This document shows positions 1 through 64,000 of a stretch of 64,000 nucleotides of DNA, piece after piece (within the stretch, counting starts at the first letter, position 1; every line of letters begins with the position of its first letter). This DNA is from a virus, in IMG/VR virus record IMGVR_UViG_3300027971_000044, positions 1 through 64,000 of that record; one strand, 5' to 3'. A model generated the notes under the pieces. That model was not told where the DNA came from. It ran no database searches and saw only the letters and a program-made list of their open reading frames with translations. The position numbers and the translations under genes were made by a program.

Positions 1-126
1 TGCCACTACATTAGTGGAAACCTTTTGTAAGTCTGCTACGACTTTATTCATTTCATCTGCGCTATTAGCGGTGAAGTCAACGCCTAGTAATTGTGCGCCG
101 TCCCATAGTGAGTATGTTATTGTCAT
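1..126 (-). CDS. small early hypothetical protein (runs off window start)
   Basis: Read by hand: ATG at 126, MTITYSLWDGAQLLGVDFTANSADEMNKVVADLQKVSTNVVA..., SD AAAGGA upstream, downstream of promoter at 163-184. Confidence 0.7.
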   Translation of the reverse strand, partial: MTITYSLWDGAQLLGVDFTANSADEMNKVVADLQKVSTNVVA

Positions 127-162
127 TTTATTTTCTATCCTTTGTTAGTAGTTATAGTAAGT

Positions 163-184
163 ATTGTAGCCTAGTGGGCTGACA
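163..184 (-). promoter_or_regulatory. promoter TGTCAG-N10-TACAAT (PafBC/RecA-NDp-like)
   Basis: Reverse complement reads TGTCAG CCCACTAGGC TACAAT; same architecture at 615-636. Confidence 0.7.
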
Positions 185-214
185 TTATCAAGACGACACG
201 CCGTAGCGTGTAGC

Positions 215-391
215 CTATGCGGTGTGAGTTACCTCACACACGCACTCTATGCAATAGCAAGCCTTGCTAGAGAGTAGGTCACGCAATAGAGCCTTGCGTG
301 TATAGGCATTTAGTCCATAAGAGGACTTGACCCCACCATTGTGGAAGTCGTGAACGATTGTAGAGTATAACTCTTCTGTAAGGTTAGTCAT
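215..391 (-). CDS. 58 aa Cys-containing hypothetical protein
   Basis: MTNLTEELYSTIVHDFHNGGVKSSYGLNAYTRKALLRDLLSSKACYCIECVCEVTHTA*; TAATG coupling to upstream ORF; below ORF-track cutoff. Confidence 0.6.
   Translation of the reverse strand: MTNLTEELYSTIVHDFHNGGVKSSYGLNAYTRKALLRDLLSSKACYCIECVCEVTHTA
223..238. promoter_or_regulatory. CRP/GlxR-type binding site
   Basis: Perfect TGTGA-GTTACC-TCACA. Confidence 0.6.
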
Positions 392-564
392 TAGTTAGAC
401 CCCTTACCTACTAGGTTATGCTCGGCGTAGTTACCGCCGCACATTGTGCAGAGTGACCAAGCGGTTACTCTACCGCAACCTGCTGAGCAGGCTACATATC
501 CAAGACGCTTAGCGTCACTTTCTACTAGGTAGTCGTTACGACTTTCCCATATTCTGTTAGTCAT
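391..564 (-). CDS. 57 aa Zn-binding hypothetical protein
   Basis: MTNRIWESRNDYLVESDAKRLGYVACSAGCGRVTAWSLCTMCGGNYAEHNLVGKGSN*; CxxxC and CxxC; SD AAAGG upstream. Confidence 0.7.
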   Translation of the reverse strand: MTNRIWESRNDYLVESDAKRLGYVACSAGCGRVTAWSLCTMCGGNYAEHNLVGKGSN

Positions 565-614
565 TTTAGACCTAACCTTTCTTAGTAAGACTTTCTTACT
601 TTCTTTATACTATA

Positions 615-636
615 ATCATAGCAAGGGGGACTGACA
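615..636 (-). promoter_or_regulatory. promoter TGTCAG-N10-TATGAT (PafBC/RecA-NDp-like)
   Basis: Reverse complement reads TGTCAG TCCCCCTTGC TATGAT. Confidence 0.7.
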
Positions 637-674
637 TTTAGGGGGGTTACTCGCTAGTATTCGCAAACTATTTT

Positions 675-690
675 TGTGATAAGGGTCACA
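675..690. promoter_or_regulatory. CRP/GlxR-type binding site
   Basis: Perfect TGTGA-TAAGGG-TCACA, same offset from its promoter as the 223-238 site. Confidence 0.6.
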
Positions 691-808
691 CTCACGCTCA
701 CGGGCATAGGGTAATGGGAGCACTATCGGACAAAACGGACATCTTTAAATGTGTGTATCATACAAATTAAAAATATATTAACATTTTCTCAAAAGTGACT
801 TTGATCTA

Positions 809-838
809 TTGACTTGCGAAAATCCCAAATGGTATACT
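809..838 (+). promoter_or_regulatory. sigma70/SigA-type promoter
   Basis: TTGACT-N18-TATACT with extended -10 TGG. Confidence 0.6.
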
Positions 839-1036
839 TCTCTAGCACAACAGTTTTCGGAGATCGCATCAAGGGTTTAAACTTGTGTAGCAACCATACC
901 AAAGGTAGCTGGCCTGAAAAGGTTCAACCGATGAATCCGCACCAAAAGTCGTAGGATTTCGGGGATATGTATATAATTTCTATATGCATGCCCGTAGGGT
1001 TTTTATAGCAAACCACCAAAGATTAAGGAAAAGCAA

Positions 1037-1249
1037 ATGGCTAAAAGAATAAATTGGGAATATGCAAATATAAGAGATAAAGTGGCGGGAACTCCATTTG
1101 ATAACTCATATGATTGGCGTGAATTAAAGTCATTAAGAGATACTACTTGTGAAGCATGCCAAAGAAGGATTCATAAAGGACAGATGATGAAATGGAATGT
1201 AAATACCAAAACGGTAATGCATTTGGAGAAAGATTGTAAGCTTTGGTAA
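1037..1249 (+). CDS. small Zn-finger-like protein
   Basis: CEAC...H..DC pattern; SD AAGGA. Confidence 0.7.
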   Translation: MAKRINWEYANIRDKVAGTPFDNSYDWRELKSLRDTTCEACQRRIHKGQMMKWNVNTKTVMHLEKDCKLW

Positions 1250-1303
1250 AAAATATTCTATTAACATTTAGTAGAATCTATAAAGCAGTCGACTAGGATA
1301 TAT

Positions 1304-1513
1304 ATGTCAAATGAAAACACATCTTGTTTTACTTACAAGGTAGAAATGATTATTCAGATCTTGGCGGCAGATGAAATTACCGCTAGAGCACAACTGGATG
1401 AAAAAGGCGGATACGTAACATCTAGAGAAGTTACTTTCATGGACTCCATGCAGGTCTATAAAGGAAATAAGCTAAGCAAGAAAAAGAAAGATATTGACCC
1501 TGTAGTCGAATAA
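1304..1513 (+). CDS. hypothetical protein
   Basis: 69 aa ORF with AGGA upstream, collinear with neighbours. Confidence 0.65.
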   Translation: MSNENTSCFTYKVEMIIQILAADEITARAQLDEKGGYVTSREVTFMDSMQVYKGNKLSKKKKDIDPVVE

Positions 1514-1534
1514 AAATTGTTATATAATTAACCT

Positions 1535-1819
1535 ATGTCTCCAGAGAAGATATCGGTTAAGAAACAAAAAGATTATCTGGCACGTTATTTAAAAGACATT
1601 AAAGAAAAGAACCCTTGCATCGATTGCAAAGTATCCTATCCGTATTATATGATGGACTTTGATCATGTTCGTGGAACCAAGCATGCAAATGTGGCGGAAC
1701 TAATCAATACGTTATCTAAGAAACGAATAGATGCAGAAATAGCAAAGTGTGAAGTAGTTTGTTCAAATTGCCATAGAGCAAGAACCTATTTAAGAAAAAA
1801 CGGGAAGAAGGAAGCATAA
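1535..1819 (+). CDS. HNH endonuclease family protein
   Basis: CIDC...MDFDH...CEVVCSNCHRART; TATAAT ends 6 nt before ATG (leaderless). Confidence 0.8.
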   Translation: MSPEKISVKKQKDYLARYLKDIKEKNPCIDCKVSYPYYMMDFDHVRGTKHANVAELINTLSKKRIDAEIAKCEVVCSNCHRARTYLRKNGKKEA

Positions 1820-1929
1820 TGAAATTCTGTACATATTGCGATAAGCTCTCATATACATCCAAAGTAACACTAAATGGATCTAAGATCTATTATTGTGATG
1901 ATCATGCTGATAGAATAGCAGTTGACTAG
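1819..1929 (+). CDS. 36 aa Zn-finger-like peptide
   Basis: MKFCTYCDKLSYTSKVTLNGSKIYYCDDHADRIAVD*; CxxC..CxxH; TAATG coupled to HNH gene. Confidence 0.6.
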   Translation: MKFCTYCDKLSYTSKVTLNGSKIYYCDDHADRIAVD

Positions 1930-1949
1930 GATTATGGTATAATAATATT

Positions 1950-2081
1950 ATGAATAAATGTTCTGCACATACATGCACATTGCCATCATTTGTATTTAGA
2001 AAAGATGATCCATCTATTGGATACTGCATGGCACATGGCATGGAATACGCATATGTTATGAAAGCAAGAGAATCTAAATGA
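1950..2081 (+). CDS. 43 aa Zn-finger-like peptide
   Basis: MNKCSAHTCTLPSFVFRKDDPSIGYCMAHGMEYAYVMKARESK*; TGGTATAAT ends 6 nt upstream (leaderless). Confidence 0.6.
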   Translation: MNKCSAHTCTLPSFVFRKDDPSIGYCMAHGMEYAYVMKARESK

Positions 2082-2245
2082 AGAAGATACAGCGTAAGAC
2101 AAAGTCTTTCTCAGCTTTAATAATGCTAATTGCGACAGCAATCCTGTCAGGTGTAGCTTTGAATAAATTTTTAAATTGGGCGGGACAGCAAGAAGACTTC
2201 TTTGATTTTGATCTAAATGAAGACATAGACAGAGAAAATGTATAA
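2078..2245 (+). CDS. 55 aa single-pass membrane peptide
   Basis: MKKIQRKTKSFSALIMLIATAILSGVALNKFLNW...DFFDFDLNEDIDRENV*; basic N-terminus, hydrophobic helix, acidic tail; ATGA overlap. Confidence 0.6.
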   Translation: MKKIQRKTKSFSALIMLIATAILSGVALNKFLNWAGQQEDFFDFDLNEDIDRENV

Positions 2246-2366
2246 CTCATTACTTGGGTCTATATTAGATCTAATCTACCTTGGCTCATATTACCTATTA
2301 GTTCCATTTGTATCTCTGGTTATATTATCTTCTATGGTTGTATATATAAAAAGCTTTAAACTTTAA
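2238..2366 (+). CDS. 42 aa membrane peptide
   Basis: MYNSLLGSILDLIYLGSYYLLVPFVSLVILSSMVVYIKSFKL*; overlaps previous stop. Confidence 0.45.
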   Translation: MYNSLLGSILDLIYLGSYYLLVPFVSLVILSSMVVYIKSFKL

Positions 2367-2561
2367 TTCTCCCGCCCTTTTCTGGGGTCTTAGTATCGGA
2401 GATACCAATTATGCCCTGTTAGGGCTTTAGAACCCTCATAGAGGGCTTATATGGCATATTCTGAAAATGATCACAGATGCTAAAATGGCTCTTCTATCGA
2501 CGCAGCACTTTTTTCGCACTAATTGCACTATATGTCCGTATTGTCTATATACTATCTATAT

Positions 2562-2599
2562 AAAAGAAAAAATCCCAATCAGAGGCGGATCCGATTGGG
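2562..2599 (-). terminator. intrinsic terminator
   Basis: CCCAATCGG...CTGATTGGG stem followed by ATTTTTTCTTTT on the minus strand. Confidence 0.75.
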
Positions 2600-2657
2600 C
2601 TTTTCTAGTGTATTACTACACATTATATAGGGAGACATTGCTGCCGTCACCTACACA
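2562..2657 (-). ncRNA. candidate ~95 nt structured small RNA
   Basis: Consensus promoter immediately upstream, two GNRA-capped hairpins, intrinsic terminator, no credible ORF. Confidence 0.6.
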
Positions 2658-2662
2658 TCTTA

Positions 2663-2691
2663 ATTGTAATATGGATTATTTTCTATGTCAA
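2663..2691 (-). promoter_or_regulatory. consensus sigma70/SigA promoter
   Basis: TTGACA-N17-TACAAT on the minus strand. Confidence 0.75.
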
Positions 2692-2698
2692 GCATTTA

Positions 2699-2890
2699 CT
2701 ACCATTTTCCAATAGGGCATTTTGCATCTAGTAGTCTTGTTTTCATTTCCATGAAACACCCGCATTTATTGCATTGTTTTGTAAATTGAATTAAATTTTC
2801 GCAAGAAAGACAAGATTGCATTCTTTCTTTTTGTATCTCTTCAGAAGACCTAGGTGCATCTGAATCAAACAAGTCCCAAGGTTTAACCAT
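2699..2890 (-). CDS. Cys-rich small phage protein
   Basis: CLSC...CNKCGCFM..K..L..AKCPIGKW; likely start MVKPW at 2890, overlapping upstream stop. Confidence 0.75.
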   Translation of the reverse strand: MVKPWDLFDSDAPRSSEEIQKERMQSCLSCENLIQFTKQCNKCGCFMEMKTRLLDAKCPIGKW

Positions 2891-3086
2891 TGTTATCTTC
2901 AGGTGGGGTAAATGAAGGAGCAGGCCCAAGAAGAAATCCTTGTTCATGATATTCAATCATTTTTGCCGTCTTCTCAGGATCTGTTTTATTTGCCATAATT
3001 GTTAGCATGTCGTAAATACGGTGAAGCATTATATAGTTCACCATAGGTAGGTTATCTTCTATTGATTGAGATTCTTTATTTTCCAT
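2883..3086 (-). CDS. hypothetical protein
   Basis: Start MENKES at 3086 by TAATG coupling; MLHRIYD...LGPAP core. Confidence 0.7.
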   Translation of the reverse strand: MENKESQSIEDNLPMVNYIMLHRIYDMLTIMANKTDPEKTAKMIEYHEQGFLLGPAPSFTPPEDNNG

Positions 3087-3289
3087 TATGGCCTCCCCAT
3101 ATCTTCCCAAAATATTTCACGCCCCATAGCGTCTTTCTCAGATAGGGCATTTCCTTCAAACTCATAATTAAAAGGGTTCTCTTCTTGCGGCGCACTTATT
3201 TTTGCACTATTTTGCGGAATCACTTTAACATGAAAGAAGTTTTCTTCTTGCTCACAGGTGCATTGCCCGTTTTTACATTCATCTAACAT
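3086..3289 (-). CDS. hypothetical protein
   Basis: 67 aa ORF that tiles exactly between neighbours. Confidence 0.5.
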   Translation of the reverse strand: MLDECKNGQCTCEQEENFFHVKVIPQNSAKISAPQEENPFNYEFEGNALSEKDAMGREIFWEDMGRP

Positions 3290-3488
3290 TGTCCACCGCT
3301 TTCATAATATCATCGTAATCTTTTGTTCCAAGGACTTTTTTATAGTGGCAAGATAGGCAATAAACAAATACCCGATCCTCACCGTCCTGGTTAGGGAAAA
3401 GAGGACCTTGATCCATTGGACATTCAAGTCTAGGAACAAGGCCCTCTTCTGATAAGGCTATGTACTTAGATACGTATTGTATCTGCAT
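3279..3488 (-). CDS. Zn-ribbon protein
   Basis: CPMD...CLSC; SD GGAAG. Confidence 0.75.
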   Translation of the reverse strand: MQIQYVSKYIALSEEGLVPRLECPMDQGPLFPNQDGEDRVFVYCLSCHYKKVLGTKDYDDIMKAVDNVR

Positions 3489-3494
3489 TACTTC

Positions 3495-4046
3495 CTACTT
3501 CTTTGCATCAGTTGGGAATTGCAAAAGCCATTCCTTAGCCTTCGGGGTCATACCCTTCCAGCTTGACCAATCTGAGCCGCCTTCGGTCATGTAGTACGTT
3601 ATCTCTGCGTTAGTTACTGGGTCGAATAACTCTTTGTTACTCTTTAGGTCGAATTTCTCTAGTCTTTTTGGACCGAGATCTCCAATCATGTTTATCTGGA
3701 ATATTCCATAGGAACTATCTCCAGTTTTCTTATCCCCGTTATATGCAAGCGGTCTTCCATTAGATTCACGCTTTGCTATTGACCAAGCTTTCTTAAGGCC
3801 TGATCCTTCGAATCCTACAGTCTTGAGTAGTAAAACTAGTTCTTCGTCTGTAAGCATCTCAGATGGCTTGTAAATCTCTTTACTAAAACTATCTAAGACT
3901 TCTTGCTTTAGTTGGGCTTCAGTTTTCACTAAAGGTTGTACTGTTAAGGCATTTGCTGGCTGTACAGGAAACAAAAATAATGTTATCATTACTATTGTAA
4001 CTATATTGTGAGCCAGATCACTCACCTGTTGTTTTATTTTCTCCAT
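3495..4046 (-). CDS. lytic transglycosylase (SLT domain) with N-terminal signal/TM segment
   Basis: IAKRES (catalytic Glu), SYGIFQIN, LFDPVTNA, GGSDWSSW; SD GAGGAGG supports start at 4046 rather than 4133. Confidence 0.85.
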   Translation of the reverse strand: MEKIKQQVSDLAHNIVTIVMITLFLFPVQPANALTVQPLVKTEAQLKQEVLDSFSKEIYKPSEMLTDEELVLLLKTVGFEGSGLKKAWSIAKRESNGRPLAYNGDKKTGDSSYGIFQINMIGDLGPKRLEKFDLKSNKELFDPVTNAEITYYMTEGGSDWSSWKGMTPKAKEWLLQFPTDAKK

Positions 4047-4079
4047 TGGCATTTCCTCCTCTAGAGATAACGAACTACA

Positions 4080-4109
4080 ATCATAACATTGATGGGATAA
4101 GCCTGTCAA
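4080..4109 (-). promoter_or_regulatory. promoter of the SLT operon
   Basis: TTGACA-N18-TATGAT with extended -10 TG on the minus strand. Confidence 0.65.
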
Positions 4110-4131
4110 GCCAGTCAACCAGAAAGAAAAC

Positions 4132-5136
4132 ATGAATATATCTTATTATACTATTCAGTCGGGGCTTAATCCCGCAGTTGGCTATGGCTATGCAGGAAAG
4201 AATATAGTTAAATCTTTAAATAAACTTGGGCATAATATAACATTTGCTGATCCTAAAGCTGATATTCAATTAAGCTTTACTCAGCCACAACATTTTAAGC
4301 TACATAGAAAACAATATCAGATTTCATATACTCCGTGGGAATCTACAGAGATGAAGCCAGAGTGGGTTGAAAGATTTAATGCGTGTGATGAAGTCTGGAC
4401 AACATCTGACTGGTGTGCTAAAGTATTTAAAGACAATGGAATAACTAAACCAATATATGTTTATCCACATGGGATTGAAAGCATCTGGGTACCTAAAAAA
4501 AGATTTGTTCAAAAAGGAACACCCTTAAAGTTTTTACATATTGGAGAGCCTTCTCCAAGAAAAGACGGGCAACTAGTAGTAAATACATTCATAAAACTAT
4601 TTGGCAATAATCCAGACTATCACTTAACAATTAAAGCTCATAAGTTTAGTACTATTAGAGTATATGATAATGAAGATAGCATTATTGGTCTTCCCCACGA
4701 ACTTTATAGTAATATAGATATGATTACAGATGAGATTAACGAAGAGCATCTTGTAAAGCTTTATCACGATCATCATGTTTTAGTTTATCCTACATGGGGA
4801 GAAGGTTTTGGCTTTATTCCTTTACAAGGATTAGCAACTGGTATGCCAGTAATATCAACATATGATTGGTCTCACTATATGGACTACATGGGACCACTTA
4901 AGTTAAAGTCTAAACTTACAAATGAGACTATGCCAAACTTTATATCAGATGGACATATAGGAAAAATGTTTAAACCAGATGCAAAACATTTAGAAGAGTT
5001 GATGTTAGAAGTTTCAAGTAACTATAATGCTTACTCTGGATATTATTTTGCTCAGTCAACCGAAATACATGAAAAGTATAATTGGGATCAGTTGACCAAG
5101 AAAGCATTTGAACATTTAGTAGAAAAATTTAATTAG
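4132..5136 (+). CDS. GT-B fold glycosyltransferase (GT4 family)
   Basis: GYG motif, PHGI, PRKD, EGFGFIPLQGLATGMPVI. Confidence 0.85.
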   Translation: MNISYYTIQSGLNPAVGYGYAGKNIVKSLNKLGHNITFADPKADIQLSFTQPQHFKLHRKQYQISYTPWESTEMKPEWVERFNACDEVWTTSDWCAKVFKDNGITKPIYVYPHGIESIWVPKKRFVQKGTPLKFLHIGEPSPRKDGQLVVNTFIKLFGNNPDYHLTIKAHKFSTIRVYDNEDSIIGLPHELYSNIDMITDEINEEHLVKLYHDHHVLVYPTWGEGFGFIPLQGLATGMPVISTYDWSHYMDYMGPLKLKSKLTNETMPNFISDGHIGKMFKPDAKHLEELMLEVSSNYNAYSGYYFAQSTEIHEKYNWDQLTKKAFEHLVEKFN

Positions 5137-5225
5137 CCCTTCCCCTTTTAATCATTCTTTGGTAGAATAGGATCTTCACACTAAATTTAAATTAACCGCT
5201 AGGCGGAGAAAAAAGGTATTATAAA

Positions 5226-7160
5226 ATGTCTAAGACTATTGCAAACCCATACGAAAATTTTATTGCGTTATCAAGATATGCAAGATGGATATCAGAAGAT
5301 AATCGCCGTGAGACATGGGGTGAGACAGTAGATAGATATTTTGACTTCATGTTAAACCATCTAAAACAGAATTACAACTATATTCCAAATGAAAAGCTTG
5401 TAGCGGAATTAAAAGACGGTGTATTTCAGAGAAACGTCATGCCTTCTATGCGTTCTGTGATGACTTCAGGAGCAGCACTAGAAAGAGATAATGTTGCAGG
5501 ATATAACTGTGCATTTCTTCCAGTTGACTCTGCACGTTCATTTGATGAAACCATGTATATACTTATGTGCGGTACAGGAGTAGGATTCTCTGTTGAGTAT
5601 AAATATATTAATAAGCTTCCTGCCGTTCCAGAATCATTGGAGAAGTCAACTACTGTAATTACAGTAGAAGATTCAAAGCAAGGCTGGGCAAAAGCATACC
5701 GTGAGTTGCTTGCACTACTCTGGTCAGGACAGATTCCAGCAATCGATGTTTCTAAGGTGCGTCCCGCAGGCGCAAGACTTAAGACAATGGGTGGAAGATC
5801 ATCTGGACCACAACCACTTATTAATTTATTTGATTTTACAATTGCAAAGTTTAAAGGCGCTACAGGAAGAAACCTTAAGCCAATTGAATGCCACGATATA
5901 ATGTGCAAGATTGGTGAAGTAGTTGTTGTAGGCGGAGTTCGCCGATCAGCAATGATTTCCCTTTCTAACATTAACGATATCGAGATGGCACAGGCTAAGT
6001 CAGGCAACTGGTGGGAAGCCAATACACAACGTGCTTTATCTAATAACTCTGTTGCGTACTCACGCAAGCCAGACATGGAGCAATTTATTGCAGAATGGAA
6101 ATCTCTATATGATTCAAAGTCAGGAGAACGAGGTATATACAATGTGGCCGCAGCTCAAGCCCAAGCAGCCAAGTATGGAAGAAGAGATCCAGATATACAC
6201 TATGGAACTAACCCGTGCTCAGAGATTATTTTACGTCCTTATCAGTTTTGTAACCTTTCAGAAGTCGTACTACGTGAGAATGATACAAAGAAAGAAATTG
6301 AACGCAAGGTTGAACTTGCAACTATTCTTGGAACGTGGCAGTCAACGCTTACAGACTTTAAATATCTTCGCAAGATCTGGAAAGACAATACAGAAGAAGA
6401 GCGCCTGCTAGGTGTTTCTTTAACTGGACAATTTGGACACAAGTTTATGTCAGGTAAAGAAGACCTTGTTTCACTAGAAGATTTCTTGATGACTCTTAGA
6501 GAATTAGCAAGAGCAAAGAATAAAGATGAGGCTGGGAAAATTGGGATTCCTGAGTCTGCCGCTATTACATGTGTAAAGCCATCAGGAACAGTATCTCAAT
6601 TGGTCGGGGTATCTTCAGGAATGCATGCTTGGCATTCTCCATATTACATTCGTACAGTACGTGGGGCAAAGGGAGATCCAATCTCTACATTTTTGAAGGA
6701 AGTCGGAATTCCTGTAGAAGATGATGTTATGAAGCCAAACGATACATACGTATTCTCATTTCCAATTAAGGCACCAGAGGGTGCAATTGTTAGAAATGAT
6801 TTAACTGCTATTGAACACCTAAACATTTGGTTGGTTTACCAACGTGCATGGTGTGAGCACAAACCATCTATTACCGTTTCTGTAAAAGAGGATGAATGGA
6901 TGGAAGTTGGTGCTTGGGTATATAAGCATTTTGATGAGGTTTCTGGAATTTCATTCCTGCCGCATTCAGACCACTCATATAAGCAGGCTCCTTACCAAGA
7001 AGTAGATAAGGCAGAATATGACGCTCTTGTTGAAAAGATGCCAAAGGATATCCGATGGGAAGATTTATCTTTTTATGAGACAGAAGATGGCACTTCTACC
7101 AATGCCACGCTTGCCTGCAGCTCAGATGGAAATTGTGAGCTTGTGGATATTTCTGCTTAG
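5226..7160 (+). CDS. nrdJ: class II adenosylcobalamin-dependent ribonucleotide reductase
   Basis: RRETWGETVDR, GYNC, GTGVGFS, GTNPCSEI, FCNLSEV, TCVKPSGT, C-terminal CSSDGNCE pair; no nrdB nearby. Confidence 0.93.
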   Translation: MSKTIANPYENFIALSRYARWISEDNRRETWGETVDRYFDFMLNHLKQNYNYIPNEKLVAELKDGVFQRNVMPSMRSVMTSGAALERDNVAGYNCAFLPVDSARSFDETMYILMCGTGVGFSVEYKYINKLPAVPESLEKSTTVITVEDSKQGWAKAYRELLALLWSGQIPAIDVSKVRPAGARLKTMGGRSSGPQPLINLFDFTIAKFKGATGRNLKPIECHDIMCKIGEVVVVGGVRRSAMISLSNINDIEMAQAKSGNWWEANTQRALSNNSVAYSRKPDMEQFIAEWKSLYDSKSGERGIYNVAAAQAQAAKYGRRDPDIHYGTNPCSEIILRPYQFCNLSEVVLRENDTKKEIERKVELATILGTWQSTLTDFKYLRKIWKDNTEEERLLGVSLTGQFGHKFMSGKEDLVSLEDFLMTLRELARAKNKDEAGKIGIPESAAITCVKPSGTVSQLVGVSSGMHAWHSPYYIRTVRGAKGDPISTFLKEVGIPVEDDVMKPNDTYVFSFPIKAPEGAIVRNDLTAIEHLNIWLVYQRAWCEHKPSITVSVKEDEWMEVGAWVYKHFDEVSGISFLPHSDHSYKQAPYQEVDKAEYDALVEKMPKDIRWEDLSFYETEDGTSTNATLACSSDGNCELVDISA

Positions 7161-7226
7161 TGGTAGAATTATAGTATTCGGGTAAAACCGAAAATTCTAG
7201 GGCGTCCGCCCAAGAAGGAGATTAAG

Positions 7227-7457
7227 ATGGCATCAAAAGATCTTAACAAGGATGGAAAGGTTACAATGACAGAGGAAATTTTAGCAGCGCTTGGAACATA
7301 TGCTCGTGCATTTCTTTCAGCATCTATTGCTCTATACATGACTGGGAATACAAATCCGAAGGATTTACTAATGGGCGGTATCGCAGCCGTTGCTCCAGTT
7401 ATCCTAAAGGCTCTAAGCCCAAGCAACCAAGAATTTGGCTTCAAGGCTAAAAAGTAA
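7227..7457 (+). CDS. putative holin
   Basis: 76 aa, two hydrophobic helices, C-terminal LSPSNQEFG plus basic tail; SD GGAG. Confidence 0.6.
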   Translation: MASKDLNKDGKVTMTEEILAALGTYARAFLSASIALYMTGNTNPKDLLMGGIAAVAPVILKALSPSNQEFGFKAKK

Positions 7458-7482
7458 CAAATAATTTAATATCGATTAGGAT

Positions 7483-7514
7483 GGCTCCTATGCTAAAATA
7501 AGCATAGGAGTTTT
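7483..7514 (+). terminator. intrinsic terminator overlapping an extended -10 element
   Basis: CTCCTATGCT-AAAATA-AGCATAGGAG-TTTT; contains TGCTAAAAT. Confidence 0.6.
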
Positions 7515-7535
7515 CCTATTTAGGAGTACTAGCAA

Positions 7536-7886
7536 ATGGCAGGACAAAAGAATTTCGAAGTGGATCAAAATGCCACTTTTTCATTTATTGTTGAATATAA
7601 AGACAATGATGGATTACCTATTGACTTAACAGGCGCAACAGCAAAAATGCAAGTCCGTGATACAAAAGGCGGAGCAAAACTAGCATTTACTTTAACGTCA
7701 CCTTCAACGGGAGGGATTACAATAACCCCGCTACTTGGTAAGCTAACTATAAAGATGACCCCTACGCAAACGAATAAACTATTCTATCCAAAATCATCAT
7801 ATGACATTATGGTGACAGACTCAAACGCAAACAAAATTAAATTGCTAGAGGGATTTATAACCCTTAGCAGATCGGTGACAATCTAA
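7536..7886 (+). CDS. virion structural protein (BppU N-terminal-like Ig fold)
   Basis: DQNATF..., PIDLTGATAKMQVR, YDIMVTD, KLLEGFITLSRSVT pattern. Confidence 0.7.
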   Translation: MAGQKNFEVDQNATFSFIVEYKDNDGLPIDLTGATAKMQVRDTKGGAKLAFTLTSPSTGGITITPLLGKLTIKMTPTQTNKLFYPKSSYDIMVTDSNANKIKLLEGFITLSRSVTI

Positions 7887-8323
7887 TGGTAGAAACAATT
7901 GTTGTAACGGTACCAAACAATGAAGTCGTTGTTTCAACTCCTGGCCCACAAGGTGCAAGAGGAAAAAGTATCCTTAATGGGGCAGGGGTTCCCTCAGAGA
8001 ACTTAGGCCTTGAAGGAGATTTTTACTACGATAAAAATACAACAAGATTCTATGGTCCAAAACCAACAGATCTAACTTGGGCGGGAGCCACAAGTTACCT
8101 TCTAAATATGACCTTGGAATACACATGGGAGCTCACACAGGTAACAGGCCCAGTAAATGGGGTATATTCTGTAATTATTAATCATAATCTAGGCATGAAG
8201 CCAAATGTTACGATTAAATCAAGCGCAGGAGATGTTTTAGAAACTGGAATAGATTATAATAGTAATAACAGAATTACACTGACAATGGCTCAACCATTCT
8301 CAGGGACAGCGTACCTGTCTTAA
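7886..8323 (+). CDS. virion protein with short collagen-like motif
   Basis: PGPQGARG, G.EGDFYYD..T..FYGPK, INHNLG.KPNVT. Confidence 0.7.
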   Translation: MVETIVVTVPNNEVVVSTPGPQGARGKSILNGAGVPSENLGLEGDFYYDKNTTRFYGPKPTDLTWAGATSYLLNMTLEYTWELTQVTGPVNGVYSVIINHNLGMKPNVTIKSSAGDVLETGIDYNSNNRITLTMAQPFSGTAYLS

Positions 8324-8335
8324 GGGAGTTAGCAA

Positions 8336-9769
8336 ATGGCAAGAAAATTTTTAGTTAGCGTTGATCTCAACAAGAATGAGCTTCTTAATGCTAGAATCCA
8401 GAACTTAGGCGCTGCACCATCTAGCCCAGTAACTGGACAGATTTACTACGATACATCTGATTATAAGATGTATTACTACAATGGACTGTCTGCACCAGAC
8501 GGCCCATGGATGCCAATGTCTGGATCAACAGAAGTTATCCAAGATGTTATTGGAGCATCAGTCCTTGCTGGTACAGCTTTAACAGCAACATATAATGATA
8601 CAGCAGGAACAACAACTCTTAGACTTAATGATACAGCGGTAACACCTGGCTCATACGGTTCACAAACAGCAATTCCTACGTTTACAGTAGATGCTCAAGG
8701 TCGTTTGACTGCGGCAGGAACTGTAACAGTAGCAACAACACTTTCAATTGCTGCAGAATCTGGAACACCAGATACAGTAAACCTTCTTACAGATACTTTA
8801 ACATTTGCCGCAGGCGAAGGCATTGATACCACTGTAACAAATAATACAATTACAATTGCTGGAGAAGATGCAACATCAAGCAACAAGGGTATTGCAAGCT
8901 TTGATTCAACAGACTTTACTGTAACATCAGGCAACGTAGTATTAAATGCAGAAAGAGTCCAAGACATTGTTGGTGGCATGGTTACAGCACCAAATACAGA
9001 GTCTGGAATTTCTGTTACATACGACGATACAAATGGAAAACTTGATTTTGATACAAATGATTTCAGTATTACTCTTACAGGAGATGTGACAGGTTCTGGA
9101 ACAGTAACAAATCTAGGCAACGTAAGCTTTGCAGCTACAATTCAGCCAAACTCTGTAGCTCTTGGGACAGATACAACTGGATCATATATTTCAACAGTAG
9201 CTGGAACAACAAATGAGATTGAAGTATCTGGTTCAGGTGGAGAAACAGCAGCAGTTACAATTGGGTTGCCAGATGATGTAACAATTACCAACAACCTTAC
9301 AGTTGGCGGTAACTTAAATGTAACTGGAACAATTAACTCAGTAAATACAACACAGGTAAATATCGTTGATAATAAGATTAACCTTAATACCGACTTTACA
9401 GGTACACCAACAGTAGATGCTGGTATCCGTGTAGAGCGTGGAACGTCTTCTGATGTTGAAATTTTGTGGAGAGAGTCTGCTGGCTCAAGTCAGTCAGCTA
9501 CAACATGGGGATTGACAAATGATGGTACAAACTATCACTCAATTGCACGTAAATGGTCTTCAGATATTACAACAACAGTTGTATCTCCATACACATTTAC
9601 AGCAACACATAATTTAGGCACACGGGATGTTATAGTACAAGTTTTTGCCACATCTTCTCCATATGCACAAATTGAGTGTGATGTTGATCATACATCAACA
9701 AATGCTGTAACATTAACATTTGCATCAGCACCAACAGCAGGAGCATATAGAGTAGTAATTACAGGATAA
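8336..9769 (+). CDS. tail fibre/decoration protein
   Basis: Thr-rich beta repeats, TVDAQGRLTAA, LTVGGNLNVTG, AGIRVERG, C-terminal THNLGTRDV domain. Confidence 0.75.
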   Translation: MARKFLVSVDLNKNELLNARIQNLGAAPSSPVTGQIYYDTSDYKMYYYNGLSAPDGPWMPMSGSTEVIQDVIGASVLAGTALTATYNDTAGTTTLRLNDTAVTPGSYGSQTAIPTFTVDAQGRLTAAGTVTVATTLSIAAESGTPDTVNLLTDTLTFAAGEGIDTTVTNNTITIAGEDATSSNKGIASFDSTDFTVTSGNVVLNAERVQDIVGGMVTAPNTESGISVTYDDTNGKLDFDTNDFSITLTGDVTGSGTVTNLGNVSFAATIQPNSVALGTDTTGSYISTVAGTTNEIEVSGSGGETAAVTIGLPDDVTITNNLTVGGNLNVTGTINSVNTTQVNIVDNKINLNTDFTGTPTVDAGIRVERGTSSDVEILWRESAGSSQSATTWGLTNDGTNYHSIARKWSSDITTTVVSPYTFTATHNLGTRDVIVQVFATSSPYAQIECDVDHTSTNAVTLTFASAPTAGAYRVVITG

Positions 9770-9771
9770 TC

Positions 9772-10233
9772 ATGGCAAAGCAATTTAAAACTACGATTGC
9801 CCCGCCAGCTTTAGCTACAGACCCAAATGGTACCTATGCTGGAGAGATATACTATAATACTGTTTCTGGTGCATTAAAGATTTTCAACGGCTCTACTTGG
9901 TCTCTGCTAACTGGATCAGGCGGAGGAACTGGAACGTCAAATTCATTTGAAGTTCTTGATGTACCACCAGCCTCACCAGCACAAGGAAGAACATATTTTG
10001 ATTCTTCCGAGAATACAGTAAAAGTTTATAACGGAGCAATTTGGTATGATGTTGCGGGACCAAAAGAATTACTTGATCACCAACACTATGCAGGAGATGG
10101 ATCTGTAAAATATGTAGAGTATGGTAATTACGTAGAATTTGGTAATTATTTAGTTTCAATGGATGGCGGAAGCGCTAGTTCAAACTACTCTTCAGCACCA
10201 AATAATGATATAATTGACGGAGGGATGGCATAA
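9772..10233 (+). CDS. virion fibre-associated protein
   Basis: Two GxxYYN/FD...K.YNG..W beta modules; IDGG C-terminus. Confidence 0.7.
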   Translation: MAKQFKTTIAPPALATDPNGTYAGEIYYNTVSGALKIFNGSTWSLLTGSGGGTGTSNSFEVLDVPPASPAQGRTYFDSSENTVKVYNGAIWYDVAGPKELLDHQHYAGDGSVKYVEYGNYVEFGNYLVSMDGGSASSNYSSAPNNDIIDGGMA

Positions 10234-10236
10234 AAA

Positions 10237-12519
10237 ATGGCAATTAGAATTCAACTTAGAAGAGATACCGCAGCAAATTGGGTATCAAGCAATCCAGTCT
10301 TACGTCAAGGTGAAATTGGTATTGAAACAGATACCTTACAGATGAAGCTTGGCAACGGAACAAGCACATGGACACAAATAACATCCTACATGAACTTGGT
10401 TCCAGATGGTAACTTAACAATCGGGGACTATGTAATGGTCAACGATATTGGAGCATCACTTGGAGTTGTAGGTTTAGATAGTAGCAAAAATGCCCTAATC
10501 CCAGGATCTTCTATTATAGTAGAAGGCGCAACAGATAATTCATTTGAAACAACCCTTACAGTAATAGATCCAACAGCAGATAGAACAATTACATTTAAAA
10601 ATGCTGATGGAACAGTAGCGTTTGTAGCAGATATCCCTACAACTACAGATGCACTTGCAGAAGGCGCAACAAATAAGTATTTCTCAGATGAGCGGGCACA
10701 AGATGCTGTAGCAAATTCACTAGCAGCAGGTACCCATACAAATATTACAGTCACATATAATGATGCAGCAAATTCACTAAGTCTTGCCGCCGCTCCAGGA
10801 TATGTAGATGAGCAAGCAGTAGATGCAGTAGCTGCAGCGTTAGCTGCAGGAACACACACAAATATTTCAGTATCGTATAATGATGCTGGCAATGCAATTT
10901 CATTAACAGGTGCACAAACCTATAACGATGAAAATGCACAGGATGCAATCGGAAACAACCTAGGCACAGGACTATCATATAATGATACAACTGGTGCTAT
11001 ATCAGTAGATACATCAACAATTCAGGCACGAGTAGCAAATATTACAGATACAGAGATTGGATATCTTGATGGAGTAACATCTGCAATTCAAACACAGATT
11101 AATGCTAAAGCCCCTATTGCCTCACCAACATTTACAGGAACTGTTTCTGGAGTTACTGCAACACATGTTGGACTTGGTAATGTTGATAATACTTCAGATG
11201 CTAATAAGCCAGTTTCAACTGCTACACAAACAGCACTTGATTTTAAAGCCCCACTTGCTTCTCCAGCATTAACTGGAATTCCAACGGCGCCAACAGCAGT
11301 TTCTTCAACAAATACAACACAGGTTGCAACAACCGCATATGTTAAGTCTGTAGTATCAGATCTGACAAATGGCGCAGGTGCAGCATATGATACGCTAAAA
11401 GAATTACAAGATTTAATAATTGCAGATGAAGGAGCAGTATCTTCATTAACCACATTAGTTGGAACTAAAGCACCTATTGCTTCTCCAACATTTACAGGTA
11501 CAGTTTCAGGTATTACAAAGTCAATGGTTGGCTTAGGAAACGTAGACAATACAACAGATGCAGGAAAACCTGTCTCAACAGCAACTCAAACAGCCCTTGA
11601 TCTCAAACTTGCTTCTGCTACAGCAGCATCAACCTATGCACCAATTGCTTCTCCAACATTTACAGGCACAGTGTCTGGAATTACAAAAACAATGGTGGGC
11701 CTAGGAAACGTTGATAACACAACTGATGCAGCCAAACCCGTTTCTACAGCAACCCAGACAGCACTTGACCTTAAGCTTGCATCAGCAACAGCTGCTACAA
11801 CTTACGAAACAATTACTAACGTAGCATTAAAGGCACCAATTGCTTCTCCAACATTTACTGGTACAGTATCTGGTATAACAGCGACAATGGTAGGACTCGG
11901 TAGCGTAGATAATACTTCAGATGCAGCCAAACCAATTTCTACAGCAACACAAACAGCATTAGATGCACGGATTGCAAAATCATTAGTTGATGCTAAGGGA
12001 GATCTTATAGTAGCGTCTGCAGATAATACTGTAGCTCGACTTGGAGTCGGAACAAATGGATATTTGCTCACAGCTAATTCAGCTGCTACAAATGGAGTTG
12101 AATGGGCGGCAGCACCAGTAAGCCTTCCTTCTCAAACAGGAAATTCAGGAAAGTACCTAACTACAGATGGAACATCTGCAACATGGGGAACTCTAGTAGT
12201 ACCAATCTCAACTGGAACAGTAACTGTAAATCAGAACACTGCACAGGATGTAGATACAACAGCATTATCAGCATTTACAAGTATTGAATATATGGTCTCA
12301 ATTAAACAGGGATCAAAGACTAGAACATCTAAAGTAATTCTACAAACCGATGGAACATCAGTAGATATGACAGAGTTTGCAATTACAGAAACAGGCGGGA
12401 CACTAGCAGGAGTTGTAGTTTCAGCAACTACAGCATCTTCAAATGGTAAATTGCAGGTAACTGTAACAGATGCACTAAGTACAAATGCAACAGTAAAATT
12501 TAGCAAGATAGCGCTTTAA
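10237..12519 (+). CDS. tail fibre with Mtd N-terminal-like domain
   Basis: IRIQLRRDTAANW.SSNPVL..GEIGIETDT..MKLGNG; internal repeats. Confidence 0.8.
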   Translation: MAIRIQLRRDTAANWVSSNPVLRQGEIGIETDTLQMKLGNGTSTWTQITSYMNLVPDGNLTIGDYVMVNDIGASLGVVGLDSSKNALIPGSSIIVEGATDNSFETTLTVIDPTADRTITFKNADGTVAFVADIPTTTDALAEGATNKYFSDERAQDAVANSLAAGTHTNITVTYNDAANSLSLAAAPGYVDEQAVDAVAAALAAGTHTNISVSYNDAGNAISLTGAQTYNDENAQDAIGNNLGTGLSYNDTTGAISVDTSTIQARVANITDTEIGYLDGVTSAIQTQINAKAPIASPTFTGTVSGVTATHVGLGNVDNTSDANKPVSTATQTALDFKAPLASPALTGIPTAPTAVSSTNTTQVATTAYVKSVVSDLTNGAGAAYDTLKELQDLIIADEGAVSSLTTLVGTKAPIASPTFTGTVSGITKSMVGLGNVDNTTDAGKPVSTATQTALDLKLASATAASTYAPIASPTFTGTVSGITKTMVGLGNVDNTTDAAKPVSTATQTALDLKLASATAATTYETITNVALKAPIASPTFTGTVSGITATMVGLGSVDNTSDAAKPISTATQTALDARIAKSLVDAKGDLIVASADNTVARLGVGTNGYLLTANSAATNGVEWAAAPVSLPSQTGNSGKYLTTDGTSATWGTLVVPISTGTVTVNQNTAQDVDTTALSAFTSIEYMVSIKQGSKTRTSKVILQTDGTSVDMTEFAITETGGTLAGVVVSATTASSNGKLQVTVTDALSTNATVKFSKIAL
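11107..11965 (+). repeat. four copies of a ~45 aa coding repeat
   Basis: APIASPTFTGTVSG.T...VGLG.VDNT.DA.KP.STATQTALD at about 11107, 11468, 11638 and 11831. Confidence 0.85.
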
Positions 12520-12533
12520 GGGGGTAAGCAGTA

Positions 12534-13256
12534 ATGTCAAATAAAGACTTTAAGGTTAAAAATGGCTTACAAGTTCCTTCCTTATCTTCTGGAATTGTAA
12601 CAACAGATTCATCTGGTGTTATTTCCTCTGTTTCTATCCTTCCAATATCAAGCGGAGGAACTGGACAATCTACAGCAAATAATGCTCTCAATGCCTTCCT
12701 GCCAATTCAAAACGGTGGAACTGTAAATTATACAATCCAATCAGATGGTACTAATGTATCCTGGGCTAAGCTATATAATCAGTTAATTCAAGATGCAGGA
12801 GTTTCTGTAAATCCCCGCCGAAATGTAAATTTTGTAGGGGCTACATTTGCAGATAATTCGGGAACAGATACTACTACAATTACATTGCCAACTGGCGCAA
12901 AGTATCAAACATCTGCCCCATCTAGTCCAGTAGTTGGACAAATTTGGGTGGACTCAGACGATGAAGTAGATACATTTAATCCTTATATTATTAGCAGAAC
13001 TAAATTTACAGCAACTAGCGGACAGACTACATTTGCCACAACACAAACTTTTATTCAGGGGTATGAACAAGTATTCCTTAATGGTATACTTTTAGTATAC
13101 GGAGATGACTATACAACTCCTACTACATCTTCCGTCGTTTTATCTTCAGGAGCAGCAGTTTCAGATTCAGTAGAAATTTTTATTCAAACTAATTTATCTG
13201 CATACGTTGTTGATACGCCTCTTAGGGCCTCAACATTTATGTTGATGGGGGCATAA
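12534..13256 (+). CDS. fibre adaptor-like protein (NKDFKVKN family)
   Basis: MSNKDFKVKNG N-terminus; FTATSGQTTF...VFLNGILL..GDDYT domain shared with 22877. Confidence 0.7.
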   Translation: MSNKDFKVKNGLQVPSLSSGIVTTDSSGVISSVSILPISSGGTGQSTANNALNAFLPIQNGGTVNYTIQSDGTNVSWAKLYNQLIQDAGVSVNPRRNVNFVGATFADNSGTDTTTITLPTGAKYQTSAPSSPVVGQIWVDSDDEVDTFNPYIISRTKFTATSGQTTFATTQTFIQGYEQVFLNGILLVYGDDYTTPTTSSVVLSSGAAVSDSVEIFIQTNLSAYVVDTPLRASTFMLMGA

Positions 13257-13600
13257 TGGCAACAGAAGTATTTAAGATACTAGGGCAGGTAGCACCAGGA
13301 ACAACTAATACAGCATTGTATACCGTTCCAACAGGTAAGTCTGCAGTCATATCAACTATTGCTGTATGTAATCAAACATCTGGTGATGTAACATTTAGAA
13401 TTGCTACACAAAAAGCAGCAGATGCCTCAACAAATACAATTTTAGCTAAACAATATATTGCGTATGGTTCAACAGTAGCTGCCAACGACACAACATTTGT
13501 CACTATCGGAGCTACGCTTGCAGCGGGAGATCAAATAATCGTTTACGGTTCATCTTCTAGCATCTCATTTAACGCATATGGCTCCGAGGTGACACCTTAA
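13256..13600 (+). CDS. small virion protein
   Basis: LYTVP..KSAVISTIAVCN...GATLAAGDQI...AYGSE pattern; TAATG coupled on both sides. Confidence 0.7.
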   Translation: MATEVFKILGQVAPGTTNTALYTVPTGKSAVISTIAVCNQTSGDVTFRIATQKAADASTNTILAKQYIAYGSTVAANDTTFVTIGATLAAGDQIIVYGSSSSISFNAYGSEVTP

Positions 13601-15399
13601 TGGCGATAAGTAAATTAAATCCTTCAGCAGGTGGCATTCCTTTTGGAAATACAGCGGGACGCCCTACAGCAGCAACAGGTAAACTTTATTCAAATGGCGA
13701 AACTGCTAGACTAGAATTATATACCGCCACAGGGTGGCAAAACATTGTTCAAGAAGTTCCAGGCGTAGCCTCAATTACGGGAAATTATTCAGAAGCAACA
13801 AATTCTGGAACAATTACAATTCAAGGCACTAACTTTGTTTCAGGAGCAATTGCATCAGCAATTGGATCCAATGGAGTAGAAGTTCTAGCATCATCAACAA
13901 CTTATAATTCACTAGTACAATTAACAGCAGTGTTTACAGGATTGTCAAATGCCAATGAGCCTTATGACATTAAGGTAACAAATCCTTCAAACCTATTTGG
14001 AATGATTCCAGATGCACTTTATGTTAACGCTTCTCCAGTATGGACAACCACGGCTGGAACATTGGGAACATTCGGAGACAGCGTAGCAATATCTGTTTCA
14101 GCAACGGCCACAGATTCTGACTCAACAATAACTTACTCATTAGCATCAGGCTCAACTTTGCCTTCAGGTATAAATTTAAATTCTTCAACTGGTGCAATCT
14201 CAGGAACTCTTCCAGATATTGCTTCTAATACAACATATACTTTTACAATTAATGCATCAGATGAGGTGAATCCTGTAGTGCCAAGAACATTTAGTTTTGT
14301 TTCTAATGCAGCCCCAATTTGGTCTACATCAAGTGGATCATTAGGAACATTTAATAAATATACAAGTATTAGTCTAACAGTTGCCGCAGCAGATGTTTCA
14401 GATTCAATTACCTACGCATTAGCAAGCGGATCAACACTACCAACTGGAGTTACACTAAACTCTTCAACTGGAGTTATTTCAGGAATACTTCCAAATATTG
14501 CGTCAAACACAACCTATACCTTTACAATAAATGCAACAGATGGAGTTAATACAGTACCAAGAGCATTTAGTATTACATCTGAGCCAAGCATTACTTTTGA
14601 GTATCTTCTTGCAGGCGGAGGCGGAGGAGGCGGAGGAGGATATCAAGGAGGCGGAGGCGGAGCAGGGGGACTACTATACGGAACTTTATCTAAATCAGCT
14701 GGGACGTATAATATTAGTATAGGATCATCTGGTGTTGGTGCAGCTAGTGGCACTGAAGGAACAAGTGGAGGAAATACATCAGCATTTGATCTTATTGCAT
14801 ATGGTGGCGGAAAGGGCGCTGGCGAAATGCAATCAATGAGTCTTAGTGGTAGTGTTTATGCATTAGGCGGAGGCTCAGCAGGAGGAAGAGGGCACCCAAC
14901 TTATCAATTAGCATCTGCAACCTCGGCAGTTTCTGGTCAAGGAAACATAGGAGGATCTTATACAAATTGTTGTGTCATGGGCGGTGGCGGCGGCGCAGGC
15001 TCAGCAGGTGCAGACGCAACCCTTTCTCCAGAAAAAGGTGGTAATGGTGGATCTGGAATTTCATCTTCAATAACAGGAACATCACAATTTTATTCAGGCG
15101 GTGGCGGAGGTGCATCTAGATCTGGAGGAGCTGGAGGAACAGGAGGATCTGGTGTTGGAGGTAATGGAGGAGCTAACGGTAATGGATCTAGTGCTTCTTC
15201 ATACGGATCAGGCGGTGGCGGAGGCGGTTCATCAGGTGGAGTAAGTAATGGTGGAAGTGGTTCTTCTGGTGTTTTAATTATAGCTTACCCATCAACTATT
15301 CCAGCTTTAACAATTTCAGGTTTAACATACGATCAACCAACACGTTCTGGATATAGAGTTTATCGGTTTACAGCGGGAACAGGAACGGTAACATTATAA
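13600..15399 (+). CDS. glycine-rich adhesin-like virion protein 1 (Ig/He_PIG repeats + Gly-rich domain)
   Basis: Two cadherin/He_PIG-like repeats, EYLLAGGGGGGG ... GSSGVLIIAYP. Confidence 0.8.
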   Translation: MAISKLNPSAGGIPFGNTAGRPTAATGKLYSNGETARLELYTATGWQNIVQEVPGVASITGNYSEATNSGTITIQGTNFVSGAIASAIGSNGVEVLASSTTYNSLVQLTAVFTGLSNANEPYDIKVTNPSNLFGMIPDALYVNASPVWTTTAGTLGTFGDSVAISVSATATDSDSTITYSLASGSTLPSGINLNSSTGAISGTLPDIASNTTYTFTINASDEVNPVVPRTFSFVSNAAPIWSTSSGSLGTFNKYTSISLTVAAADVSDSITYALASGSTLPTGVTLNSSTGVISGILPNIASNTTYTFTINATDGVNTVPRAFSITSEPSITFEYLLAGGGGGGGGGYQGGGGGAGGLLYGTLSKSAGTYNISIGSSGVGAASGTEGTSGGNTSAFDLIAYGGGKGAGEMQSMSLSGSVYALGGGSAGGRGHPTYQLASATSAVSGQGNIGGSYTNCCVMGGGGGAGSAGADATLSPEKGGNGGSGISSSITGTSQFYSGGGGGASRSGGAGGTGGSGVGGNGGANGNGSSASSYGSGGGGGGSSGGVSNGGSGSSGVLIIAYPSTIPALTISGLTYDQPTRSGYRVYRFTAGTGTVTL

Positions 15400-15803
15400 T
15401 GGCTAAAACAGTTAAAATTTGGAACGGAACAGATTGGGTAGATCTTGGAGTAAAAGCTGCTCTTCCTCCTGATTATATAGATACTACTGCTCTTAATTCC
15501 GCCCTTGCTTCATATAAGCAAGAAGTAAATCTTACAGTATCATCTAACATAACATTAGTGGCGGGACGCAGATATTTTGTTGATACAACAGCTGCTAGAA
15601 CATTAACACTTCCTGCAAGTCCAACACTTGGACAAGAAATTGTAGTTGTAGATGCATCTGGAACAGCTGGAACATATAACATTACAATTAATTCAAACAG
15701 TGGTAAAATTAACGGAACGATTCAAAACCTTACAATTGACGTAGATGGAGCAGGCGCTTCATTAATCTATACAGGTTCGACATATGGCTGGAGGGTAGGA
15801 TAA
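15399..15803 (+). CDS. adaptor-like protein with T4 gp9/gp10-like module
   Basis: YFVDT.AARTLTLPASPTLG...DASG...NITI...YTGSTYGW. Confidence 0.7.
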   Translation: MAKTVKIWNGTDWVDLGVKAALPPDYIDTTALNSALASYKQEVNLTVSSNITLVAGRRYFVDTTAARTLTLPASPTLGQEIVVVDASGTAGTYNITINSNSGKINGTIQNLTIDVDGAGASLIYTGSTYGWRVG

Positions 15804-18439
15804 TGGCAATTAGTTTTTCTAGTTTATCTGGCGGTACATCATTTACAGTAGTAACATCTACAGGCGGATCTAAGACAGCTACTCTTGATAAGTCATATCC
15901 AGCAGGAACATATTTAATTGAGTCTAAAGCATTAGATACAAACCTAGAAGTATATCTAGGAGCATCAGATGGCACCCCCGTAGGATCGACGGTGGCAGGA
16001 GCAAAAACAGTTACAGCTACATCATCCTTCCTATATGTAACAACAGTAAATGCAGATGCCAATGATGCAGTTATATTTACATTAAAGTCGGCGTCAACAT
16101 TATCAACTAAAACAGATGCAACATGGGCTCCTCCAACAATTACAGATATTACTCCAAGCGGGCTACCAAATATTAATAACACAACAACTATTACAGGTAC
16201 AAACTTTGCTTCAAACGTAGAGGTTAAATTTAGAAAATCAGATGATTCAACATTAGTAACTCCTAAGACAACAGTTAGAGGATCTGCAACATCTATTATT
16301 GCAGGCCGTCCTGACTCATTTGCAGTCGGAGATGCTCCATATGACGTAATTGTCACAAATCCAACCACAACATTATCTGCATCATCTCTTAATGCAATTA
16401 CTGCAGGAGCTGTGCCAGTTTGGGTTACATCAACAACATTAAATACAGCTACATTAACAACAGCATTTTCACAAACAATTTCTGCAACAGATGCTGATGG
16501 CGGATCATCAATTACATATGCAATTGTATCAGGAGCATTTCAAACAGGATTATCTTTAAATACATCAACAGGTGCAATTACTGGAACACCAACAGGATCT
16601 GCAGGAAGCACATCAGTTGTAATATCTGCAACAGACTCTGGCGGTAACGCAGTAAATAGAACATTTACACAGGTTGTTATAGAACCTAATATCACAGTTA
16701 ACTACCTTGTAGTTGCAGGTGGCGGAGGTGGCGGTAAGCTTGGCGGAGGTGGAGGAGCTGGTGGTTTTAGAACCTCAACAGCGTCACTTCCTACAAATAC
16801 TTCATACAGAATTATTGTTGGCTCTGGCGGCCTTGGAACTCTTAACGAAATGAATCGTGGTTTAAATGGTACAAGTTCATCTATTTCTGGATCAGGATTT
16901 ACAACATTTTCTGCAACTGGCGGTGGCGGTGGAGGTTCCGACAATGCTAGTCAAAGCCAAGATTATGGGCAAGATGGTGGTTCAGGTGGTGGAGATGGTA
17001 ACACCAACGGTAATACCCTTGGTTATGGTGCTGGAAACCTTGGCGGATACTCTCCAGTAGAAGGTTACCGTGGCGGTGGCTCAGGAAATAGTACAAACTA
17101 TGCTTCTGGTGGTGGCGGTGGTGGTGCTGGTGGAGTAGGTGGAGATGGTAGTTATATTGGAACAGGCGATGGTGATGGCGGAGCTGGTGGAATAGGTGCT
17201 ACATCATCAATAACTGGTACATCTACATACTACGCAGGTGGCGGTGGTGGTGGAGCCCGCAAAGATAATAGTTCTACAAATCGTACTGGCGGAGCTGCTG
17301 GTAATGGTGGTGGTGGTAGGGGTAGCGATTCAGTTACTAATAATGCAACTGCTGGAACTGCAAACACAGGTGGCGGTGGTGGTGCTGGTGGTTATGGTAA
17401 CTCTCCTTCTACTTATAAATCCGCAAAAAATGGCGGTTCTGGTATTGTAATTTTTAGTTATGCAGGTTCACAAAAAGCCACAGGTGGAATAGTTACAACA
17501 TCAGGTGGAAATACAATTCACACTTTTAATGCTAGTGGTAATTTTGAAACTTCATATTCTGTTGCAGCTAAAGCAACTGGTGGTGCAATAAATACAGACG
17601 GAAGTTATTTTTATCATGTATTTAATGATTCAGGAACATTTACTCCTACTCAATCTTTAACTGCTGACATTTTAGTTGTTGCAGGTGGCGGTGGAGCCAG
17701 TATGGGAACAGGTGCTGGTGGCGGTGGAGCAGGTGGTTTTAGAGCTATAACATCTCGTGCCGTAACATCAGGAACTGCATACACAGTTACCGTTGGTAGT
17801 GGCGGTGCTCCTGCTGCTCCTGACACTGTTCGTAGTGAAAGCGGAAATAACTCATCTTTTTCTGGAACAGGATTTGCAACAATTACCGCTACTGGCGGTG
17901 GCGCAGGTGCTGCTGAAAGTTCAACCACTCCTGCTTCTGGTGGTTCTGGAGGCGGTGGTATGTATAGCACATCTGGAGCATCAGGAAACTCTGGTGGTTA
18001 TACCCCTGTCGAAGGTTATGCAGGTGGTAGTGGCATAGGTGCAGCTTCTGGTTTTTATGGCGGAGGCGGAGGCGGTGGAGCAAGTTCTGTAGGTGGAAAT
18101 GCTGCTAGTCTAAATGGTGGTGCAGGTGGTGCTGGTGCAACTACTCCAATATCTGGTGGTGCAACTACTGGTGCTGGTCAATTAGTAAACGGAAATTATT
18201 ATTTTGCTGGCGGCGGAGGTGGTGGTACACAATTTACCGTTTCAAATACTACCGCTGGTGTTGGTGGTAATGGTGGAGGTGGAGCAGGATCAGCAGATAA
18301 CACAGGTGGTTCATCTCGTTTGGCACCTGGAATTTCTGGAACTCCAAATACAGGCGGAGGCGGTGGCGGAGCTGGTGGCGATAATTCACTAGGAGGAGCT
18401 GGCGGCTCAGGAATAGTAATTATTCGTTACGCAGTATAA
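15803..18439 (+). CDS. glycine-rich adhesin-like virion protein 2 (IPT + He_PIG + two Gly-rich domains)
   Basis: YLVVAGGGGGG and ILVVAGGGGA domains, each ending GGSGIVI. Confidence 0.8.
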   Translation: MAISFSSLSGGTSFTVVTSTGGSKTATLDKSYPAGTYLIESKALDTNLEVYLGASDGTPVGSTVAGAKTVTATSSFLYVTTVNADANDAVIFTLKSASTLSTKTDATWAPPTITDITPSGLPNINNTTTITGTNFASNVEVKFRKSDDSTLVTPKTTVRGSATSIIAGRPDSFAVGDAPYDVIVTNPTTTLSASSLNAITAGAVPVWVTSTTLNTATLTTAFSQTISATDADGGSSITYAIVSGAFQTGLSLNTSTGAITGTPTGSAGSTSVVISATDSGGNAVNRTFTQVVIEPNITVNYLVVAGGGGGGKLGGGGGAGGFRTSTASLPTNTSYRIIVGSGGLGTLNEMNRGLNGTSSSISGSGFTTFSATGGGGGGSDNASQSQDYGQDGGSGGGDGNTNGNTLGYGAGNLGGYSPVEGYRGGGSGNSTNYASGGGGGGAGGVGGDGSYIGTGDGDGGAGGIGATSSITGTSTYYAGGGGGGARKDNSSTNRTGGAAGNGGGGRGSDSVTNNATAGTANTGGGGGAGGYGNSPSTYKSAKNGGSGIVIFSYAGSQKATGGIVTTSGGNTIHTFNASGNFETSYSVAAKATGGAINTDGSYFYHVFNDSGTFTPTQSLTADILVVAGGGGASMGTGAGGGGAGGFRAITSRAVTSGTAYTVTVGSGGAPAAPDTVRSESGNNSSFSGTGFATITATGGGAGAAESSTTPASGGSGGGGMYSTSGASGNSGGYTPVEGYAGGSGIGAASGFYGGGGGGGASSVGGNAASLNGGAGGAGATTPISGGATTGAGQLVNGNYYFAGGGGGGTQFTVSNTTAGVGGNGGGGAGSADNTGGSSRLAPGISGTPNTGGGGGGAGGDNSLGGAGGSGIVIIRYAV

Positions 18440-18444
18440 AACAA

Positions 18445-18473
18445 TAGACTTATCATTTAATAAATGGTAAAAT
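18445..18473 (+). promoter_or_regulatory. internal promoter
   Basis: TAGACT-N17-TAAAAT with TGG extension. Confidence 0.55.
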
Positions 18474-18508
18474 ATAAATAAGTAAGACAACTAACAAAGG
18501 AGAAAAAA

Positions 18509-18892
18509 ATGGCACACTTCGCAGAAATCGACGAGAACAACATTGTTACTCGTGTTCTAGTAGTAAATGACGCTGATGCAGCTGATGGACAGAACTTTCT
18601 GGCCAACACTTTGAATCTAGGCGGAACATGGATACAGACTTCATATAACACTTCAGGTGGCGTACACGCAAACGGCGGTACCCCTGTAAGAAAAAATTAT
18701 GCAGGAATTGGATATTCATACGACTCAGTTCGTGATGCATTTATCCCACCAAAGCCTTTTGCTTCATGGTTACTAAATGACGCAACATGTCTTTGGGAAG
18801 CTCCAACAGCAATGCCTGTTGAAGAGGGTAAAATGTTCAGATGGGTTGAAGAAGATTTAAACTGGCAAGAAATAGTAATACCACAGGAGTAA
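18509..18892 (+). CDS. small phage protein, possible fibre chaperone
   Basis: MAHFAEID..., WIQTSYNT, RKNYAGIGYSYD..RDAFIPPKPF.SW; strong SD AAGGAG. Confidence 0.8.
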   Translation: MAHFAEIDENNIVTRVLVVNDADAADGQNFLANTLNLGGTWIQTSYNTSGGVHANGGTPVRKNYAGIGYSYDSVRDAFIPPKPFASWLLNDATCLWEAPTAMPVEEGKMFRWVEEDLNWQEIVIPQE

Positions 18893-18898
18893 TTTAAA

Positions 18899-20575
18899 TT
18901 GACTAGAGCAAGGGATGTAGCAAACGTTCTATCTACCGCCACATCTCTGGCGACAGATACTGAAACGGCTGCCGCCATCTCTAGTCATAATTCTTCTACA
19001 ACAACAGTTCACGGTATTTCAGATACAGCAGCATTAGCAACACAGACTTATGTTCAAAACAATAAGGGAATAAATAAAGGCAATACTGCCTCACGTCCTG
19101 CATCTCCTGCAAATGGAGATTTATATTATAATACAGAAACATCCACTCTTGAAGTATATGATGGAGGATGGTGGATTCCAAATACCGCTCCAGGAATTCC
19201 TACATCACCAGTTGCAACAAACTCAGGATCAGCACGGGCATTTAATAATGGTAGAGCCTCAGTAGCTTTTACTCCTGCAACAAGCGGCGGAAAAGCAACA
19301 TCATTTACAGTTACTTCAACACCAGGCTCATATACAAATACAGGTTCATCTAGTCCTATTGTAGTTACTGGTTTACAATCAAGTACAGCATATACTTATG
19401 CGGTTACAGCAACTGGACCACTTGGAACATCTTCTGCATCATCTGCGAGTAGCGCAGTTACTGCAACAACTGTGCCACAGGCACCTAGTATAAGCGCTGT
19501 AGGAGCATCTCAGTCAGCTACAATTACAATTACAGCAGGGGCAACTGGTGGTTCAGCAATTACAGGATATTCAATAGTTTCAAGTCCAGTAACTACTACT
19601 CAAACAACATCTAACACAACATATACTTTTACAGGACTTACCGATGGTACAGCGTATACGTTTACTGCAACAGCAACAAATACAAATGGAACATCAGTAT
19701 CAAGTGCTGCAAGTAGTTCTGTTACCCCAGTATCAACTGCAGTTTCTGGAGGAACATTATCATCTGACGCAACTTATTATTACAGAACATTTACTGGAAC
19801 TGGAAATTTAATTATTTCTGGATCAGCATTAACATGTGATTATTTAATTGTAGCAGGCGGCGGCGGTAGTATGGGACAAGGCGCAGGCGGCGGCGGCGCA
19901 GGCGGACTTAGAACATTTACATCACAAAATTTAAATGCAGGTACTTACACAGCAACTATCGGCGGCGGTGGTGGACCAGGAGTTGGATCTTCAACTACAA
20001 CTTCTGCTTATAATGGTCAGAACTCATCTTTTAATGGCGCATCAGCAACTGGCGGTGGAGTAGGAGCGGGTCGCAACACTGATGGTACCGCAAACGCTTA
20101 TGCTGGTGGCTCTGGTGGCGGTGGAGGAAATGGCCGTTCAAACTCTGGTGGAGCAGGTAACGCAGGATCTTACACTCCAGTAGAAGGTTATAAGGGTGGA
20201 GATGCATCAGGAGATAATCCTCCCTATGGTGGTGGAGGCGGCGGCGGAGCAGGAGGTGCTGGAAGCAATAATGATGCTTCTGGAGGAAATAGAAATGGTG
20301 GGATTGGTGCAACATCAGCATTACTTAATGCAATGGGTGCTGCTACATCTACAGGACAACTAAGTGGTGGAAATTATTATTTTGCAGGTGGCGGTGGAGG
20401 ACTTGCTGACTCTGCTTCATCTTCAGGAGGCCTTGGTGGCGGAGGAATCTATAGCACATCAACTGGTGGAACAAATGGAACAACAAATACTGGCGGAGGT
20501 GCTGGTGGCGGAAACAAAGCTGGTGGCTCAGGTATAGTTATTGTTAGATATCTTAGATCGGCAGTAGGTGGATAA
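18899..20575 (+). CDS. glycine-rich adhesin-like virion protein 3 (2 FN3 + Gly-rich)
   Basis: TTG start; FN3-like ...TGL..TAYTY.VTAT repeats; YLIVAGGGGS. Confidence 0.8.
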   Translation: MTRARDVANVLSTATSLATDTETAAAISSHNSSTTTVHGISDTAALATQTYVQNNKGINKGNTASRPASPANGDLYYNTETSTLEVYDGGWWIPNTAPGIPTSPVATNSGSARAFNNGRASVAFTPATSGGKATSFTVTSTPGSYTNTGSSSPIVVTGLQSSTAYTYAVTATGPLGTSSASSASSAVTATTVPQAPSISAVGASQSATITITAGATGGSAITGYSIVSSPVTTTQTTSNTTYTFTGLTDGTAYTFTATATNTNGTSVSSAASSSVTPVSTAVSGGTLSSDATYYYRTFTGTGNLIISGSALTCDYLIVAGGGGSMGQGAGGGGAGGLRTFTSQNLNAGTYTATIGGGGGPGVGSSTTTSAYNGQNSSFNGASATGGGVGAGRNTDGTANAYAGGSGGGGGNGRSNSGGAGNAGSYTPVEGYKGGDASGDNPPYGGGGGGGAGGAGSNNDASGGNRNGGIGATSALLNAMGAATSTGQLSGGNYYFAGGGGGLADSASSSGGLGGGGIYSTSTGGTNGTTNTGGGAGGGNKAGGSGIVIVRYLRSAVGG

Positions 20576-21048
20576 TGGCCAATAAAGACTTTAAAGTAAA
20601 AAATGGGTTAGATATCCAGACACCCCTTGCTGTTTCTATGGGCGGAACTGGACAAACCTCTACAACTAATACATTAAACTCTTTGCTCCCGTCCCAATCT
20701 GGAAATAGCAATAAAGTATTATCAACAGACGGAACTAATACAACTTGGGTAGCACAATCAGTTGGATTTCCTTCATCTTCTGTAAACTCAAATGTAACTC
20801 TTGTTTCTAATAACAAGTATTTTGTTGATACATCAACTTCCAGAACTATAACCTTGCCTTCATCACCATCTGTGGGAGATGAGATATATGTATTTGATGC
20901 ATCAGGATCTGCGGGAGCGTATAATATAACTGTGAACAGAAACTCAAATTATATAAATGGGTCTTCGTCAAATTTAATTATAGATGTTAATGGTGGTGCT
21001 GCTAGTTTTACATATACTGGCGGTAGCTACGGTTGGAAGGCAGGATAA
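20575..21048 (+). CDS. adaptor-like protein (NKDFKVKN + gp9/10-like module)
   Basis: MANKDFKVKNG; C-terminal YTGGSYGWKAG. Confidence 0.7.
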   Translation: MANKDFKVKNGLDIQTPLAVSMGGTGQTSTTNTLNSLLPSQSGNSNKVLSTDGTNTTWVAQSVGFPSSSVNSNVTLVSNNKYFVDTSTSRTITLPSSPSVGDEIYVFDASGSAGAYNITVNRNSNYINGSSSNLIIDVNGGAASFTYTGGSYGWKAG

Positions 21049-22823
21049 TGTCAGACATTAGACTATCAGGATTTTCACTTCCTTATACAACTGGAACTAC
21101 AGGCAATAGGCCTGCTAATCCAGCAGAAGGAACACAATATTTTAATACAACAATTGGCGGACTTCAAGTTTATGTAAATGGGCAGTGGTCAACACATCAA
21201 AAACCAACTGATATTATTGCTCCATCTGGGGCTACTGCTACAAATCAAGGATCTGGGCGGGCATTTAATAATGGTCAAGCATCTATAGCATTTACAACTT
21301 CAGAATTAGGAGGTCCAGCATCTAGTTATGTAGTTACATCTACTCCTGGATCTTATACTCAAACAGGAACATCTTCTCCGATAGTAGTAACAGGACTTCA
21401 ATCTAATACATCATATACGTACACCGTTGCTGCTTCAAATTCATACTCATCTGCTACATCTGCAGCTTCAGCAGCAGTTACCGCAACTACTGTGCCACAG
21501 GCACCAACAATAAATTCAGTAACAAATGGAAATTTACAAGCATCGATTGCATTTTCTGCAAACGCTACAGGCGGATCATCTATTACAGGATTTACAGTAA
21601 CATCAAGTCCAGGTGGACTTACAGCAACTGGTGCATCGTCACCATTAGTTGTAACAGGTTTAACAAATGGTACAGCATACACATTTACTGCAGTTGCAAC
21701 AAATACAAATGGAACATCAACGGCAAGTTCAGCATCTTCATCGATAACTGCAGCAACAGTTCCAGGTGCTCCAACTATTGGAACCGCAACTCAAACAGGA
21801 GCAACAACTGCAACATTAACATTTACAGCTCCTGCAAGTAATGGTGGATCAATTATTACAAGTTATACTGCTACATCATCTCCAGGAAGTATTACCTCTA
21901 CATTAAATCAGGCGGGATCTGGAACATTTAATATTACTGGATTAACTGCTACTACTTCTTATACATTTACAGTAACAGCGACAAATGCTGCTGGAACTTC
22001 TTCTGCTAGTTCTTCTAGTAATTCAATTACAACACCTTCTGCTGGAACAGAAATAGAATATTTGGTTCTAGCTGGAGGCGGAGGCGGCGGAGTTGATTAT
22101 GCAGGCGGCGGAGGTGCTGGAGGATACAGAACAAATTATGGTGGAACAAAAATATTAATAAATAATTCAAGTCAATATACAATTACAGTTGGCGGAGGCG
22201 GTCAGGGAGGAAGTAGAAATAACGGTGACAACGGGGGTATTGGAACAGTCTCAGGAATTTATCTTTCTGGTTCTCCAGTAATTGAATCTGCTGGTGGCGG
22301 ATACGGATCCAGCTATTTTGGAAATGGCGGTAGCGGTGGTTCAGGCGGCGGAGGCGGAGGAGGATACGGTACACAAATTTATACTACTGGAGGTTCAGGT
22401 AATACTCCAGCAACAACTCCTTCTCAAGGTAATAATGGAGGGGGAGGATATGGACCAAGCGGATATGGTGGGAATAGATACGGCGGAGGTGGCGGAAGCC
22501 CAACAGGAGCAGGAACTAGCGCAACTTCAAATTCTCCTGGAGTAGGAGCATCTGGTATATCTAATTCAATAAGTGGATCAGCGGTTACTTATGGTCGTGG
22601 TGGAGACGGATGTACTAGTCAGCAAGCACAACCAACTAGAGGAACCACATCAAATCGTGGTGAAGGAGGCTCTGGCGGTGGAGAAAACATTACAGGAACT
22701 GCTGGAAGTAATGGCATTGTAGTAATTAAAGCTAGCGTTCAGGCATCTTCTACAACTGGATCTCCATCTAATCCAAGTACTGGAGTATACGTATTTAATA
22801 ATAGTGGTACTATTACATTCTAA
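21048..22823 (+). CDS. glycine-rich adhesin-like virion protein 4 (3 FN3 + Gly-rich)
   Basis: Likely start MSDIRL at the TAATG overlap; EYLVLAGGGGGG. Confidence 0.8.
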   Translation: MSDIRLSGFSLPYTTGTTGNRPANPAEGTQYFNTTIGGLQVYVNGQWSTHQKPTDIIAPSGATATNQGSGRAFNNGQASIAFTTSELGGPASSYVVTSTPGSYTQTGTSSPIVVTGLQSNTSYTYTVAASNSYSSATSAASAAVTATTVPQAPTINSVTNGNLQASIAFSANATGGSSITGFTVTSSPGGLTATGASSPLVVTGLTNGTAYTFTAVATNTNGTSTASSASSSITAATVPGAPTIGTATQTGATTATLTFTAPASNGGSIITSYTATSSPGSITSTLNQAGSGTFNITGLTATTSYTFTVTATNAAGTSSASSSSNSITTPSAGTEIEYLVLAGGGGGGVDYAGGGGAGGYRTNYGGTKILINNSSQYTITVGGGGQGGSRNNGDNGGIGTVSGIYLSGSPVIESAGGGYGSSYFGNGGSGGSGGGGGGGYGTQIYTTGGSGNTPATTPSQGNNGGGGYGPSGYGGNRYGGGGGSPTGAGTSATSNSPGVGASGISNSISGSAVTYGRGGDGCTSQQAQPTRGTTSNRGEGGSGGGENITGTAGSNGIVVIKASVQASSTTGSPSNPSTGVYVFNNSGTITF

Positions 22824-22876
22824 ATAATTCAATGCTATAATTAAGTAATAAACAACTAGGGGAAATGTGAACTTAG

Positions 22877-23860
22877 ATGGCAAATAAAGACTTTAAGGTC
22901 AAGAATAAACTTGTTATATCAGGTTTAACTAACGCTAATGGCGTTTTGCTATCTGAAAATAATTCTGTTGATTCCCACACAAATTTAGCTACACAATATG
23001 GCGGAACTGGAACAACAACCTCTCCTACTTCTGGCCAAATATTATATTCAACTTCGGGCTCTACATATGCCCCAACTACTTTAGCATCATTAATTCAAGG
23101 ATCTAGTTATCAAGCAGATGCTCCTTCTTCCCCCGACATTGGCGATATATGGATTGAATCAGATTCTACTTCAGACTCATTTGACCCCAACATTATTCGC
23201 CGTCATACATTTACAGCAACGGCGGGACAAACAAATTTCGTAGCATCAGTAGCATTTATAGATGGATATGAGCAGGTATACTTCAATGGTCTTCTACTAT
23301 TAAAGACAACAGATTATACAACATCTTCTAGCACTACCGTTATTCTTAGTTCCGCCGCAGCAGCAGGCGACATTATAGAGATAGTTACAATAACAAATTT
23401 AAACTCAACTAATACATATACTCAGTCTGAGATTAATACTATTGTTACAACTCAGGTAAATAATTTAATTGATAGCGCTCCATCTGCCCTAAATACACTT
23501 AATGAATTAGCGGAGGCATTGGGCGATGATGCAAGTTTTGCTACAACAGTTACTACATCTTTAGGAACTAAAAAGACAGAAGTATCTGCATCAATATCAG
23601 CCAATACAAATTTAGTGGCAGGACGTAGATATTTTGTAACATCTGCTTCTGCTCTTACTCTAACATTACCCTCATCACCTTCAGTAAATGATCAAATAGA
23701 TGTATTTGATGCTTCTGGAAACGCTTCGACGTATAATATAACTGTGGCCCGTAACGCCAAGTTAATTAATGGTAATGCGGGAAATCTAATTATTGACGTA
23801 AACGGCGGATGGTTTACTCTTGTCTTTACAGGTAATACATATGGATGGAAGGTAGCATAA
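22877..23860 (+). CDS. adaptor-like protein (NKDFKVKN + ALNTLNELAEALGDD motif + gp9/10-like module)
   Basis: Shares domains with 12534 and 20575; ends FTGNTYGWKVA. Confidence 0.7.
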   Translation: MANKDFKVKNKLVISGLTNANGVLLSENNSVDSHTNLATQYGGTGTTTSPTSGQILYSTSGSTYAPTTLASLIQGSSYQADAPSSPDIGDIWIESDSTSDSFDPNIIRRHTFTATAGQTNFVASVAFIDGYEQVYFNGLLLLKTTDYTTSSSTTVILSSAAAAGDIIEIVTITNLNSTNTYTQSEINTIVTTQVNNLIDSAPSALNTLNELAEALGDDASFATTVTTSLGTKKTEVSASISANTNLVAGRRYFVTSASALTLTLPSSPSVNDQIDVFDASGNASTYNITVARNAKLINGNAGNLIIDVNGGWFTLVFTGNTYGWKVA

Positions 23861-25440
23861 TGGCCGATTTAAGAGCATCAGGATTAGGTGGGGTTCCAAA
23901 AGGAACAACCGCAAGTAGACCATCATCTCCATCAGTTGGTGACGTATTTTATAATGGCGATTTAGGTTACTTAGAAATGTATACCGCACAAGGATGGTTT
24001 GCATCTTCACCAGTTCTTCCAGGACAGCCTACTTCAGTAGTTGCTACAAACTCAGGAACATCTAGAGAATTTAATAATGGTAGAGCATCTGTAGCATTTA
24101 ACGTTGGAACTAATGGCGGGCTTCCAACATCATTTACAGTTACCTCTTCTCCAGGATCATATACAGCATCTGGATCAACTTCTCCAATATTAGTTACAGG
24201 ACTTCAATCATCAACACAATATACATATACCGCTACAGCAACTAATAATTTTGGAACATCATCTGCATCATCTGCGAGTAGCGCAGTAACTGCAACTACT
24301 GTTCCACAGGCACCAAGCGTAAGCGCTGCATCTAGCAACGCACAAGCAACAATTACAATCACACCTGGAGCAACAGGTGGTTCTGCAATTACAGGATACT
24401 CAATTGTTTCAAGCCCAGCAACTACTACTCAGACAACTTCAAATACAACTTATACATTTACAGGATTAACAAATGGAACATCTTACACATTTACTGCAAC
24501 AGCTACAAATGCTAATGGAACATCGGCATCAAGCGCTGCAAGTAGCTCTATAACACCACTTAACGTTATGAGTTATTTAGTTGTAGCAGGAGGTGGCGGA
24601 GGTGGAAGCCACATCGGCGGAGGCGGTGGTGGAGGAGGAGTAAGAAGTGGAACAATTCCAACAGTCCCTGGAACTTACAATATAGTTGTGGGGTCAGGAG
24701 GAGTAGGCTCATTAGATACTAATGGTACAAATGGTACTAGTGGATTAAACTCGTCGTTTGGCTCAATTACCGCAACTGGTGGAGGTAAAGGAGGTTCAGG
24801 ACTTGCAAATGGCACTAGCGGAGGTTCTGGCGGAGGATCAGGACATGGTCCAACTAATGGAGTAGGTGGATCTGGTAATGTCGGCTCATATTCACCAGTA
24901 GAAGGATATGCTGGAGGAACTGGAACACAGAATGGAATGCATGCAGGTGGCGGTGGCGGTGGCGCAGGCGGAGTAGGTGCAAATGGTAACTCATCTGGGT
25001 TTGGAGGCAACGGAGGAGTTGGAATAGAAAATTTAATTCTTGGCACTTCTTATTATTGGGCAGGAGGCGGGGGTGGAACAACTGGAGTAGGACAAACTGG
25101 ATTAACTGCAGGTAGCGGCGGACTAGGAGGCGGAGGAGGAGCTTCTATTGAAGGTTCTCCAAACACTGCAGGAATAGGTGGAGGCAGCGCATTAAATAAT
25201 GGTGGCAATGGAAGTTCTGGAGGCTCTCCAGCAGCAAAAGCTGGAAATGGAGGACAGTACACTGGCGGTGGCGGTGGCGGTGGTTCTCACGCAAGCGGAG
25301 ATGGTGGTGAAGGTGGTTCTGGAATAGTTATTATTTCTTTACCAAATGCAGCAATTTCAACTACAGGGTCTCCGATATTAACAAATCCAGACGGAAGATA
25401 TGTTTATAGATTTAACAATACAGGAAGCATAACTTACTAA
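23860..25440 (+). CDS. glycine-rich adhesin-like virion protein 5 (2 FN3 + Gly-rich)
   Basis: Start MADLRA at the TAATG overlap; SYLVVAGGGGGG. Confidence 0.8.
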   Translation: MADLRASGLGGVPKGTTASRPSSPSVGDVFYNGDLGYLEMYTAQGWFASSPVLPGQPTSVVATNSGTSREFNNGRASVAFNVGTNGGLPTSFTVTSSPGSYTASGSTSPILVTGLQSSTQYTYTATATNNFGTSSASSASSAVTATTVPQAPSVSAASSNAQATITITPGATGGSAITGYSIVSSPATTTQTTSNTTYTFTGLTNGTSYTFTATATNANGTSASSAASSSITPLNVMSYLVVAGGGGGGSHIGGGGGGGGVRSGTIPTVPGTYNIVVGSGGVGSLDTNGTNGTSGLNSSFGSITATGGGKGGSGLANGTSGGSGGGSGHGPTNGVGGSGNVGSYSPVEGYAGGTGTQNGMHAGGGGGGAGGVGANGNSSGFGGNGGVGIENLILGTSYYWAGGGGGTTGVGQTGLTAGSGGLGGGGGASIEGSPNTAGIGGGSALNNGGNGSSGGSPAAKAGNGGQYTGGGGGGGSHASGDGGEGGSGIVIISLPNAAISTTGSPILTNPDGRYVYRFNNTGSITY

Positions 25441-28025
25441 TGAGCAGAATCAGAGATATAGCAAATTTATTCAGCGCAAATACGTCGGCAGCGACGGACT
25501 CTGAAGTAACTACTGCTATCTCTGCACATAACTCTTCAACAACAACAGTACATGGTATTTCTGATACTGCCGCCCTTGCTACATCTACATCTGTAACATC
25601 TGCAATATCAACACATAATACAACTGCTAATGGACATGTTAAGAGAGGCAATACTGCTTCTCGTCCCGCTTCACCTACAACTGGTGACATGTATATGAAT
25701 ACACAATTAGGCTACCCAGAATTTTATGAAGGAACGGCATGGATTCCAATTGGAGCAGATCCAACTGCGCCATCATCTGTAGTTGCTACAAACTCAGGAT
25801 CTGGGCGGGCATTCAATAATGGTCAAGCATCTGTTGCATTTACAGCAGGAACAGTACCAGGATCTAGCTATACAATAACATCTTCCCCAGGTTCTTATTA
25901 TAATACTGGCTCATCATCTCCCATCCTTGTATCAGGATTGCAATCAAATACATCTTATACTTTTACTGCCACCGCATCAAATGTTTATAACACATCTGTT
26001 GCCTCATCTGCGAGTAGCGCAATTACTGCAACTACAGTGCCTGCTGCACCAAGCGTAAGCGCTGTTGGAGCAAATCAATCAGCTACACTTACATTAACAG
26101 GTGCAACAGGTGGCTCTGCAATTACTTCATGGTCAATTACATCAAGCCCAGCAACTACAACACAAACAGCTTCATCTTCACCTTATACTTTTACTGGACT
26201 TACAAATGGCACATCTTATACATTTACTGCTACAGCAACAAATGTTAATGGTACATCAGCAGCAAGTAGCGCAAGCAGTAGCATAACTGCAGTAAACCCA
26301 GACTTTGCTGTTAATTATTTAGTCATAGCAGGCGGCGGTGGCGGCGGAGGCGGAGTAAATAATGGCGGTGGTGGCGGAGGTGCTGGAGGATTACGTTCAA
26401 CCGTAACAGCAACAGGCGGCGGAGGCTCCCTTGAGTCCCCAATAACTGTTTCAAGTAACACTGCTTACACAGTTATAGTCGGAGCAGGCGGCGGCGGCGG
26501 TAGCGGTAGCTCATTAGATAGTACCCAAGGTACAGATTCTGTATTTTCTACAATTACCTCAACAGGTGGTGGCAAAGGTTCAAATGTAGATAGCGATGGT
26601 GGCTACACTGCTAGTGGTGGCGCAGGTGGTTCGGGTGGCGGTGGTTACGGTAGCAACCCACGATCAGGTGGAACAAGAACTGCAAGCCCCGTACAAGGGT
26701 TTAATGGTGGTGGTGTAAGTGGTAGTATTTGGGATGGCGCAGGTGGCGGTGGCGGTGCTGGTGCTGTTGGCGGGGATGGTGTGGCAGGAACCTCATCACC
26801 TGCTTCAACATCAGGTTCTGGTGGTAACGGTATAGCAGTTGCAATTTCAGGTTCATCTATTACTTATGCTGGAGGCGGCGGCGGTGCTTCAAGATATGGT
26901 TCTGACGGTGCAGGAGGCTCAGGAGGCGGAGGTGCTGGTGGCGCAGTAGGATCATCTGGTGGTTCAGGATCAGAAAACTTTGGCGCAGGTGGTGGCGCAG
27001 GTGGAGGTGGCACAGGCGGTGCAGGAGGTTCAGGTATTGTAATTATTCGATACGCAGGACTTACACAAAAAGCAACAGGTGGAACTGTAACCAATGATGG
27101 TACAAATACAATACATACATTTACTTCTTCAGGAAGCTTCTATACTGGAATTATAAGTTCTGTTAAAGCAACAGGCGGAAATATTTCAACTGATGGTACT
27201 TATTGGTATCACGCATTTACTGGCACAGGAACATTTACTCCTACACAATCTATAACTACCGAAATTTTAGTAATTGCAGGCGGCGGCGGCGGTGCTTCTA
27301 ATACTTCAGGAGGTTCTTCAGGTGGTACAGGCGGAGGAGGTGCTGGTGGATTAAGATTACTTACTTCTCAATCTTTAACAGTAACTGCCTATACTTGCAC
27401 CGTAGGAAGCGGTGGCGCAGGATCAGTATCATCTGGATTCAGTGGTTCTAATGGACTTAATTCATCAATTTCTGGTTCAGGATTTACAACTATTACTGCT
27501 TCAGGCGGCGGCGGCGGTTCGGGAACTGGATCTGGTAATGGTCTTGCAGGAGGCTCAGGAGGAGGCGGATATGGATATCCATTAAATACACATAATGGCG
27601 GTGCTGGTAACTCAGGTGGATATGCTACAGTTGAAGGTTACGCTGGTGGTAGAGGTTATACAGATGGCGTAAATTATACTACTGGTGGTGGCGGAGGAGG
27701 CTCAGCCGCAGCAGCAACACAAAAACTTAATAGTAACGGTGCTGACGGTGGGGCTGGAACACAGCTGACTGCTTGGTCTACAGCAACTGGCACTGGTGTT
27801 TCTGGTTATTATGCTGGCGGCGGAGGCGGCGGCGGAAGCATAAACGGTGGTGTTGGTGGAACTGGTTCAGCAGGTGGTGGTAATGGAAGCGCAATTGGCG
27901 CTAATGCTTTTAGTGCAAGAGTAAACACTGGCTCAGGAGGAGGCGGTGTTGGTGGTGGTTCAAGCGCTTTCTACCGAGGCGGCACGGGTGGTTCAGGAAT
28001 TATTATAGTGAGGTACCCAGTATAA
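25440..28025 (+). CDS. glycine-rich adhesin-like virion protein 6 (2 FN3 + two Gly-rich domains)
   Basis: N-terminus paralogous to 18899, double Gly-rich C-terminus paralogous to 15803. Confidence 0.8.
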   Translation: MSRIRDIANLFSANTSAATDSEVTTAISAHNSSTTTVHGISDTAALATSTSVTSAISTHNTTANGHVKRGNTASRPASPTTGDMYMNTQLGYPEFYEGTAWIPIGADPTAPSSVVATNSGSGRAFNNGQASVAFTAGTVPGSSYTITSSPGSYYNTGSSSPILVSGLQSNTSYTFTATASNVYNTSVASSASSAITATTVPAAPSVSAVGANQSATLTLTGATGGSAITSWSITSSPATTTQTASSSPYTFTGLTNGTSYTFTATATNVNGTSAASSASSSITAVNPDFAVNYLVIAGGGGGGGGVNNGGGGGGAGGLRSTVTATGGGGSLESPITVSSNTAYTVIVGAGGGGGSGSSLDSTQGTDSVFSTITSTGGGKGSNVDSDGGYTASGGAGGSGGGGYGSNPRSGGTRTASPVQGFNGGGVSGSIWDGAGGGGGAGAVGGDGVAGTSSPASTSGSGGNGIAVAISGSSITYAGGGGGASRYGSDGAGGSGGGGAGGAVGSSGGSGSENFGAGGGAGGGGTGGAGGSGIVIIRYAGLTQKATGGTVTNDGTNTIHTFTSSGSFYTGIISSVKATGGNISTDGTYWYHAFTGTGTFTPTQSITTEILVIAGGGGGASNTSGGSSGGTGGGGAGGLRLLTSQSLTVTAYTCTVGSGGAGSVSSGFSGSNGLNSSISGSGFTTITASGGGGGSGTGSGNGLAGGSGGGGYGYPLNTHNGGAGNSGGYATVEGYAGGRGYTDGVNYTTGGGGGGSAAAATQKLNSNGADGGAGTQLTAWSTATGTGVSGYYAGGGGGGGSINGGVGGTGSAGGGNGSAIGANAFSARVNTGSGGGGVGGGSSAFYRGGTGGSGIIIVRYPV

Positions 28026-28642
28026 TGGCTAAATTAATAAGAGTATGGGATGGAAGTGCTTGGCAAGAAGTCGGCACCGCTATTCCTAATGGCCTTACAA
28101 CAGATGGAACCCAAACATTAACTAATAAAACAATTAATCTTGCCAGTAATACTTTTACTGGAACTACCGCCCAATTTAATACGGCATTATCTGATGCCGA
28201 CTTTACAACTTTGGCGGGAACCCAAACATTAACTAATAAAACTATATCTGGTGCATCTAATACTTTAACTAATATTGGAAATGCCTCCCTAACTAATTCA
28301 GCAATTACCGTTAATGGGTCCGCCGTTTCTTTGGGCGGAAGCGTAACAATAGTTACAGGTCCAGCATCATCTGCGGTATCATCTAATATAACAATGGCGG
28401 CTAACAATAATTACTTTGTAAATACTTCAGCGGCAAGAACACTTACTCTTCCTGCCAGCCCTACCCTAGGAGACACTATTGCAATATATGATGCATCAGG
28501 GACGGCGGCAACAAACAATATTACAATAGCAAGAAACGGCAGCAATATTAATGGAGTAGCAGATAATGCTATAATAGATGTAAATCAATCAAGTTCAGTA
28601 TTTATATATACAGGCGCAACAGTTGGGTGGAGGTTCGATTAA
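28025..28642 (+). CDS. adaptor-like protein with TQTLTNKT repeats and gp9/10-like module
   Basis: MAKLIRVWDG.. (compare 15399 MAKTVKIWNG); ends YTGATVGWRFD. Confidence 0.7.
   Translation: MAKLIRVWDGSAWQEVGTAIPNGLTTDGTQTLTNKTINLASNTFTGTTAQFNTALSDADFTTLAGTQTLTNKTISGASNTLTNIGNASLTNSAITVNGSAVSLGGSVTIVTGPASSAVSSNITMAANNNYFVNTSAARTLTLPASPTLGDTIAIYDASGTAATNNITIARNGSNINGVADNAIIDVNQSSSVFIYTGATVGWRFD
28106..28242 (+). repeat. 26 bp exact direct repeat (GTQTLTNKT)
   Basis: GGAACCCAAACATTAACTAATAAAAC at 28106-28131 and 28217-28242. Confidence 0.85.
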
Positions 28643-30159
28643 TGGCAATTAGAAAATCAGGTATATCAGGTATTCCTTTTGGAAATACAGCAGCACGTCC
28701 TGCTAGTCCATCATTGGGTCAGCCATATTTTAACGGCGAAGTTGGAAGACTTGAGCTATACTCATCAAACGGTTGGCAGAACATTGTTCAGGAAACTCCT
28801 GGTATATCTAGCGCATCTGGAACATATAATCAATCTACAGGTTCTGGAACATTTACAATTTCAGGAACTAACTTTGTTGATGGAGGAATTGCATATGCAG
28901 TTGGAACAAACGCAACTGAGTATCAAGCAACTACAACAACATATAATTCAATTGTTCAAATGACTGCTTTATTTACTGGTCTGTCACCAGATTACGAGCC
29001 ATATGATATTAAGGTTACAAATCCTTCAAATTTATTTGGATTATTACCAGACGCATTTTATATAAATGATTCACCAGTATGGAGCACATCCTCTGGTTCA
29101 TTAGGAACCTATACTGGATCTAGTATTCAATTGGCAGCAACTGATGATGAATCAAATACAATTACGTATTCTGTAACATCAGGGTCTTTGCCCGCAGGAG
29201 TATCTTTATCATCTAGTGGTTTAATCTCAGGAACAGCAACATCTGCAGGAACATTTACATTTACAGTATCAGCTTCTGATGGAAGCAATACAGCAGTAAC
29301 AAGATCTTTCAGTATTATTGTTTATCCAACAATTTCTGGAGGCTCTTTAACTTCTGATTCAACCTATTATTATAGAGCCTTTACTGGAACTAGTAATTTA
29401 GTAGCTTCTTTGGGAACATTAAATGCAGATGTTCTTGTAGTTGGCGGAGGCGGAGGCGGAGGAAGTTGTATCGGAGGAGGAGGCGGAGCGGGAGGATATA
29501 AAAATCAACAACTTGCAATAACAGCTGGAACGCACACTGTCACAATAGGAGGCGGAGGAACTGGAGTTGCAGGAAGAACCAGCCAATCTACCAATGGCCT
29601 ACCAAGTAGTATAGGATCTTTAATTTCTAGTCTTGGTGGTGGAGGCGGAGGAAGTTATCAGACTTATGCTTTAAATGGCGGTTCAGGAGGCGGAGGAGCA
29701 TCGTACGGCCTTGGGTCAGCTTATTCTGCCAAGGGTCTTGGTACAAGCGGTCAAGGTAACGACGGTGGTGACGGTAACAATAATGTTAGCGATATGTCTG
29801 TTGGTGCAGGCGGCGGAGGAGCAGGAAGTGTAGGTCAAATTGGATCTTTAAATAAAGGTTCTTCAGGCGGAGGCGCTGGGCAAGGAGTTCAAAGTTCAAT
29901 CTCAGGATCTGCTATAACTTATGCAGGCGGAGGAAACGGCGGAGGACATAACGGTGGTTCAGGTCCAGGTCTTGGCGGACAAGGTGGACCAACAACTGCA
30001 GGTTGGAAAAATACTGGTGTTGAAACTGGAAGCAACGGTGTTGTTAATACTGGTTCAGGAGGCGGAGGCGGATCTTATAATGGTGGTGACCCCCGTGGAG
30101 GTGACGGAGGATCAGGAATAGTAATCGTCCGTTACACAAAAGCATCTGTAGGCGGTTAG
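28642..30159 (+). CDS. glycine-rich adhesin-like virion protein 7 (Ig + He_PIG + Gly-rich)
   Basis: Start MAIRKS at the TAATG overlap; N-terminal half paralogous to 13600. Confidence 0.8.
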   Translation: MAIRKSGISGIPFGNTAARPASPSLGQPYFNGEVGRLELYSSNGWQNIVQETPGISSASGTYNQSTGSGTFTISGTNFVDGGIAYAVGTNATEYQATTTTYNSIVQMTALFTGLSPDYEPYDIKVTNPSNLFGLLPDAFYINDSPVWSTSSGSLGTYTGSSIQLAATDDESNTITYSVTSGSLPAGVSLSSSGLISGTATSAGTFTFTVSASDGSNTAVTRSFSIIVYPTISGGSLTSDSTYYYRAFTGTSNLVASLGTLNADVLVVGGGGGGGSCIGGGGGAGGYKNQQLAITAGTHTVTIGGGGTGVAGRTSQSTNGLPSSIGSLISSLGGGGGGSYQTYALNGGSGGGGASYGLGSAYSAKGLGTSGQGNDGGDGNNNVSDMSVGAGGGGAGSVGQIGSLNKGSSGGGAGQGVQSSISGSAITYAGGGNGGGHNGGSGPGLGGQGGPTTAGWKNTGVETGSNGVVNTGSGGGGGSYNGGDPRGGDGGSGIVIVRYTKASVGG

Positions 30160-30162
30160 CCT

Positions 30163-31935
30163 ATGTCATATCAACTTAAAGTAATTAAAGACTATCCTAT
30201 CGGCTTCTGGCCATTGGATGAGTCTTCTGGCACCACCGCCCTAGATATTTCTGGATGTGGCAATACAGGTACATACACTGGCGGAATTACAACAGGATTA
30301 ATTCCACTTGTTTCAGGCGGAGCAAATGGATCCCTTATAACTAATACTAAATACATAACATTACCCGTAACTAAAGATTATTATGGATCTACCGCCGATG
30401 GCGGATTTGCAGATACAAACTCATCAGATAATGCATTCTCATTAGAGGTGTGGTTCTATCCTAAAATTACAACAACTGGCCTAACAACTATATTTGCAGA
30501 CTCTACAAAAAATGTTGGAATCTTCTATGAAAAGGGAAACATAGTATTTAAACTTGAGGCGGAAAGACTTGATTATACTTTACCTAATATCAGCCAATCT
30601 CATCATATTGTAGCTACATACTCTGTTACAGAAATGTCATTATATGTAGATGGCAAATTTGCTGTAAGCAAACCTTTAACTAATTATAACTTTACCAATG
30701 CCACAATTACATTAAAATTGGGGCCAACCCCAAATGCATCTGATTCTTTTATTGTAGATGCTCCAGCAGTATATAGATATGCTTTGGGATTAGATAGAAT
30801 TGTAGAACATTTTGAATACTCTGGTACCACTTCTCCCCTTCAAATTTCATATCCAGATGGTGGAACATTATTTGAAATATATGATGATAGCGTAAGCAAG
30901 CAATTTAATTTTGCATATCCCGCCAACCGCCCATTAGAATATTTTGCTACAGAGTATTTATCCTATAACACAGAAGAGAAATGTTTAGAGATTAAGAAAA
31001 CGGCCTCTGCAGCCTCTAGGAGCGTAGTTGTGACAGACGCCATAGCAATTCCTGCAGGATTCGATCTGGACTCCTCTAAGATAGAGTGGAACGGCGATAA
31101 CGGGGTCTCTGTAAGAACTTCTATAGATGGAACAACATGGCAAGCATGTGCTAATGGGAAAGCCATTCCTCAATTTAGATTAGGAGCATTTAGTTCTGAA
31201 AGAACCCTTTATCTTGAGATAACATTTACCTCATCAGATACAACTAAATTCCTTCCACGACTTTATAGCCTTCTAGTGTGCTTTTATAAAGATCAGGTTT
31301 TATATTCCCCTAGCAACCCAGACTACATTTATACAATAGAGGCGACATCTGGATTTGCTTCAAAAGATATGACTCTAGGAAGAATTAGATACCCTATTTT
31401 GTCCCGCCAAAAGCTAAATGGGCTGACAACAGCAGAAGGGGCGGGATTCAAAATTAACACCGCAGAATCAATTAGAACAATAGAGTTCTTCTTAACCCTA
31501 TCAGATTTATCAACAAATTCTATTTTGTTAAGCGGAGCAAATGGAAACTTTGTATCCGCAAGATATTCATGGATAACAAATGGAACTCTTACTAAATCTA
31601 ATATATCTGCTATTTATGTAAATGGAGTAAACCAGACATCCCAAACAAATGTAGCCTCAGTATTTACAGCAAATGAGCTTTACCATGTGGTAATAGTAAC
31701 AAGTGGGCCAATTACAGGAGCAATCCTATTTAATCACACAGCAACAGGGGGTCCTTCTAGCCTTTATCAGTATATCTCTTATTACCCGTCCGCCTTTAAT
31801 TCAACCCTTGCCTTGTCTCACTATAATATGCACATAGGTAGATCAGCCACAATTGCAGACGATTCGTCCATAACTTTGACAGAAAACTCTGTAGACTTCT
31901 ACGACAATGACTGGATTGTGTTGCAGAGTATATAA
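30163..31935 (+). CDS. virion protein with LamG/ConA-like lectin domain
   Basis: PIGFWPLDE, FSLEVWF, HHIVATY...LYVDG, AVYRYAL. Confidence 0.8.
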   Translation: MSYQLKVIKDYPIGFWPLDESSGTTALDISGCGNTGTYTGGITTGLIPLVSGGANGSLITNTKYITLPVTKDYYGSTADGGFADTNSSDNAFSLEVWFYPKITTTGLTTIFADSTKNVGIFYEKGNIVFKLEAERLDYTLPNISQSHHIVATYSVTEMSLYVDGKFAVSKPLTNYNFTNATITLKLGPTPNASDSFIVDAPAVYRYALGLDRIVEHFEYSGTTSPLQISYPDGGTLFEIYDDSVSKQFNFAYPANRPLEYFATEYLSYNTEEKCLEIKKTASAASRSVVVTDAIAIPAGFDLDSSKIEWNGDNGVSVRTSIDGTTWQACANGKAIPQFRLGAFSSERTLYLEITFTSSDTTKFLPRLYSLLVCFYKDQVLYSPSNPDYIYTIEATSGFASKDMTLGRIRYPILSRQKLNGLTTAEGAGFKINTAESIRTIEFFLTLSDLSTNSILLSGANGNFVSARYSWITNGTLTKSNISAIYVNGVNQTSQTNVASVFTANELYHVVIVTSGPITGAILFNHTATGGPSSLYQYISYYPSAFNSTLALSHYNMHIGRSATIADDSSITLTENSVDFYDNDWIVLQSI

Positions 31936-31998
31936 ATTTGTCCAACTTTGTGACAAAAAGCTGGACTTGTGTATGAAATAATGGTAAAATAAATTACT

Positions 31999-32340
31999 AT
32001 GGATATTAATCGCATAAATACCAAAGTCCTTGAAGAAGAATCTACTCTTGGGATATATGTTTGGGAAATGCCAGACGGCAGATGGATAGGAGATGACGAT
32101 GGGAACTTTCTTTCAGTCACGTCCAAAAAAGGAAATAGATCCAGAATCGATGCTTTGGCTAGAGAAGTTCGCTCATTCGGTATTTATGAAGGCGGGCCTA
32201 AATTTCTTTCTGCAAGAAGAAAAATTGACGATGAAGAATTCCAACACCAAAAGCAAAGACTTGACTGGGGACTAGTCCCAGACCCACTAGATATTGGAAG
32301 CTATAAAGACGATATGAAAAAGTTAAGGGGTATAAGATGA
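31999..32340 (+). CDS. hypothetical head-module protein upstream of portal
   Basis: GIYVW..PDG..GD..GNFL..., GLVPDP.D.G; promoter TGGACT-N17-TAAAAT directly upstream. Confidence 0.75.
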   Translation: MDINRINTKVLEEESTLGIYVWEMPDGRWIGDDDGNFLSVTSKKGNRSRIDALAREVRSFGIYEGGPKFLSARRKIDDEEFQHQKQRLDWGLVPDPLDIGSYKDDMKKLRGIR

Positions 32341-33920
32341 GCGTAGAGTTTATTGACGATGAAAGTTCTGAAAACATAATTGATATTTCAAACACAGCAG
32401 ACTGGTTCTCCTTAAAAAAGGATCAAGTAAGCAATGACCCATTTGCTGCTGGGATAGATGAATTAAAAAAAGTTAGAGGATTAGGTTCCTCATTTAAGCG
32501 TAAGGTAAGCAGAGAGTTTTCTAAATCGCTTACTGGTGTAGAAGGAACGGGAACACAGCAAAACCTACTAGCACAAGCTATTACAGGATATGCTATGTTC
32601 GACTTAGTAGAGCCAACATATAACCTTGAATACCTATCGGTTGTATACGAAACATCAACATACAACTATGCAGCAATTAATGCAAAGGTTGCAAACATTG
32701 TTGGACTAGGCTATGACTTTGTAGAAACAAAGAAAACAAATGATGCACTAGATGCACTCACAGATGATAAGTCTCTTGAAAGAGCACGTAGAAAAATAAG
32801 CAAGTTGCGACAAGATATTCACGCATGGCTAGACACTACAAATGATGAAGACACATTTACTCAAACTTTAATTAAAACCTATACAGATTTAGAAGCAACA
32901 GGAAATGGCTATATTGAAATTGGTAGAACAACTGGCGGAAACATTGGATACATTGGGCATATACCAGCAAAAACAATGCGTGTACGTAGACTAAGAGATG
33001 GCTTTATTCAATTGCTATATGGCAAGGCTGTTTACTTCAATAACTTTGGAGACACAGAAACAGAGAACCCAATTGCTGGACAAGAAGATCGCCCTAATGA
33101 AATTATTCATTTAAAGAAATATACCCCTATGAATAACTACTACGGCATTCCAGACATTATTGCAGCACAGGTAGCACTTGCAGGAAATGAACTATCTGGC
33201 AGATATAACCTAGACTACTTTGAAAATAAAGCGGTCCCAAGATATATTATTACAGTAAAGGGAGCAAAGCTTTCTCCAGAGTCAGAGAGAAAATTGCTTG
33301 AATTTTTCCAGGTCGGATTAAAGGGAAAGAATCATAGATCCCTATATATTCCACTTCCAGGAGATACCCCAGACTCAAAGACAGAATTTAAGATGGAGCC
33401 AGTGGAGGCAAATCCACAGGAATCTTCATTTAATATTTATCGTAAATCAAATAGAGATGAAATCCTATTGGCCCACCGTGTCCCAATTAATAAGATTGGA
33501 ACTCCAGAAGGCGTAAATTTGGCAGTGGCAAGAGATGCGGATAAAACATTTAAAGAGCAGGTTTGCCGTCCAGCCCAAATGATTTTAGAGAAGAAAGTAA
33601 ATAAAATATTTGAGGAAAAGACAGATGCCCTAGCACTTAAATTTAATGAATTAACTTTAACTGATGAAGATACTCAGTCTAAAATTGACGAAAGATATTT
33701 AAGAATGCAGGTAATTACCCCTAATGAAGTTAGAATTAGAAAGGGAATGATTCCTCTAGATGGCGGAGATCAGGTTATTGAACTTAAAGGTCCAGCAAAA
33801 GCCGAGCAGACAGCGGTGGCTGGAAATACTAGACAAAGATCTCAAGATCGCCAAGCAAATACCCCAGATATTTCTGGTGAGGGAAGAAATGCTAAAGGCG
33901 ATGGCAGACAGGTTGACTAA
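32337..33920 (+). CDS. portal protein (PBSX-like)
   Basis: ATGNGYIE, IPAKTMRV, NEIIHLK, YYGIPD, YFENKAVP, ILLAHRVP..KIG, TPNEVR. Confidence 0.92.
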   Translation: MSVEFIDDESSENIIDISNTADWFSLKKDQVSNDPFAAGIDELKKVRGLGSSFKRKVSREFSKSLTGVEGTGTQQNLLAQAITGYAMFDLVEPTYNLEYLSVVYETSTYNYAAINAKVANIVGLGYDFVETKKTNDALDALTDDKSLERARRKISKLRQDIHAWLDTTNDEDTFTQTLIKTYTDLEATGNGYIEIGRTTGGNIGYIGHIPAKTMRVRRLRDGFIQLLYGKAVYFNNFGDTETENPIAGQEDRPNEIIHLKKYTPMNNYYGIPDIIAAQVALAGNELSGRYNLDYFENKAVPRYIITVKGAKLSPESERKLLEFFQVGLKGKNHRSLYIPLPGDTPDSKTEFKMEPVEANPQESSFNIYRKSNRDEILLAHRVPINKIGTPEGVNLAVARDADKTFKEQVCRPAQMILEKKVNKIFEEKTDALALKFNELTLTDEDTQSKIDERYLRMQVITPNEVRIRKGMIPLDGGDQVIELKGPAKAEQTAVAGNTRQRSQDRQANTPDISGEGRNAKGDGRQVD

Positions 33921-33937
33921 CCCCACTCAACTGTTAT

Positions 33938-33966
33938 TTGCCTTTTTATCTATAAGTCGCTAAAAT
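33938..33966 (+). promoter_or_regulatory. promoter of protease/capsid genes
   Basis: TTGCCT-N17-TAAAAT, ATG 7 nt downstream. Confidence 0.55.
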
Positions 33967-33973
33967 TAAGCAT

Positions 33974-35308
33974 ATGAATATTGAAAAGTCTTTATGGACT
34001 AGCCATGGCAATGACATTAACTTGTCTGTTCCTTTCACTAAAGTTAACCGTGAAAATAGAACTGTCTCTGGTTTTGCAACACTCGACAATGTAGACCAAA
34101 CTGGTGACGTTGTAACTTCTGAAGCAAGCGTAAAGGCATTTGAAAGCTTTCGTGGGAACATCCGTGAAATGCATGGATCTCTTGCAGTTGGAAAGATGGT
34201 TTCTTTTAAGCCAGAAACTTTCTATGATCCAACAACCAAAGAGTTTTATAACGGAGTTTATGTAACAGCATACATTTCAAAAGGCGCACAAGATAGCTGG
34301 GAGAAAGTTCTAGATGGAACTCTTTCAGGATTCTCAATCGGCGGGAAGATTAAAGAGTCAGATAACGAAGTTAATAAAGCTACAGGTAAAACTGTAAGAT
34401 TTATTAAAGACTACGAATTGATGGAGCTATCAATTGTAGATTCTCCAGCAAATGAGCTATGTAACATTCTTTCTATTCAGAAAGTAAATGGACAATACAT
34501 TGCAAAGGGTATAGCAGTAGATGTTGTAACCGAAAATATTTTTTACTGTGAAGACAGTAATTCTGTTTTTATCTCAACAGATAAGACATATGACTCACCA
34601 GTATCTGGTAAGCCAGCACAACTAATTGGTTGGGTTGAGAGTTCAGATGTTAATAAAGCAAAAGAGATTGATAAGATTCTTGATGCATATAAGCATTCAA
34701 GATTTACGTTGCCTGATACACAAAAAATTGCAAAACAGGCAAACGCAGAAGGAGGTAATGAAATGTCAGAAAACACAGAAAACGTAGTTACTGAAGATGT
34801 TGCAGTCGATGCAGCAGTTGAAGTAGCCGTTGAAGAGACAGCAGTTGTTGCAGAAGATGCAGCTCCAGCTGAGGCTCCTGCAGAAGCAGTAGCAGAAGAC
34901 GTTCCTGCCGAGACTCTGGAAAAAGCAGCCGAAGTATCAGAAGATAAGGTTGATGAACCTGATTTTGCAAAGATGTTAGGCGATCTAAAAGGCTTTTTCT
35001 CAGAAACTCTAAATAAGGCATCTGAAGCAAATGCAGCACAAGTTACAACAATCCAAGAGACTGTTGAAGCTTTCAGCAAGAGCGTAGATGCTAGAATTTC
35101 AGAGTTGGCAGAACAACACACAGTACTTTCAAGTGCTGTAAATGATATCAAGAGCACGATTGATGGTGTACAAAAGCGTGTCGACGCAGTAGAATCAGAG
35201 ACTGCAATTAAGAAGTCTTCAGATCTTGGCCGATCAGAAGAAGTAACAATCAAAAAATCCAAATGGAACGGTTCTTTCCTCGGTTCCGTGAACGAAATAT
35301 TTAACTAA
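33974..35308 (+). CDS. prohead protease fused to scaffold
   Basis: VSGFA..D.VD..GD, REMH, GFSIGG, ELSIVD.PAN; acidic coiled-coil C-terminus. Confidence 0.88.
   Translation: MNIEKSLWTSHGNDINLSVPFTKVNRENRTVSGFATLDNVDQTGDVVTSEASVKAFESFRGNIREMHGSLAVGKMVSFKPETFYDPTTKEFYNGVYVTAYISKGAQDSWEKVLDGTLSGFSIGGKIKESDNEVNKATGKTVRFIKDYELMELSIVDSPANELCNILSIQKVNGQYIAKGIAVDVVTENIFYCEDSNSVFISTDKTYDSPVSGKPAQLIGWVESSDVNKAKEIDKILDAYKHSRFTLPDTQKIAKQANAEGGNEMSENTENVVTEDVAVDAAVEVAVEETAVVAEDAAPAEAPAEAVAEDVPAETLEKAAEVSEDKVDEPDFAKMLGDLKGFFSETLNKASEANAAQVTTIQETVEAFSKSVDARISELAEQHTVLSSAVNDIKSTIDGVQKRVDAVESETAIKKSSDLGRSEEVTIKKSKWNGSFLGSVNEIFN
34763..35308 (+). CDS. putative scaffolding protein from internal in-frame start
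   Basis: SD AAGGAGGT 6 nt before in-frame ATG (MSENTENVV...). Confidence 0.55.
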   Translation: MSENTENVVTEDVAVDAAVEVAVEETAVVAEDAAPAEAPAEAVAEDVPAETLEKAAEVSEDKVDEPDFAKMLGDLKGFFSETLNKASEANAAQVTTIQETVEAFSKSVDARISELAEQHTVLSSAVNDIKSTIDGVQKRVDAVESETAIKKSSDLGRSEEVTIKKSKWNGSFLGSVNEIFN

Positions 35309-35322
35309 GGTAGGTATAAATA

Positions 35323-36372
35323 ATGAGCAATGAAACATTAGAAAAAGCAATTGCAACTGGCACAACAGCCCGTGGTACATTTGCTTCAACAACTGGTGGT
35401 TCTGGAGTACACACAGCTAGCGAGTCTGGCAATGGTGGTCTTCTTAACCCTGAACAGTCTGCCCGCTTCCTTGACTATATGTTCGACGCAACCGTAATCG
35501 GTAAAGTTGCACGTACAGTTCGTATGAAGTCAGACACAGCCGAGATTGACCGTATGTCCGTTGGTGAGAAGCTTATGAAGCTTGCAACTGAAGGAGATAA
35601 CGATGCTGCTAATAGTGCAGTAACTTTCTCAAAGATTTCTCTAACAACAAAGAAACTCCGCATGGACTGGGAGCTTTCAACTGAGTCTCTAGAAGACAAC
35701 ATCGAAGGTGCAGATCTAGAAGATCATATTGCACGTTTGATGGCAACACAGGCAGGAAATGACATCGAAGATGTTATTCTTAACGGTGACACATCTCTAA
35801 CAGGAGACGCTCTTTACAAGTCATTTGATGGCGTTGTAAAGAAGGCAAAGGCATCAGGTCGCGTCGTAGACGCAGCAGGTGCTGAAGTTTCTCGTGAAGT
35901 ATTCAACAAGGCACTTAAGGCTATGCCACGTAAGTACAAGCAACGTCGTGCAGACCTTCGCTTCCTTGCTGGATCAAACTTGATTCAGGACTTCCTATAC
36001 AAGAACAGTATTGGAACAAACCAGACAATTCCACAGGACATCGCTTCAAGCGTAATCCGTGGCGGAGTCGCACCACTAGGTGGACCTGCAGGATACGTAG
36101 CACCATTCGCGTTCGGTATTCCGATCATCGAAGTTCCGCTACTTGCAGAAGCACAGACTGGTACACACTCAGGAGCTTCAGGTTCACACGGAGATATCCA
36201 CTTGTCATTCCCAAATAACGTAGTTATTGGTGTCAAGCGTGATGTAACTGTTTACCGTTTCTTCTGGCCACGTAAGGACTCAATCGAGTACACAATGTAC
36301 ACTCGTGTTGGCGTCCAGATCGAACAAGCAGATGCTTGGGTTGTCGTAAAGAACGTTAAGGTTGCTTCTTAA
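35323..36372 (+). CDS. major capsid protein (HK97 fold)
   Basis: GGLLNPEQ..RF, ESLEDNIEG, AGNDIED..LNGD; follows protease; strongly biased codon use. Confidence 0.92.
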   Translation: MSNETLEKAIATGTTARGTFASTTGGSGVHTASESGNGGLLNPEQSARFLDYMFDATVIGKVARTVRMKSDTAEIDRMSVGEKLMKLATEGDNDAANSAVTFSKISLTTKKLRMDWELSTESLEDNIEGADLEDHIARLMATQAGNDIEDVILNGDTSLTGDALYKSFDGVVKKAKASGRVVDAAGAEVSREVFNKALKAMPRKYKQRRADLRFLAGSNLIQDFLYKNSIGTNQTIPQDIASSVIRGGVAPLGGPAGYVAPFAFGIPIIEVPLLAEAQTGTHSGASGSHGDIHLSFPNNVVIGVKRDVTVYRFFWPRKDSIEYTMYTRVGVQIEQADAWVVVKNVKVAS

Positions 36373-36397
36373 TTAATTAAGAAATAGCCCCAGAAAG

Positions 36398-36424
36398 GCC
36401 CCCAATTAATTTTGGGGGCTTTTC
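36398..36424 (+). terminator. intrinsic terminator after capsid gene
   Basis: GCCCCCAA-TTAATT-TTGGGGGC-TTTT. Confidence 0.8.
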
Positions 36425-36473
36425 ATTTTAATTTAACAATGCTATAATTGAAGAACCTAACAAAGGAGAATAT

Positions 36474-36881
36474 ATGTCATTTGAGACATTGAAAGTAGCA
36501 GAACTCAGAAAAGTTGCAGAGGACTTTGCAGTTGACACTGATGGACTAAAGAATAAGGCCGATATTGTTGCCGCTCTTACCGAAGAGGGAGTAACTTGGT
36601 CTGTTTACCAAAAGACTATTAAGGATATTGAAAAAGCGGCAGACGAATTCAGCGAAGATGCAGAAGAGATTCTTCCAAGATTTAATCCTGATGCTCAGCC
36701 AGAAAATACATTGCTAGTCAGAATGACTAGAGAGAATTATAGATATGATATTCTTAACTATACATTTACAAAAGAGCATCCTTTTGTCGCAATGACATCA
36801 GAAGACGCTCAAGAAATTTTTGACAAGGAGGAGGGTTTCCGCTTAGCAACTCCAAAGGAAGTTCAGGAGTACTACGCTTAA
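36474..36881 (+). CDS. head-associated protein with N-terminal HeH-like motif
   Basis: LKVAELRKVAE...KADIVAAL; FTKEHPF, FRLATP.EV.EYY; position after capsid. Confidence 0.65.
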   Translation: MSFETLKVAELRKVAEDFAVDTDGLKNKADIVAALTEEGVTWSVYQKTIKDIEKAADEFSEDAEEILPRFNPDAQPENTLLVRMTRENYRYDILNYTFTKEHPFVAMTSEDAQEIFDKEEGFRLATPKEVQEYYA

Positions 36882-36891
36882 CCTTTATTAA

Positions 36892-37872
36892 ATGGAAATT
36901 CTAGTAGGTTCAAATTCACCAGTAACGCACAAAGTGTTTTGGCAGGGGCAACTAACTGACTCAGACAGTCTTCCAGTTGTTCGGCTATATGACATTACAG
37001 AAGATCCAGCAATATCTCCACCTATAAATCCTGGAACAATACTTGCAACATTAACGGCTGTAAAGTCGGAAGTAGATGCGGGTACATATGTTGTGTATAT
37101 TCCAGTATCATACACTACCAGACAAAGACAGCTTAGATTGAGTTGGTCATACACAGTTGGCTCAGTTTCTACAGAAAAGAACCATAAGATTTATGTGCAG
37201 ACTCCATATACAGATTTGAGCCAAGCAATTGATTCTTTAGGGTTGGGATCTGATTTTTCAGATCCTAATTCTAAATCATATTTTGAATTATGCAGTGCTG
37301 AAAGATACGCTAGAAAATTAATTGAAGCATATACTCAGCAACAGTTTTACTTATACGATGACGTGCAGATTGCATATGGATCAGGGTCAGATGTCTTGCC
37401 ACTTCCTTATAAATTAGCAGAACTGCATGAGCTATATCAAAATGATATCTTGCTTTTAAATACTTTAACTAATGTTAATAATTGGAACTACAACACAATC
37501 ATTTCAGAGAGCGGATTTGGAATAAGAATTAATAGAGCAAATATGCTTGATAATACTGTGTATACAGCAAACGGCATGGTTCCTCCTCCAACAAATGATG
37601 TATGGAATGGGGTATTTAAACAGGGAGTAACATACAGAGTTCAAGGCAAGTTTGGATGGGAAGAAGTTCCTGATGAAGTTGATCTTGCATGCATTGAATT
37701 AATGAAAGATTATTTTTCAAAAGATAAGGTTTGGCGTAATAAGTACATGAAGTCAATTCAAACATTTGACTGGAAATTCGAGTACAATTCTGGTACATAT
37801 TCAGGAACAGGCAATCTCTATGCAGATCAACTACTTCTTCCGTATGTTATCAATAAAATGGTTGTGATCTAA
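36892..37872 (+). CDS. head-tail adaptor protein
   Basis: AERYARKLIEAYT.Q.F, GKFGW..VP..V..A, TGNLYADQLL. Confidence 0.75.
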   Translation: MEILVGSNSPVTHKVFWQGQLTDSDSLPVVRLYDITEDPAISPPINPGTILATLTAVKSEVDAGTYVVYIPVSYTTRQRQLRLSWSYTVGSVSTEKNHKIYVQTPYTDLSQAIDSLGLGSDFSDPNSKSYFELCSAERYARKLIEAYTQQQFYLYDDVQIAYGSGSDVLPLPYKLAELHELYQNDILLLNTLTNVNNWNYNTIISESGFGIRINRANMLDNTVYTANGMVPPPTNDVWNGVFKQGVTYRVQGKFGWEEVPDEVDLACIELMKDYFSKDKVWRNKYMKSIQTFDWKFEYNSGTYSGTGNLYADQLLLPYVINKMVVI

Positions 37873-38297
37873 TGTATGATCTTGTTGACTCCGTTATGCC
37901 TATGTTCTTGGATGTCTACAGACAGTTTGATTTACAAGATCCAGATACAGGTTCTATAAAAAAAGAATGGCAGTTTGATAGAACAGTTCCTTGCAGCGCT
38001 AAAGGTATTATCAGTAACTCTTCTTCCAGCAGAACTGGAGATAGACAAGTAATGTCTAATAAATATACTAATGATCAAATTTTACAAATTAGAACATCAG
38101 AAAAAATAACTTTAAGAGAAAAAATTACAAATATTAGAGACTCAGAAGGAACTGTAATTTGGGAAGAATTAAATTTTCCAACTAACACTCCTACAGTTTT
38201 TGAGTTAATGGGAACTACTCCAATGACAGATCCACTGGGCGGAGTTCTAGGATATAACTCTACTGTCAAGAGATCGGAAAACCAGACAATTGGATAA
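37872..38297 (+). CDS. head-tail stopper/closure protein
   Basis: Size and position; QDPDTG.IKK.W. Confidence 0.65.
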   Translation: MYDLVDSVMPMFLDVYRQFDLQDPDTGSIKKEWQFDRTVPCSAKGIISNSSSSRTGDRQVMSNKYTNDQILQIRTSEKITLREKITNIRDSEGTVIWEELNFPTNTPTVFELMGTTPMTDPLGGVLGYNSTVKRSENQTIG

Positions 38298-39072
38298 TAG
38301 CTCACTACTAGTCACGGCTGCCAGCGGTCTTCAAAAAGGCATGGCGGGAACTAAAGGCACCGTTTTAAGAGATAGCACAGTAGCACAAATATCTGCTGCA
38401 ATATATTATCACGCACAAGTAGTATCTAAACTAACAACAAATAAACAATTTCAAAAGAAATTTCAGTCTGTAATATTTAAACAAATAGAAGAAGACTTTG
38501 GTCTATATGTAGACTCACAATCAAGAATGAATCCTAAGTCTTTGCATCATGTGTACGAGTGGAAAAAGACGGGAAACAAAAATTCAAGATTATTTAAGCT
38601 AAAGGTATTGTCTACAGACGGACTTTCATTTAAAATTACATCTAGCTTTTTGCCTTCTAAATCTGCCGTCCCAAATCAATTTGGAAAGAGAAGACACGTA
38701 TTTATTAATAAAGCATCCGTGATGGAAGCTGGAATACCTCTAGTAATCCGCCCTAAGTTCGCAGAGCGCTTAGTATTTGAAACTAGTACTGGAGTAGTAT
38801 ATATGCCCAAAGGGGCTTCTGTGACCGTTACAAGGCCTGGTGGAGGCAAAGCTACTGGAAGGTTCCAAATAGCTTACGCACAATTCTTTACTGGCAATCT
38901 AGTAAATACAGCAATTAAAAGATCTGGCTTCCAACAACTATTTAATTCATCACTAACTAAAGCAATGAGAGTCCCATCAGATGTTAGAAAAGTTAAATAT
39001 TCATTTAATGCTAACACATTAAATATGAATGCAGAATCAGCAATTGCTTCAGCATTTGGAGGTGCAGTATGA
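38290..39072 (+). CDS. neck/tail-completion protein
   Basis: TTG start; LHHVYEW...RLF, FINKA.VME.G; position. Confidence 0.6.
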   Translation: MDNSSLLVTAASGLQKGMAGTKGTVLRDSTVAQISAAIYYHAQVVSKLTTNKQFQKKFQSVIFKQIEEDFGLYVDSQSRMNPKSLHHVYEWKKTGNKNSRLFKLKVLSTDGLSFKITSSFLPSKSAVPNQFGKRRHVFINKASVMEAGIPLVIRPKFAERLVFETSTGVVYMPKGASVTVTRPGGGKATGRFQIAYAQFFTGNLVNTAIKRSGFQQLFNSSLTKAMRVPSDVRKVKYSFNANTLNMNAESAIASAFGGAV

Positions 39073-39578
39073 CAGACTATAAGGCAGATATAATGCTTGA
39101 TTTAAGAAAGTACCTTTGGTCTGAATTAAAAGCTAATAATATTTTTACAGCCACGGACTATTATTCAGACAATATAGGTCAAGAGATTGTTCCAATTATT
39201 CCAGTTCAACAGTCTCCAGAAATGAATCAATTTTTGAGCGGGAAGAAGCACATAGTCTATGACAAGATAGGGTTATCATATGAAGACAACTGGGCTATAT
39301 GCTGTGAGCAGATTCTGTTCACTATATATTCAATAGATGTTTCAGATATAAATGAGGTTAGAAACCTAATGACAGATTTATTCAGAAGAATGGATGATTC
39401 AGCTAGGGATGCAAATGCCTATTCTGGCATATCCAAGAAGTTTAAATTCTTCAGCATATTTGTTGCTGATATTTCTCCAACAGCCCCATCCGAAGAATTG
39501 GCAGGATTCCTATCAGCAGATGTAATCCTTGAGGTTAAATACGCAAGACACCTAGGCCTTACTGGACGCTTTGCTTAA
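39069..39578 (+). CDS. tail terminator protein
   Basis: Position immediately before major tail; IIPVQQ, IVYD, D.FRRMD.SA. Confidence 0.65.
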   Translation: MTDYKADIMLDLRKYLWSELKANNIFTATDYYSDNIGQEIVPIIPVQQSPEMNQFLSGKKHIVYDKIGLSYEDNWAICCEQILFTIYSIDVSDINEVRNLMTDLFRRMDDSARDANAYSGISKKFKFFSIFVADISPTAPSEELAGFLSADVILEVKYARHLGLTGRFA

Positions 39579-39579
39579 T

Positions 39580-39608
39580 TTGCCTTTGGGCGCATTATAC
39601 TCTATTAT
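39580..39608 (+). promoter_or_regulatory. promoter of major tail gene
   Basis: TTGCCT-N17-TATTAT. Confidence 0.45.
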
Positions 39609-39695
39609 TGTACATAGAGGGAAGGGCCTAGCCAGCCAAGATTTAATGATTTACAACAATATATATATATTTTTATAAATAGGAGGAAAATAACT

Positions 39696-40406
39696 ATGGC
39701 ACAATCCGTAGGTAATGCTAAAAATATTCTAGTTGGCGCATCTCCATTGTTCTTGTCGAATGTTGACATTAACGATTCAGATTATATCGCTAACGCAGAA
39801 GCAGGCGTAGCAATCTCATCAGGTGCAACAACAGTTGGAGTTCCAGCTTTTGCACCAGGAGCATCATACGCAACTACGCTTAATAACGTAAACCAAACAG
39901 CAGGACTTTTTGGATACCGTAACGTTGGTTTTACTAACAATGGTCTTCAAATCACATATAACCCAACATTCGATTCAGTAACAGTTGATCAGCTACTTGA
40001 TACAGCTAAGCTGTTCAAGTCTGCAATGGAAGTTATGATCGCAACAGAAATGTCAGAAGGTACTCTAGAGAACATCGTAACAGTGTTCGGACAGAGCTCA
40101 AGCACACTTTCAGCAGTAACTGGAACATCTACAACTACCAAGCAAGAACTTGGTCTAGCAGCAGGATCACTTGGTGCCGCTCCAACAGAGCGTCAACTAA
40201 TTGCAGTAGGACAGGCTCCAACAGCAGGTTCAACTTCATCTGAGCGTGTATATTATGCACGTCGTGTTTTGTCTGTACAACAGTCACAGCACTCTCTTGC
40301 ACGTACAACTGCGACCACATTCCCAGTGACTTTCCGTCTTCTACCAGATGCTAACTACTCTGGCTCAGAATACGGCAAGATTATTGACCGTGTATTAGTA
40401 GTATAA
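39696..40406 (+). CDS. major tail tube protein
   Basis: NILVGA..LF, VGFTNNGLQITY.P..DSV.VDQ.LD, FPVTFRLLP; strong SD. Confidence 0.88.
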   Translation: MAQSVGNAKNILVGASPLFLSNVDINDSDYIANAEAGVAISSGATTVGVPAFAPGASYATTLNNVNQTAGLFGYRNVGFTNNGLQITYNPTFDSVTVDQLLDTAKLFKSAMEVMIATEMSEGTLENIVTVFGQSSSTLSAVTGTSTTTKQELGLAAGSLGAAPTERQLIAVGQAPTAGSTSSERVYYARRVLSVQQSQHSLARTTATTFPVTFRLLPDANYSGSEYGKIIDRVLVV

Positions 40407-40426
40407 TAAATTCAATTTATTAATGA

Positions 40427-40457
40427 AAACCCCCAGGAAACTGGGGGTTTCTCATTT
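40427..40457 (+). terminator. intrinsic terminator
   Basis: AAACCCCCAG-GAAA-CTGGGGGTTT. Confidence 0.8.
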
Positions 40458-40513
40458 GTGTCGATAATATCTATATGTTATAATAATTAAGACTAGATCC
40501 TAGGAGGATTAAA

Positions 40514-40846
40514 TTGGCAACAACAGTATATAGCGTAGAAGAACTAACGCTTCAAAATGGCTCAACGGTTAAGCTTAAGCCATTGAGTATCAAAGAGCTA
40601 AGAAAATTTATGCTCGTATTACAGGCAGCAAGCAATTCAACTACAGAAGATCAAACACTTAATGTATTAATTGATGCGGTTGCAGTAGCACTTGAAAAAC
40701 AACTACCAGATTTGGTAGCAGATAGAGATGCATTAGAAGATGCACTCGACGTCCCCACAATCAATCGCATACTTGAGGTATGTGGTGGGATTAAGATGGA
40801 CGACCCAAACCTTCTAGCGGCAGCGGTTCTGGCTGGTCAGAATTAG
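40514..40846 (+). CDS. tail assembly chaperone (G)
   Basis: TTG start with SD GGAGG; lies between major tail and tape measure genes. Confidence 0.85.
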   Translation: MATTVYSVEELTLQNGSTVKLKPLSIKELRKFMLVLQAASNSTTEDQTLNVLIDAVAVALEKQLPDLVADRDALEDALDVPTINRILEVCGGIKMDDPNLLAAAVLAGQN

Positions 40847-41181
40847 ATTTAGCCGCTTTAGAAGGTGAAGTTTTTCTTCTAGGTCACTGGAAGAATTACG
40901 AAGAACTAGAAGAAAGTCTTTCGATGCCAGAGCTTATTCAAACATTGAAGTCTTTTAAGAAGCAAAAGTCGGAAGACAGAAAGTTTACGGCAAGTCTTAA
41001 AGGAATAGATCTAGATGTAACTGAGGAAGACGCAGGGACTCAAGCAAAAACTTTTGAAGATGTGCAAAGACAAGCTCTTGGTATAAATGCTTCAGGTGAT
41101 GATATAGTTTCCTTACAGGGAAGCTTTGCAGAACAAGCAGGGTTTGGAATTGGGGCAGGTCTAGGCTACATAGAGGAGTAA
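40804..41181 (+). CDS. tail assembly chaperone T segment (G-T fusion via -1 frameshift)
   Basis: Slippery C CCA AAC at 40804-40810; the -1 frame is open from 40795 to 41181 (PKPSSGSGSGWSELDLAALE...). Confidence 0.75.
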   Translation, partial: PKPSSGSGSGWSELDLAALEGEVFLLGHWKNYEELEESLSMPELIQTLKSFKKQKSEDRKFTASLKGIDLDVTEEDAGTQAKTFEDVQRQALGINASGDDIVSLQGSFAEQAGFGIGAGLGYIEE

Positions 41182-41192
41182 CATAAAGATAA

Positions 41193-44100
41193 ATGGCTGA
41201 TGAAAATATTGTAACTAATATAGTTGCTAATGCAGATTTTTCAGGTCTTATTGCAGATGTCAATAAGGTTGCAGCCTCTCTATCAAAACTCCAAGCACAA
41301 ATAATTCAGTCGGACGCAAGACTTGCAAGTCAAGTCGCTACGATGAACAGATCCTTTGGTGAAAACCTAAGAAGAACTGGTCAGTTTGCAACACACTTTG
41401 TTACCTTAACATCGGATGTTGAAAAGTTTGGCACCAACCTAGACAGGGGCCAAATGAAACTGAAGCAGTATTTTCAGACATTTAGCCAGCATACAAAAAC
41501 ACAAGGCGGATTAATTAGAGACCTTGCTAAACAGCAAGTAGCACTACAAAATGCAATCATACAGCCAATGGGCAAAAATGCTCAAGGGCTTATGCAATAT
41601 AGCGTACATATTCCACAAGGTCTTGATGCAATAAAAAATAAGACTGCTCTTGCTAAACAAGAACTTCAAATCATGAATAAGGTTATTCAAGATGGTGGAG
41701 TTCAAATGATTAACTGGGGTAAAAATACTCAGTGGGCAGGTCGTCAATTAACAGTAGGACTTACAGTCCCACTAGCAGCATTTGGTAAAGCAGCAGCCGA
41801 TGCATTTAGAATGGCAGACGCAGAACTAGTAAGACTTACAAAAGTTTACGGTGGAGTTGCAGCTACATCAGCAGCAGAGCTTGGAAAAGTAAGAAGAGAA
41901 GTTACTGAAACAGCAAGAGATATTGCAAAGGCCTATGGTGTTTCATTTAAAGATACTATTACTCTTGCAGCAGATATTGCGGCAACAGGTAAACAGGGTA
42001 ACGAACTGCTAGCTTCAGTTAAAGAAACAAGCAGACTTGCAGTACTTGGTGAAGTAGATAGACAAGATGCCATGAAGGCAACGCTGGCAATTCAAAATAC
42101 GTTTAAACAAAATACAGATCAGCTATCTGAATCAATTAACTTTCTCAACGCAGTTGAAAACCAGACATCAACAAGCCTTGCAGATCTAATTGAAGCAATT
42201 CCAAAAGCGGGACCAGTTATTCAGGGAATGGGTGGAAGCGTAAAAGATTTAGCACTTTATCTTACAGCAATGAAAGAAGGTGGAATTAATGCTGCAGAGG
42301 GAGCAAATGCTCTTAAATCAGCACTTGCTTCCTTGATTAACCCAACAAAAGTTGCAACAGCAAAATTTGCAGATATGGGAATAGACCTAGGCGGCATAGT
42401 ATCAAAAAATGCTGGAAATCTTACTGAAACAATTTTAGAGCTACAAAAGGCATTAGATAACCTAGATCCTTTGCAAAAACAACAGGCTATTGAACAGCTA
42501 TTCGGAAAGTTCCAGTTTGCTCGACTTAATGCTTTGTTCTCAAACTTAGGAAAGCAGGGAAGCCAAACCCTTCAGGTAATGGATTTAATGAAAGCTAGCT
42601 CTCAAGAATTAGCAGGAGTAGCGGGTCGAGAATTATCAATGGTAACAGAGTCTGCTTCTGGAAAATACAGAAGAGCAGTAGAAGGATTAAAGGCAGATCT
42701 TGCAGGAGTTGGAGAAGAGTTTTTAAAGATTCAGACATTCTTTATTAATGTCGTAGACGGAATTATTAAGTTTATAAACAAATTACCAGACCCAATTAAA
42801 TCTTTGTTGACATTTGTTACAGGATTTACAGCAATCATTGGCCCAGTAATTATGCTAACGGGTGTTCTTGCTAACTTCTTTGGATATATTATTAAGGGAG
42901 CTTCACACTTCAGATCCTTATTTAAAGGCGGAGAAGGCTGGAAGATGCTTACGCCAGAAATTTTGGCAGCACAAAAAGCAGGATCTCTTGTTGAACAAAC
43001 ATTTTATAGTGATGCAAAAGCAGCAACAGTATTAAAAACAGCAATTGCAGGGCTTGTAACAGAATTTGAATTACTACAATCTAAAGCAATGACAGGTGCA
43101 GTATCTGCAGGACCAGCAATTTCAACCGTAGCTGGCAACCTAGTGTCACCTGGTGGAATGGGAAGAGTTGTCAATCCAGATCATCCTTTAATTAGCCCTG
43201 AAGATACACGCTCAATGTCACATCTTAATCCAGTTGCTGGAATGACGCTAGATCAAAAATCACAACAAACAATTTTTAGCACAGTACCAGGAGCGCCAAA
43301 GGTTAATCAAAAGATTGGAAACAACCCACAGATGTATATGTCTGGAGATCTTCCAAAGATTCCAGGACTTACATCAATAGGTGGAGCATCTACAGGTATT
43401 GTTGCAGCTGAAGCTGCTAAATGGCATGCAATGACAGGCGCACTTGCAATGCAATCAGAAACAGAAATTGCATTACTTAAAAAAGAAGTTCAAACTACGG
43501 GCTTAATAACATCATCATTATCTGATTCGTATCAAGCATTACTTCCTACAATGACTAAACTTACAGCAAATGCAGCAACAGAATCTGCAGCTATTGTTGC
43601 AGAACTTCAAGCAGGCAAAATAACTGTAGATCAAGCAAGATCTAAAATTATTCAATTAAATGCACAAGTAGAGTCTATGATTGCACAGGCATCAATAGAT
43701 ATTGCAGGGCAACAAGGAAGATCAATCGGCTTAACAACAGTTCCCCTATTAAATCAACCAGTTGTAAATGCTGCTGGAAAATCTAATATGAAAGAGCTTC
43801 TTCGACCAGGAAGAACTAGAAGTCTTCTTAATAAAATTGCGGGCGGATTAGGAGTAAGAACATTTGGTGCTGGGTACAGTACAGAAACAACAATTCCAAA
43901 AAGATTTGCAAATGGCGGAGTTGTATACAGAGGTGATGGAAGTGATGATCCAGAACTTCAAGGTCCACAATTTATACCAATGGGAACAGACAAAATTCCA
44001 GCAATGCTTACTGAAGGAGAATTTGTTGTAACAAAAGAAGCAACTGCTGCAAATCTGCCAGTGCTTCAAGCAATGAATAACAACCCTGCTCCATTAAAAA

Positions 44101-47100
44101 TAGATACATCTAGGGGTCCAGTAAGGGCTCATGCATCTACTTCGGTATCAATGATGGGGCATCACGTAAGAGATGCATACGGAGATCACCTCCCAGCTGG
44201 GATGGATGATTTTATAACAGCTTACCCAGATCAAGAATTATTAATTAAAGATGGTCAAATTTTAGGACTTTATAGAGAAGAGAATGATGCTCTAAGAGTT
44301 GGAAAACGCGGACTTACAAAACAAGAACTTATTAGAGCTTTAGACGTTCCAGAAAGTAGATTATTTAAACATTTACCAGGAATGGATGCACACACACAAT
44401 CTACTTTAAAAAGTGATTTATTACATTTTGCAAATCAATTACCAGAAGGGCAAATGTTTCATGATGATACATTATCAGATATTTTTGCTAAATCTAAAAA
44501 GAAAACATTTGTATCTTTACCTCCAGCATCAAAAGAATCTTTTAAATCAGTAATTCAAGCTGCTTCAAAGCCAAAATATATAACTCAGGGCTCTCTTGGT
44601 AATTTAATGACGGGTGATGAAGTTCAAATGGGTTCTAAAGAGGCTCGTGCTAAAGCAGCAGGATCAACAATGACTTTTACATCACCACAAAGAAAAGATG
44701 CAGTTATAGTTAATGGAAGAACGCACGAGTCTGGACAAACAAGAAGTTTTAGAAAATCAATACAAGATGATCCAAAAGCAGGTAGACCAAATCCAAGATT
44801 AATAAAAACTCCATTTGCAGAAAAAATGGCTCAAGCGGCAATGACCGCTAGATGGAGAAGATCTGGCGGAACAAGGTATCCATCTAAGGGTGGATTAATG
44901 TATATGGCAGACGGCGGAATGGTTCGAGGTTATGCAAATGGAGGAATGGCTCAGGCACCTCAATATTTTGTAGACGGAACAGATGATCCAGTAAAACCAG
45001 GAAGGATAACATTTGGGTCTGCTTACTCACAACAAAGAGAAAAGGGATTCGTCGGTAAGGGAATGGCTAGTGGACCTATGGCTGGTATGGGTATCGGCAT
45101 GGGCATGGGAATGGCTGGCGGAATGATGGGCGGACAAGCTGGACAAATAATGCAAATGGCATCTATTCTTCCAATGATGGCTCCAAATCTTTTATCTGGT
45201 ATTCCAAAGATGCTAGGAAACATATCTGGAGGATTAAAAGGAGTTGGCGGAGCCGCAGGCCTAGCTGGAAAAGCTATGGGAATGTTTGCAAATGCAGGAC
45301 CATTGCTTGCGCTTACTGCAGCAATAACTGTATCTTATTTAGCATTTAAAAAGTTTAAGCAAGAGCAAGAACAGAATAGAATTGAGCAGTCTAACTCGAT
45401 TGGAATTACTGAAAAGTCTGCAGCGGAAGCGGGAATTAAATATAATAACCTTTCTAATTCTATCAAGGCAGTTAATGATCAGCTTGAACTGACTAGAGCA
45501 AAAGGAAAGAATGCATATGAATCTCTTAACTCTTCAGGGGTACAAGGTTTAACTTTAAGCATAAAAGAGCTTAGAGATAATATCAAACAAGCTAAAACAG
45601 ATCAAAAAGAGCTAGTTGCCACATTTACAAATATTGATGAAGGCACAAAAGGACAAAGACAACAGAAAGTCCTGGATATTGCTACAAATTTAAAAACTCA
45701 AATGGTTGCTGCTGGCATGTCTGCTCAAGATGCAACAAATGAAATTTATTCAATTATATCTGCATCAGATAAAGCATCCATGGCATTTAATGCTATATCA
45801 AGTAAAGGTTTTAGAGAAATTATAGACGCAACAACTGCAGCAGATTCAATGATTACTAAGCTTGGTAAAAATATGAATACTCTAAGCGGAGAAGATCTTG
45901 GTAATGCTATTTCTAATACTGCAGTAGCTTTAGAAGGTAATTTTCAAAAATTGTTAAAGACTAAAGATGAAAATGGAAAAATCCTGACTCAACAAGAGGC
46001 CATGTCAAAAATGTTAAGCGATATTAACTCAAAGCAAGGATCTCAAACAACAATTACTCAAGGACAGATTGAAGCCCTTAAAAAAACACAACCAGAGTTA
46101 GCGGCAATACTTAATACTTCTGACAATGTTGCAGGAATGTATGCTAAATGGAGATTGCTTCTTTCTGGAGTTAGAACGGATTTAAGTCAAATAAGTTCAG
46201 AACAAGCTCAATCTCTTGCAACATTTGAGGCTGCATTAGATTCTGCTATATCAGCATCAGAAAAAACATCTTCAGGAAGTGGAGTTACATTTAAAGCTCA
46301 GTCTTCAATAGCGGCACTTCAAAAGTTAATTGCTGCGGGCGGACAAAAAGCAGCAGTAAATGCACAAAAAACTCAAGACCAGATTAAAGAAGAGATTAAG
46401 CTTATTGATAAAAAGATTGATAAGATTAATGAAGAGGCAGATGCTAGAAAGAAAGCCCTTGCTGCAACACAGTCTAAGGAAAATCTAGCACTTGAAATTC
46501 AAAAAGCTCAACTTGAATACGCCGACAAAATGGCTGCTGGAGATATGGCTGGAGCGGCACAAGCACAATTAAAGATAAAGCAGCTTGTTGGAGAAAGAGA
46601 AACTCAGAAAGCTATTGATGCAATTGAAGAGAATAGAGCAAAGCGTGAAAAGGCATTAATTGCTGAAAGAGAAAAGCTTCAGGCTTTATCAGATAAAGCT
46701 GCAAAAAATCTAACTAATGCTCAAAATAATGCTGCTTCTGCAACTGAAAGAATGAACAAGATTGATCAATATCAAAACGAGTATCAAAGAATTCAAAAAG
46801 AAAAAAATAGAGTCGATATAATTTTAGACAAAGATCCTGTTAACAAAGAAGCTTTAAAAGACAGGGACAATCTAGTAAGAGGGCCCTTGAGCAACCTTGC
46901 AAAACAAGTTTCTGCAGATGCTAAGGGTTCAGACAAAAATCTTGCAACAGAGATAAAGAAAATATTTACTGGAACTTTAATTGATAAAGACGGTAATTCA
47001 ACAGCTGGAAAAGTAATTTTACCTAGAACAAAAGTTGCTGGAGGCTATAAAGAGGGAGATGCAGATAAAGCCCTAGCAAAAGATGCCGCTATCTCTAAAG

Positions 47101-47735
47101 ACGCAGCAGAAAAAATTATGGGTGGAAAGTCTCTTGGAGATCTTTATAATGCATATATGGGAATTGGACCAGCTGGCTCAACTACATCAAAAACAGCACT
47201 TCCAATTGCTGAAGATAAAGCTAAGTACGGAGGCAATACAAATAAAGGTGGGCTTTCTCAAATTGCAAAAGAAACAATTGTTAGAGAAAACAAATTAAAG
47301 GTTGGACAATTTTTTGAATATGGCGGTAATACATATAAAGTAGCAGCTTCAAATTATATTGTAAATCAAGGCCCAACTCCTATTAAGAAATCATTAGGCG
47401 GACCATTTGCTGCTGGACAACTTATGCAAATAAATGATAGAATTAATCCGTTAGGTGCACAACAAGAAGGAATGATGATTAGACCTGATTTCTCAGGAGT
47501 AATTTATCCTAATGCCGCAACAATGCCACAATATAATATTCCTTCATATTCTACATCAAGTGGAATTAAGCAAGGCGGAGCAGGATCAAGCAACTCTAAT
47601 GTTACAATTAATGCTACACTTAATTTTGCAGAAGCTCCAAAGAACGGAAGACAGCTTTGGAAAGAATTTAAAGATATTGCTAGATCAGAGGGTGCAAAAG
47701 TTGGAGAGACAGTACTAGTGGGAGGAATGAATTAA
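41193..47735 (+). CDS. tape measure protein
   Basis: 2180 aa, helical Ala-rich; TP901-like core (NAVENQTSTSL.DL..AIPKAGP, EGANALKS); follows chaperones. Confidence 0.95.
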   Translation: MADENIVTNIVANADFSGLIADVNKVAASLSKLQAQIIQSDARLASQVATMNRSFGENLRRTGQFATHFVTLTSDVEKFGTNLDRGQMKLKQYFQTFSQHTKTQGGLIRDLAKQQVALQNAIIQPMGKNAQGLMQYSVHIPQGLDAIKNKTALAKQELQIMNKVIQDGGVQMINWGKNTQWAGRQLTVGLTVPLAAFGKAAADAFRMADAELVRLTKVYGGVAATSAAELGKVRREVTETARDIAKAYGVSFKDTITLAADIAATGKQGNELLASVKETSRLAVLGEVDRQDAMKATLAIQNTFKQNTDQLSESINFLNAVENQTSTSLADLIEAIPKAGPVIQGMGGSVKDLALYLTAMKEGGINAAEGANALKSALASLINPTKVATAKFADMGIDLGGIVSKNAGNLTETILELQKALDNLDPLQKQQAIEQLFGKFQFARLNALFSNLGKQGSQTLQVMDLMKASSQELAGVAGRELSMVTESASGKYRRAVEGLKADLAGVGEEFLKIQTFFINVVDGIIKFINKLPDPIKSLLTFVTGFTAIIGPVIMLTGVLANFFGYIIKGASHFRSLFKGGEGWKMLTPEILAAQKAGSLVEQTFYSDAKAATVLKTAIAGLVTEFELLQSKAMTGAVSAGPAISTVAGNLVSPGGMGRVVNPDHPLISPEDTRSMSHLNPVAGMTLDQKSQQTIFSTVPGAPKVNQKIGNNPQMYMSGDLPKIPGLTSIGGASTGIVAAEAAKWHAMTGALAMQSETEIALLKKEVQTTGLITSSLSDSYQALLPTMTKLTANAATESAAIVAELQAGKITVDQARSKIIQLNAQVESMIAQASIDIAGQQGRSIGLTTVPLLNQPVVNAAGKSNMKELLRPGRTRSLLNKIAGGLGVRTFGAGYSTETTIPKRFANGGVVYRGDGSDDPELQGPQFIPMGTDKIPAMLTEGEFVVTKEATAANLPVLQAMNNNPAPLKIDTSRGPVRAHASTSVSMMGHHVRDAYGDHLPAGMDDFITAYPDQELLIKDGQILGLYREENDALRVGKRGLTKQELIRALDVPESRLFKHLPGMDAHTQSTLKSDLLHFANQLPEGQMFHDDTLSDIFAKSKKKTFVSLPPASKESFKSVIQAASKPKYITQGSLGNLMTGDEVQMGSKEARAKAAGSTMTFTSPQRKDAVIVNGRTHESGQTRSFRKSIQDDPKAGRPNPRLIKTPFAEKMAQAAMTARWRRSGGTRYPSKGGLMYMADGGMVRGYANGGMAQAPQYFVDGTDDPVKPGRITFGSAYSQQREKGFVGKGMASGPMAGMGIGMGMGMAGGMMGGQAGQIMQMASILPMMAPNLLSGIPKMLGNISGGLKGVGGAAGLAGKAMGMFANAGPLLALTAAITVSYLAFKKFKQEQEQNRIEQSNSIGITEKSAAEAGIKYNNLSNSIKAVNDQLELTRAKGKNAYESLNSSGVQGLTLSIKELRDNIKQAKTDQKELVATFTNIDEGTKGQRQQKVLDIATNLKTQMVAAGMSAQDATNEIYSIISASDKASMAFNAISSKGFREIIDATTAADSMITKLGKNMNTLSGEDLGNAISNTAVALEGNFQKLLKTKDENGKILTQQEAMSKMLSDINSKQGSQTTITQGQIEALKKTQPELAAILNTSDNVAGMYAKWRLLLSGVRTDLSQISSEQAQSLATFEAALDSAISASEKTSSGSGVTFKAQSSIAALQKLIAAGGQKAAVNAQKTQDQIKEEIKLIDKKIDKINEEADARKKALAATQSKENLALEIQKAQLEYADKMAAGDMAGAAQAQLKIKQLVGERETQKAIDAIEENRAKREKALIAEREKLQALSDKAAKNLTNAQNNAASATERMNKIDQYQNEYQRIQKEKNRVDIILDKDPVNKEALKDRDNLVRGPLSNLAKQVSADAKGSDKNLATEIKKIFTGTLIDKDGNSTAGKVILPRTKVAGGYKEGDADKALAKDAAISKDAAEKIMGGKSLGDLYNAYMGIGPAGSTTSKTALPIAEDKAKYGGNTNKGGLSQIAKETIVRENKLKVGQFFEYGGNTYKVAASNYIVNQGPTPIKKSLGGPFAAGQLMQINDRINPLGAQQEGMMIRPDFSGVIYPNAATMPQYNIPSYSTSSGIKQGGAGSSNSNVTINATLNFAEAPKNGRQLWKEFKDIARSEGAKVGETVLVGGMN

Positions 47736-48217
47736 TGGCAAGCACAGTATATTTACCAGTAGGTTCACTTCTATATATTGACACCTCTACTACAGATACC
47801 CCGACATGGGTAAAGCTTTCAGAACATAACAGACAGCCAATGTCTATTGGACAAAACCGTATTCAAAAAGTAACTAGAATGAGCAATGGAACACTTAGAA
47901 AGTTTTTTATTGCAGATAAAAGAGAATTTAGCACATCATGGAATATGCTTCCATCATTTTCAAATATGACAGTAGATGCAGGATATGGAGCGGTAGATTT
48001 AAAATCATATTTTGAGGGAACTAAAGGACAAGGCGTATTTAAACTTAAGATAGTATATGGTAAGAATCAAACGACACCATTTGCGGATAGAGAAGAAATA
48101 TTTACGGTGTCTTTTACATCTTGCAGTTTTGAGGTAATAAAGAGAAACGTTAAAAATTTGTCAGCTGATCCAGCTCAAGAATTTTGGAATGTTTCTATTG
48201 CAATGGAGCAGGTATAA
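47735..48217 (+). CDS. distal tail/minor tail protein
   Basis: RMSNGTLRKFFIADKR.F..SW..LPS; directly after TMP. Confidence 0.75.
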   Translation: MASTVYLPVGSLLYIDTSTTDTPTWVKLSEHNRQPMSIGQNRIQKVTRMSNGTLRKFFIADKREFSTSWNMLPSFSNMTVDAGYGAVDLKSYFEGTKGQGVFKLKIVYGKNQTTPFADREEIFTVSFTSCSFEVIKRNVKNLSADPAQEFWNVSIAMEQV

Positions 48218-50466
48218 TGATTACCTCAGTTCCATCTACGAATAATACTGTCGTACAGAATTTATTTAAGCAGCAATCATCAGTTAAGATAAACACAGGC
48301 TGCACAATAGAATATAACATGAACTCTATGCTTGATAACATTACTGTTACATACCCATCTACCATGGATCAATATTATGCTAAATCTGAAAATGGTAAAG
48401 TAAATACTTACAAAAAGCTTTTTCCAATAGATTCAATTATTAAACCTTTTCGTCCACTTTACTCTGGAGTAAAGTATTTGATTTGGACAACAGCACAAAC
48501 AGATACTCCAGCAAATAGTTTTTATTCACCCAAGACATTAATTTATCCAAGAGCAACATCCCCACAAACAGATGGATATGAGTCTGCAGTTGCAACACTA
48601 TACCCAAGAGTTTACTATCCTGGAGTAACAACTGCATATAAATATTGGGTTACGCCAATAAATCAAAACGCAGATTTAACTGTTACATACTCTCTTGTTT
48701 CCGCAACAATTAAAGAAGCATCCTCTTCTGGGTCTATTGTAACTTATAAAACATTGAATAACCATGGGCTATCTTCTGGACAAACGGTTACTATTACTGG
48801 CCTATCAACATCTGCTTTTAATTTATCAGCAAGCGTAATTGCTTCTACTCCAAGCCCTACATCTTTTACTATTGCATCATCTGCAACAGGAGCTTGGGCA
48901 AGGGAGCAATCAGCAACGGCAACATTATCTGCAGCAACAAAACCTGCCGTATCAAATAAAATTGTTGCAAGATTTGAAAAAACACATGCCCTTCCAAGCA
49001 ACTACACAATGACAATTACATATTCAGACGCAACAACAGCAACGGTTGGGCCATCTACCGTAGATGCATCAGGTCAGGTCGTACTGTATTACAACGGAAC
49101 TACTTGGACTACAACAGAGCCTTCTTCATATGCTACTCCTAAACTAATTAAATCAATTCGGCTTCAAGCAACAAACCCAGGCGGCGGGAAAGTATTAGGT
49201 GTTATTGAGCTATCAGCAAGATGGATAAAGGATATATCATCGGATATAGTTTCACTTGATATACAAAAAGAATCCTCTGCCAGCTCAGAAGATATATTAC
49301 CAGTCGGTAAAATTACTGCAAACAGCCTAAGTCTGGATGTAGTTAAATATAATCAATCTAGTCTTGAATATGTTTCATATAATAGAGCATCAGATTTTGA
49401 TATAACAAAGTCTTACTTAGTAAAAAATGCTGAGCTTAAGCCATATTTTTCAGTATATCATTCTGCAGGAACATATGGATCTGCAGGAGAATTATACGAT
49501 AAAGTTCCACAAGGGTCTTACTATATAGACTCATGGAGCATAGGAGATACTGGGGAGGTGTCTTTAAATGCTTTAGATGCTGCCAAATATTTAATGGATA
49601 CATTAGCCCCAGATATTTTATGCGAGTCATACCCAGTAACTAGCATTATAAGAAGACTACTAGACTCAGTAGGATTTACAAGTTATGAAATTAGAACTGC
49701 AACAGATGATAAGTCTATCCCAGTTATTAATTACTGGTGGACAAACGGATCAAAAACAGTTTGGCAATGCCTTCAGGAATTATGCCGTGACATACAGATG
49801 AATGCATTTTTTGATGAAAATAATATATTACAGTTTGCAAGCCGTGATTATATATATAATAAAAGTTCGATAGACTGGGCTTTTACTTATGATGCAGATG
49901 GAACAACCCTTCCTAATATAATTGATTTTAATAAACAAGAAATTCCTTCTGCAAATCAAGTTAAAATTTTATGGCAAAGTCAGTTAACATCCAACTATGC
50001 TGGTAACTCAGGAGACCTGTGGACTGATGAAGTTTCTTACCTAAGCGCTGGTGGTTTAAGATCTGACATTGCTGCGGACACATCACCAGAAAATACTATT
50101 CTAGCGGTAGATGTAGAAACACTAGATCAATATAGTAATGCAACCTTGTATAACTACGCGGGTTATGTTATGATTGATTCAGAAATAATTGAATATGATG
50201 CAATACAGTATCAATACACACCAATTGGCTCATACACATCCCAAAATGTTTGGGTTGCTTCCTCGTCAGATGTAAATAAATATAGGCATTTATCTAAGCC
50301 AGGATATTCGGATATAAATAAGCCAGCAGAATCTGCATACTTTAGACCAACAGGATTATATAGAGTAAAGACAAGAGGAGCGTTTGGAACTACATCAGCG
50401 TACCACGCAGCCTCCTCACTTACTGGGCTAGCGGACTGGTCTCAAAGAAAGGCTACGTGGGAATAA
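48217..50466 (+). CDS. baseplate hub/minor tail protein, N-terminal part
   Basis: Start at TAATG overlap; LPVGKITANS.SL, TVWQ.LQELC...Q..AFFDE.N.LQF. Confidence 0.75.
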   Translation: MITSVPSTNNTVVQNLFKQQSSVKINTGCTIEYNMNSMLDNITVTYPSTMDQYYAKSENGKVNTYKKLFPIDSIIKPFRPLYSGVKYLIWTTAQTDTPANSFYSPKTLIYPRATSPQTDGYESAVATLYPRVYYPGVTTAYKYWVTPINQNADLTVTYSLVSATIKEASSSGSIVTYKTLNNHGLSSGQTVTITGLSTSAFNLSASVIASTPSPTSFTIASSATGAWAREQSATATLSAATKPAVSNKIVARFEKTHALPSNYTMTITYSDATTATVGPSTVDASGQVVLYYNGTTWTTTEPSSYATPKLIKSIRLQATNPGGGKVLGVIELSARWIKDISSDIVSLDIQKESSASSEDILPVGKITANSLSLDVVKYNQSSLEYVSYNRASDFDITKSYLVKNAELKPYFSVYHSAGTYGSAGELYDKVPQGSYYIDSWSIGDTGEVSLNALDAAKYLMDTLAPDILCESYPVTSIIRRLLDSVGFTSYEIRTATDDKSIPVINYWWTNGSKTVWQCLQELCRDIQMNAFFDENNILQFASRDYIYNKSSIDWAFTYDADGTTLPNIIDFNKQEIPSANQVKILWQSQLTSNYAGNSGDLWTDEVSYLSAGGLRSDIAADTSPENTILAVDVETLDQYSNATLYNYAGYVMIDSEIIEYDAIQYQYTPIGSYTSQNVWVASSSDVNKYRHLSKPGYSDINKPAESAYFRPTGLYRVKTRGAFGTTSAYHAASSLTGLADWSQRKATWE

Positions 50467-52178
50467 TGAGTGCATATAGAGAGTATGAAAGTTACATTCC
50501 TCAGTCAACTACCAATATTGGTGCCATACCAGAAATAACTTTTGTTTCAACATCATCAATTTCTGTAAAAATTTCTAAAACAAACATGACGGTAGAACCA
50601 GCAAGCTATTCTGTAACATACTATAAATTAGATTCAGTCGGAGTTATTGTCTCTGGCACCTCTCAAACGGTAACAAAAACTGAAAATCCATTTACAATAA
50701 GTGATCTTTCAACAAATCAATCCTATGGAATTTCTGTAAAAGCAAGCAACGGCAGCACGTTCGGCAATACTGTATATCGATCATTTGCAACTCCAATTGA
50801 GTATAATGTTGCAGGATATAAAGGCACTGTTGTAGATATTAATAAAGCCGCAGCCGCAAAATCATTTTTAAGAATGTCTAACAGCTCAACTAGTCCAAAA
50901 GAATATTCTGTTGCGTATAGAACATTTACTGCAATAACATTACCAACAACTACTTTCTCATATGCTGGACTACCTTCTTATATTCAAGAAGCAATAAATT
51001 CATACTCAACAAGCCATTACGCATTTGGTACAAAGATGTTCTTAGAGTCTATTATTGATAGAACAAAACAGTCTGCAGGGTTTGGATTCTTTGTAGACGG
51101 TCAGGGAAATGACGGATATTATATCTTAATTGACAGCACAGAAACAGCAGGTGCCGTTAATAAAAAAGAAGTCAGGATATGTAAAGTAAAAGGCGGAGAT
51201 ATACGTGTATTAAATGACACTCAAAAAAATACAGTAACAAGTCTTAATGGGGTATACGGCGGAAGATCTTATGATATTGATGTTAAGGTTAAAGTAAATC
51301 TATCAACCGTAAAGATAAATGTATATATAAACGGATTTTTAATTACAGCAACAGACAGCTCTGGAGTGTATGAGGATGAAAATGGAAAAAGCTCTGTCAA
51401 CCAAATATTAAAACCAACAAAAACAATTGCCATAGTTTGTAAATATGGAGAGGCTATATTTGATTATGTCTACGGAACGGACATTTTAGAAAAATCATAT
51501 AACGACTCTGAATTTGTAAGCAACATGTACAGAGGATCCTTTTCCAACGACTATTTAAATACTGGGTTTGGAGATATTATATATAATAACTCAATAGAAG
51601 AAGATAATCAATTAAAACCAGTGGGCCTTGATGAGTTTGGTACATCGGTTAGAGAAATTAGAAAGGTATCTTTAAGATATAATAGCGCACCAGCATACCC
51701 TATTAAATTTTCAACAGGCCTGAATACATCGGTAAAACTCCTTGGCTCAAAGCTTAGCAATTTTGGAGGAGAGGCCTATGTCCTTAATAACAGCTCAGCG
51801 CTTACCCCACTAAATGATGAAAAGGCTGCAACTTTTTATTTGTATGGAGACACTATTGCCCCATCTGGAACCCTAGAGTATAATTCCGACATATTGTCTG
51901 ATTATATAAATCAGGAGCCAGTAGTATTTGAGTCCTCGTGGCTACAGAACCTTTCAGATGTAGAGGCTTTAGGCACATGGATTAAAAATAATATTGTAAA
52001 TAAAGGTAAGCTAATTAATTTATCAGTTTTTGGAAACCCATTTATTGCAGTTGGCGACATAGTCTCTGTCAAGTATTCATATCAGGGGTTAGACGGCACA
52101 CAAAAATTTATAGTTACAAATGTTAGACATACGTTTAGCGAAGGTCTAGATACGGAGATCACATGTCGATCCTTATAG
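50466..52178 (+). CDS. baseplate hub/minor tail protein, C-terminal part (FN3 + lectin-like)
   Basis: Start at TAATG overlap; DEFG..VRE, SSWLQ, FGNPFIAVGDIV.V.Y hub C-terminal motif. Confidence 0.75.
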   Translation: MSAYREYESYIPQSTTNIGAIPEITFVSTSSISVKISKTNMTVEPASYSVTYYKLDSVGVIVSGTSQTVTKTENPFTISDLSTNQSYGISVKASNGSTFGNTVYRSFATPIEYNVAGYKGTVVDINKAAAAKSFLRMSNSSTSPKEYSVAYRTFTAITLPTTTFSYAGLPSYIQEAINSYSTSHYAFGTKMFLESIIDRTKQSAGFGFFVDGQGNDGYYILIDSTETAGAVNKKEVRICKVKGGDIRVLNDTQKNTVTSLNGVYGGRSYDIDVKVKVNLSTVKINVYINGFLITATDSSGVYEDENGKSSVNQILKPTKTIAIVCKYGEAIFDYVYGTDILEKSYNDSEFVSNMYRGSFSNDYLNTGFGDIIYNNSIEEDNQLKPVGLDEFGTSVREIRKVSLRYNSAPAYPIKFSTGLNTSVKLLGSKLSNFGGEAYVLNNSSALTPLNDEKAATFYLYGDTIAPSGTLEYNSDILSDYINQEPVVFESSWLQNLSDVEALGTWIKNNIVNKGKLINLSVFGNPFIAVGDIVSVKYSYQGLDGTQKFIVTNVRHTFSEGLDTEITCRSL

Positions 52179-52202
52179 TCGACTAAATGATATAATAATA
52201 AA

Positions 52203-52973
52203 ATGACACAAGACAATAATAGAGTTGACGGAAAATCAGTTGTTACTGGTCCTCCCATTGTTTTGCCAAAAAATTCTCCAGATCGTGTCTTTGTAAGACG
52301 AACAGTTGGAATAGATATTGATGAAGGGAATTCTTCTAATTTAGTTTCTCCATTTTCTATAGGAGTAGGTTCGGGAGGATCAGGCGGATCCACTCCAGCA
52401 GATCCAAATCTTCCAGTAGTAATAAATGATATCCCACAATTAACAGACATTGAAAATATTACTTATCAGCAATACTATGACACTTTTAATTCAATAAGAA
52501 TTAAAGCAATTATTAAAATTAGAAACTCTAGCAAAAATAAAGCAAATGTAATTGGAGTAGATGCAAGAAATGAACCTAGGGGGCAAGCAGTATCAACTGC
52601 AACAGCAACTCCCATAGGATTTAAAATGCCTTCTCCCAATGTCCCATCTGTTAAATTTGATAGAACGGGAACCGCAGTAGCATGGGGCTGGGACAATGTA
52701 ACTGGTCTTGGATCATATCAATCAGTTAGCTATGAATGGGAAATTAGATCCGCATCTAGTGTAACAAGCACAAAAATAAGTTCTGGGATTAAGTCATATG
52801 TATCTGATGCTACACTAGCAATAGGAAATAGCGGAGTAAATAAAGATTACAGGGTTAGTTCTGCACAAGGAGACACTGCTGCAACTGCTTCTGAAAGATG
52901 GCTAAGGGTAAGAGTTGTTATTGTTGCAACGGACGGCAAAACATATTATTCAGGATATTCTACACCACTCTAA
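52203..52973 (+). CDS. minor tail protein
   Basis: FN3-like C-terminus; TGATATAAT ends 6 nt upstream. Confidence 0.65.
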   Translation: MTQDNNRVDGKSVVTGPPIVLPKNSPDRVFVRRTVGIDIDEGNSSNLVSPFSIGVGSGGSGGSTPADPNLPVVINDIPQLTDIENITYQQYYDTFNSIRIKAIIKIRNSSKNKANVIGVDARNEPRGQAVSTATATPIGFKMPSPNVPSVKFDRTGTAVAWGWDNVTGLGSYQSVSYEWEIRSASSVTSTKISSGIKSYVSDATLAIGNSGVNKDYRVSSAQGDTAATASERWLRVRVVIVATDGKTYYSGYSTPL

Positions 52974-52981
52974 GGGGAATC

Positions 52982-53905
52982 ATGTTAAAGGGAACATATA
53001 TATATTACGAAAACGGACAAGAAGTATACAGATCCGAAAATGTCATTACCAAATATGGTAAAAGATTTTTAACAAGCTTTTTAGCGGGAAGAGATTCTTT
53101 TTCATCAAAGTCAATGGCGTTTGGTATTGATAGCACTGCCGCATTAGATACAAACACAAGGTTAGGATTTGAATTCTATAGAACTCCAGTCTTGTTTGGA
53201 AGCACCGACATACAAACATTAAATGATGCAACAACATATTCTATAGTTTATAAAGCAACAATCCCACAAGATGTTGCAGGATACATTACAGAAGTTGGGC
53301 TATATCCAGAATATAAAGAATCTTTAAGCTCTTATGATAGCAAATTTATAGCAGATTTTGATAATCAATTAGACTGGACAAATGCACCATCAATAACAAC
53401 AACAAGTGCTAGGGTTGGTCAGTACCTTTTAAACATGTCATCTAACGGAACATCTGCAAAAGAGTATAAAACAAATGTACAGGCAATAGACCTTTCGGGC
53501 TATAGCGTAAATGATACTTTAAAGCTAGCGTATGTAAAAAATGATGCTAATCTACAAAACATTATTATTAAATTTTATAGCTCATCTGTAGACTACTATT
53601 CAGTAACCGTAACTCCAGCCTCTGGGACTGGATATAAAATATCTTCTGATATAACATTAAATAATTTATTTTCAAATGCTAGCACATTAAACGTTGATCC
53701 ATCTAATATTAATCAAATTGCAGTAACCATAACACCAGTATCTGGCCAATCAACCTCAGTTGGGCTAGATGGTTTAAGAATTAATGACGAAGATACTTTT
53801 GACCCAAATTTTGGTTTAATTAGTCGTTCAGTATTAACAACACCATTAGTAAAATTAGCTGGAAGGCAAGTAGACGTAGAATATAGATTGGATCTAGGAT
53901 TCTAA
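52982..53905 (+). CDS. baseplate/minor tail protein
   Basis: Start MLKGTY with SD AAGGGG; NVITKYGKRF, LGFEFYR.P, EVGLYP, VEYRL. Confidence 0.75.
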   Translation: MLKGTYIYYENGQEVYRSENVITKYGKRFLTSFLAGRDSFSSKSMAFGIDSTAALDTNTRLGFEFYRTPVLFGSTDIQTLNDATTYSIVYKATIPQDVAGYITEVGLYPEYKESLSSYDSKFIADFDNQLDWTNAPSITTTSARVGQYLLNMSSNGTSAKEYKTNVQAIDLSGYSVNDTLKLAYVKNDANLQNIIIKFYSSSVDYYSVTVTPASGTGYKISSDITLNNLFSNASTLNVDPSNINQIAVTITPVSGQSTSVGLDGLRINDEDTFDPNFGLISRSVLTTPLVKLAGRQVDVEYRLDLGF

Positions 53906-53906
53906 T

Positions 53907-56672
53907 ATGGCTTATGAAGATCTAGATGATTATAGCGTAGGCGCTGCAGGCAGCGATACGTTTGATATTGTCATCCCAGACTTAGATCCATCTACAGCAT
54001 ATCCAATTCAATTCAGATGGCAGTTTGCAGATAAAACCGTAGGTCAATGGTCAGTGGCTAAAATATTAAATACCCCTGAAATTGCTCGTCCAGAATCAAC
54101 AAACATAGTTGCAGTATGGAATGGAATAAATTTAGAAATTACTTGGGATGCGCCAAGTCTTGCAAATGGGTTTGTTATATATTTGACATCTGGATCAACC
54201 ACAGTTCCATTTGGTTATACGCTAGATAAAAGCAAAACAGCACAGAAAGCAATTATTACAGCACAAAATCTTAGAGATAGTTTTTCTGGAGTATTTGTTA
54301 CAACGCTTACGGGACTTTTAAAGACCACATATATAGATACATCAACCAGCGGATCAGCATTTACAATTCCAGCTTACTCAGACCCACTGGCTGGGGCGGC
54401 AATTTTAGATTCTAGTTGGGCAATTACTGCAGTAGATTTAGGATTTTCTGTTAGCTGGGATGCTATACCAACAACAGGAACATATTGGGAAACCGTTGTT
54501 TACAAGTCTTCAACAGCAAATGGAACATATCTTCCAGTCGGAAGCGCAACAAATGCTCCAGTTATAATTAAAGAATTAAATACAGTATATATTAAAATTA
54601 GACACCGCCTAATAACTGGAGGATATTCAGCCTACTCAAATTATAAAGTTGGAGCAGCCTACGTTCCAATTGTATTTGATACAACTCCACCAAATGACGC
54701 AACTGGAGTTTCTGCAGCATGGTCTGGCGACGATATTGTTGTATCTTATACTATGCCAGACACAGACTCGGGTGCAAGATTTGAAATTGTTTTAACAAAT
54801 AGCGGAGTATCTCGAACATTTTTTAAATGGCCTTCATCTCAAACTGGGGCAGGATCTGTAAAGATAACAGATTCAGAGCTATTTGCTCAGTTTGGACAAA
54901 GATACACATCCTATACTGGCCTAATAAAATCTATTGATAGTGGAGAAAATAAAACATCAGGAGTTGCATTTACTGTTGCATCAAAAGTAAATGCCCTAGC
55001 AGCAATCGTTCCAACGTTTACTGTTACTCAAATATCAAATGGATACACTGTTGTATATTCCTTACCATCTGGAGCCTCTTATGCTAAAGTATATGAAGGA
55101 GCAACATCAGGATTTACTCCAAACGATTCTACAAATTTAGTTTATTCTGGATCAAGTCCAGGAGTAGTAATTAATTCAACATACTCTGAAGTTTTTATTA
55201 AGATAAAATATTTTGCTATAGACGGAAGCTCTTCATTATCATCAGCAGCACAAGCAGTTACCCCACTAGAAGCAGGAATGCTTTCTTTAATTGCCAATGA
55301 AGTTAAGATAAGCACAACAGGATCTATTCTTGCGGGAGATTCTGCAACAAGCGGTGGAAGAGCAATATTAAATAAAACGGGTTTGTATGTATACAACACT
55401 GGAGGATCACCTTCAACTCAAATTATAGCTAACGCTACAGACGGAAGCCCTACTTTAATAACAACAAATGCAAAAATTGCAGACTGGATGGTTTATTCGG
55501 GTAAGATTGAAAATACATTACATGCAGGAACAACGCAATATACTGGGTTATCTCCAAGTGGTACGTACGCCTTCTGGGCTGGCTCAACTACAGCGGGTGG
55601 AGATGCCTCTGCTAAATTTTCTGTAACTCCAGCAGGTGCAGTTATAGCAAGAAATATTTCTGTATATGGCGGAACCCTATCTGTCGGAGCAAATTTTGAT
55701 GTAACTTCAAACGGAGTACTTACGGCAACATCTGCAAACGTAACGGGAACAATTAATGCTCAGGCGGGTGTATTTAAAGGAACAGTGGACGTTGGAAGTG
55801 CCACAGATACTGGCGGAGTATTGAGAGTATCCGCTGGATCTGGAACAATTTTAATTGGTACAAATGCTTTAATTAATGGAACAACAACAGCTGCAATTAC
55901 AGCATCAAGCGGGGGAACAACAAACTTTTATGTAAGAGCCTCAGATGGATATTTATTTAGTCAGTATGGAAAAATTGGCGGATGGGATATTGGAACTTCA
56001 AAACTAAGTGGTGGAGGAGGAGCATCTGCTGTAGGATTACAAATTGATGCTACAGCTGGAGGATATGCGTTTTGGGCAGGAGCGGGAACCCCAGATACAA
56101 ATACCCCATTTTCAGTAACAAATACTGGAGTACTACGTGCAACAGGCGCAATAATTAGCGGACAAATATCAGTAACGTCTGGAAAAATTGGAAACCAAAC
56201 GACGGGCTGGAATATTAATGGAACAACTTTAGAATCATATGGATATCCAGTTGGAACATCACCGCTTTTATTAAATTCAAGTACAGGAACAATTTCTGGC
56301 GGTTTAATAACTGGAGTAAAATTAATAGCATCAGCATTTGAATTTACAGCAGGATCAGATTATTTAAAATCCGACGGATCATTTCGTTTAGGAAATGGAA
56401 TTTTATCATACTCTGGTTCAGAAATTCTTGTTGGTGCAAATCTTAAGTTTACCCCAGATACTAGAGTTGTTGATGATGATAATGACTACGGTAATTCAAG
56501 CTCTGTTTCAGTAAATACAAATGGAGAATTAACAAGAGGTAGAGCATTTTATTATGGTTCTACAACAATTCCAGGCAGCGGTAATACATCTAGAGCGGTA
56601 TATAACCGTGCAACAAACTCATATCAAACAGTTAGTTTTGTTGCGGGAGATATATGGATGACGGTAGACTAA
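53907..56672 (+). CDS. tail fibre/central fibre protein (FN3 repeats + beta-helix-like repeats)
   Basis: DTTPP, YAFWAG..F.V...G and GKIGGW.I repeats. Confidence 0.75.
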   Translation: MAYEDLDDYSVGAAGSDTFDIVIPDLDPSTAYPIQFRWQFADKTVGQWSVAKILNTPEIARPESTNIVAVWNGINLEITWDAPSLANGFVIYLTSGSTTVPFGYTLDKSKTAQKAIITAQNLRDSFSGVFVTTLTGLLKTTYIDTSTSGSAFTIPAYSDPLAGAAILDSSWAITAVDLGFSVSWDAIPTTGTYWETVVYKSSTANGTYLPVGSATNAPVIIKELNTVYIKIRHRLITGGYSAYSNYKVGAAYVPIVFDTTPPNDATGVSAAWSGDDIVVSYTMPDTDSGARFEIVLTNSGVSRTFFKWPSSQTGAGSVKITDSELFAQFGQRYTSYTGLIKSIDSGENKTSGVAFTVASKVNALAAIVPTFTVTQISNGYTVVYSLPSGASYAKVYEGATSGFTPNDSTNLVYSGSSPGVVINSTYSEVFIKIKYFAIDGSSSLSSAAQAVTPLEAGMLSLIANEVKISTTGSILAGDSATSGGRAILNKTGLYVYNTGGSPSTQIIANATDGSPTLITTNAKIADWMVYSGKIENTLHAGTTQYTGLSPSGTYAFWAGSTTAGGDASAKFSVTPAGAVIARNISVYGGTLSVGANFDVTSNGVLTATSANVTGTINAQAGVFKGTVDVGSATDTGGVLRVSAGSGTILIGTNALINGTTTAAITASSGGTTNFYVRASDGYLFSQYGKIGGWDIGTSKLSGGGGASAVGLQIDATAGGYAFWAGAGTPDTNTPFSVTNTGVLRATGAIISGQISVTSGKIGNQTTGWNINGTTLESYGYPVGTSPLLLNSSTGTISGGLITGVKLIASAFEFTAGSDYLKSDGSFRLGNGILSYSGSEILVGANLKFTPDTRVVDDDNDYGNSSSVSVNTNGELTRGRAFYYGSTTIPGSGNTSRAVYNRATNSYQTVSFVAGDIWMTVD

Positions 56673-59594
56673 ATGGCGTGGTATATATTTAAAGGATCTA
56701 CATATATCCCAGGCTATGGATCTGTAGCAAGTTGGACAAAAATTAAAAATATTTATAGAAAAACTACCCCATCTTCTTATTCTGGAACATCTGCAACAAA
56801 CTTTACAGATGTATCTAAAGAATGGCGTAGGTCTTCAGGTTTTTATAGAAAAACTTCTACTGGATGGAGAAAAGTTTTTACAAAAACTTCTACTGGTGTC
56901 ACCTTTACAACTGGACCAGCAATTCACGTATATTCATCACCTTATCCATACGGTCCAAATAATGGCACAAGCGTTTCGTCACCAAGATATGTAAATGAGG
57001 TTTTATATGGTAAAGATGGAATATGGACTCCAAGAAATGAAACTTCAATATCAAGAAGTTTTCAGGCCGCACTAGCCCCAGACGGATCAAATAGATTTAC
57101 AATTGATAATAACGACGTTTTTGATTTATCAACATCCCCCTCCAATCAAGATTGGGCAGATGAGACGTATCTTTATTATAGGATATCTGTTCAAAATTAT
57201 GGTGATCTGGTAACAGCATCAGCAGGTCCAATAAAATTAATTAAACGGGAATCTTCATTTAATAGTGAAAATTTAACAGGAACAACAACAGTTGGAAGTA
57301 CATTAACTGGAACATATAGCTTAGAAAACCGTTGGTATAACAAGCCAGAACTATATAACTCTTATATAAGATGGTGGAGAAGTACTAGCAATGATCCTAG
57401 TGGAACTTTGGTCAGAGAAGAATATTTAGGAGATCATTACAGTACAAATAATTCAACAAGCCTTCAAGGTTCTGATACATATACAATTCAAGCGGCAGAT
57501 GCAGGGTACTACATAGTATTTCAAGTAGTACCATATAATTCGTATAATAGACACTATGGGTATCAAACATATATGTCAACCCCATCAAATATAATTAGTG
57601 CTCCAATTACAATATCAAATGTAAACTTTACAGATAGTAATGGTCGTTCTGGTAAAAATGCTAAAGGAAATTTAGTTACTAGTACAGCAACCTACTTAAA
57701 TTGGACTGTTGGTGGAGTAACACCAAGTACAACATTTAGAGTTAGATATCGTGTATTAAATAATCAAAATGGATTATACTATAATCCAAATGACCCAACC
57801 ACATCTTTAGCTGCTGGAAGCGCTTGGCAAACCTATACAAAAAATTATAATGGAACGGGAGACATAAGTAGTATTTCTATAAATGGTTCAACGGCTACCC
57901 TATATGATGCTTTTACAATTAATTCAACTTTTAATGGATCAACATATGGTGGAGGAATATCAAGATGGTCATTCCAATATGAAATAAGCGTTGTCAATTC
58001 TTCTGGTACCAGATACTATTGGGTTTATCCAAGCGGTGTGTCTACGTCTCAAGCTAATGATTATTGGGATATTGATCCAACAACAAACCCATCAATTTCT
58101 GCAAGCTCATCATCTATTGCTACAGGTGGCTCAGTTACATTTACAGGTACATTTAATTCATATCCAACATCATTAAGCTCATACCCTGAATCGTATAGAT
58201 TAGTTTACGGAGACGGATCAAATTCAGGATGGATTACATTGTCCGCAGGTACTGCAAATCAAAATTATAGTCAATCACACACGTATAATTCTGTTGGAAC
58301 ATACTATCCATATGTAGAAACTACTCCATCGTATACAACTAATTCTACAACCGTAACAGTAGCTAATGCTATAACAACACCGACAGGTCTTTCTGGGTAT
58401 GCAAATGGATCTACGGCCACTCAATCAATTACTTTAAATTGGAATGCAACATCGGATGCAAATACTTATGAATTATTTTTTAATGGGAATGCAATTCCTC
58501 CAACAGATTACGCAGCCTATGCAGACTATAAAGGAATAACCACAAATACATATACAACTCCTGTAATATTTTCAGCTTCAAATACTTATTATTGGTATGT
58601 TAGAGGAAAGGGCAGCTCTGGAACATTTAGCACATGGAGTCCTGCCGCATCTGTTACAACAAATGCACAAGTTGTAAAACTTTCTACTCCTTCTGGAGTA
58701 TCTGCTACTACAACAAGAACAGATGGAGTGAACATTACATGGAATGCCGTATCTGGTGCATCTTACTATGGAATTTGGTATGGTGGTGCGCCAGGATACG
58801 ATTATTTAGCAGACTTCGGAGGAAATAGAAATACATCACTAATAACTGGAACATCATATTTAGATACAAGTATTTCTTCAGGCTCATCTAGAGATTATTA
58901 TGTACAAGCTTATAAATCTGGAGATCCGACAGGAACAAAATCTGATTGGAGTAGCGTTGCAACTGGAACTAGGGCAGTTGCTTTGGCAGTCCCATCAACA
59001 CCAACTGGGTTATCTGCATCTTCAAATAGAACTACCGATGTATTTATTAGTTGGAACGCAGTTTCTGGTGCAACATCTTATGAAATTTACTGGGGAGGAA
59101 CTCCACAAGATTACTATACTCCAGATTTTTATCCAGGAAGCTCTACTTATTATTTTGATAGTGGGCTTAGTCAGGGCTCTTATAGAACATATTACGTCAG
59201 AGCTAGGAATGCATCTGGTGCATCATCGTGGTCTGGTGGGGTAGTTGGATATAGAGCCGCTCCCGTATTAACTCCAGCCACAGCACCAGGAACAGTTGGA
59301 ACTCCCACAAACGGATGGACTAGCGGAACAGCATATCCATTTAGCTGGAGTGCTCCAAGCGCTGGCACAGTTAGTGGTGGTGGGGCGGCATCAATTTCAT
59401 ACTATAACCTTTATGTGTATGAGGCAACCAATAGCTCTGGAAGCGGATATTATCAAATAAACTCGTATACAGTTTATGGAACAAGTTTTAATTATACCTC
59501 GCCTAATGCTTCGCTATACTATGCCTGTCAAGTTAGTGCTGTAAACACAGCAGGTCTTACAGGTGGTTTATCAGGATTTAGTGCTTTCAGATGA
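56673..59594 (+). CDS. FN3/PKD-domain receptor-binding-like protein
   Basis: YGDGS..SHTY...GTY (PKD); several P.GLSA...WNAVSGA.SY.IY FN3 repeats. Confidence 0.75.
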   Translation: MAWYIFKGSTYIPGYGSVASWTKIKNIYRKTTPSSYSGTSATNFTDVSKEWRRSSGFYRKTSTGWRKVFTKTSTGVTFTTGPAIHVYSSPYPYGPNNGTSVSSPRYVNEVLYGKDGIWTPRNETSISRSFQAALAPDGSNRFTIDNNDVFDLSTSPSNQDWADETYLYYRISVQNYGDLVTASAGPIKLIKRESSFNSENLTGTTTVGSTLTGTYSLENRWYNKPELYNSYIRWWRSTSNDPSGTLVREEYLGDHYSTNNSTSLQGSDTYTIQAADAGYYIVFQVVPYNSYNRHYGYQTYMSTPSNIISAPITISNVNFTDSNGRSGKNAKGNLVTSTATYLNWTVGGVTPSTTFRVRYRVLNNQNGLYYNPNDPTTSLAAGSAWQTYTKNYNGTGDISSISINGSTATLYDAFTINSTFNGSTYGGGISRWSFQYEISVVNSSGTRYYWVYPSGVSTSQANDYWDIDPTTNPSISASSSSIATGGSVTFTGTFNSYPTSLSSYPESYRLVYGDGSNSGWITLSAGTANQNYSQSHTYNSVGTYYPYVETTPSYTTNSTTVTVANAITTPTGLSGYANGSTATQSITLNWNATSDANTYELFFNGNAIPPTDYAAYADYKGITTNTYTTPVIFSASNTYYWYVRGKGSSGTFSTWSPAASVTTNAQVVKLSTPSGVSATTTRTDGVNITWNAVSGASYYGIWYGGAPGYDYLADFGGNRNTSLITGTSYLDTSISSGSSRDYYVQAYKSGDPTGTKSDWSSVATGTRAVALAVPSTPTGLSASSNRTTDVFISWNAVSGATSYEIYWGGTPQDYYTPDFYPGSSTYYFDSGLSQGSYRTYYVRARNASGASSWSGGVVGYRAAPVLTPATAPGTVGTPTNGWTSGTAYPFSWSAPSAGTVSGGGAASISYYNLYVYEATNSSGSGYYQINSYTVYGTSFNYTSPNASLYYACQVSAVNTAGLTGGLSGFSAFR

Positions 59595-59797
59595 TAAATA
59601 AAATAGAGATAATAACAGAAAGAATATCAAATATTCAATTTCACATAGATCATGTTAATCACGTTATAGACAATCCAGGGATGTATAATACGCCAAGTAA
59701 TAAAACTGAAGTAAACTTAGTTCAATATTTACAAGATTTAACGTCTGCGAAGCAGGCGCTAGAAGCAGAAAAGGAAGCCTTGACTAATCAAGGCTAA
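59591..59797 (+). CDS. small coiled-coil hypothetical protein
   Basis: ATGA overlap; similar pattern to 59824. Confidence 0.6.
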   Translation: MINKIEIITERISNIQFHIDHVNHVIDNPGMYNTPSNKTEVNLVQYLQDLTSAKQALEAEKEALTNQG

Positions 59798-59823
59798 ATG
59801 ATATAATATGAAAGGAGGCAAAA

Positions 59824-60048
59824 ATGACAACTACTTTAACAAACGAAGAGAAGATTGCAATTATTGATTTACACCTTAAATCAATTGATTATTCCCTATA
59901 TGGATTTGAGCTTGATTTAGCAGAAGCAAATGCTGTATTGAGTCCAGATACAGATTTAATATCTAGCATTACAACTAGAAAAGCGGCAGCAACTGCAAAA
60001 AGAAACGTTCTAATTGCAGAAAAAGAAACCCTAACAGAAGGAGCATAA
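59824..60048 (+). CDS. small coiled-coil hypothetical protein
   Basis: SD GGAGG; promoter TTGACT-N16-TATAAT at 59780-59807. Confidence 0.7.
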   Translation: MTTTLTNEEKIAIIDLHLKSIDYSLYGFELDLAEANAVLSPDTDLISSITTRKAAATAKRNVLIAEKETLTEGA

Positions 60049-60049
60049 A

Positions 60050-60244
60050 TTGGCAGATAAAGCTGAATTAGTTATAACTGCATTGCAACAACGCATTGGT
60101 GAGATTGTCTCAAACTATGAGACGCAAATTGCTATTTTACGTGCAGAGCTAACACAAAATATGATTGAAAAAGAAGACAAGCTTAATGCTGTCAAAGAAT
60201 ATTCAGAACAAATGGAAACATTTGCAGAAGTTTCTGAAATTTAA
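60050..60244 (+). CDS. small coiled-coil hypothetical protein
   Basis: TTG start with SD GGAG; ALQQRIGE.V.NYETQIA.LRAE. Confidence 0.7.
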   Translation: MADKAELVITALQQRIGEIVSNYETQIAILRAELTQNMIEKEDKLNAVKEYSEQMETFAEVSEI

Positions 60245-60257
60245 ATAGGAGAAATAA

Positions 60258-60704
60258 ATGGCAACAAATGAATTTATACCAGTTGTTTTTAATGACGGAG
60301 AACCGTTAGATCCTACCAAGCTTAATAATTTGGTTAGAAACATTAATAACGTTTATCAGTCAGCTTCAATTTCTTTGTCTAATCAAACAATGTCTGGCGT
60401 AACAACTCTTCAAACACCAGTAATATTTACCTATAGATACAGTTTTCAGAATGTTAAAGCTGCCGCTTCAGCACAAACACATACTTTTAATTTTAATGGT
60501 AAATTTACTGATGCTGAATTAACTGCAAATAAAGTTTTTGTTACAACAGGAATAACAAATGCAATAGGAGATAACGATAATGTTAATGTTGCTATAGGCG
60601 ATATTAAAACAGGAGCACCAAAGATTTATTGCAGCATGACTGGATCTGGAACAAGAAATGTATCCGTAGATGTAATAGCTATCTGCATGAGGGACATAGT
60701 TTAG
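60258..60704 (+). CDS. virion-associated hypothetical protein
   Basis: FNDGEPLDPTKLN N-terminal motif; SD GGAG. Confidence 0.65.
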   Translation: MATNEFIPVVFNDGEPLDPTKLNNLVRNINNVYQSASISLSNQTMSGVTTLQTPVIFTYRYSFQNVKAAASAQTHTFNFNGKFTDAELTANKVFVTTGITNAIGDNDNVNVAIGDIKTGAPKIYCSMTGSGTRNVSVDVIAICMRDIV

Positions 60705-60708
60705 CCCC

Positions 60709-60736
60709 TTGACAAGCCCCACCAATATGTTACAAT
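60709..60736 (+). promoter_or_regulatory. promoter of replication module
   Basis: TTGACA-N16-TACAAT with TG extension, overlapped by a palindrome. Confidence 0.65.
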
Positions 60737-60748
60737 TACTGTAACATC

Positions 60749-60773
60749 AAAGTCACGTACCCGTGACTTTTTT
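60749..60773 (+). terminator. hairpin plus U-tract
   Basis: AAAGTCACG-TACC-CGTGACTTT-TTT. Confidence 0.55.
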
Positions 60774-60790
60774 ACATATTAAGGTAGAAA

Positions 60791-61591
60791 ATGAGCAACG
60801 ATTTAAAATGGATGCTTTCATCCGATCAGCAGTTTCCGTATCAAGATGATAAGATGATAGCCCTTTGGTTTAAAGTAATGAAATGGTTTAAGCCAGATGT
60901 CGTTGACTACCTTGGGGATACAGATGATCAAGCCTGTTATAGCAAGTATACTGAGGGACGCTCAGCTGAGTTTTTAAACTATCATAAAAATGATAGCAAA
61001 GATCTTATTGTTCCAATGATGCGACATGAAGCAAAGGGCGCAAGAGATTTTTATGCAAAGACAAGAGAGATGCTTCCAGACGCACAACTTTTTTCAGCAT
61101 TAGGAAACCATGATATAAGAGTATTTAATTATGTAGATGCAAAGCTTCCTGATTATATTACCGAAGTTACACCAGAGTCGCTCTGGAGTCTAGACTCATT
61201 GGGGTATGAATACATCTATTATAATGAATTGCCAAAGCGTCGCTTTGGAGATATTCACGTACACCACGGACTTTCTATTTCTGCTACAGGCGCAGTAAGA
61301 AAAGATATGGAAGACCTACAGGTTTCCCTTATTCGTGGACACTCACACAGAATTGCTTCACATATGGTAACATATGAACTTAGAAACGGCGGAGAAGGAG
61401 AAACCCTTCGCGGCTATGAAATTGGACATATGTGTGATGAAAAGAGTGATGGAATGAAGTATAGCCAGCACCATGATTGGCAAAAGGGATTTGCCGTTGC
61501 CCATATTGTAAATGATTATCCACATATTCAGATGATTCATATTGCACCAGATTACTCTTGTGTAGTTGATGGAAAGGTATTTACCTTATAA
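60791..61591 (+). CDS. calcineurin-like metallophosphoesterase
   Basis: SDQQFP, LGD.DD, GNHD, HHG, GHSH. Confidence 0.88.
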   Translation: MSNDLKWMLSSDQQFPYQDDKMIALWFKVMKWFKPDVVDYLGDTDDQACYSKYTEGRSAEFLNYHKNDSKDLIVPMMRHEAKGARDFYAKTREMLPDAQLFSALGNHDIRVFNYVDAKLPDYITEVTPESLWSLDSLGYEYIYYNELPKRRFGDIHVHHGLSISATGAVRKDMEDLQVSLIRGHSHRIASHMVTYELRNGGEGETLRGYEIGHMCDEKSDGMKYSQHHDWQKGFAVAHIVNDYPHIQMIHIAPDYSCVVDGKVFTL

Positions 61592-61776
61592 TGTGGTGTG
61601 GAAAATGTAGAGGCAGAGTCTTTGTTGACAGAGTTTTTTCTCAAAAATTACATGTAGAGTTATTTTGTATCATGTGCGGCAAACGCTGGATGTGCAATAA
61701 AGAGACGAGTGCTTTCGGAAGATGGCTAGAAAAAAAAGAAACAGCAACCTTAAAAAACTACGGTATTTTTTCTTAA
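61591..61776 (+). CDS. Zn-ribbon protein
   Basis: CGKC...CIMCGKRW; TAATG coupled. Confidence 0.75.
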   Translation: MWCGKCRGRVFVDRVFSQKLHVELFCIMCGKRWMCNKETSAFGRWLEKKETATLKNYGIFS

Positions 61777-62204
61777 ACGATAAGATACACAAGGTAATTA
61801 AATCATCTCGATCAAAGGATGAGATAGTCGCTTGGTGCTACCCAGATAAAAAGAGAGTGATGTATTCTTACTCTCAAGTTGAAAAATATATGGGTAAAGC
61901 TTATGCAATGAGGGATGTTTCAGCATTATTAAATAAACATACTGTTACTTTACATGATTATATTTTGGAGGGCAAGATAAAGGCTCCCCAAAAGATATAT
62001 CCTATAGGAGATCCAGATAATAAGAACTGGTCTAAGTATATGTTTTGTGAGAAGGATATATTAGAGATACATGAGTTTATATTAGATTCAGGTCATTCGG
62101 GAAATGTTCCTTCAAGAACAGAGCTCTTAGGGCTTCTCAAACACAACATTATATTGTATACTAAGACAGACAGCGGCTTCATCCCAGTCTGGAAGGCGGA
62201 GTAA
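61722..62204 (+). CDS. HTH (MerR-like) DNA-binding protein
   Basis: YAMRDVSALLNKHTVTLHDYILEGKI..P. Confidence 0.65.
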   Translation: MARKKRNSNLKKLRYFFLNDKIHKVIKSSRSKDEIVAWCYPDKKRVMYSYSQVEKYMGKAYAMRDVSALLNKHTVTLHDYILEGKIKAPQKIYPIGDPDNKNWSKYMFCEKDILEIHEFILDSGHSGNVPSRTELLGLLKHNIILYTKTDSGFIPVWKAE

Positions 62205-62341
62205 TGACATTCAATGCACAGTACACCCTTGAAACGGGAGCAGCAAAGAAGCGCAAGAGAGAAGAGGAAGTTGCTTACTGGAACTCGTTAAACGGTCCAG
62301 TAGTAATTAAAAGCGTTAAAGGTGATGACGATGGCGAGTAG
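62204..62341 (+). CDS. 45 aa hypothetical protein
   Basis: MTFNAQYTLETGAAKKRKREEEVAYWNSLNGPVVIKSVKGDDDGE*; TAATG coupled. Confidence 0.6.
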   Translation: MTFNAQYTLETGAAKKRKREEEVAYWNSLNGPVVIKSVKGDDDGE

Positions 62342-62441
62342 TCGTATTGTGATTTGCCCAATTTGTAAAAAGGAATTAGAAGTTAGATCAGATTTTGCCC
62401 ATATGACATTATCTAACCATACAAATAAGGAGCATAAGTGA
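62331..62441 (+). CDS. 36 aa C2H2-type zinc-finger peptide
   Basis: MASSRIVICPICKKELEVRSDFAHMTLSNHTNKEHK*; SD AAGGTG; GTGA overlap with next gene. Confidence 0.6.
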   Translation: MASSRIVICPICKKELEVRSDFAHMTLSNHTNKEHK

Positions 62442-62641
62442 CAACGAGAGTTAAGGTGGACTTATCGTTCACACGCAATCTAGGTAACTACGAGAGCATT
62501 AAAATTGGTGTAGGCATTGAAGATGATCTTCGAGACGGAGAAAATGTAGATGCTGCTACTGAGAGAGTCTATAAGTTTGTTGAAGACAAGCTTATTGAAA
62601 AGACTCGTGAGGTGGAAGAAGAATTAAAACGTGGCAAATGA
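62438..62641 (+). CDS. hypothetical replication-module protein
   Basis: GTG start, SD AAGGAG; TRNLGNYESIKI motif. Confidence 0.75.
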   Translation: MTTRVKVDLSFTRNLGNYESIKIGVGIEDDLRDGENVDAATERVYKFVEDKLIEKTREVEEELKRGK

Positions 62642-62948
62642 GAAAGAGCCCTACGTCTTAATTGGATTGTACCTATCCTTGTATAAGGAAAGATATAACA
62701 AATCACTTACTGTAAACAAGTTTAGAGAGAAGTGGGCCATGAATGATGTTATAGAGAGCGTTGGTTTTCAACGTGCTCAGGAACTATTAATATACTATTT
62801 CTCTACTAATAAGACAGGGCACCCATTAAATTTCTTTTATAATAACTTTGATAGAATTGATGCCTTAAATAAAGAAATTAAGAAAGACAAGTTTAACCGT
62901 AGCATTCTATTGAATGAGACTAAGAAGATGGTGGAGGGCGAAGAGTGA
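62631..62948 (+). CDS. hypothetical protein upstream of helicase (possible loader/initiator partner)
   Basis: GTG start; coupled to helicase by GTGA overlap. Confidence 0.65.
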   Translation: MANEKEPYVLIGLYLSLYKERYNKSLTVNKFREKWAMNDVIESVGFQRAQELLIYYFSTNKTGHPLNFFYNNFDRIDALNKEIKKDKFNRSILLNETKKMVEGEE

Positions 62949-64000
62949 ATACAGAAGCAACACTAATATCTGCTGTGTGCAAGAACAAAGATATCAGCAC
63001 ACTACTGGCAGACAATGTAGATGAGCTTTTTACATCACATAGAGATATTTGGGAAAGCCTAAAGTCATACTATTATAAGTTTAAAGCAGTTCCTGAAGCA
63101 GGAGTTCTTATGGAGCGCCATAAAGACTTTGAGCCAGTAGAGGCTAAGGCAGAGACTGGTTACTATTTAGACATATTAAAGAATGAGTTTATCTCAAACA
63201 AACTTAAGACAATTATTATTCGTGGAGGATCTGCGCTTAAAGAAGATGCAGCATCTAGAGTTCTTGCACAAATGCAAAGCGACCTTGCTAATCTAAGCAG
63301 GTATACTAATAACGTAAGAGATTTAGATATTGTTGATGTTGAAAATGCTGCACGACATTATCAAGCAGTCAAAGATCGTTCATCTATAATGGGCGGAGCC
63401 CCTGGTATTCTAACTGGATTTGAAGCAATTGATAAAGCATATCCAACAGGAATGGCACCAGGACATTTAATTGTTGCAATTGGTTGGCCAGGAAAAGGAA
63501 AGACATGGTTTACCGCTTACCTTGCATGCAAGGCATGGGAACAAGGATTTAAGCCAATGATTGTTTCTCTTGAAATGTCTCCAGAGAATATGCGTGACCG
63601 TATATTTACAATGCTTGGTTCTGGTATATTTCGTGCAAGTGATTTGTCAAAGGGCGATATTAATATTGATGACTTCCGCAACTGGGGAAACAAAAGGTTT
63701 GAGGGAAAGAATAGTTTTGTCCTCATTTCGAATGAGGGTGCATCAGAAGTTACTCCTGCAACTATTCAAGGTAAGATAGATCAGCATAAGCCAGACTTAG
63801 TTATTCTAGATTATCATCAGCTATTTAATGATAACAAGCGTTCACACTCTGAAGTAGAAAGAAATAGAAATGTTTCTCGTGAGTTTAAAATGCTTGCAGT
63901 ATCAAACAATATCCCAATTATTGACATTACTGCTGCAACAGCAGATGATATCTCTGATCAAGATAATCCGCCAATGATGAGCCAAGTTGCTTGGTCTAAA
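62945..64000 (+). CDS. dnaB: DnaB-like replicative helicase (truncated by window end)
   Basis: Not in ORF track; GTG start MNTEATLISAV..., TGF..ID, Walker A GWPGKGKT, SLEM, VILDY.QL, VSREFK. Confidence 0.92.
   Translation, partial: MNTEATLISAVCKNKDISTLLADNVDELFTSHRDIWESLKSYYYKFKAVPEAGVLMERHKDFEPVEAKAETGYYLDILKNEFISNKLKTIIIRGGSALKEDAASRVLAQMQSDLANLSRYTNNVRDLDIVDVENAARHYQAVKDRSSIMGGAPGILTGFEAIDKAYPTGMAPGHLIVAIGWPGKGKTWFTAYLACKAWEQGFKPMIVSLEMSPENMRDRIFTMLGSGIFRASDLSKGDINIDDFRNWGNKRFEGKNSFVLISNEGASEVTPATIQGKIDQHKPDLVILDYHQLFNDNKRSHSEVERNRNVSREFKMLAVSNNIPIIDITAATADDISDQDNPPMMSQVAWSK

What the first reader, a model, noticed from the sequence alone, without database searches (positions are those of the whole stretch)
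163..690. Two identically built early promoters: perfect CRP box + PafBC/RecA-NDp-type element
Seen: both minus-strand early units are preceded by TGTCAG-N10-TANNAT (163-184, 615-636). Each also has a perfect TGTGA-N6-TCACA with exactly 38 nt between it and the TGTCAG (223-238, 675-690), while the intervening DNA is unrelated. Established: TGTC(G/A)G-N10-TA-N3-T is the actinobacterial RecA-independent DNA-damage promoter activated by the WYL regulator PafBC, and TGTGA-N6-TCACA is the CRP/GlxR site. Inference: the phage may wire its early genes to host DNA-damage sensing and cAMP/carbon status together, or drive them with its own WYL/PafBC-like activator.
Basis: partly seen in the sequence, partly recalled or inferred. 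Interest (0 to 1): 0.82.

Follow-up and report, generated by a model that had tools for sequence, protein, structure and literature searches.

The report
Phage promoters copying host PafBC promoters
The two look-alike control regions are real promoters of a type shared by hundreds of uncultured lake phages of actinobacteria: they copy the promoter the host uses for its DNA-damage alarm and add a docking site for a cAMP-receptor-type regulator whole DNA turns upstream, but no binding has been tested.

Summary
Observation confirmed. TGTCAG-N10-TANNAT (163-184, 615-636, minus strand) and TGTGA-N6-TCACA (223-238, 675-690) each occur only twice in the 81.5-kb record, always paired 38 nt apart.

The window starts at a contig end, so it keeps only the first two promoters of a longer block. 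Five complete 105-115 kb relatives carry 6-14 strict cores and 6-8 boxes. These lie almost entirely on one strand, inside a 10-14 kb block of small genes. An IMG/VR scan returned at least 120 low-GC contigs with the composite. Box-to-core gaps peak at 18/28/38/48/59/70 nt, which is whole helical turns.

All five relatives encode WhiB, so the host is actinobacterial. None of the six phage genomes encodes a WYL, Crp or sigma-r2 protein. Small low-GC actinobacterial genomes have the same TGTCAGTGG...TGCTAC promoter before recA. They also encode PafB/PafC and one Mtb-like Crp.

Best reading (about 0.5): host sigmaA promoters read through host PafBC at -26 and boosted by host Crp. A phage-encoded reader is not excluded. 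This scan has already reported the same promoter class in at least 19 other genomes.

The parts
675..690 (.). CRP-type palindrome, box B (TGTGATAAGGGTCACA). Its centre is at about -74.5 of promoter P_B.
   Evidence: One of only 2 perfect boxes in the 81.5-kb record.
631..636 (-). The -26-type element TGTCAG of P_B, preceded by AAA.
   Evidence: The class logo is WWW-TGTCAG.
615..623 (-). Extended -10 of P_B (TGC-TATGAT).
   Evidence: TG at -15/-14 occurs in 59% of 512 class members.
391..564 (-). orfC, 57 aa, four Cys (zinc-ribbon-like). It is the first gene driven by P_B.
   Evidence: No Pfam or PHROG family. Homologues in 9 related loci. An RNA-library contig is identical over 402-576.
215..391 (-). 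orfB, 58 aa, with start/stop overlap to orfC. Its last codons contain box A.
   Evidence: Homologues in 30 tblastn hits. In relatives it is the first gene of the block, with its own box and core.
223..238 (.). CRP-type palindrome, box A (TGTGAGTTACCTCACA). Its centre is at about -74.5 of P_A. As RNA it also forms a 12-pair hairpin.
   Evidence: The identical box occurs at the orthologous place in G003 and G004.
186..191 (-). The -35-like hexamer TTGATA, 17 nt before the -10 of P_A and abutting the TGTCAG.
   Evidence: Conserved in several orthologues. Only 30% of class members have such a hexamer.
179..184 (-). The -26-type element TGTCAG of P_A.
163..168 (-). The -10 hexamer TACAAT of P_A.
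1..126 (-). orfA (MTITYSLWDGAQLLG...), cut off by the contig end. It is the gene driven by P_A.
   Evidence: It is 50 aa in G003. Homologues in 59 tblastn hits. An RNA-library contig is identical over 1-124.

Best explanation
P_A (163-238) and P_B (615-690) are the first two members of a clade-wide class of phage promoters. The rest of the block is cut off by the contig end.

Each promoter is a sigmaA-type -10 (TAyAAT, usually with an extended TG) plus a nearly invariant TGTCAG at about -28 to -23. As a class it has no conserved -35. About half of the members also carry a TGTGA-N6-TCACA palindrome placed whole helical turns upstream, with its centre near -54.5, -64.5, -74.5, -84.5 or -95.5. 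Both window copies are at -74.5.

Most likely mechanism, inferred and not shown:
- The host housekeeping RNA polymerase starts here only, or mainly, when host PafBC sits on the TGTCAG between the DNA and sigma region 4. PafBC is the ssDNA-activated WYL heterodimer, and this mode of action is called 'sigma adaptation'.
- A host Crp/GlxR dimer on the palindrome, on the same face of the helix, helps recruit the polymerase in the manner of class I activation.
- The phage thus starts its block of tiny genes of unknown function, presumed host-takeover genes, with two host regulators and no adaptor of its own.

Shown: the motifs, their geometry, their repetition, strand coherence and phasing, the actinobacterial affiliation, the absence of recognisable WYL, Crp or sigma genes in the phage, and the presence of matching promoters and regulators in candidate host-type genomes.

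Inferred: who binds, activation rather than repression, the timing, and the signals sensed.
For: 1. Real and repeated. I estimated about 4 expected by chance from pattern content; this was not computed by a tool. In those 120 loci (1.1 Mb, GC 0.31-0.42) there are 554 strict cores, 538 of them on the majority strand of their locus, against 3 for the reversed pattern.

2. Complete relatives. G001-G005 carry 14, 13, 11, 9 and 6 cores, one-stranded except 1 in G005, with controls of 0-1. They carry 7, 8, 8, 6 and 6 boxes, with control 0. All lie in one 10-14 kb block. In G003, 17 relaxed cores lie within 11.3 kb, each 48-62 nt before the ATG of a small ORF, and 8 of 8 boxes are followed by a core 28-48 nt away. 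The window's orfB and orfA are the first genes of that block.

3. TGTCAG is a read element. Of 224 TAnAAT hexamers on the sense strand of six block stretches, 45 have TGTCAG exactly 10 nt upstream and only 3 have a one-mismatch variant. Orthologous promoters show TGTCGG, TGTCCG and TGTCTT but keep GTC. GTC is the triplet PafB reads through R46 and R50 (PMC8635444, passages).

4. Geometry equals the PafBC motif. Positions the search did not fix also agree: W before TGTC, and TG after TGTCAG in 196 of 512 cores.

5. Phasing.
- After clustering 211 composites into 77 families, the gaps are 18 (3), 27-29 (20), 37-39 (26), 47-50 (13), 59-60 (3) and 70 (1). That is 66 of 77 in phase.
- One-mismatch boxes, which were not selected for, peak at the same gaps and are nearly absent between them.
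- The orthologous orfA promoter has gap 38 in the window, G004, L091 and L053, but 28 in G003, L023, L102 and others. That is an exact 10-bp indel.

6. Host side.
- WhiB is over the cut-off in 5 of 5 complete relatives. The portal protein is 59.6% identical to those of Streptomyces phages.
- In small (0.9-1.7 Mb), 46-52% GC actinobacterial genomes, recA is preceded by TTGTCAGTGGCGCCTGCTACCTT-type promoters. This was seen in 6 of 7 loci, and for the seventh.
- High-GC relatives mostly have TGTCGG instead (4 of 6).
- Phage-like flavours after TGTCAG (TGG, TGC, TCC, CCC, ACC) occur in 19 of 41 chromosomal hits.
- Such promoters also precede a DUF6504 + PHP/DNA_pol3_alpha operon and a LysM protein.
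- A PafB-like protein was found in 18 of 21 of these genomes, or 17 of 20 without the unpublished G027. It matches 7p5x_AY at E 3.9e-39 with both reading arginines kept. Its neighbour is HTH_PafC + WYL.
- A Crp-family gene was found in 21 of 21 genomes, or 20 of 20 without G027. The G016 Crp matches 3d0s at E 4.8e-77 with the recognition helix SRETVNKALADFA unchanged.

7. No phage reader recognised: WYL in 0 of 6, HTH_Crp_2 over the cut-off in 0 of 6, Sigma70_r2 in 0 of 6.
Against: - No binding, TSS or expression-dependence data exist. The metatranscriptome material is contigs only.
- The host is not identified. The 'host-type' genomes were reached through a phage-like 12-kb contig binned into one MAG, and binning of phage contigs is unreliable. 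Nine multi-core stretches sit in MAGs of several phyla.
- Genome-wide, the core pattern is only weakly enriched in host-type genomes: 41 chromosomal hits against 28 for the control in 5 genomes.
- Six of six host-type genomes contain no perfect TGTGA-N6-TCACA at all. Use of this exact site by the host Crp is therefore inferred only from helix identity with solved relatives.
- The phage -10 is near consensus, and 59% of cores have an extended TG. In addition, 30% have a -35-like hexamer at the canonical place, against 6-9% at most shifted positions (the shift-20 control also reached 28%, which I attribute to overlap with the box). P_A is one of them, with TTGATA. Such promoters may therefore fire with sigmaA alone, unlike mycobacterial PafBC promoters.
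- PafBC needs ssDNA to be active (PMC11804915, abstract in the listing). That is an awkward requirement for the very first genes of an infection.
- The box centres (-54.5, -64.5, -74.5 and so on, with an assumed TSS) are about 3 bp off the E. coli class I positions, which I recall rather than looked up.
- Seven of 77 families have a half-turn gap of 33-34 nt.
- Three Streptomyces phages of the nearest cultured family have 0, 0 and 1 cores, against controls of 2, 1 and 2.
- A small HTH ORF with sub-threshold similarity to sigma region 4 is present in 5 of 6 phage genomes. The phage WhiB is another possible phage-encoded reader.
Confidence: 0.5

Rival explanations
1. Same promoters, but the readers are phage proteins. 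A phage-encoded or virion-delivered adaptor recognises TGTCAG, as T4 MotA/AsiA do for the box near -30, and/or a phage dimeric HTH protein binds the palindrome. On this reading the block is a middle class rather than an immediate-early class, and its likeness to host recA promoters is convergence or mimicry without PafBC.
For: - TGTCAG is far more invariant in the phage (45 exact against 3 one-mismatch) than the lower-case positions of the mycobacterial consensus.
- The motif is clade-specific and absent from 3 related Streptomyces phages.
- The composite was not found on clearly chromosomal contigs.
- Host-type genomes hold no perfect box.
- All 5 complete relatives encode WhiB. From recall, this family binds sigmaA region 4.
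- 5 of 6 genomes encode a small sub-threshold r4-like HTH ORF.
- Most of the block's ORFs have no known family.
Against: - No WYL, Crp-HTH or sigma r2 domain in 6 phage genomes.
- The phage WhiB and the small HTH gene lie outside the block, and in G003 on the other strand.
- The element matches the host-type recA promoter beyond the hexamer: TGTCAGTGG...TGCTAC, and both the TGG and NCC flavours.
- The box is exactly the consensus of a regulator that every host-type genome has.
Confidence: 0.27
2. SigmaA alone drives these promoters through the strong, often extended, -10. TGTCAG and the palindrome are then operators for negative control or for titration. They could serve shut-off of the block later in infection, or act as a sponge that draws PafBC and Crp away from host promoters.
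For: - Near-consensus -10, TG extension in 59% of cores and -35-like hexamers in 30%.
- P_A is a 10-of-12 sigma-70-type match.
- There are 10-17 TGTCAG sites and 6-8 perfect boxes per genome, many more perfect boxes than in a whole host-type genome, which has 0.
Against: - Boxes lie 18-70 nt upstream of the core at whole-turn distances and never overlap it. From recall, that is the pattern of upstream activators rather than of simple repressors.
- 70% of cores lack a usable -35.
- The fixed 10-nt distance from TGTCAG to the -10 is the one needed for sigma adaptation.
Confidence: 0.15
3. The palindromes act as RNA hairpins (3'-end stabilisers or terminators of the upstream unit) and not as protein sites, or the whole pattern is chance.
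For: - Box A with its flanks folds into a 12-pair hairpin with a GUAA loop: -22.6 kcal/mol, z -2.8.
- It lies at the 3' end of orfB.
Against: - The arms are conserved as sequence (TGTGA and TCACA) with a variable 6-nt centre, and they do not co-vary.
- Box B heads the block with no upstream unit on that strand, and its own stem has only 5 pairs.
- No U tract follows either box.
- The boxes are phased to the downstream core.
- Chance is excluded.
Confidence: 0.03

Closest known systems
PafBC-dependent (RecA-NDp, recA P1-type) promoters of Mycobacterium and other Actinobacteria, read by 'sigma adaptation' (PMC8635444, PMC5656591)
   Same: A 22-nt bipartite unit, tGTCgg-N10-tAnnnT, with the 5' part at -28 to -23 and a sigmaA -10. 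GTC is the conserved core and there is no class-wide -35. Host-type genomes use the same TGTCAG(TGG/CCC) form before recA and a dnaE2-like operon.
   Different: Here the unit is on a phage, with 10-17 copies in tandem on one strand. A at position 5 is nearly invariant. The -10 is near consensus and often TG-extended, and 30% also have a -35-like hexamer. About half are coupled to a phased CRP-type box. PafBC dependence is untested.
Class I CRP-dependent promoters (E. coli lac type) and actinobacterial Crp/GlxR sites
   Same: A perfect TGTGA-N6-TCACA palindrome upstream of the core, allowed only at about 10.4-bp steps, that is, on one face of the helix. Host-type genomes carry one Crp with the recognition helix of the solved mycobacterial-type Crp.
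   Different: With an assumed TSS the centres are at -54.5, -64.5, -74.5, -84.5 and -95.5. The recalled E. coli positions are -61.5, -71.5, -82.5 and -92.5. The partner core is a -26-type promoter and not a -35/-10 one. The cAMP dependence and the contact partner (alpha-CTD or PafBC) are unknown. A minority class has a half-turn gap of 33-34 nt.
Phage T4 middle promoters (MotA box near -30 plus sigma70 -10; sigma appropriation by AsiA/MotA), cited as the related case in PMC8635444
   Same: Phage promoters made of a host -10 plus a non-35 element near -26 to -30 that is read through a protein placed at sigma region 4.
   Different: T4 encodes its own adaptor proteins. Here no adaptor gene is recognisable, and the element is identical to a host regulon's motif.
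Multi-promoter host-takeover blocks of large lytic phages (SPO1 terminal redundancy, T5 pre-early and early regions; recalled, not looked up)
   Same: About a dozen or more closely spaced, co-directional promoters in front of very small genes of unknown function at one end of the genome.
   Different: Those promoters are plain strong sigma-A/sigma-70 promoters. These have a -26 element and a phased palindrome.

Membership tests
PafBC-dependent (RecA-NDp) promoter | Bipartite motif tGTCgg-N10-tA-N3-T with a conserved GTC | tested here: met
   Both window copies match. 512 class members were aligned. Orthologues vary at positions 5-6 but keep GTC. The motif definition comes from PMC8635444 and PMC5656591.
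PafBC-dependent (RecA-NDp) promoter | 5' element at -28 to -23 of a mapped transcription start | not testable with these tools
   Only Logan contigs of RNA libraries were available. The positions assume a TSS 7 nt after the -10. Leaderless host-type examples with an ATG 6 nt after the -10 fit that assumption.
PafBC-dependent (RecA-NDp) promoter | No -35 element | tested here: inconclusive
   No -35 appears in the class logo. However, 30% of 512 cores have a hexamer within 2 mismatches of TTGACA at a 16-18 nt spacer, against 6-9% at most shifted positions. P_A has TTGATA.
PafBC-dependent (RecA-NDp) promoter | Host encodes PafB/PafC with the DNA-reading arginines | tested here: inconclusive
   Met for candidate host-type genomes: a PafB-like protein in 18 of 21, R43/R47 aligned to R46/R50, and a neighbour with HTH_PafC + WYL. 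The true host is unknown.
PafBC-dependent (RecA-NDp) promoter | Transcription depends on PafBC (plus ssDNA) | not testable with these tools
   This needs in vitro transcription or reporter assays.
Class I CRP/GlxR-activated promoter | TGTGA-N6-TCACA site | tested here: met
   Perfect at 223-238 and 675-690. There are 6-8 per complete relative, with control 0.
Class I CRP/GlxR-activated promoter | Site upstream of the core on one helical face (steps of about 10-11 bp) | tested here: met
   66 of 77 families have in-phase gaps. Unselected one-mismatch boxes give the same peaks. Orthologues differ by a 10-bp indel. The absolute positions differ by about 3 bp from the recalled E. coli values.
Class I CRP/GlxR-activated promoter | Bound and activated by a Crp-family protein, modulated by cAMP | not testable with these tools
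   Only indirect evidence exists. There is one Crp gene in 21 of 21 host-type genomes, with its helix identical to the solved relative 3d0s. Against this, there are 0 perfect boxes in 6 host-type genomes.
   PF13280 was found in 0 of 1 (own record, 75% complete) and 0 of 5 relatives that are 96-100% complete. The search control found it in 9 of 14 known genomes.
Actinophage (actinobacterial host) | WhiB-like gene, which PMC10202952 calls exclusive to Actinobacteriota and an indicator of actinophages (text read) | tested here: met
   Over the cut-off in 5 of 5 complete relatives. The window's own 75% fragment has only a sub-threshold match.

The most novel reading that the evidence does not exclude
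A whole clade of abundant lake phages has no transcription adaptor of its own. Instead it ignites its block of about 10-17 small-gene promoters with the host's own alarm system. PafBC, switched on by the single-stranded DNA that infection or phage replication creates, would adapt sigmaA to the phage's TGTCAG promoters, and the host's single Crp would set the gain from phased upstream sites. The same array of perfect sites, multiplied by replication, would at the same time draw PafBC and Crp away from the host's DNA-damage and metabolic promoters. This would be the first viral use of sigma adaptation, and a case of a host damage or defence sensor turned into the phage's start signal.
Probability: 0.35. 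Interest if true: 0.8.

Novelty: new variant of a known kind. Interest (0 to 1): 0.6.

Why it matters
PafBC-type 'sigma adaptation' promoters are so far described for chromosomal DNA-damage genes of actinobacteria. My searches found no paper on phage promoters of this type (1 unrelated hit; none of the 15 listed of 24; none of 9 listed). The subscription literature and paper supplements were not searchable.

If the reading holds, some of the most abundant freshwater phages depend on two host regulators for their first genes. That would link infection success to host DNA damage and to nutritional (cAMP) state. It would also give a simple sequence signature: a one-stranded array of WWWTGTCAG-N10-TAyAAT with phased TGTGA-N6-TCACA. 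That signature marks actinobacterial hosts and early blocks in metagenomic phage contigs.

It is directly testable. A purified mycobacterial RNAP/PafBC/ssDNA transcription system already exists (PMC8635444), and 'Ca. Nanopelagicales' can now be cultured and infected (PMC10202952).

Tried and rejected
- Nearest DNA relatives: megablast of window 1-6000 against cultured phages found nothing.
- Chromosomal copies of the composite: one scan of 185,579 species genomes gave 21 stretches. Nine of them are multi-core, 34-41% GC fragments in MAGs of several phyla and look like binned phage pieces. The other 12 are single hits of the number I would expect by chance. So no host chromosome with the composite was found.
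- Shared trait with Streptomyces Stanwilliamsviridae phages: rejected. Cores numbered 0, 0 and 1 against controls of 2, 1 and 2.
- Phage sigma factor: no r2 domain. The r4 search gave only sub-threshold small ORFs.
- DnaA boxes, a lead from earlier notes: none within 1-1100 of this window. Window-wide there were 13 matches with up to 1 mismatch, against 20.8 expected.
- An alternative reading of P_B as ATGTCA(-35)-N17-TATAGT: rejected as a class feature, because the logo shows no conserved hexamer at that place.
- TSS from public RNA: 24 lake or freshwater metatranscriptome runs hold parts of window 1-3000, with a word share of at most 0.24. Four were laid.
  - All are contigs, so no starts can be read.
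  - Contigs identical to 1-124 (X1) and 402-576 (X2) show only that these genes occur in RNA libraries, which can also contain DNA.
  - Contig ends at 576, 580 and 598 lie downstream of the predicted start near 608, but not at one place. One X4 contig runs across P_B. I draw no conclusion from this.
- Function of the driven genes: no family for orfA, orfB or orfC. The larger genes of the block in G003 hit only DUF932, DUF1281_C and PHROGs of unknown function.
- The gap classes 33-34 (7 families) and 40-43 remain unexplained.
- Not run: structure prediction, complex prediction, the protein-atlas search and the large protein searches. No claim here needs them.
- Supplements of the PafBC papers (regulon and motif tables) were closed. 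They could refine the comparison of flanking positions.
Full report
**What is in the window.**

Read on the minus strand, window 1-720 holds two tandem units.

Unit B runs as follows:
- box TGTGACCCTTATCACA (690-675);
- 38 nt of spacer;
- AAA-TGTCAG (636-631);
- 10 nt ending in TGC;
- TATGAT (620-615);
- about 50 nt;
- the ATG of orfC (564), which overlaps orfB (start at 391).

Unit A runs as follows:
- box TGTGAGGTAACTCACA (238-223), lying inside the last codons of orfB;
- 38 nt of spacer;
- TTGATA-A-TGTCAG (191-179);
- 10 nt;
- TACAAT (168-163);
- 36 nt;
- the ATG of orfA (126), which runs off the contig end.

Each motif occurs only twice in the window, with chance means of 0.19 and 0.08. 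Each also occurs only twice in the whole 81,486-bp record. Outside the motifs the two regions are unrelated, with 57 of 150 positions identical in register.

**What the record is.**

The window is the first 64 kb of a linear IMG/VR virus record that is about 75% complete. Its GC is 35-50% in 2-kb windows and mostly 36-42%.

It has the genes of a large siphovirus: portal, protease, tape measure, a class of fibre paralogues, ribonucleotide reductase and a DnaB-like helicase. No cultured phage is close at the DNA level. The portal is at best 59.6% identical to those of 121-134 kb Streptomyces phages of the family Stanwilliamsviridae.

The finding lies at the very left end of the contig. The transcription units point off that end, so most of the block they belong to is missing from this record.

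**The same composite elsewhere.**

I scanned IMG/VR for the box, a 28-48 nt gap, and the core.

All 120 have low GC, 0.31-0.42 with a median of 0.376. They hold 554 strict cores, 538 of them on the majority strand of their locus. The reversed pattern gives 3.

Five relatives that are 96-100% complete and 105-115 kb long were searched whole.
- Cores number 14, 13, 11, 9 and 6. All are on one strand except one in G005, with controls of 0-1.
- Boxes number 7, 8, 8, 6 and 6, with control 0.
- Both kinds are confined to one 10-14 kb block.

With the -10 relaxed to TANNNT, G003 has 17 cores in 11.3 kb and G002 has 16 in 11.1 kb. In G003 each of the cores I checked lies 48-62 nt before the ATG of a small ORF, and each of G003's 8 boxes is followed by a core 28-48 nt downstream.

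The first two genes of the G003 block are homologues of the window's orfB and orfA, and the box before orfA is identical to box A. The window therefore keeps promoters 1 and 2 of a block of about 15-17 promoters.

**Anatomy of the class.**

From 512 non-identical cores the logo is WWW-TGTCAG-(T/A/C)(G/C)(G/C)-N4-TG-N-TA(y)AAT.
- G or C is essentially never found just before TGTCAG.
- G is never found just after it.
- Two flavours follow the hexamer: TGG or TGC (196 of 512), and ACC, TCC or CCC (222 of 512).
- TG at -15/-14 occurs in 59%.
- The next ATG lies mostly 25-36 nt after the -10, behind an A-rich leader.

There is no class-wide -35. Even so, 30% of cores have a hexamer within two mismatches of TTGACA at a 16-18 nt spacer, against 6-9% at most shifted positions (the shift-20 control reached 28%, which I attribute to overlap with the box). 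P_A is one of these, with TTGATA.

TGTCAG itself is close to invariant. Of 224 TAnAAT hexamers on the sense strand of six block stretches, 45 have it at the fixed distance and only 3 have a one-letter variant. In orthologous promoters the variants seen are TGTCGG, TGTCCG and TGTCTT, so GTC stays.

**Phasing of the box.**

Among 520 unique cores, 278 have a perfect box nearby. The gaps fall almost only at 18, 27-29, 33-34, 37-40, 47-50, 59-60 and 70 nt.

To remove copies of the same promoter, I clustered 211 distinct composites at 60% identity. This gave 77 families, of which 66 have gaps within one base of 18, 28, 38, 48-49, 59-60 or 70, a period of about 10.4 bp. Seven have 33-34 and four have other values.

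Boxes with one mismatch were not part of the scan criterion. They show the same peaks and almost nothing between them. In total, 263 of 498 cores have a box with at most one mismatch at a phased gap.

The clearest single case is the window's own P_A. Its orthologues have the same box and the same core, but a spacer of either 38 nt (window, G004, L091, L053) or 28 nt (G003, L023, L102 and others). That is an exact 10-bp indel.

With a start 7 nt after the -10, both window boxes are centred at -74.5.

**Comparison with PafBC promoters.**

The PafBC consensus from ChIP-seq is tGTCgg(N10)tA(N3)T. Its 5' part lies at -23 to -28 and there is no -35. PafB reads the GTC through R46 and R50, and PafBC sits between the DNA and sigmaA domain 4 (PMC8635444, passages). 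The older RecA-NDp consensus is tTGTCRgtg-8nt-TannnT (PMC5656591, passage).

The phage unit has the same letters at the same distances. It matches further at positions that my pattern left free: W before TGTC, and TG after the hexamer in 38% of cores.

**Is the host an actinobacterium with these factors?**

All five complete relatives encode WhiB over the Pfam cut-off. The window's own fragment has only a sub-threshold match. WhiB is described as exclusive to Actinobacteriota and as a marker of actinophages (PMC10202952, text read).

One stretch from the genome scan is a 12-kb phage-like contig with 9 cores, binned in a 1.7-Mb Actinomycetes MAG, G006. Binning is weak evidence for a host, so I used this MAG and its 20 nearest genomes only as 'host-type' examples. 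Thirteen of the 21 are 0.9-1.7 Mb.

In these genomes:
- **recA promoter.** recA is preceded by TGTCAG-N10-TAnnnT in all seven low-GC cases: 6 of 7 and the seventh. In most of them the form is TTGTCAGTGGCGCCTGCTACCTT. That is the phage flavour, including the TG before the -10. High-GC relatives have TGTCGG in 4 of 6, TGTCAG in 1 and no hit in 1.
- **Genome-wide counts.** The pattern is only weakly enriched, with 41 chromosomal hits against 28 controls in five genomes. But 19 of the 41 carry the five phage flavours after TGTCAG.
- **Downstream genes.** I fetched eleven such sites, chosen for those flavours. They precede a DUF6504 gene followed by a PHP/DNA_pol3_alpha (DnaE2-like) gene, a LysM protein, TPR proteins and others. 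Five are leaderless, with the ATG 6 nt after the -10.
- **PafB and PafC.** A PafB-like protein is found in 18 of 21 genomes, or 17 of 20 without the unpublished G027, and in 10 of the 13 small ones. The G006 protein matches chain 7p5x_AY at E 3.9e-39, with arginines aligned to R46 and R50. The gene after it is HTH_PafC + WYL.
- **Crp.** A Crp-family gene is found in 21 of 21 genomes, or 20 of 20 without G027, and usually there is just one. The 227-aa protein of G016 matches 3d0s at E 4.8e-77, with the helix SRETVNKALADFA unchanged.

**Results against the host-factor reading.**
- The six host-type genomes I checked contain no perfect TGTGA-N6-TCACA.
- The composite was not found on a clearly chromosomal contig.
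- Three Streptomyces phages of the nearest cultured family lack the core.
- The phage -10 is strong enough that sigmaA alone might use it.
- PafBC needs ssDNA for activity (abstract of PMC11804915 in the listing). That raises a timing problem for first genes.
- The host itself is unknown.

**Phage-encoded readers.**

No WYL domain, no Crp-type HTH over the cut-off and no sigma region 2 were found in the window's record or in the five relatives.

Two candidates remain. One is the phage WhiB. The other is a 49-66 aa ORF with sub-threshold likeness to sigma region 4, present in 5 of 6 genomes; in this record it lies at 74086-74178, outside the window. The genes of the block are almost all without a known family.

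**RNA.**

Lake and freshwater metatranscriptome runs hold parts of the region. Contigs of two runs are identical to 1-124 and 402-576. These are contigs from libraries that may contain DNA, so they show neither starts nor strand.

**Verdict.**

The two units are genuine promoters of a conserved class that spans the phage clade. Their core is built like the host's PafBC-dependent recA-type promoter, and their upstream palindrome is a helically phased Crp-type site.

I put about 0.5 on host PafBC plus host Crp as the readers. I put about 0.27 on phage-encoded readers, about 0.15 on sigmaA-alone promoters whose extra sites serve repression or titration, and very little on RNA hairpins or chance.

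This scan has already reported the same promoter class in at least 19 other genomes. Those are unchecked AI notes. I reached my reading before opening them, and I count them as agreement, not as evidence.

Noticed in passing
window 809-838 (+): A sigma-70-type promoter, TTGACT-18-TATACT, with a TG extension. It points away from the finding towards the plus-strand small genes that start at 1037. The 470-nt gap 565-1036 is therefore a divergent control region with two different promoter types.
   Followed up: partly
window 205-260 (-): Box A with its flanks folds as RNA into a 12-pair hairpin with a GUAA loop (-22.6 kcal/mol, z -2.8). It lies at the 3' end of orfB, so it could double as a 3'-end structure of the upstream message.
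   Followed up: partly
window 192-199 (-), and related loci: A second GTC-containing word (GCGTGTCG) lies about 13 nt upstream of the TGTCAG of P_A and of its orthologues. Other promoters of the block carry AATGTCCGA or CGACACGCC words in the spacer, and some relatives have a DnaA-box nonamer in place of the left box half. These may be further protein sites.
   Followed up: no
own record 74086-74178 (+), outside the window: A 66-aa ORF with sub-threshold likeness to sigma-70 region 4 (18.6 bits). Small counterparts exist in 4 of 5 complete relatives. It is a possible small phage DNA-binding protein.
   Followed up: no
G001-G005 (e.g. G003:46376-46549): A WhiB-like gene is present in all five complete relatives but not in the window's 75% fragment. 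It presumably lies in the missing quarter.
   Followed up: partly
host-type genomes G010, G014, G016, G018, G019, G020: No perfect TGTGA-N6-TCACA in any of six 1.1-1.4 Mb genomes. I would expect roughly one per genome by chance (my estimate); the reversed-pattern controls gave 0-1. Each phage relative holds 6-8.
   Followed up: partly
L177, L178, L182, L184, L185 (host-type genomes): Five of eleven chromosomal TGTCAG promoters have the ATG 6 nt after the -10, which means leaderless messages. One promoter drives a DUF6504 gene followed by a DnaE2-like polymerase gene.
   Followed up: partly
IMG/VR loci, gap classes 33-34: Seven of 77 promoter families place the box half a turn out of phase, at 33-34 nt. 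This is unexplained.
   Followed up: no
window 13600-30159: Six large paralogues all hit PHROG 2295, of unknown function. Earlier notes of this scan describe them as a fibre-gene array.
   Followed up: no

Follow-up and report, generated by a model that had tools for sequence, protein, structure and literature searches.

A probable small structured RNA gene of uncultured freshwater phages, with a candidate pairing site before dnaE

INTRODUCTION

Several short phage transcripts regulate phage genes by base-pairing, among them lambda OOP, P22 sar and P1/P7 c4. OOP and sar, each with its own promoter and terminator, are cis-antisense to the gene that they control, and c4 is processed from a longer transcript. 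Pairing through C-rich loops is known from S. aureus RNAIII, a 514-nt chromosomal regulator with many domains, in which the loops of the terminator hairpin H14 and of hairpins H7 and H13 pair with Shine-Dalgarno regions, and from the RsaE-type small RNAs (sRNAs) of Firmicutes, whose C-rich loops do the same. Actinobacteria have the 6C sRNA (B11), which we take to be Rfam family RF01066. To our knowledge, very few regulatory RNAs have been described from phages of Actinobacteria, and our literature searches found none from abundant uncultured lake phages. The C-rich loops of 6C bind G-rich ribosome-binding sites (RBSs) free of any chaperone, with dnaB among the targets, and the RNA acts without Hfq or ProQ (PMC6486639).

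Here we describe a phage locus whose RNA family is new and whose kind is known. We consider it very probable that the locus is an independently transcribed gene for a structured noncoding RNA of about 95 nt, carried by a large group of uncultured freshwater phages.

RESULTS

Position of the unit in the phage genome

The window, that is, the whole stretch of DNA analysed (64,000 nt), is the first 64 kb of the 81.5-kb IMG/VR record IMGVR_UViG_3300027971_000044, which is estimated to be 75% complete. It has a G+C content of about 38%, and its genes are those of a tailed phage, including portal, protease, ribonucleotide reductase and fibre genes. The closest cultured phages are Streptomyces phages of the Stanwilliamsviridae, whose portal proteins are 58 to 60% identical, and a 75-aa protein encoded next to the unit matched 95 records among cultured phages, all of them Streptomyces phages. 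Judged solely by these nearest cultured phages, the host is likely to be actinobacterial. The sequencing runs sharing part of the window were freshwater or lake metatranscriptomes and one wastewater run, the small shares of the window found in 12 runs being no evidence of habitat.

The unit, on the minus strand, immediately follows the stop codon of a small DUF6171 gene (2699 to 2890) and has the following parts.

2686 to 2691, minus strand: -35 hexamer TTGACA, from the sequence; TTGAC(A/T) kept in 74 of 78 distinct versions
between the two hexamers, minus strand: 17-nt spacer, from the sequence
2663 to 2668, minus strand: -10 hexamer TACAAT, from the sequence; conserved in relatives as TACAAT, TATACT or TATAAT
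2562 to 2656, minus strand: predicted sRNA of about 95 nt, from the fold and a covariance-model match over 2563 to 2661 (124.2 bits)
2624 to 2657, minus strand: hairpin 1, a basal stem with two small 5'-side bulges and an apical GGCA-GCAA-UGUC, from the fold
2608 to 2621, minus strand: hairpin 2, GUGUA-GUAA-UACAC, 5 bp, from the fold
2574 to 2599, minus strand: terminator stem-loop of 10 bp including a conserved G-U pair, from the fold; single copy in the window
2584 to 2589, minus strand: terminator loop UCCGCC, the putative seed for pairing; found in all 78 distinct versions
2562 to 2573, minus strand: terminator U tract, from the sequence

Both ends of the RNA are predicted, the 5' end (about 2656 to 2660) from the promoter and the 3' end by its placement within the U tract.

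Fold, promoter and searches for known families

ViennaRNA folded the 95-nt RNA into exactly three hairpins (-35.6 kcal/mol, z = -5.66), and none of 200 shuffled sequences folded as stably. This is the same fold, with its three hairpins, the terminator among them, at the same positions, as in a preliminary description of the locus made from the letters alone, and the near-consensus minus-strand promoter TTGACA-N17-TACAAT that it reported is likewise in its place. The promoter match alone is within chance, since 30 promoter-like sites were seen in an 8-kb scan against 27 expected, the sRNA promoter being one of two sites with 11 of 12 matches. The case for a gene beyond chance comes from conservation and covariation in relatives rather than from the promoter match alone.

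The preliminary description also held that the RNA is not a tRNA and did not recognise it as a known family, and the searches bear this out. ARAGORN found no tRNA or tmRNA gene in the window, and a search of the 64-kb window against Rfam 15 gave no match at gathering score, the sub-threshold matches being at chance level (E of about 1 or above). Rfam searches of seven divergent loci returned tRNAs only. Sensitive Rfam scans of three versions of the unit yielded only sub-threshold matches, the best being ctRNA_pGA1 with 23.7 bits against a threshold of 45; NsiR1 reached 22 bits against a threshold of 39. Membership in the 6C family was rejected by the homology test, 6C remaining below its gathering score in the window and in the seven divergent loci and being absent among the matches listed at E values up to 10 in the sensitive scans of the three versions. 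No published account of the sRNA was found in our search of the literature outside subscription journals and supplements.

Conservation of the unit and its gene neighbourhood

Loci were fetched via the upstream 75-aa protein, which as query gave at least 259 IMG/VR relatives; with a divergent homologue as query, at least 593 were obtained. In addition, a 27-nt piece of hairpin 1 was found in 20 further virus contigs. Among the 80 best loci of the first search the unit was detected with nhmmer in 75, the five misses comprising one contig end, one weak model match and three reduced forms. In the second search it was detected with a covariance model in 74 of 79 loci; in the five loci without it, other genes come after the 75-aa homologue and just 237 to 1072 nt of contig remain, one of these loci running straight into the next promoter with no unit in the remaining sequence. 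Overall, the unit was present in about 94% of the loci examined. The earlier claim of a self-contained sRNA gene with its own promoter and terminator is supported.

The presence of the unit was also sought in other collections. When 185,579 species genomes were scanned for the terminator motif, two contigs came up, both from metagenome bins and both with the unit. In both, the sequence before the unit resembles by eye the 3' end of the neighbouring phage gene, and the two contigs are probably mis-binned phage DNA. A blastn search with 1.8 kb around the unit gave no match among GenBank phages. Streptomyces phage Jay2Jay has the same gene order, with a homologue of the 75-aa protein, a 231-nt gap and a converging HNH gene, and the gap contains TTGACA and GC-rich hairpins. 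The covariance model scored just 10 bits there (E of about 1), too low a score to claim homology.

In every locus the unit shares its strand with the upstream block, which encodes a lysozyme-like 212-aa protein and three small proteins (81 to 96 of 96 loci). Downstream, a converging 55-aa gene was found in 66 and a converging HNH gene in 67 of the 96 loci; the other contents were converging tRNA genes or co-directional genes with an extended -10 promoter of their own sitting right after the terminator. Since the next genes converge on the unit in most loci, it is not a leader. The same two observations, convergence and the separate promoter of the co-directional genes, led us to reject an antitermination cassette of the kind seen in lambda pR'-6S-tR' with Q or in HK022 put, where downstream co-directional genes depend on read-through of the terminator. 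Type III toxin-antitoxin RNAs of the ToxI type consist of tandem repeats followed by a toxin gene, and a relation to these was rejected as well, the unit being a single copy outside any tandem array and the downstream gene content being variable.

RNA-library contigs and the question of a cis-acting operon end

Contigs from the RNA libraries of two freshwater lake metatranscriptome studies (2015 and 2017) cover 2564 to 2696, as an indication of presence only that cannot show a discrete 95-nt transcript or its abundance. RNA libraries may contain DNA, and conserved stretches collect contigs of relatives. Summed contig depth, which cannot rank parts, peaks in bins 2552 to 2639, and parts of the window without RNA-contig cover carry no evidential weight. 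Some of the contigs join the end of the upstream gene to the unit, with joints at 2695.

Such joints would be expected if the unit were a cis-acting operon end, with hairpins that make the 3' end of the preceding early operon more stable, a terminator that insulates in both directions and a promoter that interferes with incoming transcription, all with no role in trans. The unit invariably stands at the end of the same block of co-directional genes, and converging genes or tRNA genes abut its terminator, in agreement with this explanation. It is also favoured by two kinds of exceptional loci. In L036, the terminator alone recurs as a second copy after an inserted gene; in L071 and L072 what is left is one hairpin plus the terminator, and no promoter is obvious. 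However, a terminator or 3' stabiliser requires neither a near-consensus promoter, which is kept in 74 of 78 versions, nor an invariant loop, and relatives that lack the unit use an ordinary terminator with another loop in the same place, which indicates that termination does not require UCCGCC. We therefore regard a purely cis-acting end as improbable.

Covariation and invariant parts of the RNA

MAFFT with RNAalifold (42 versions) recovered the terminator only, the divergent hairpins being misaligned. A covariance model was therefore built from 29 close versions with the structure imposed and was used to align 78 distinct versions. Because a model-guided alignment favours the structure of its model, independent folds of single sequences served as a guard, and ten divergent versions folded singly each gave the same three hairpins (z of -4.5 to -6.8). 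In the 78-version alignment, 98.3% of 2171 cells were paired, and 20 of 29 pairs exhibited compensatory change in which both sides had altered (289 cells). None of 500 shuffles reached any of the observed pairing measures, and a control with slid partners gave 32 to 50% pairing. Compensatory changes were found in 13 of the 14 pairs of hairpin 1 and in all five pairs of hairpin 2, where 98.9% of cells were paired. The relatives thus keep hairpins 1 and 2 as structures and not the terminator alone, so that the pattern which would have refuted the preliminary description was not seen.

The preliminary description of two GNRA hairpins held for hairpin 2, which is of GNRA type in 64 of 78 versions, but not for hairpin 1, for which this is true in only 28 of 78. 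The apical GCAA form of hairpin 1 is thus a minority, and about half of the versions carry a C-rich loop of the UCCCAC type. Its two 5'-side bulges are kept across sequence types. The promoter hexamers and their exact 17-nt spacing were found in 74 of 78 versions with 41 different spacer sequences; the -10 hexamer was TACAAT in 36, TATACT in 21 and TATAAT in 17 versions, and the other four had TG-extended -10-like sequences. This pattern indicates selection for promoter function.

What all members of the family have in common is the terminator loop UCCGCC, found not only in all 78 distinct versions but also in L071, L072 and L079, which have unrelated stems, and in six more distant versions. 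The lower terminator stem covaries or is replaced in distant relatives, and the apical GGA-UCCGCC-UC(U/C) is constant. One conserved terminator pair is G-U in 73 of 78 versions and G-C in the other 5, which identifies the strand of the sRNA as the one under constraint.

These data bear on whether the stretch is conserved as DNA, either by frequent recombination at the junction between the conserved core and a hypervariable cassette region or as a protein-binding site on the DNA. The genes downstream of the unit are highly variable, many contigs break 0.3 to 2.5 kb past it, an HNH endonuclease gene is often nearby, and the inserted gene of L036 stands between two terminator copies, each followed by a similar extended -10 promoter, all of which would suit such a boundary. 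A DNA boundary would resemble the T4-type promoter-stem-loop cassettes, which occur in many copies per genome and flank mobile gene cassettes. A dispersed cassette of that type was rejected on copy number, one unit being present in the window and one in the relative G016, with a second terminator only in L036. Apart from this single-copy state in the genomes checked, the conserved G-U pair of the terminator and the G-U pairs of hairpin 1 are sensible on one RNA strand only, the loop is kept amid unrelated stem DNA and so offers no long tract of identity for recombination, and the compensatory changes in hairpins 1 and 2 reveal selection on the RNA. Conservation as a DNA boundary is thus very improbable.

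The preliminary description found no credible open reading frame. Strictly, a frame of 19 codons starting with ATG exists on the sRNA strand of the window and ends in the terminator, but the relatives give it no support as a gene. In the relatives this frame spans 9 to 22 codons, ends at a TGA in the 3' arm of the terminator and would encode a micro-protein ending in P(N/I/S)RIRL. An in-frame ATG is present in 60 of the 78 distinct versions, which span several sequence types that otherwise differ, and in the window AGGUGA lies 8 nt upstream of the ATG by our reading of the spacing. The remaining 18 versions have no in-frame ATG, however, the N-terminal parts vary in length and sequence, there is zero synonymous variation at the invariant nucleotides, and the start codons are buried in stable hairpins. 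Moreover, the Asn/Ile exchange mirrors, at the protein level, a compensatory change in the stem, and the Cys/Tyr and Thr/Ile exchanges likewise mirror those in hairpin 2. A micro-protein is accordingly the least credible of the explanations, and we consider it extremely improbable. On the opposite strand, an 82-aa frame (2467 to 2715) is retained with a length of at least 60 aa in just 15 of the 78 versions. A cis-antisense sRNA of the OOP/sar type was rejected, as this opposite frame is unconserved and the indels between sequence types are not multiples of three.

The conserved apex could alternatively be a site for a protein. In that case the RNA would be a decoy, sponge or scaffold, with a host or phage protein reading GGA-UCCGCC-UC, hairpins 1 and 2 adding contacts, and any match to GGCGGA being coincidental. 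Letter for letter, the loop and the three pairs that close it never change, and the rest of the stem does, which suits a sequence-specific protein site as well as a pairing seed; hairpin 1 preserves its unusual pair of 5'-side bulges across types, and the sRNA always follows the same block of small proteins without assigned function. On the other hand, the search of the neighbouring proteins gave no RNA-binding domain, and two observations on dnaE presented below would be left unexplained. We consider a protein-binding RNA to be an unlikely explanation, with more in its favour than the cis-acting end.

A second conserved element downstream of the sRNA

A further conserved noncoding element was found next to the unit.

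2345 to 2545, minus strand: neighbouring conserved noncoding element (element 2), conserved in relatives, structure partly resolved

Element 2 consists of three AGTGC repeats (about 2488 to 2545) followed by four hairpins that extend to an invariant GGGCGGGAG (about 2345 to 2470). In relatives it is always on the strand of the sRNA and downstream of it, with a gap of 2 to 33 nt or of 0.8 to 2.9 kb. No clear consensus structure was obtained for the element. It may be linked to the sRNA, and a GGCGG within it could, in our inference, pair with the UCCGCC loop.

A candidate target at the dnaE ribosome-binding site

In a first target scan, limited to the window, no start-region target was found, and many GGCGGA sequences were present as Gly-Gly codons in fibre genes. 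The candidate targets discussed here are the following.

genome positions 66128 to 66136, beyond the window: AGAGGCGGA before dnaE, primary candidate target, a 9-nt complement of UCCGCCUCU
62194 to 62200, plus strand: AGGCGGA in the RBS of a 45-aa gene that opens the replication module, secondary candidate target, a 7-nt complement of UCCGCCU

The dnaE gene encodes a protein of 1089 aa with confirmed PHP, Pol III alpha and finger domains, and DnaB-like and DnaG-like genes adjoin it. In the start region of this phage's own dnaE, AGAGGCGGA is located 7 nt before the ATG and is exactly complementary over 9 nt to UCCGCCUCU of the sRNA; the loop UCCGCC itself is the exact complement of GGCGGA, the sequence at the Shine-Dalgarno position of dnaE. 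Of 118 predicted start regions, that of dnaE ranked first for interaction with the apical 15-mer (-18.2 kcal/mol), and it was the sole one with an exact complementary run longer than 7 nt. The core of the complementarity is just 6 nt (7 to 9 nt with flanks), and the flanks sit within the terminator stem. Since the loop UCCGCC never varies, there is no covariation between loop and target to read.

Relatives of dnaE were collected from 80 contigs (90 to 100% identity). Their distinct upstream contexts number 48 and fall into several unrelated classes, one of them a tRNA, and yet 42 of the 48 have GGCGG at the Shine-Dalgarno position. With stricter parsing, 35 of 40 contexts and 89 of 95 loci have a GGCGGR that ends 5 to 8 nt ahead of the start codon. 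The usual Shine-Dalgarno sites in these phages are GGAGG-like, and the background of GGCGG in start regions was 4/115, 8/214 and 8/214 in three genomes. With counts this low, and GGTGG about as frequent there, the idea that GGCGG is a private tag on many early genes is not supported. The prevalence of GGCGG at dnaE and the first rank of dnaE among the pairing sites of the genome are the two observations that a protein-binding RNA does not explain. GGCGG differs from the canonical GGAGG by a single base, and at dnaE other reasons could have led to the selection of a weak Shine-Dalgarno site. Among other genes, AGGCGGA before the 45-aa gene is kept in the phage's own genome and in G016, and GGCGGA before a gene starting MGDRANFGF is kept in G016 and G036.

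The dnaE site in relatives with and without the sRNA

Four near-complete relatives lack the sRNA, namely G001, which is complete with terminal repeats, G081, G082 and G083. No model match at E values up to 1 and no apical motif was found anywhere in these four, and the control G016 gave one copy. Their syntenic site holds an extra 61-aa gene together with the ordinary terminator of different loop mentioned above. At dnaE, the site is GGTCGGGG in G001 and GGTGGTT in G083, and it is still GGCGGAG in G081 and G082, which are near-identical at the site. GGCGG was thus found at dnaE in 17 of 18 records with the sRNA and a readable dnaE start versus 2 of 4 without the sRNA, the exception with the sRNA being G065, where the site is GGGAGGA. 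By our own arithmetic the one-sided Fisher probability for this association is about 0.07, with lineages that are related and not independent. Fragmentary records without a model match (35/40, 27/35 and 4/5) were uninformative, as most stop short of the sRNA region. The trend at the dnaE site fits, as a weak indication, a relaxed constraint after loss of the sRNA, and two observations contradict it.

DISCUSSION

The loop that never varies and the conserved GGCGG at dnaE can be brought together in one mechanism, which we propose tentatively, as a reading that falls a little short of being probable: the loop UCCGCC may pair with GGCGGA RBSs, foremost that of the phage dnaE, and tune their translation in the manner of 6C. 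The preliminary description suggested an abundant regulatory or decoy RNA, such as a protein sponge, an antitoxin mimic or an anti-defence RNA; our data point rather towards base-pairing by way of the invariant terminator loop. The sequence of the locus suggests that host RNA polymerase would start at the near-consensus promoter and stop at the sRNA's own terminator. In the RNA so formed, hairpins 1 and 2 are conserved as shapes and the apex GGA-UCCGCC-UC to the letter. The C-rich terminator loop would then base-pair with phage mRNAs at their G-rich GGCGGA Shine-Dalgarno sites, the foremost candidate being the site before the gene for the DnaE-type replicative polymerase, and the pairing would tune DnaE translation, most simply by repression; the pairing, the direction of the effect and its timing are all predictions. 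A more far-reaching version, which we think rather unlikely, is that an early phage RNA and an off-consensus GGCGGA RBS on dnaE and a few other genes form a private lock and key that gates the start or level of replication in hundreds of freshwater actinophages, with the element ending in GGGCGGGAG as a possible sponge.

The sRNA is widespread, with at least 593 virus contigs encoding the marker protein, and is unusually well defined by covariation. If the dnaE pairing is true, it would provide a simple and testable example of an RNA with which a virus holds back its own replication, and the chaperone-free mechanism of C-rich loops, known from bacterial chromosomes, would then extend to phages as well. 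Should the target prove wrong, the family can still be entered in Rfam and used to annotate freshwater viromes.

Compared with the known systems, the locus differs from OOP and sar in that there is no conserved gene opposite the sRNA, the candidate target dnaE is about 63.5 kb away, and there is no sequence similarity. With RNAIII it shares the C-rich apical loop as a pairing site, predicted here, including the terminator's own loop; in contrast to RNAIII, the motif is UCCGCC instead of UCCC, there is no homology, and the targets would be phage genes. Relative to 6C, the sRNA is phage-encoded rather than chromosomal, its loops have four Cs broken by G or A instead of runs of six Cs, its seed is the terminator loop, and its host phylum is inferred. 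Like 6C, it is a small, highly structured RNA of about 90 to 100 nt with a C-rich loop (UCCGCC, joined in most relatives by a second of the UCCCAC type), and its candidate target is the G-rich Shine-Dalgarno site of a replication gene.

Second conserved element and the DnaE site

The ~95-nt RNA was accompanied by a second conserved non-coding element, invariably on the same strand and on its downstream side:

Window 2345-2545, minus strand: second conserved non-coding element
L003 1952-2132 and L082 about 6230-6400: the same element in two related loci

The element comprises three AGTGC repeats, spaced about one helical turn apart, followed by four predicted hairpins which show some compensatory changes, and its end, GGGCGGGAG, is invariant. 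The distance from the RNA was 2 to 33 nt, or 0.8 to 2.9 kb where co-directional genes were inserted between the two. Contigs from RNA libraries covered window positions 2341-2458. Judging from base complementarity, the GGCGG of the second element could pair with the invariant terminator loop of the RNA (UCCGCC) through five G-C and two G-U pairs. This loop is also the proposed seed for GGCGGA Shine-Dalgarno sites, which include that of the phage DnaE gene:

Genome positions 66128-66136, beyond the window, and L186 1829-1837: off-consensus Shine-Dalgarno site with GGCGGA

A GGCGGA-type site at DnaE was kept in 42 of the 48 distinct upstream contexts found among relatives.

Internal promoter-like site and terminator

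A second promoter-like site was located within hairpin 1 of the RNA:

Window 2622-2650, minus strand: GTGACG-17-TATAAT

The TATAAT linker joining the hairpins was retained in many types of the RNA, not in all. The terminator was found duplicated in one relative and faced by tRNA genes in others:

L036 4442-4518: extra copy of the terminator hairpin alone, 3' of an inserted gene
L098 3412-3635, minus strand; L099 4351-4421, minus strand; L053 6059-6284, minus strand: tRNA genes converging on the terminator

In L036, both terminator copies are followed by a similar extended -10 promoter, an arrangement which looks like cassette insertion via recombination between terminator-promoter junctions. 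As the tRNA genes converge directly on the terminator, it would also end their transcripts.

Inserted genes and contig boundaries

Additional genes were observed between the RNA and the conserved upstream gene encoding a 75-aa protein:

Window 2699-2890, minus strand: extra DUF6171 zinc-ribbon-like gene
L101 4110-6613: two genes in one relative

The DUF6171 gene is absent from most relatives, and RNA-library contigs of relatives omit exactly 2699-2890. By eye, the 473-aa gene of L101 looks like a cytochrome P450, and the 362-aa gene is, at a guess, sulfotransferase-like.

The unit was also present on contigs binned as Saccharibacteria (L102, CAZDRR010000008.1) and Bacteroidia (L103, JBBALJ010000155.1), where the sequence just before it resembles, by eye, the neighbouring phage gene at its 3' end; both are probably phage contigs mis-assigned to these bins. 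Many contigs end 0.3 to 2.5 kb downstream of the RNA, and the window's own contig also stops a short distance beyond it. A hypervariable region, or the boundary of a terminal repeat, may account for these breaks. In the cultured relatives, about 11 kb separate the homologous gene from the left end.

Comparison with cultured Streptomyces phages

The syntenic gap of cultured Streptomyces phages was represented by Jay2Jay:

L104 3696-3926 (Streptomyces phage Jay2Jay 11251-11481): syntenic gap

This gap gave no significant match to the covariance model of the RNA. It contains TTGACA and a TAGTGCG motif, together with three GC-rich hairpins of which the final one is terminator-like, and may hold an analogous RNA.
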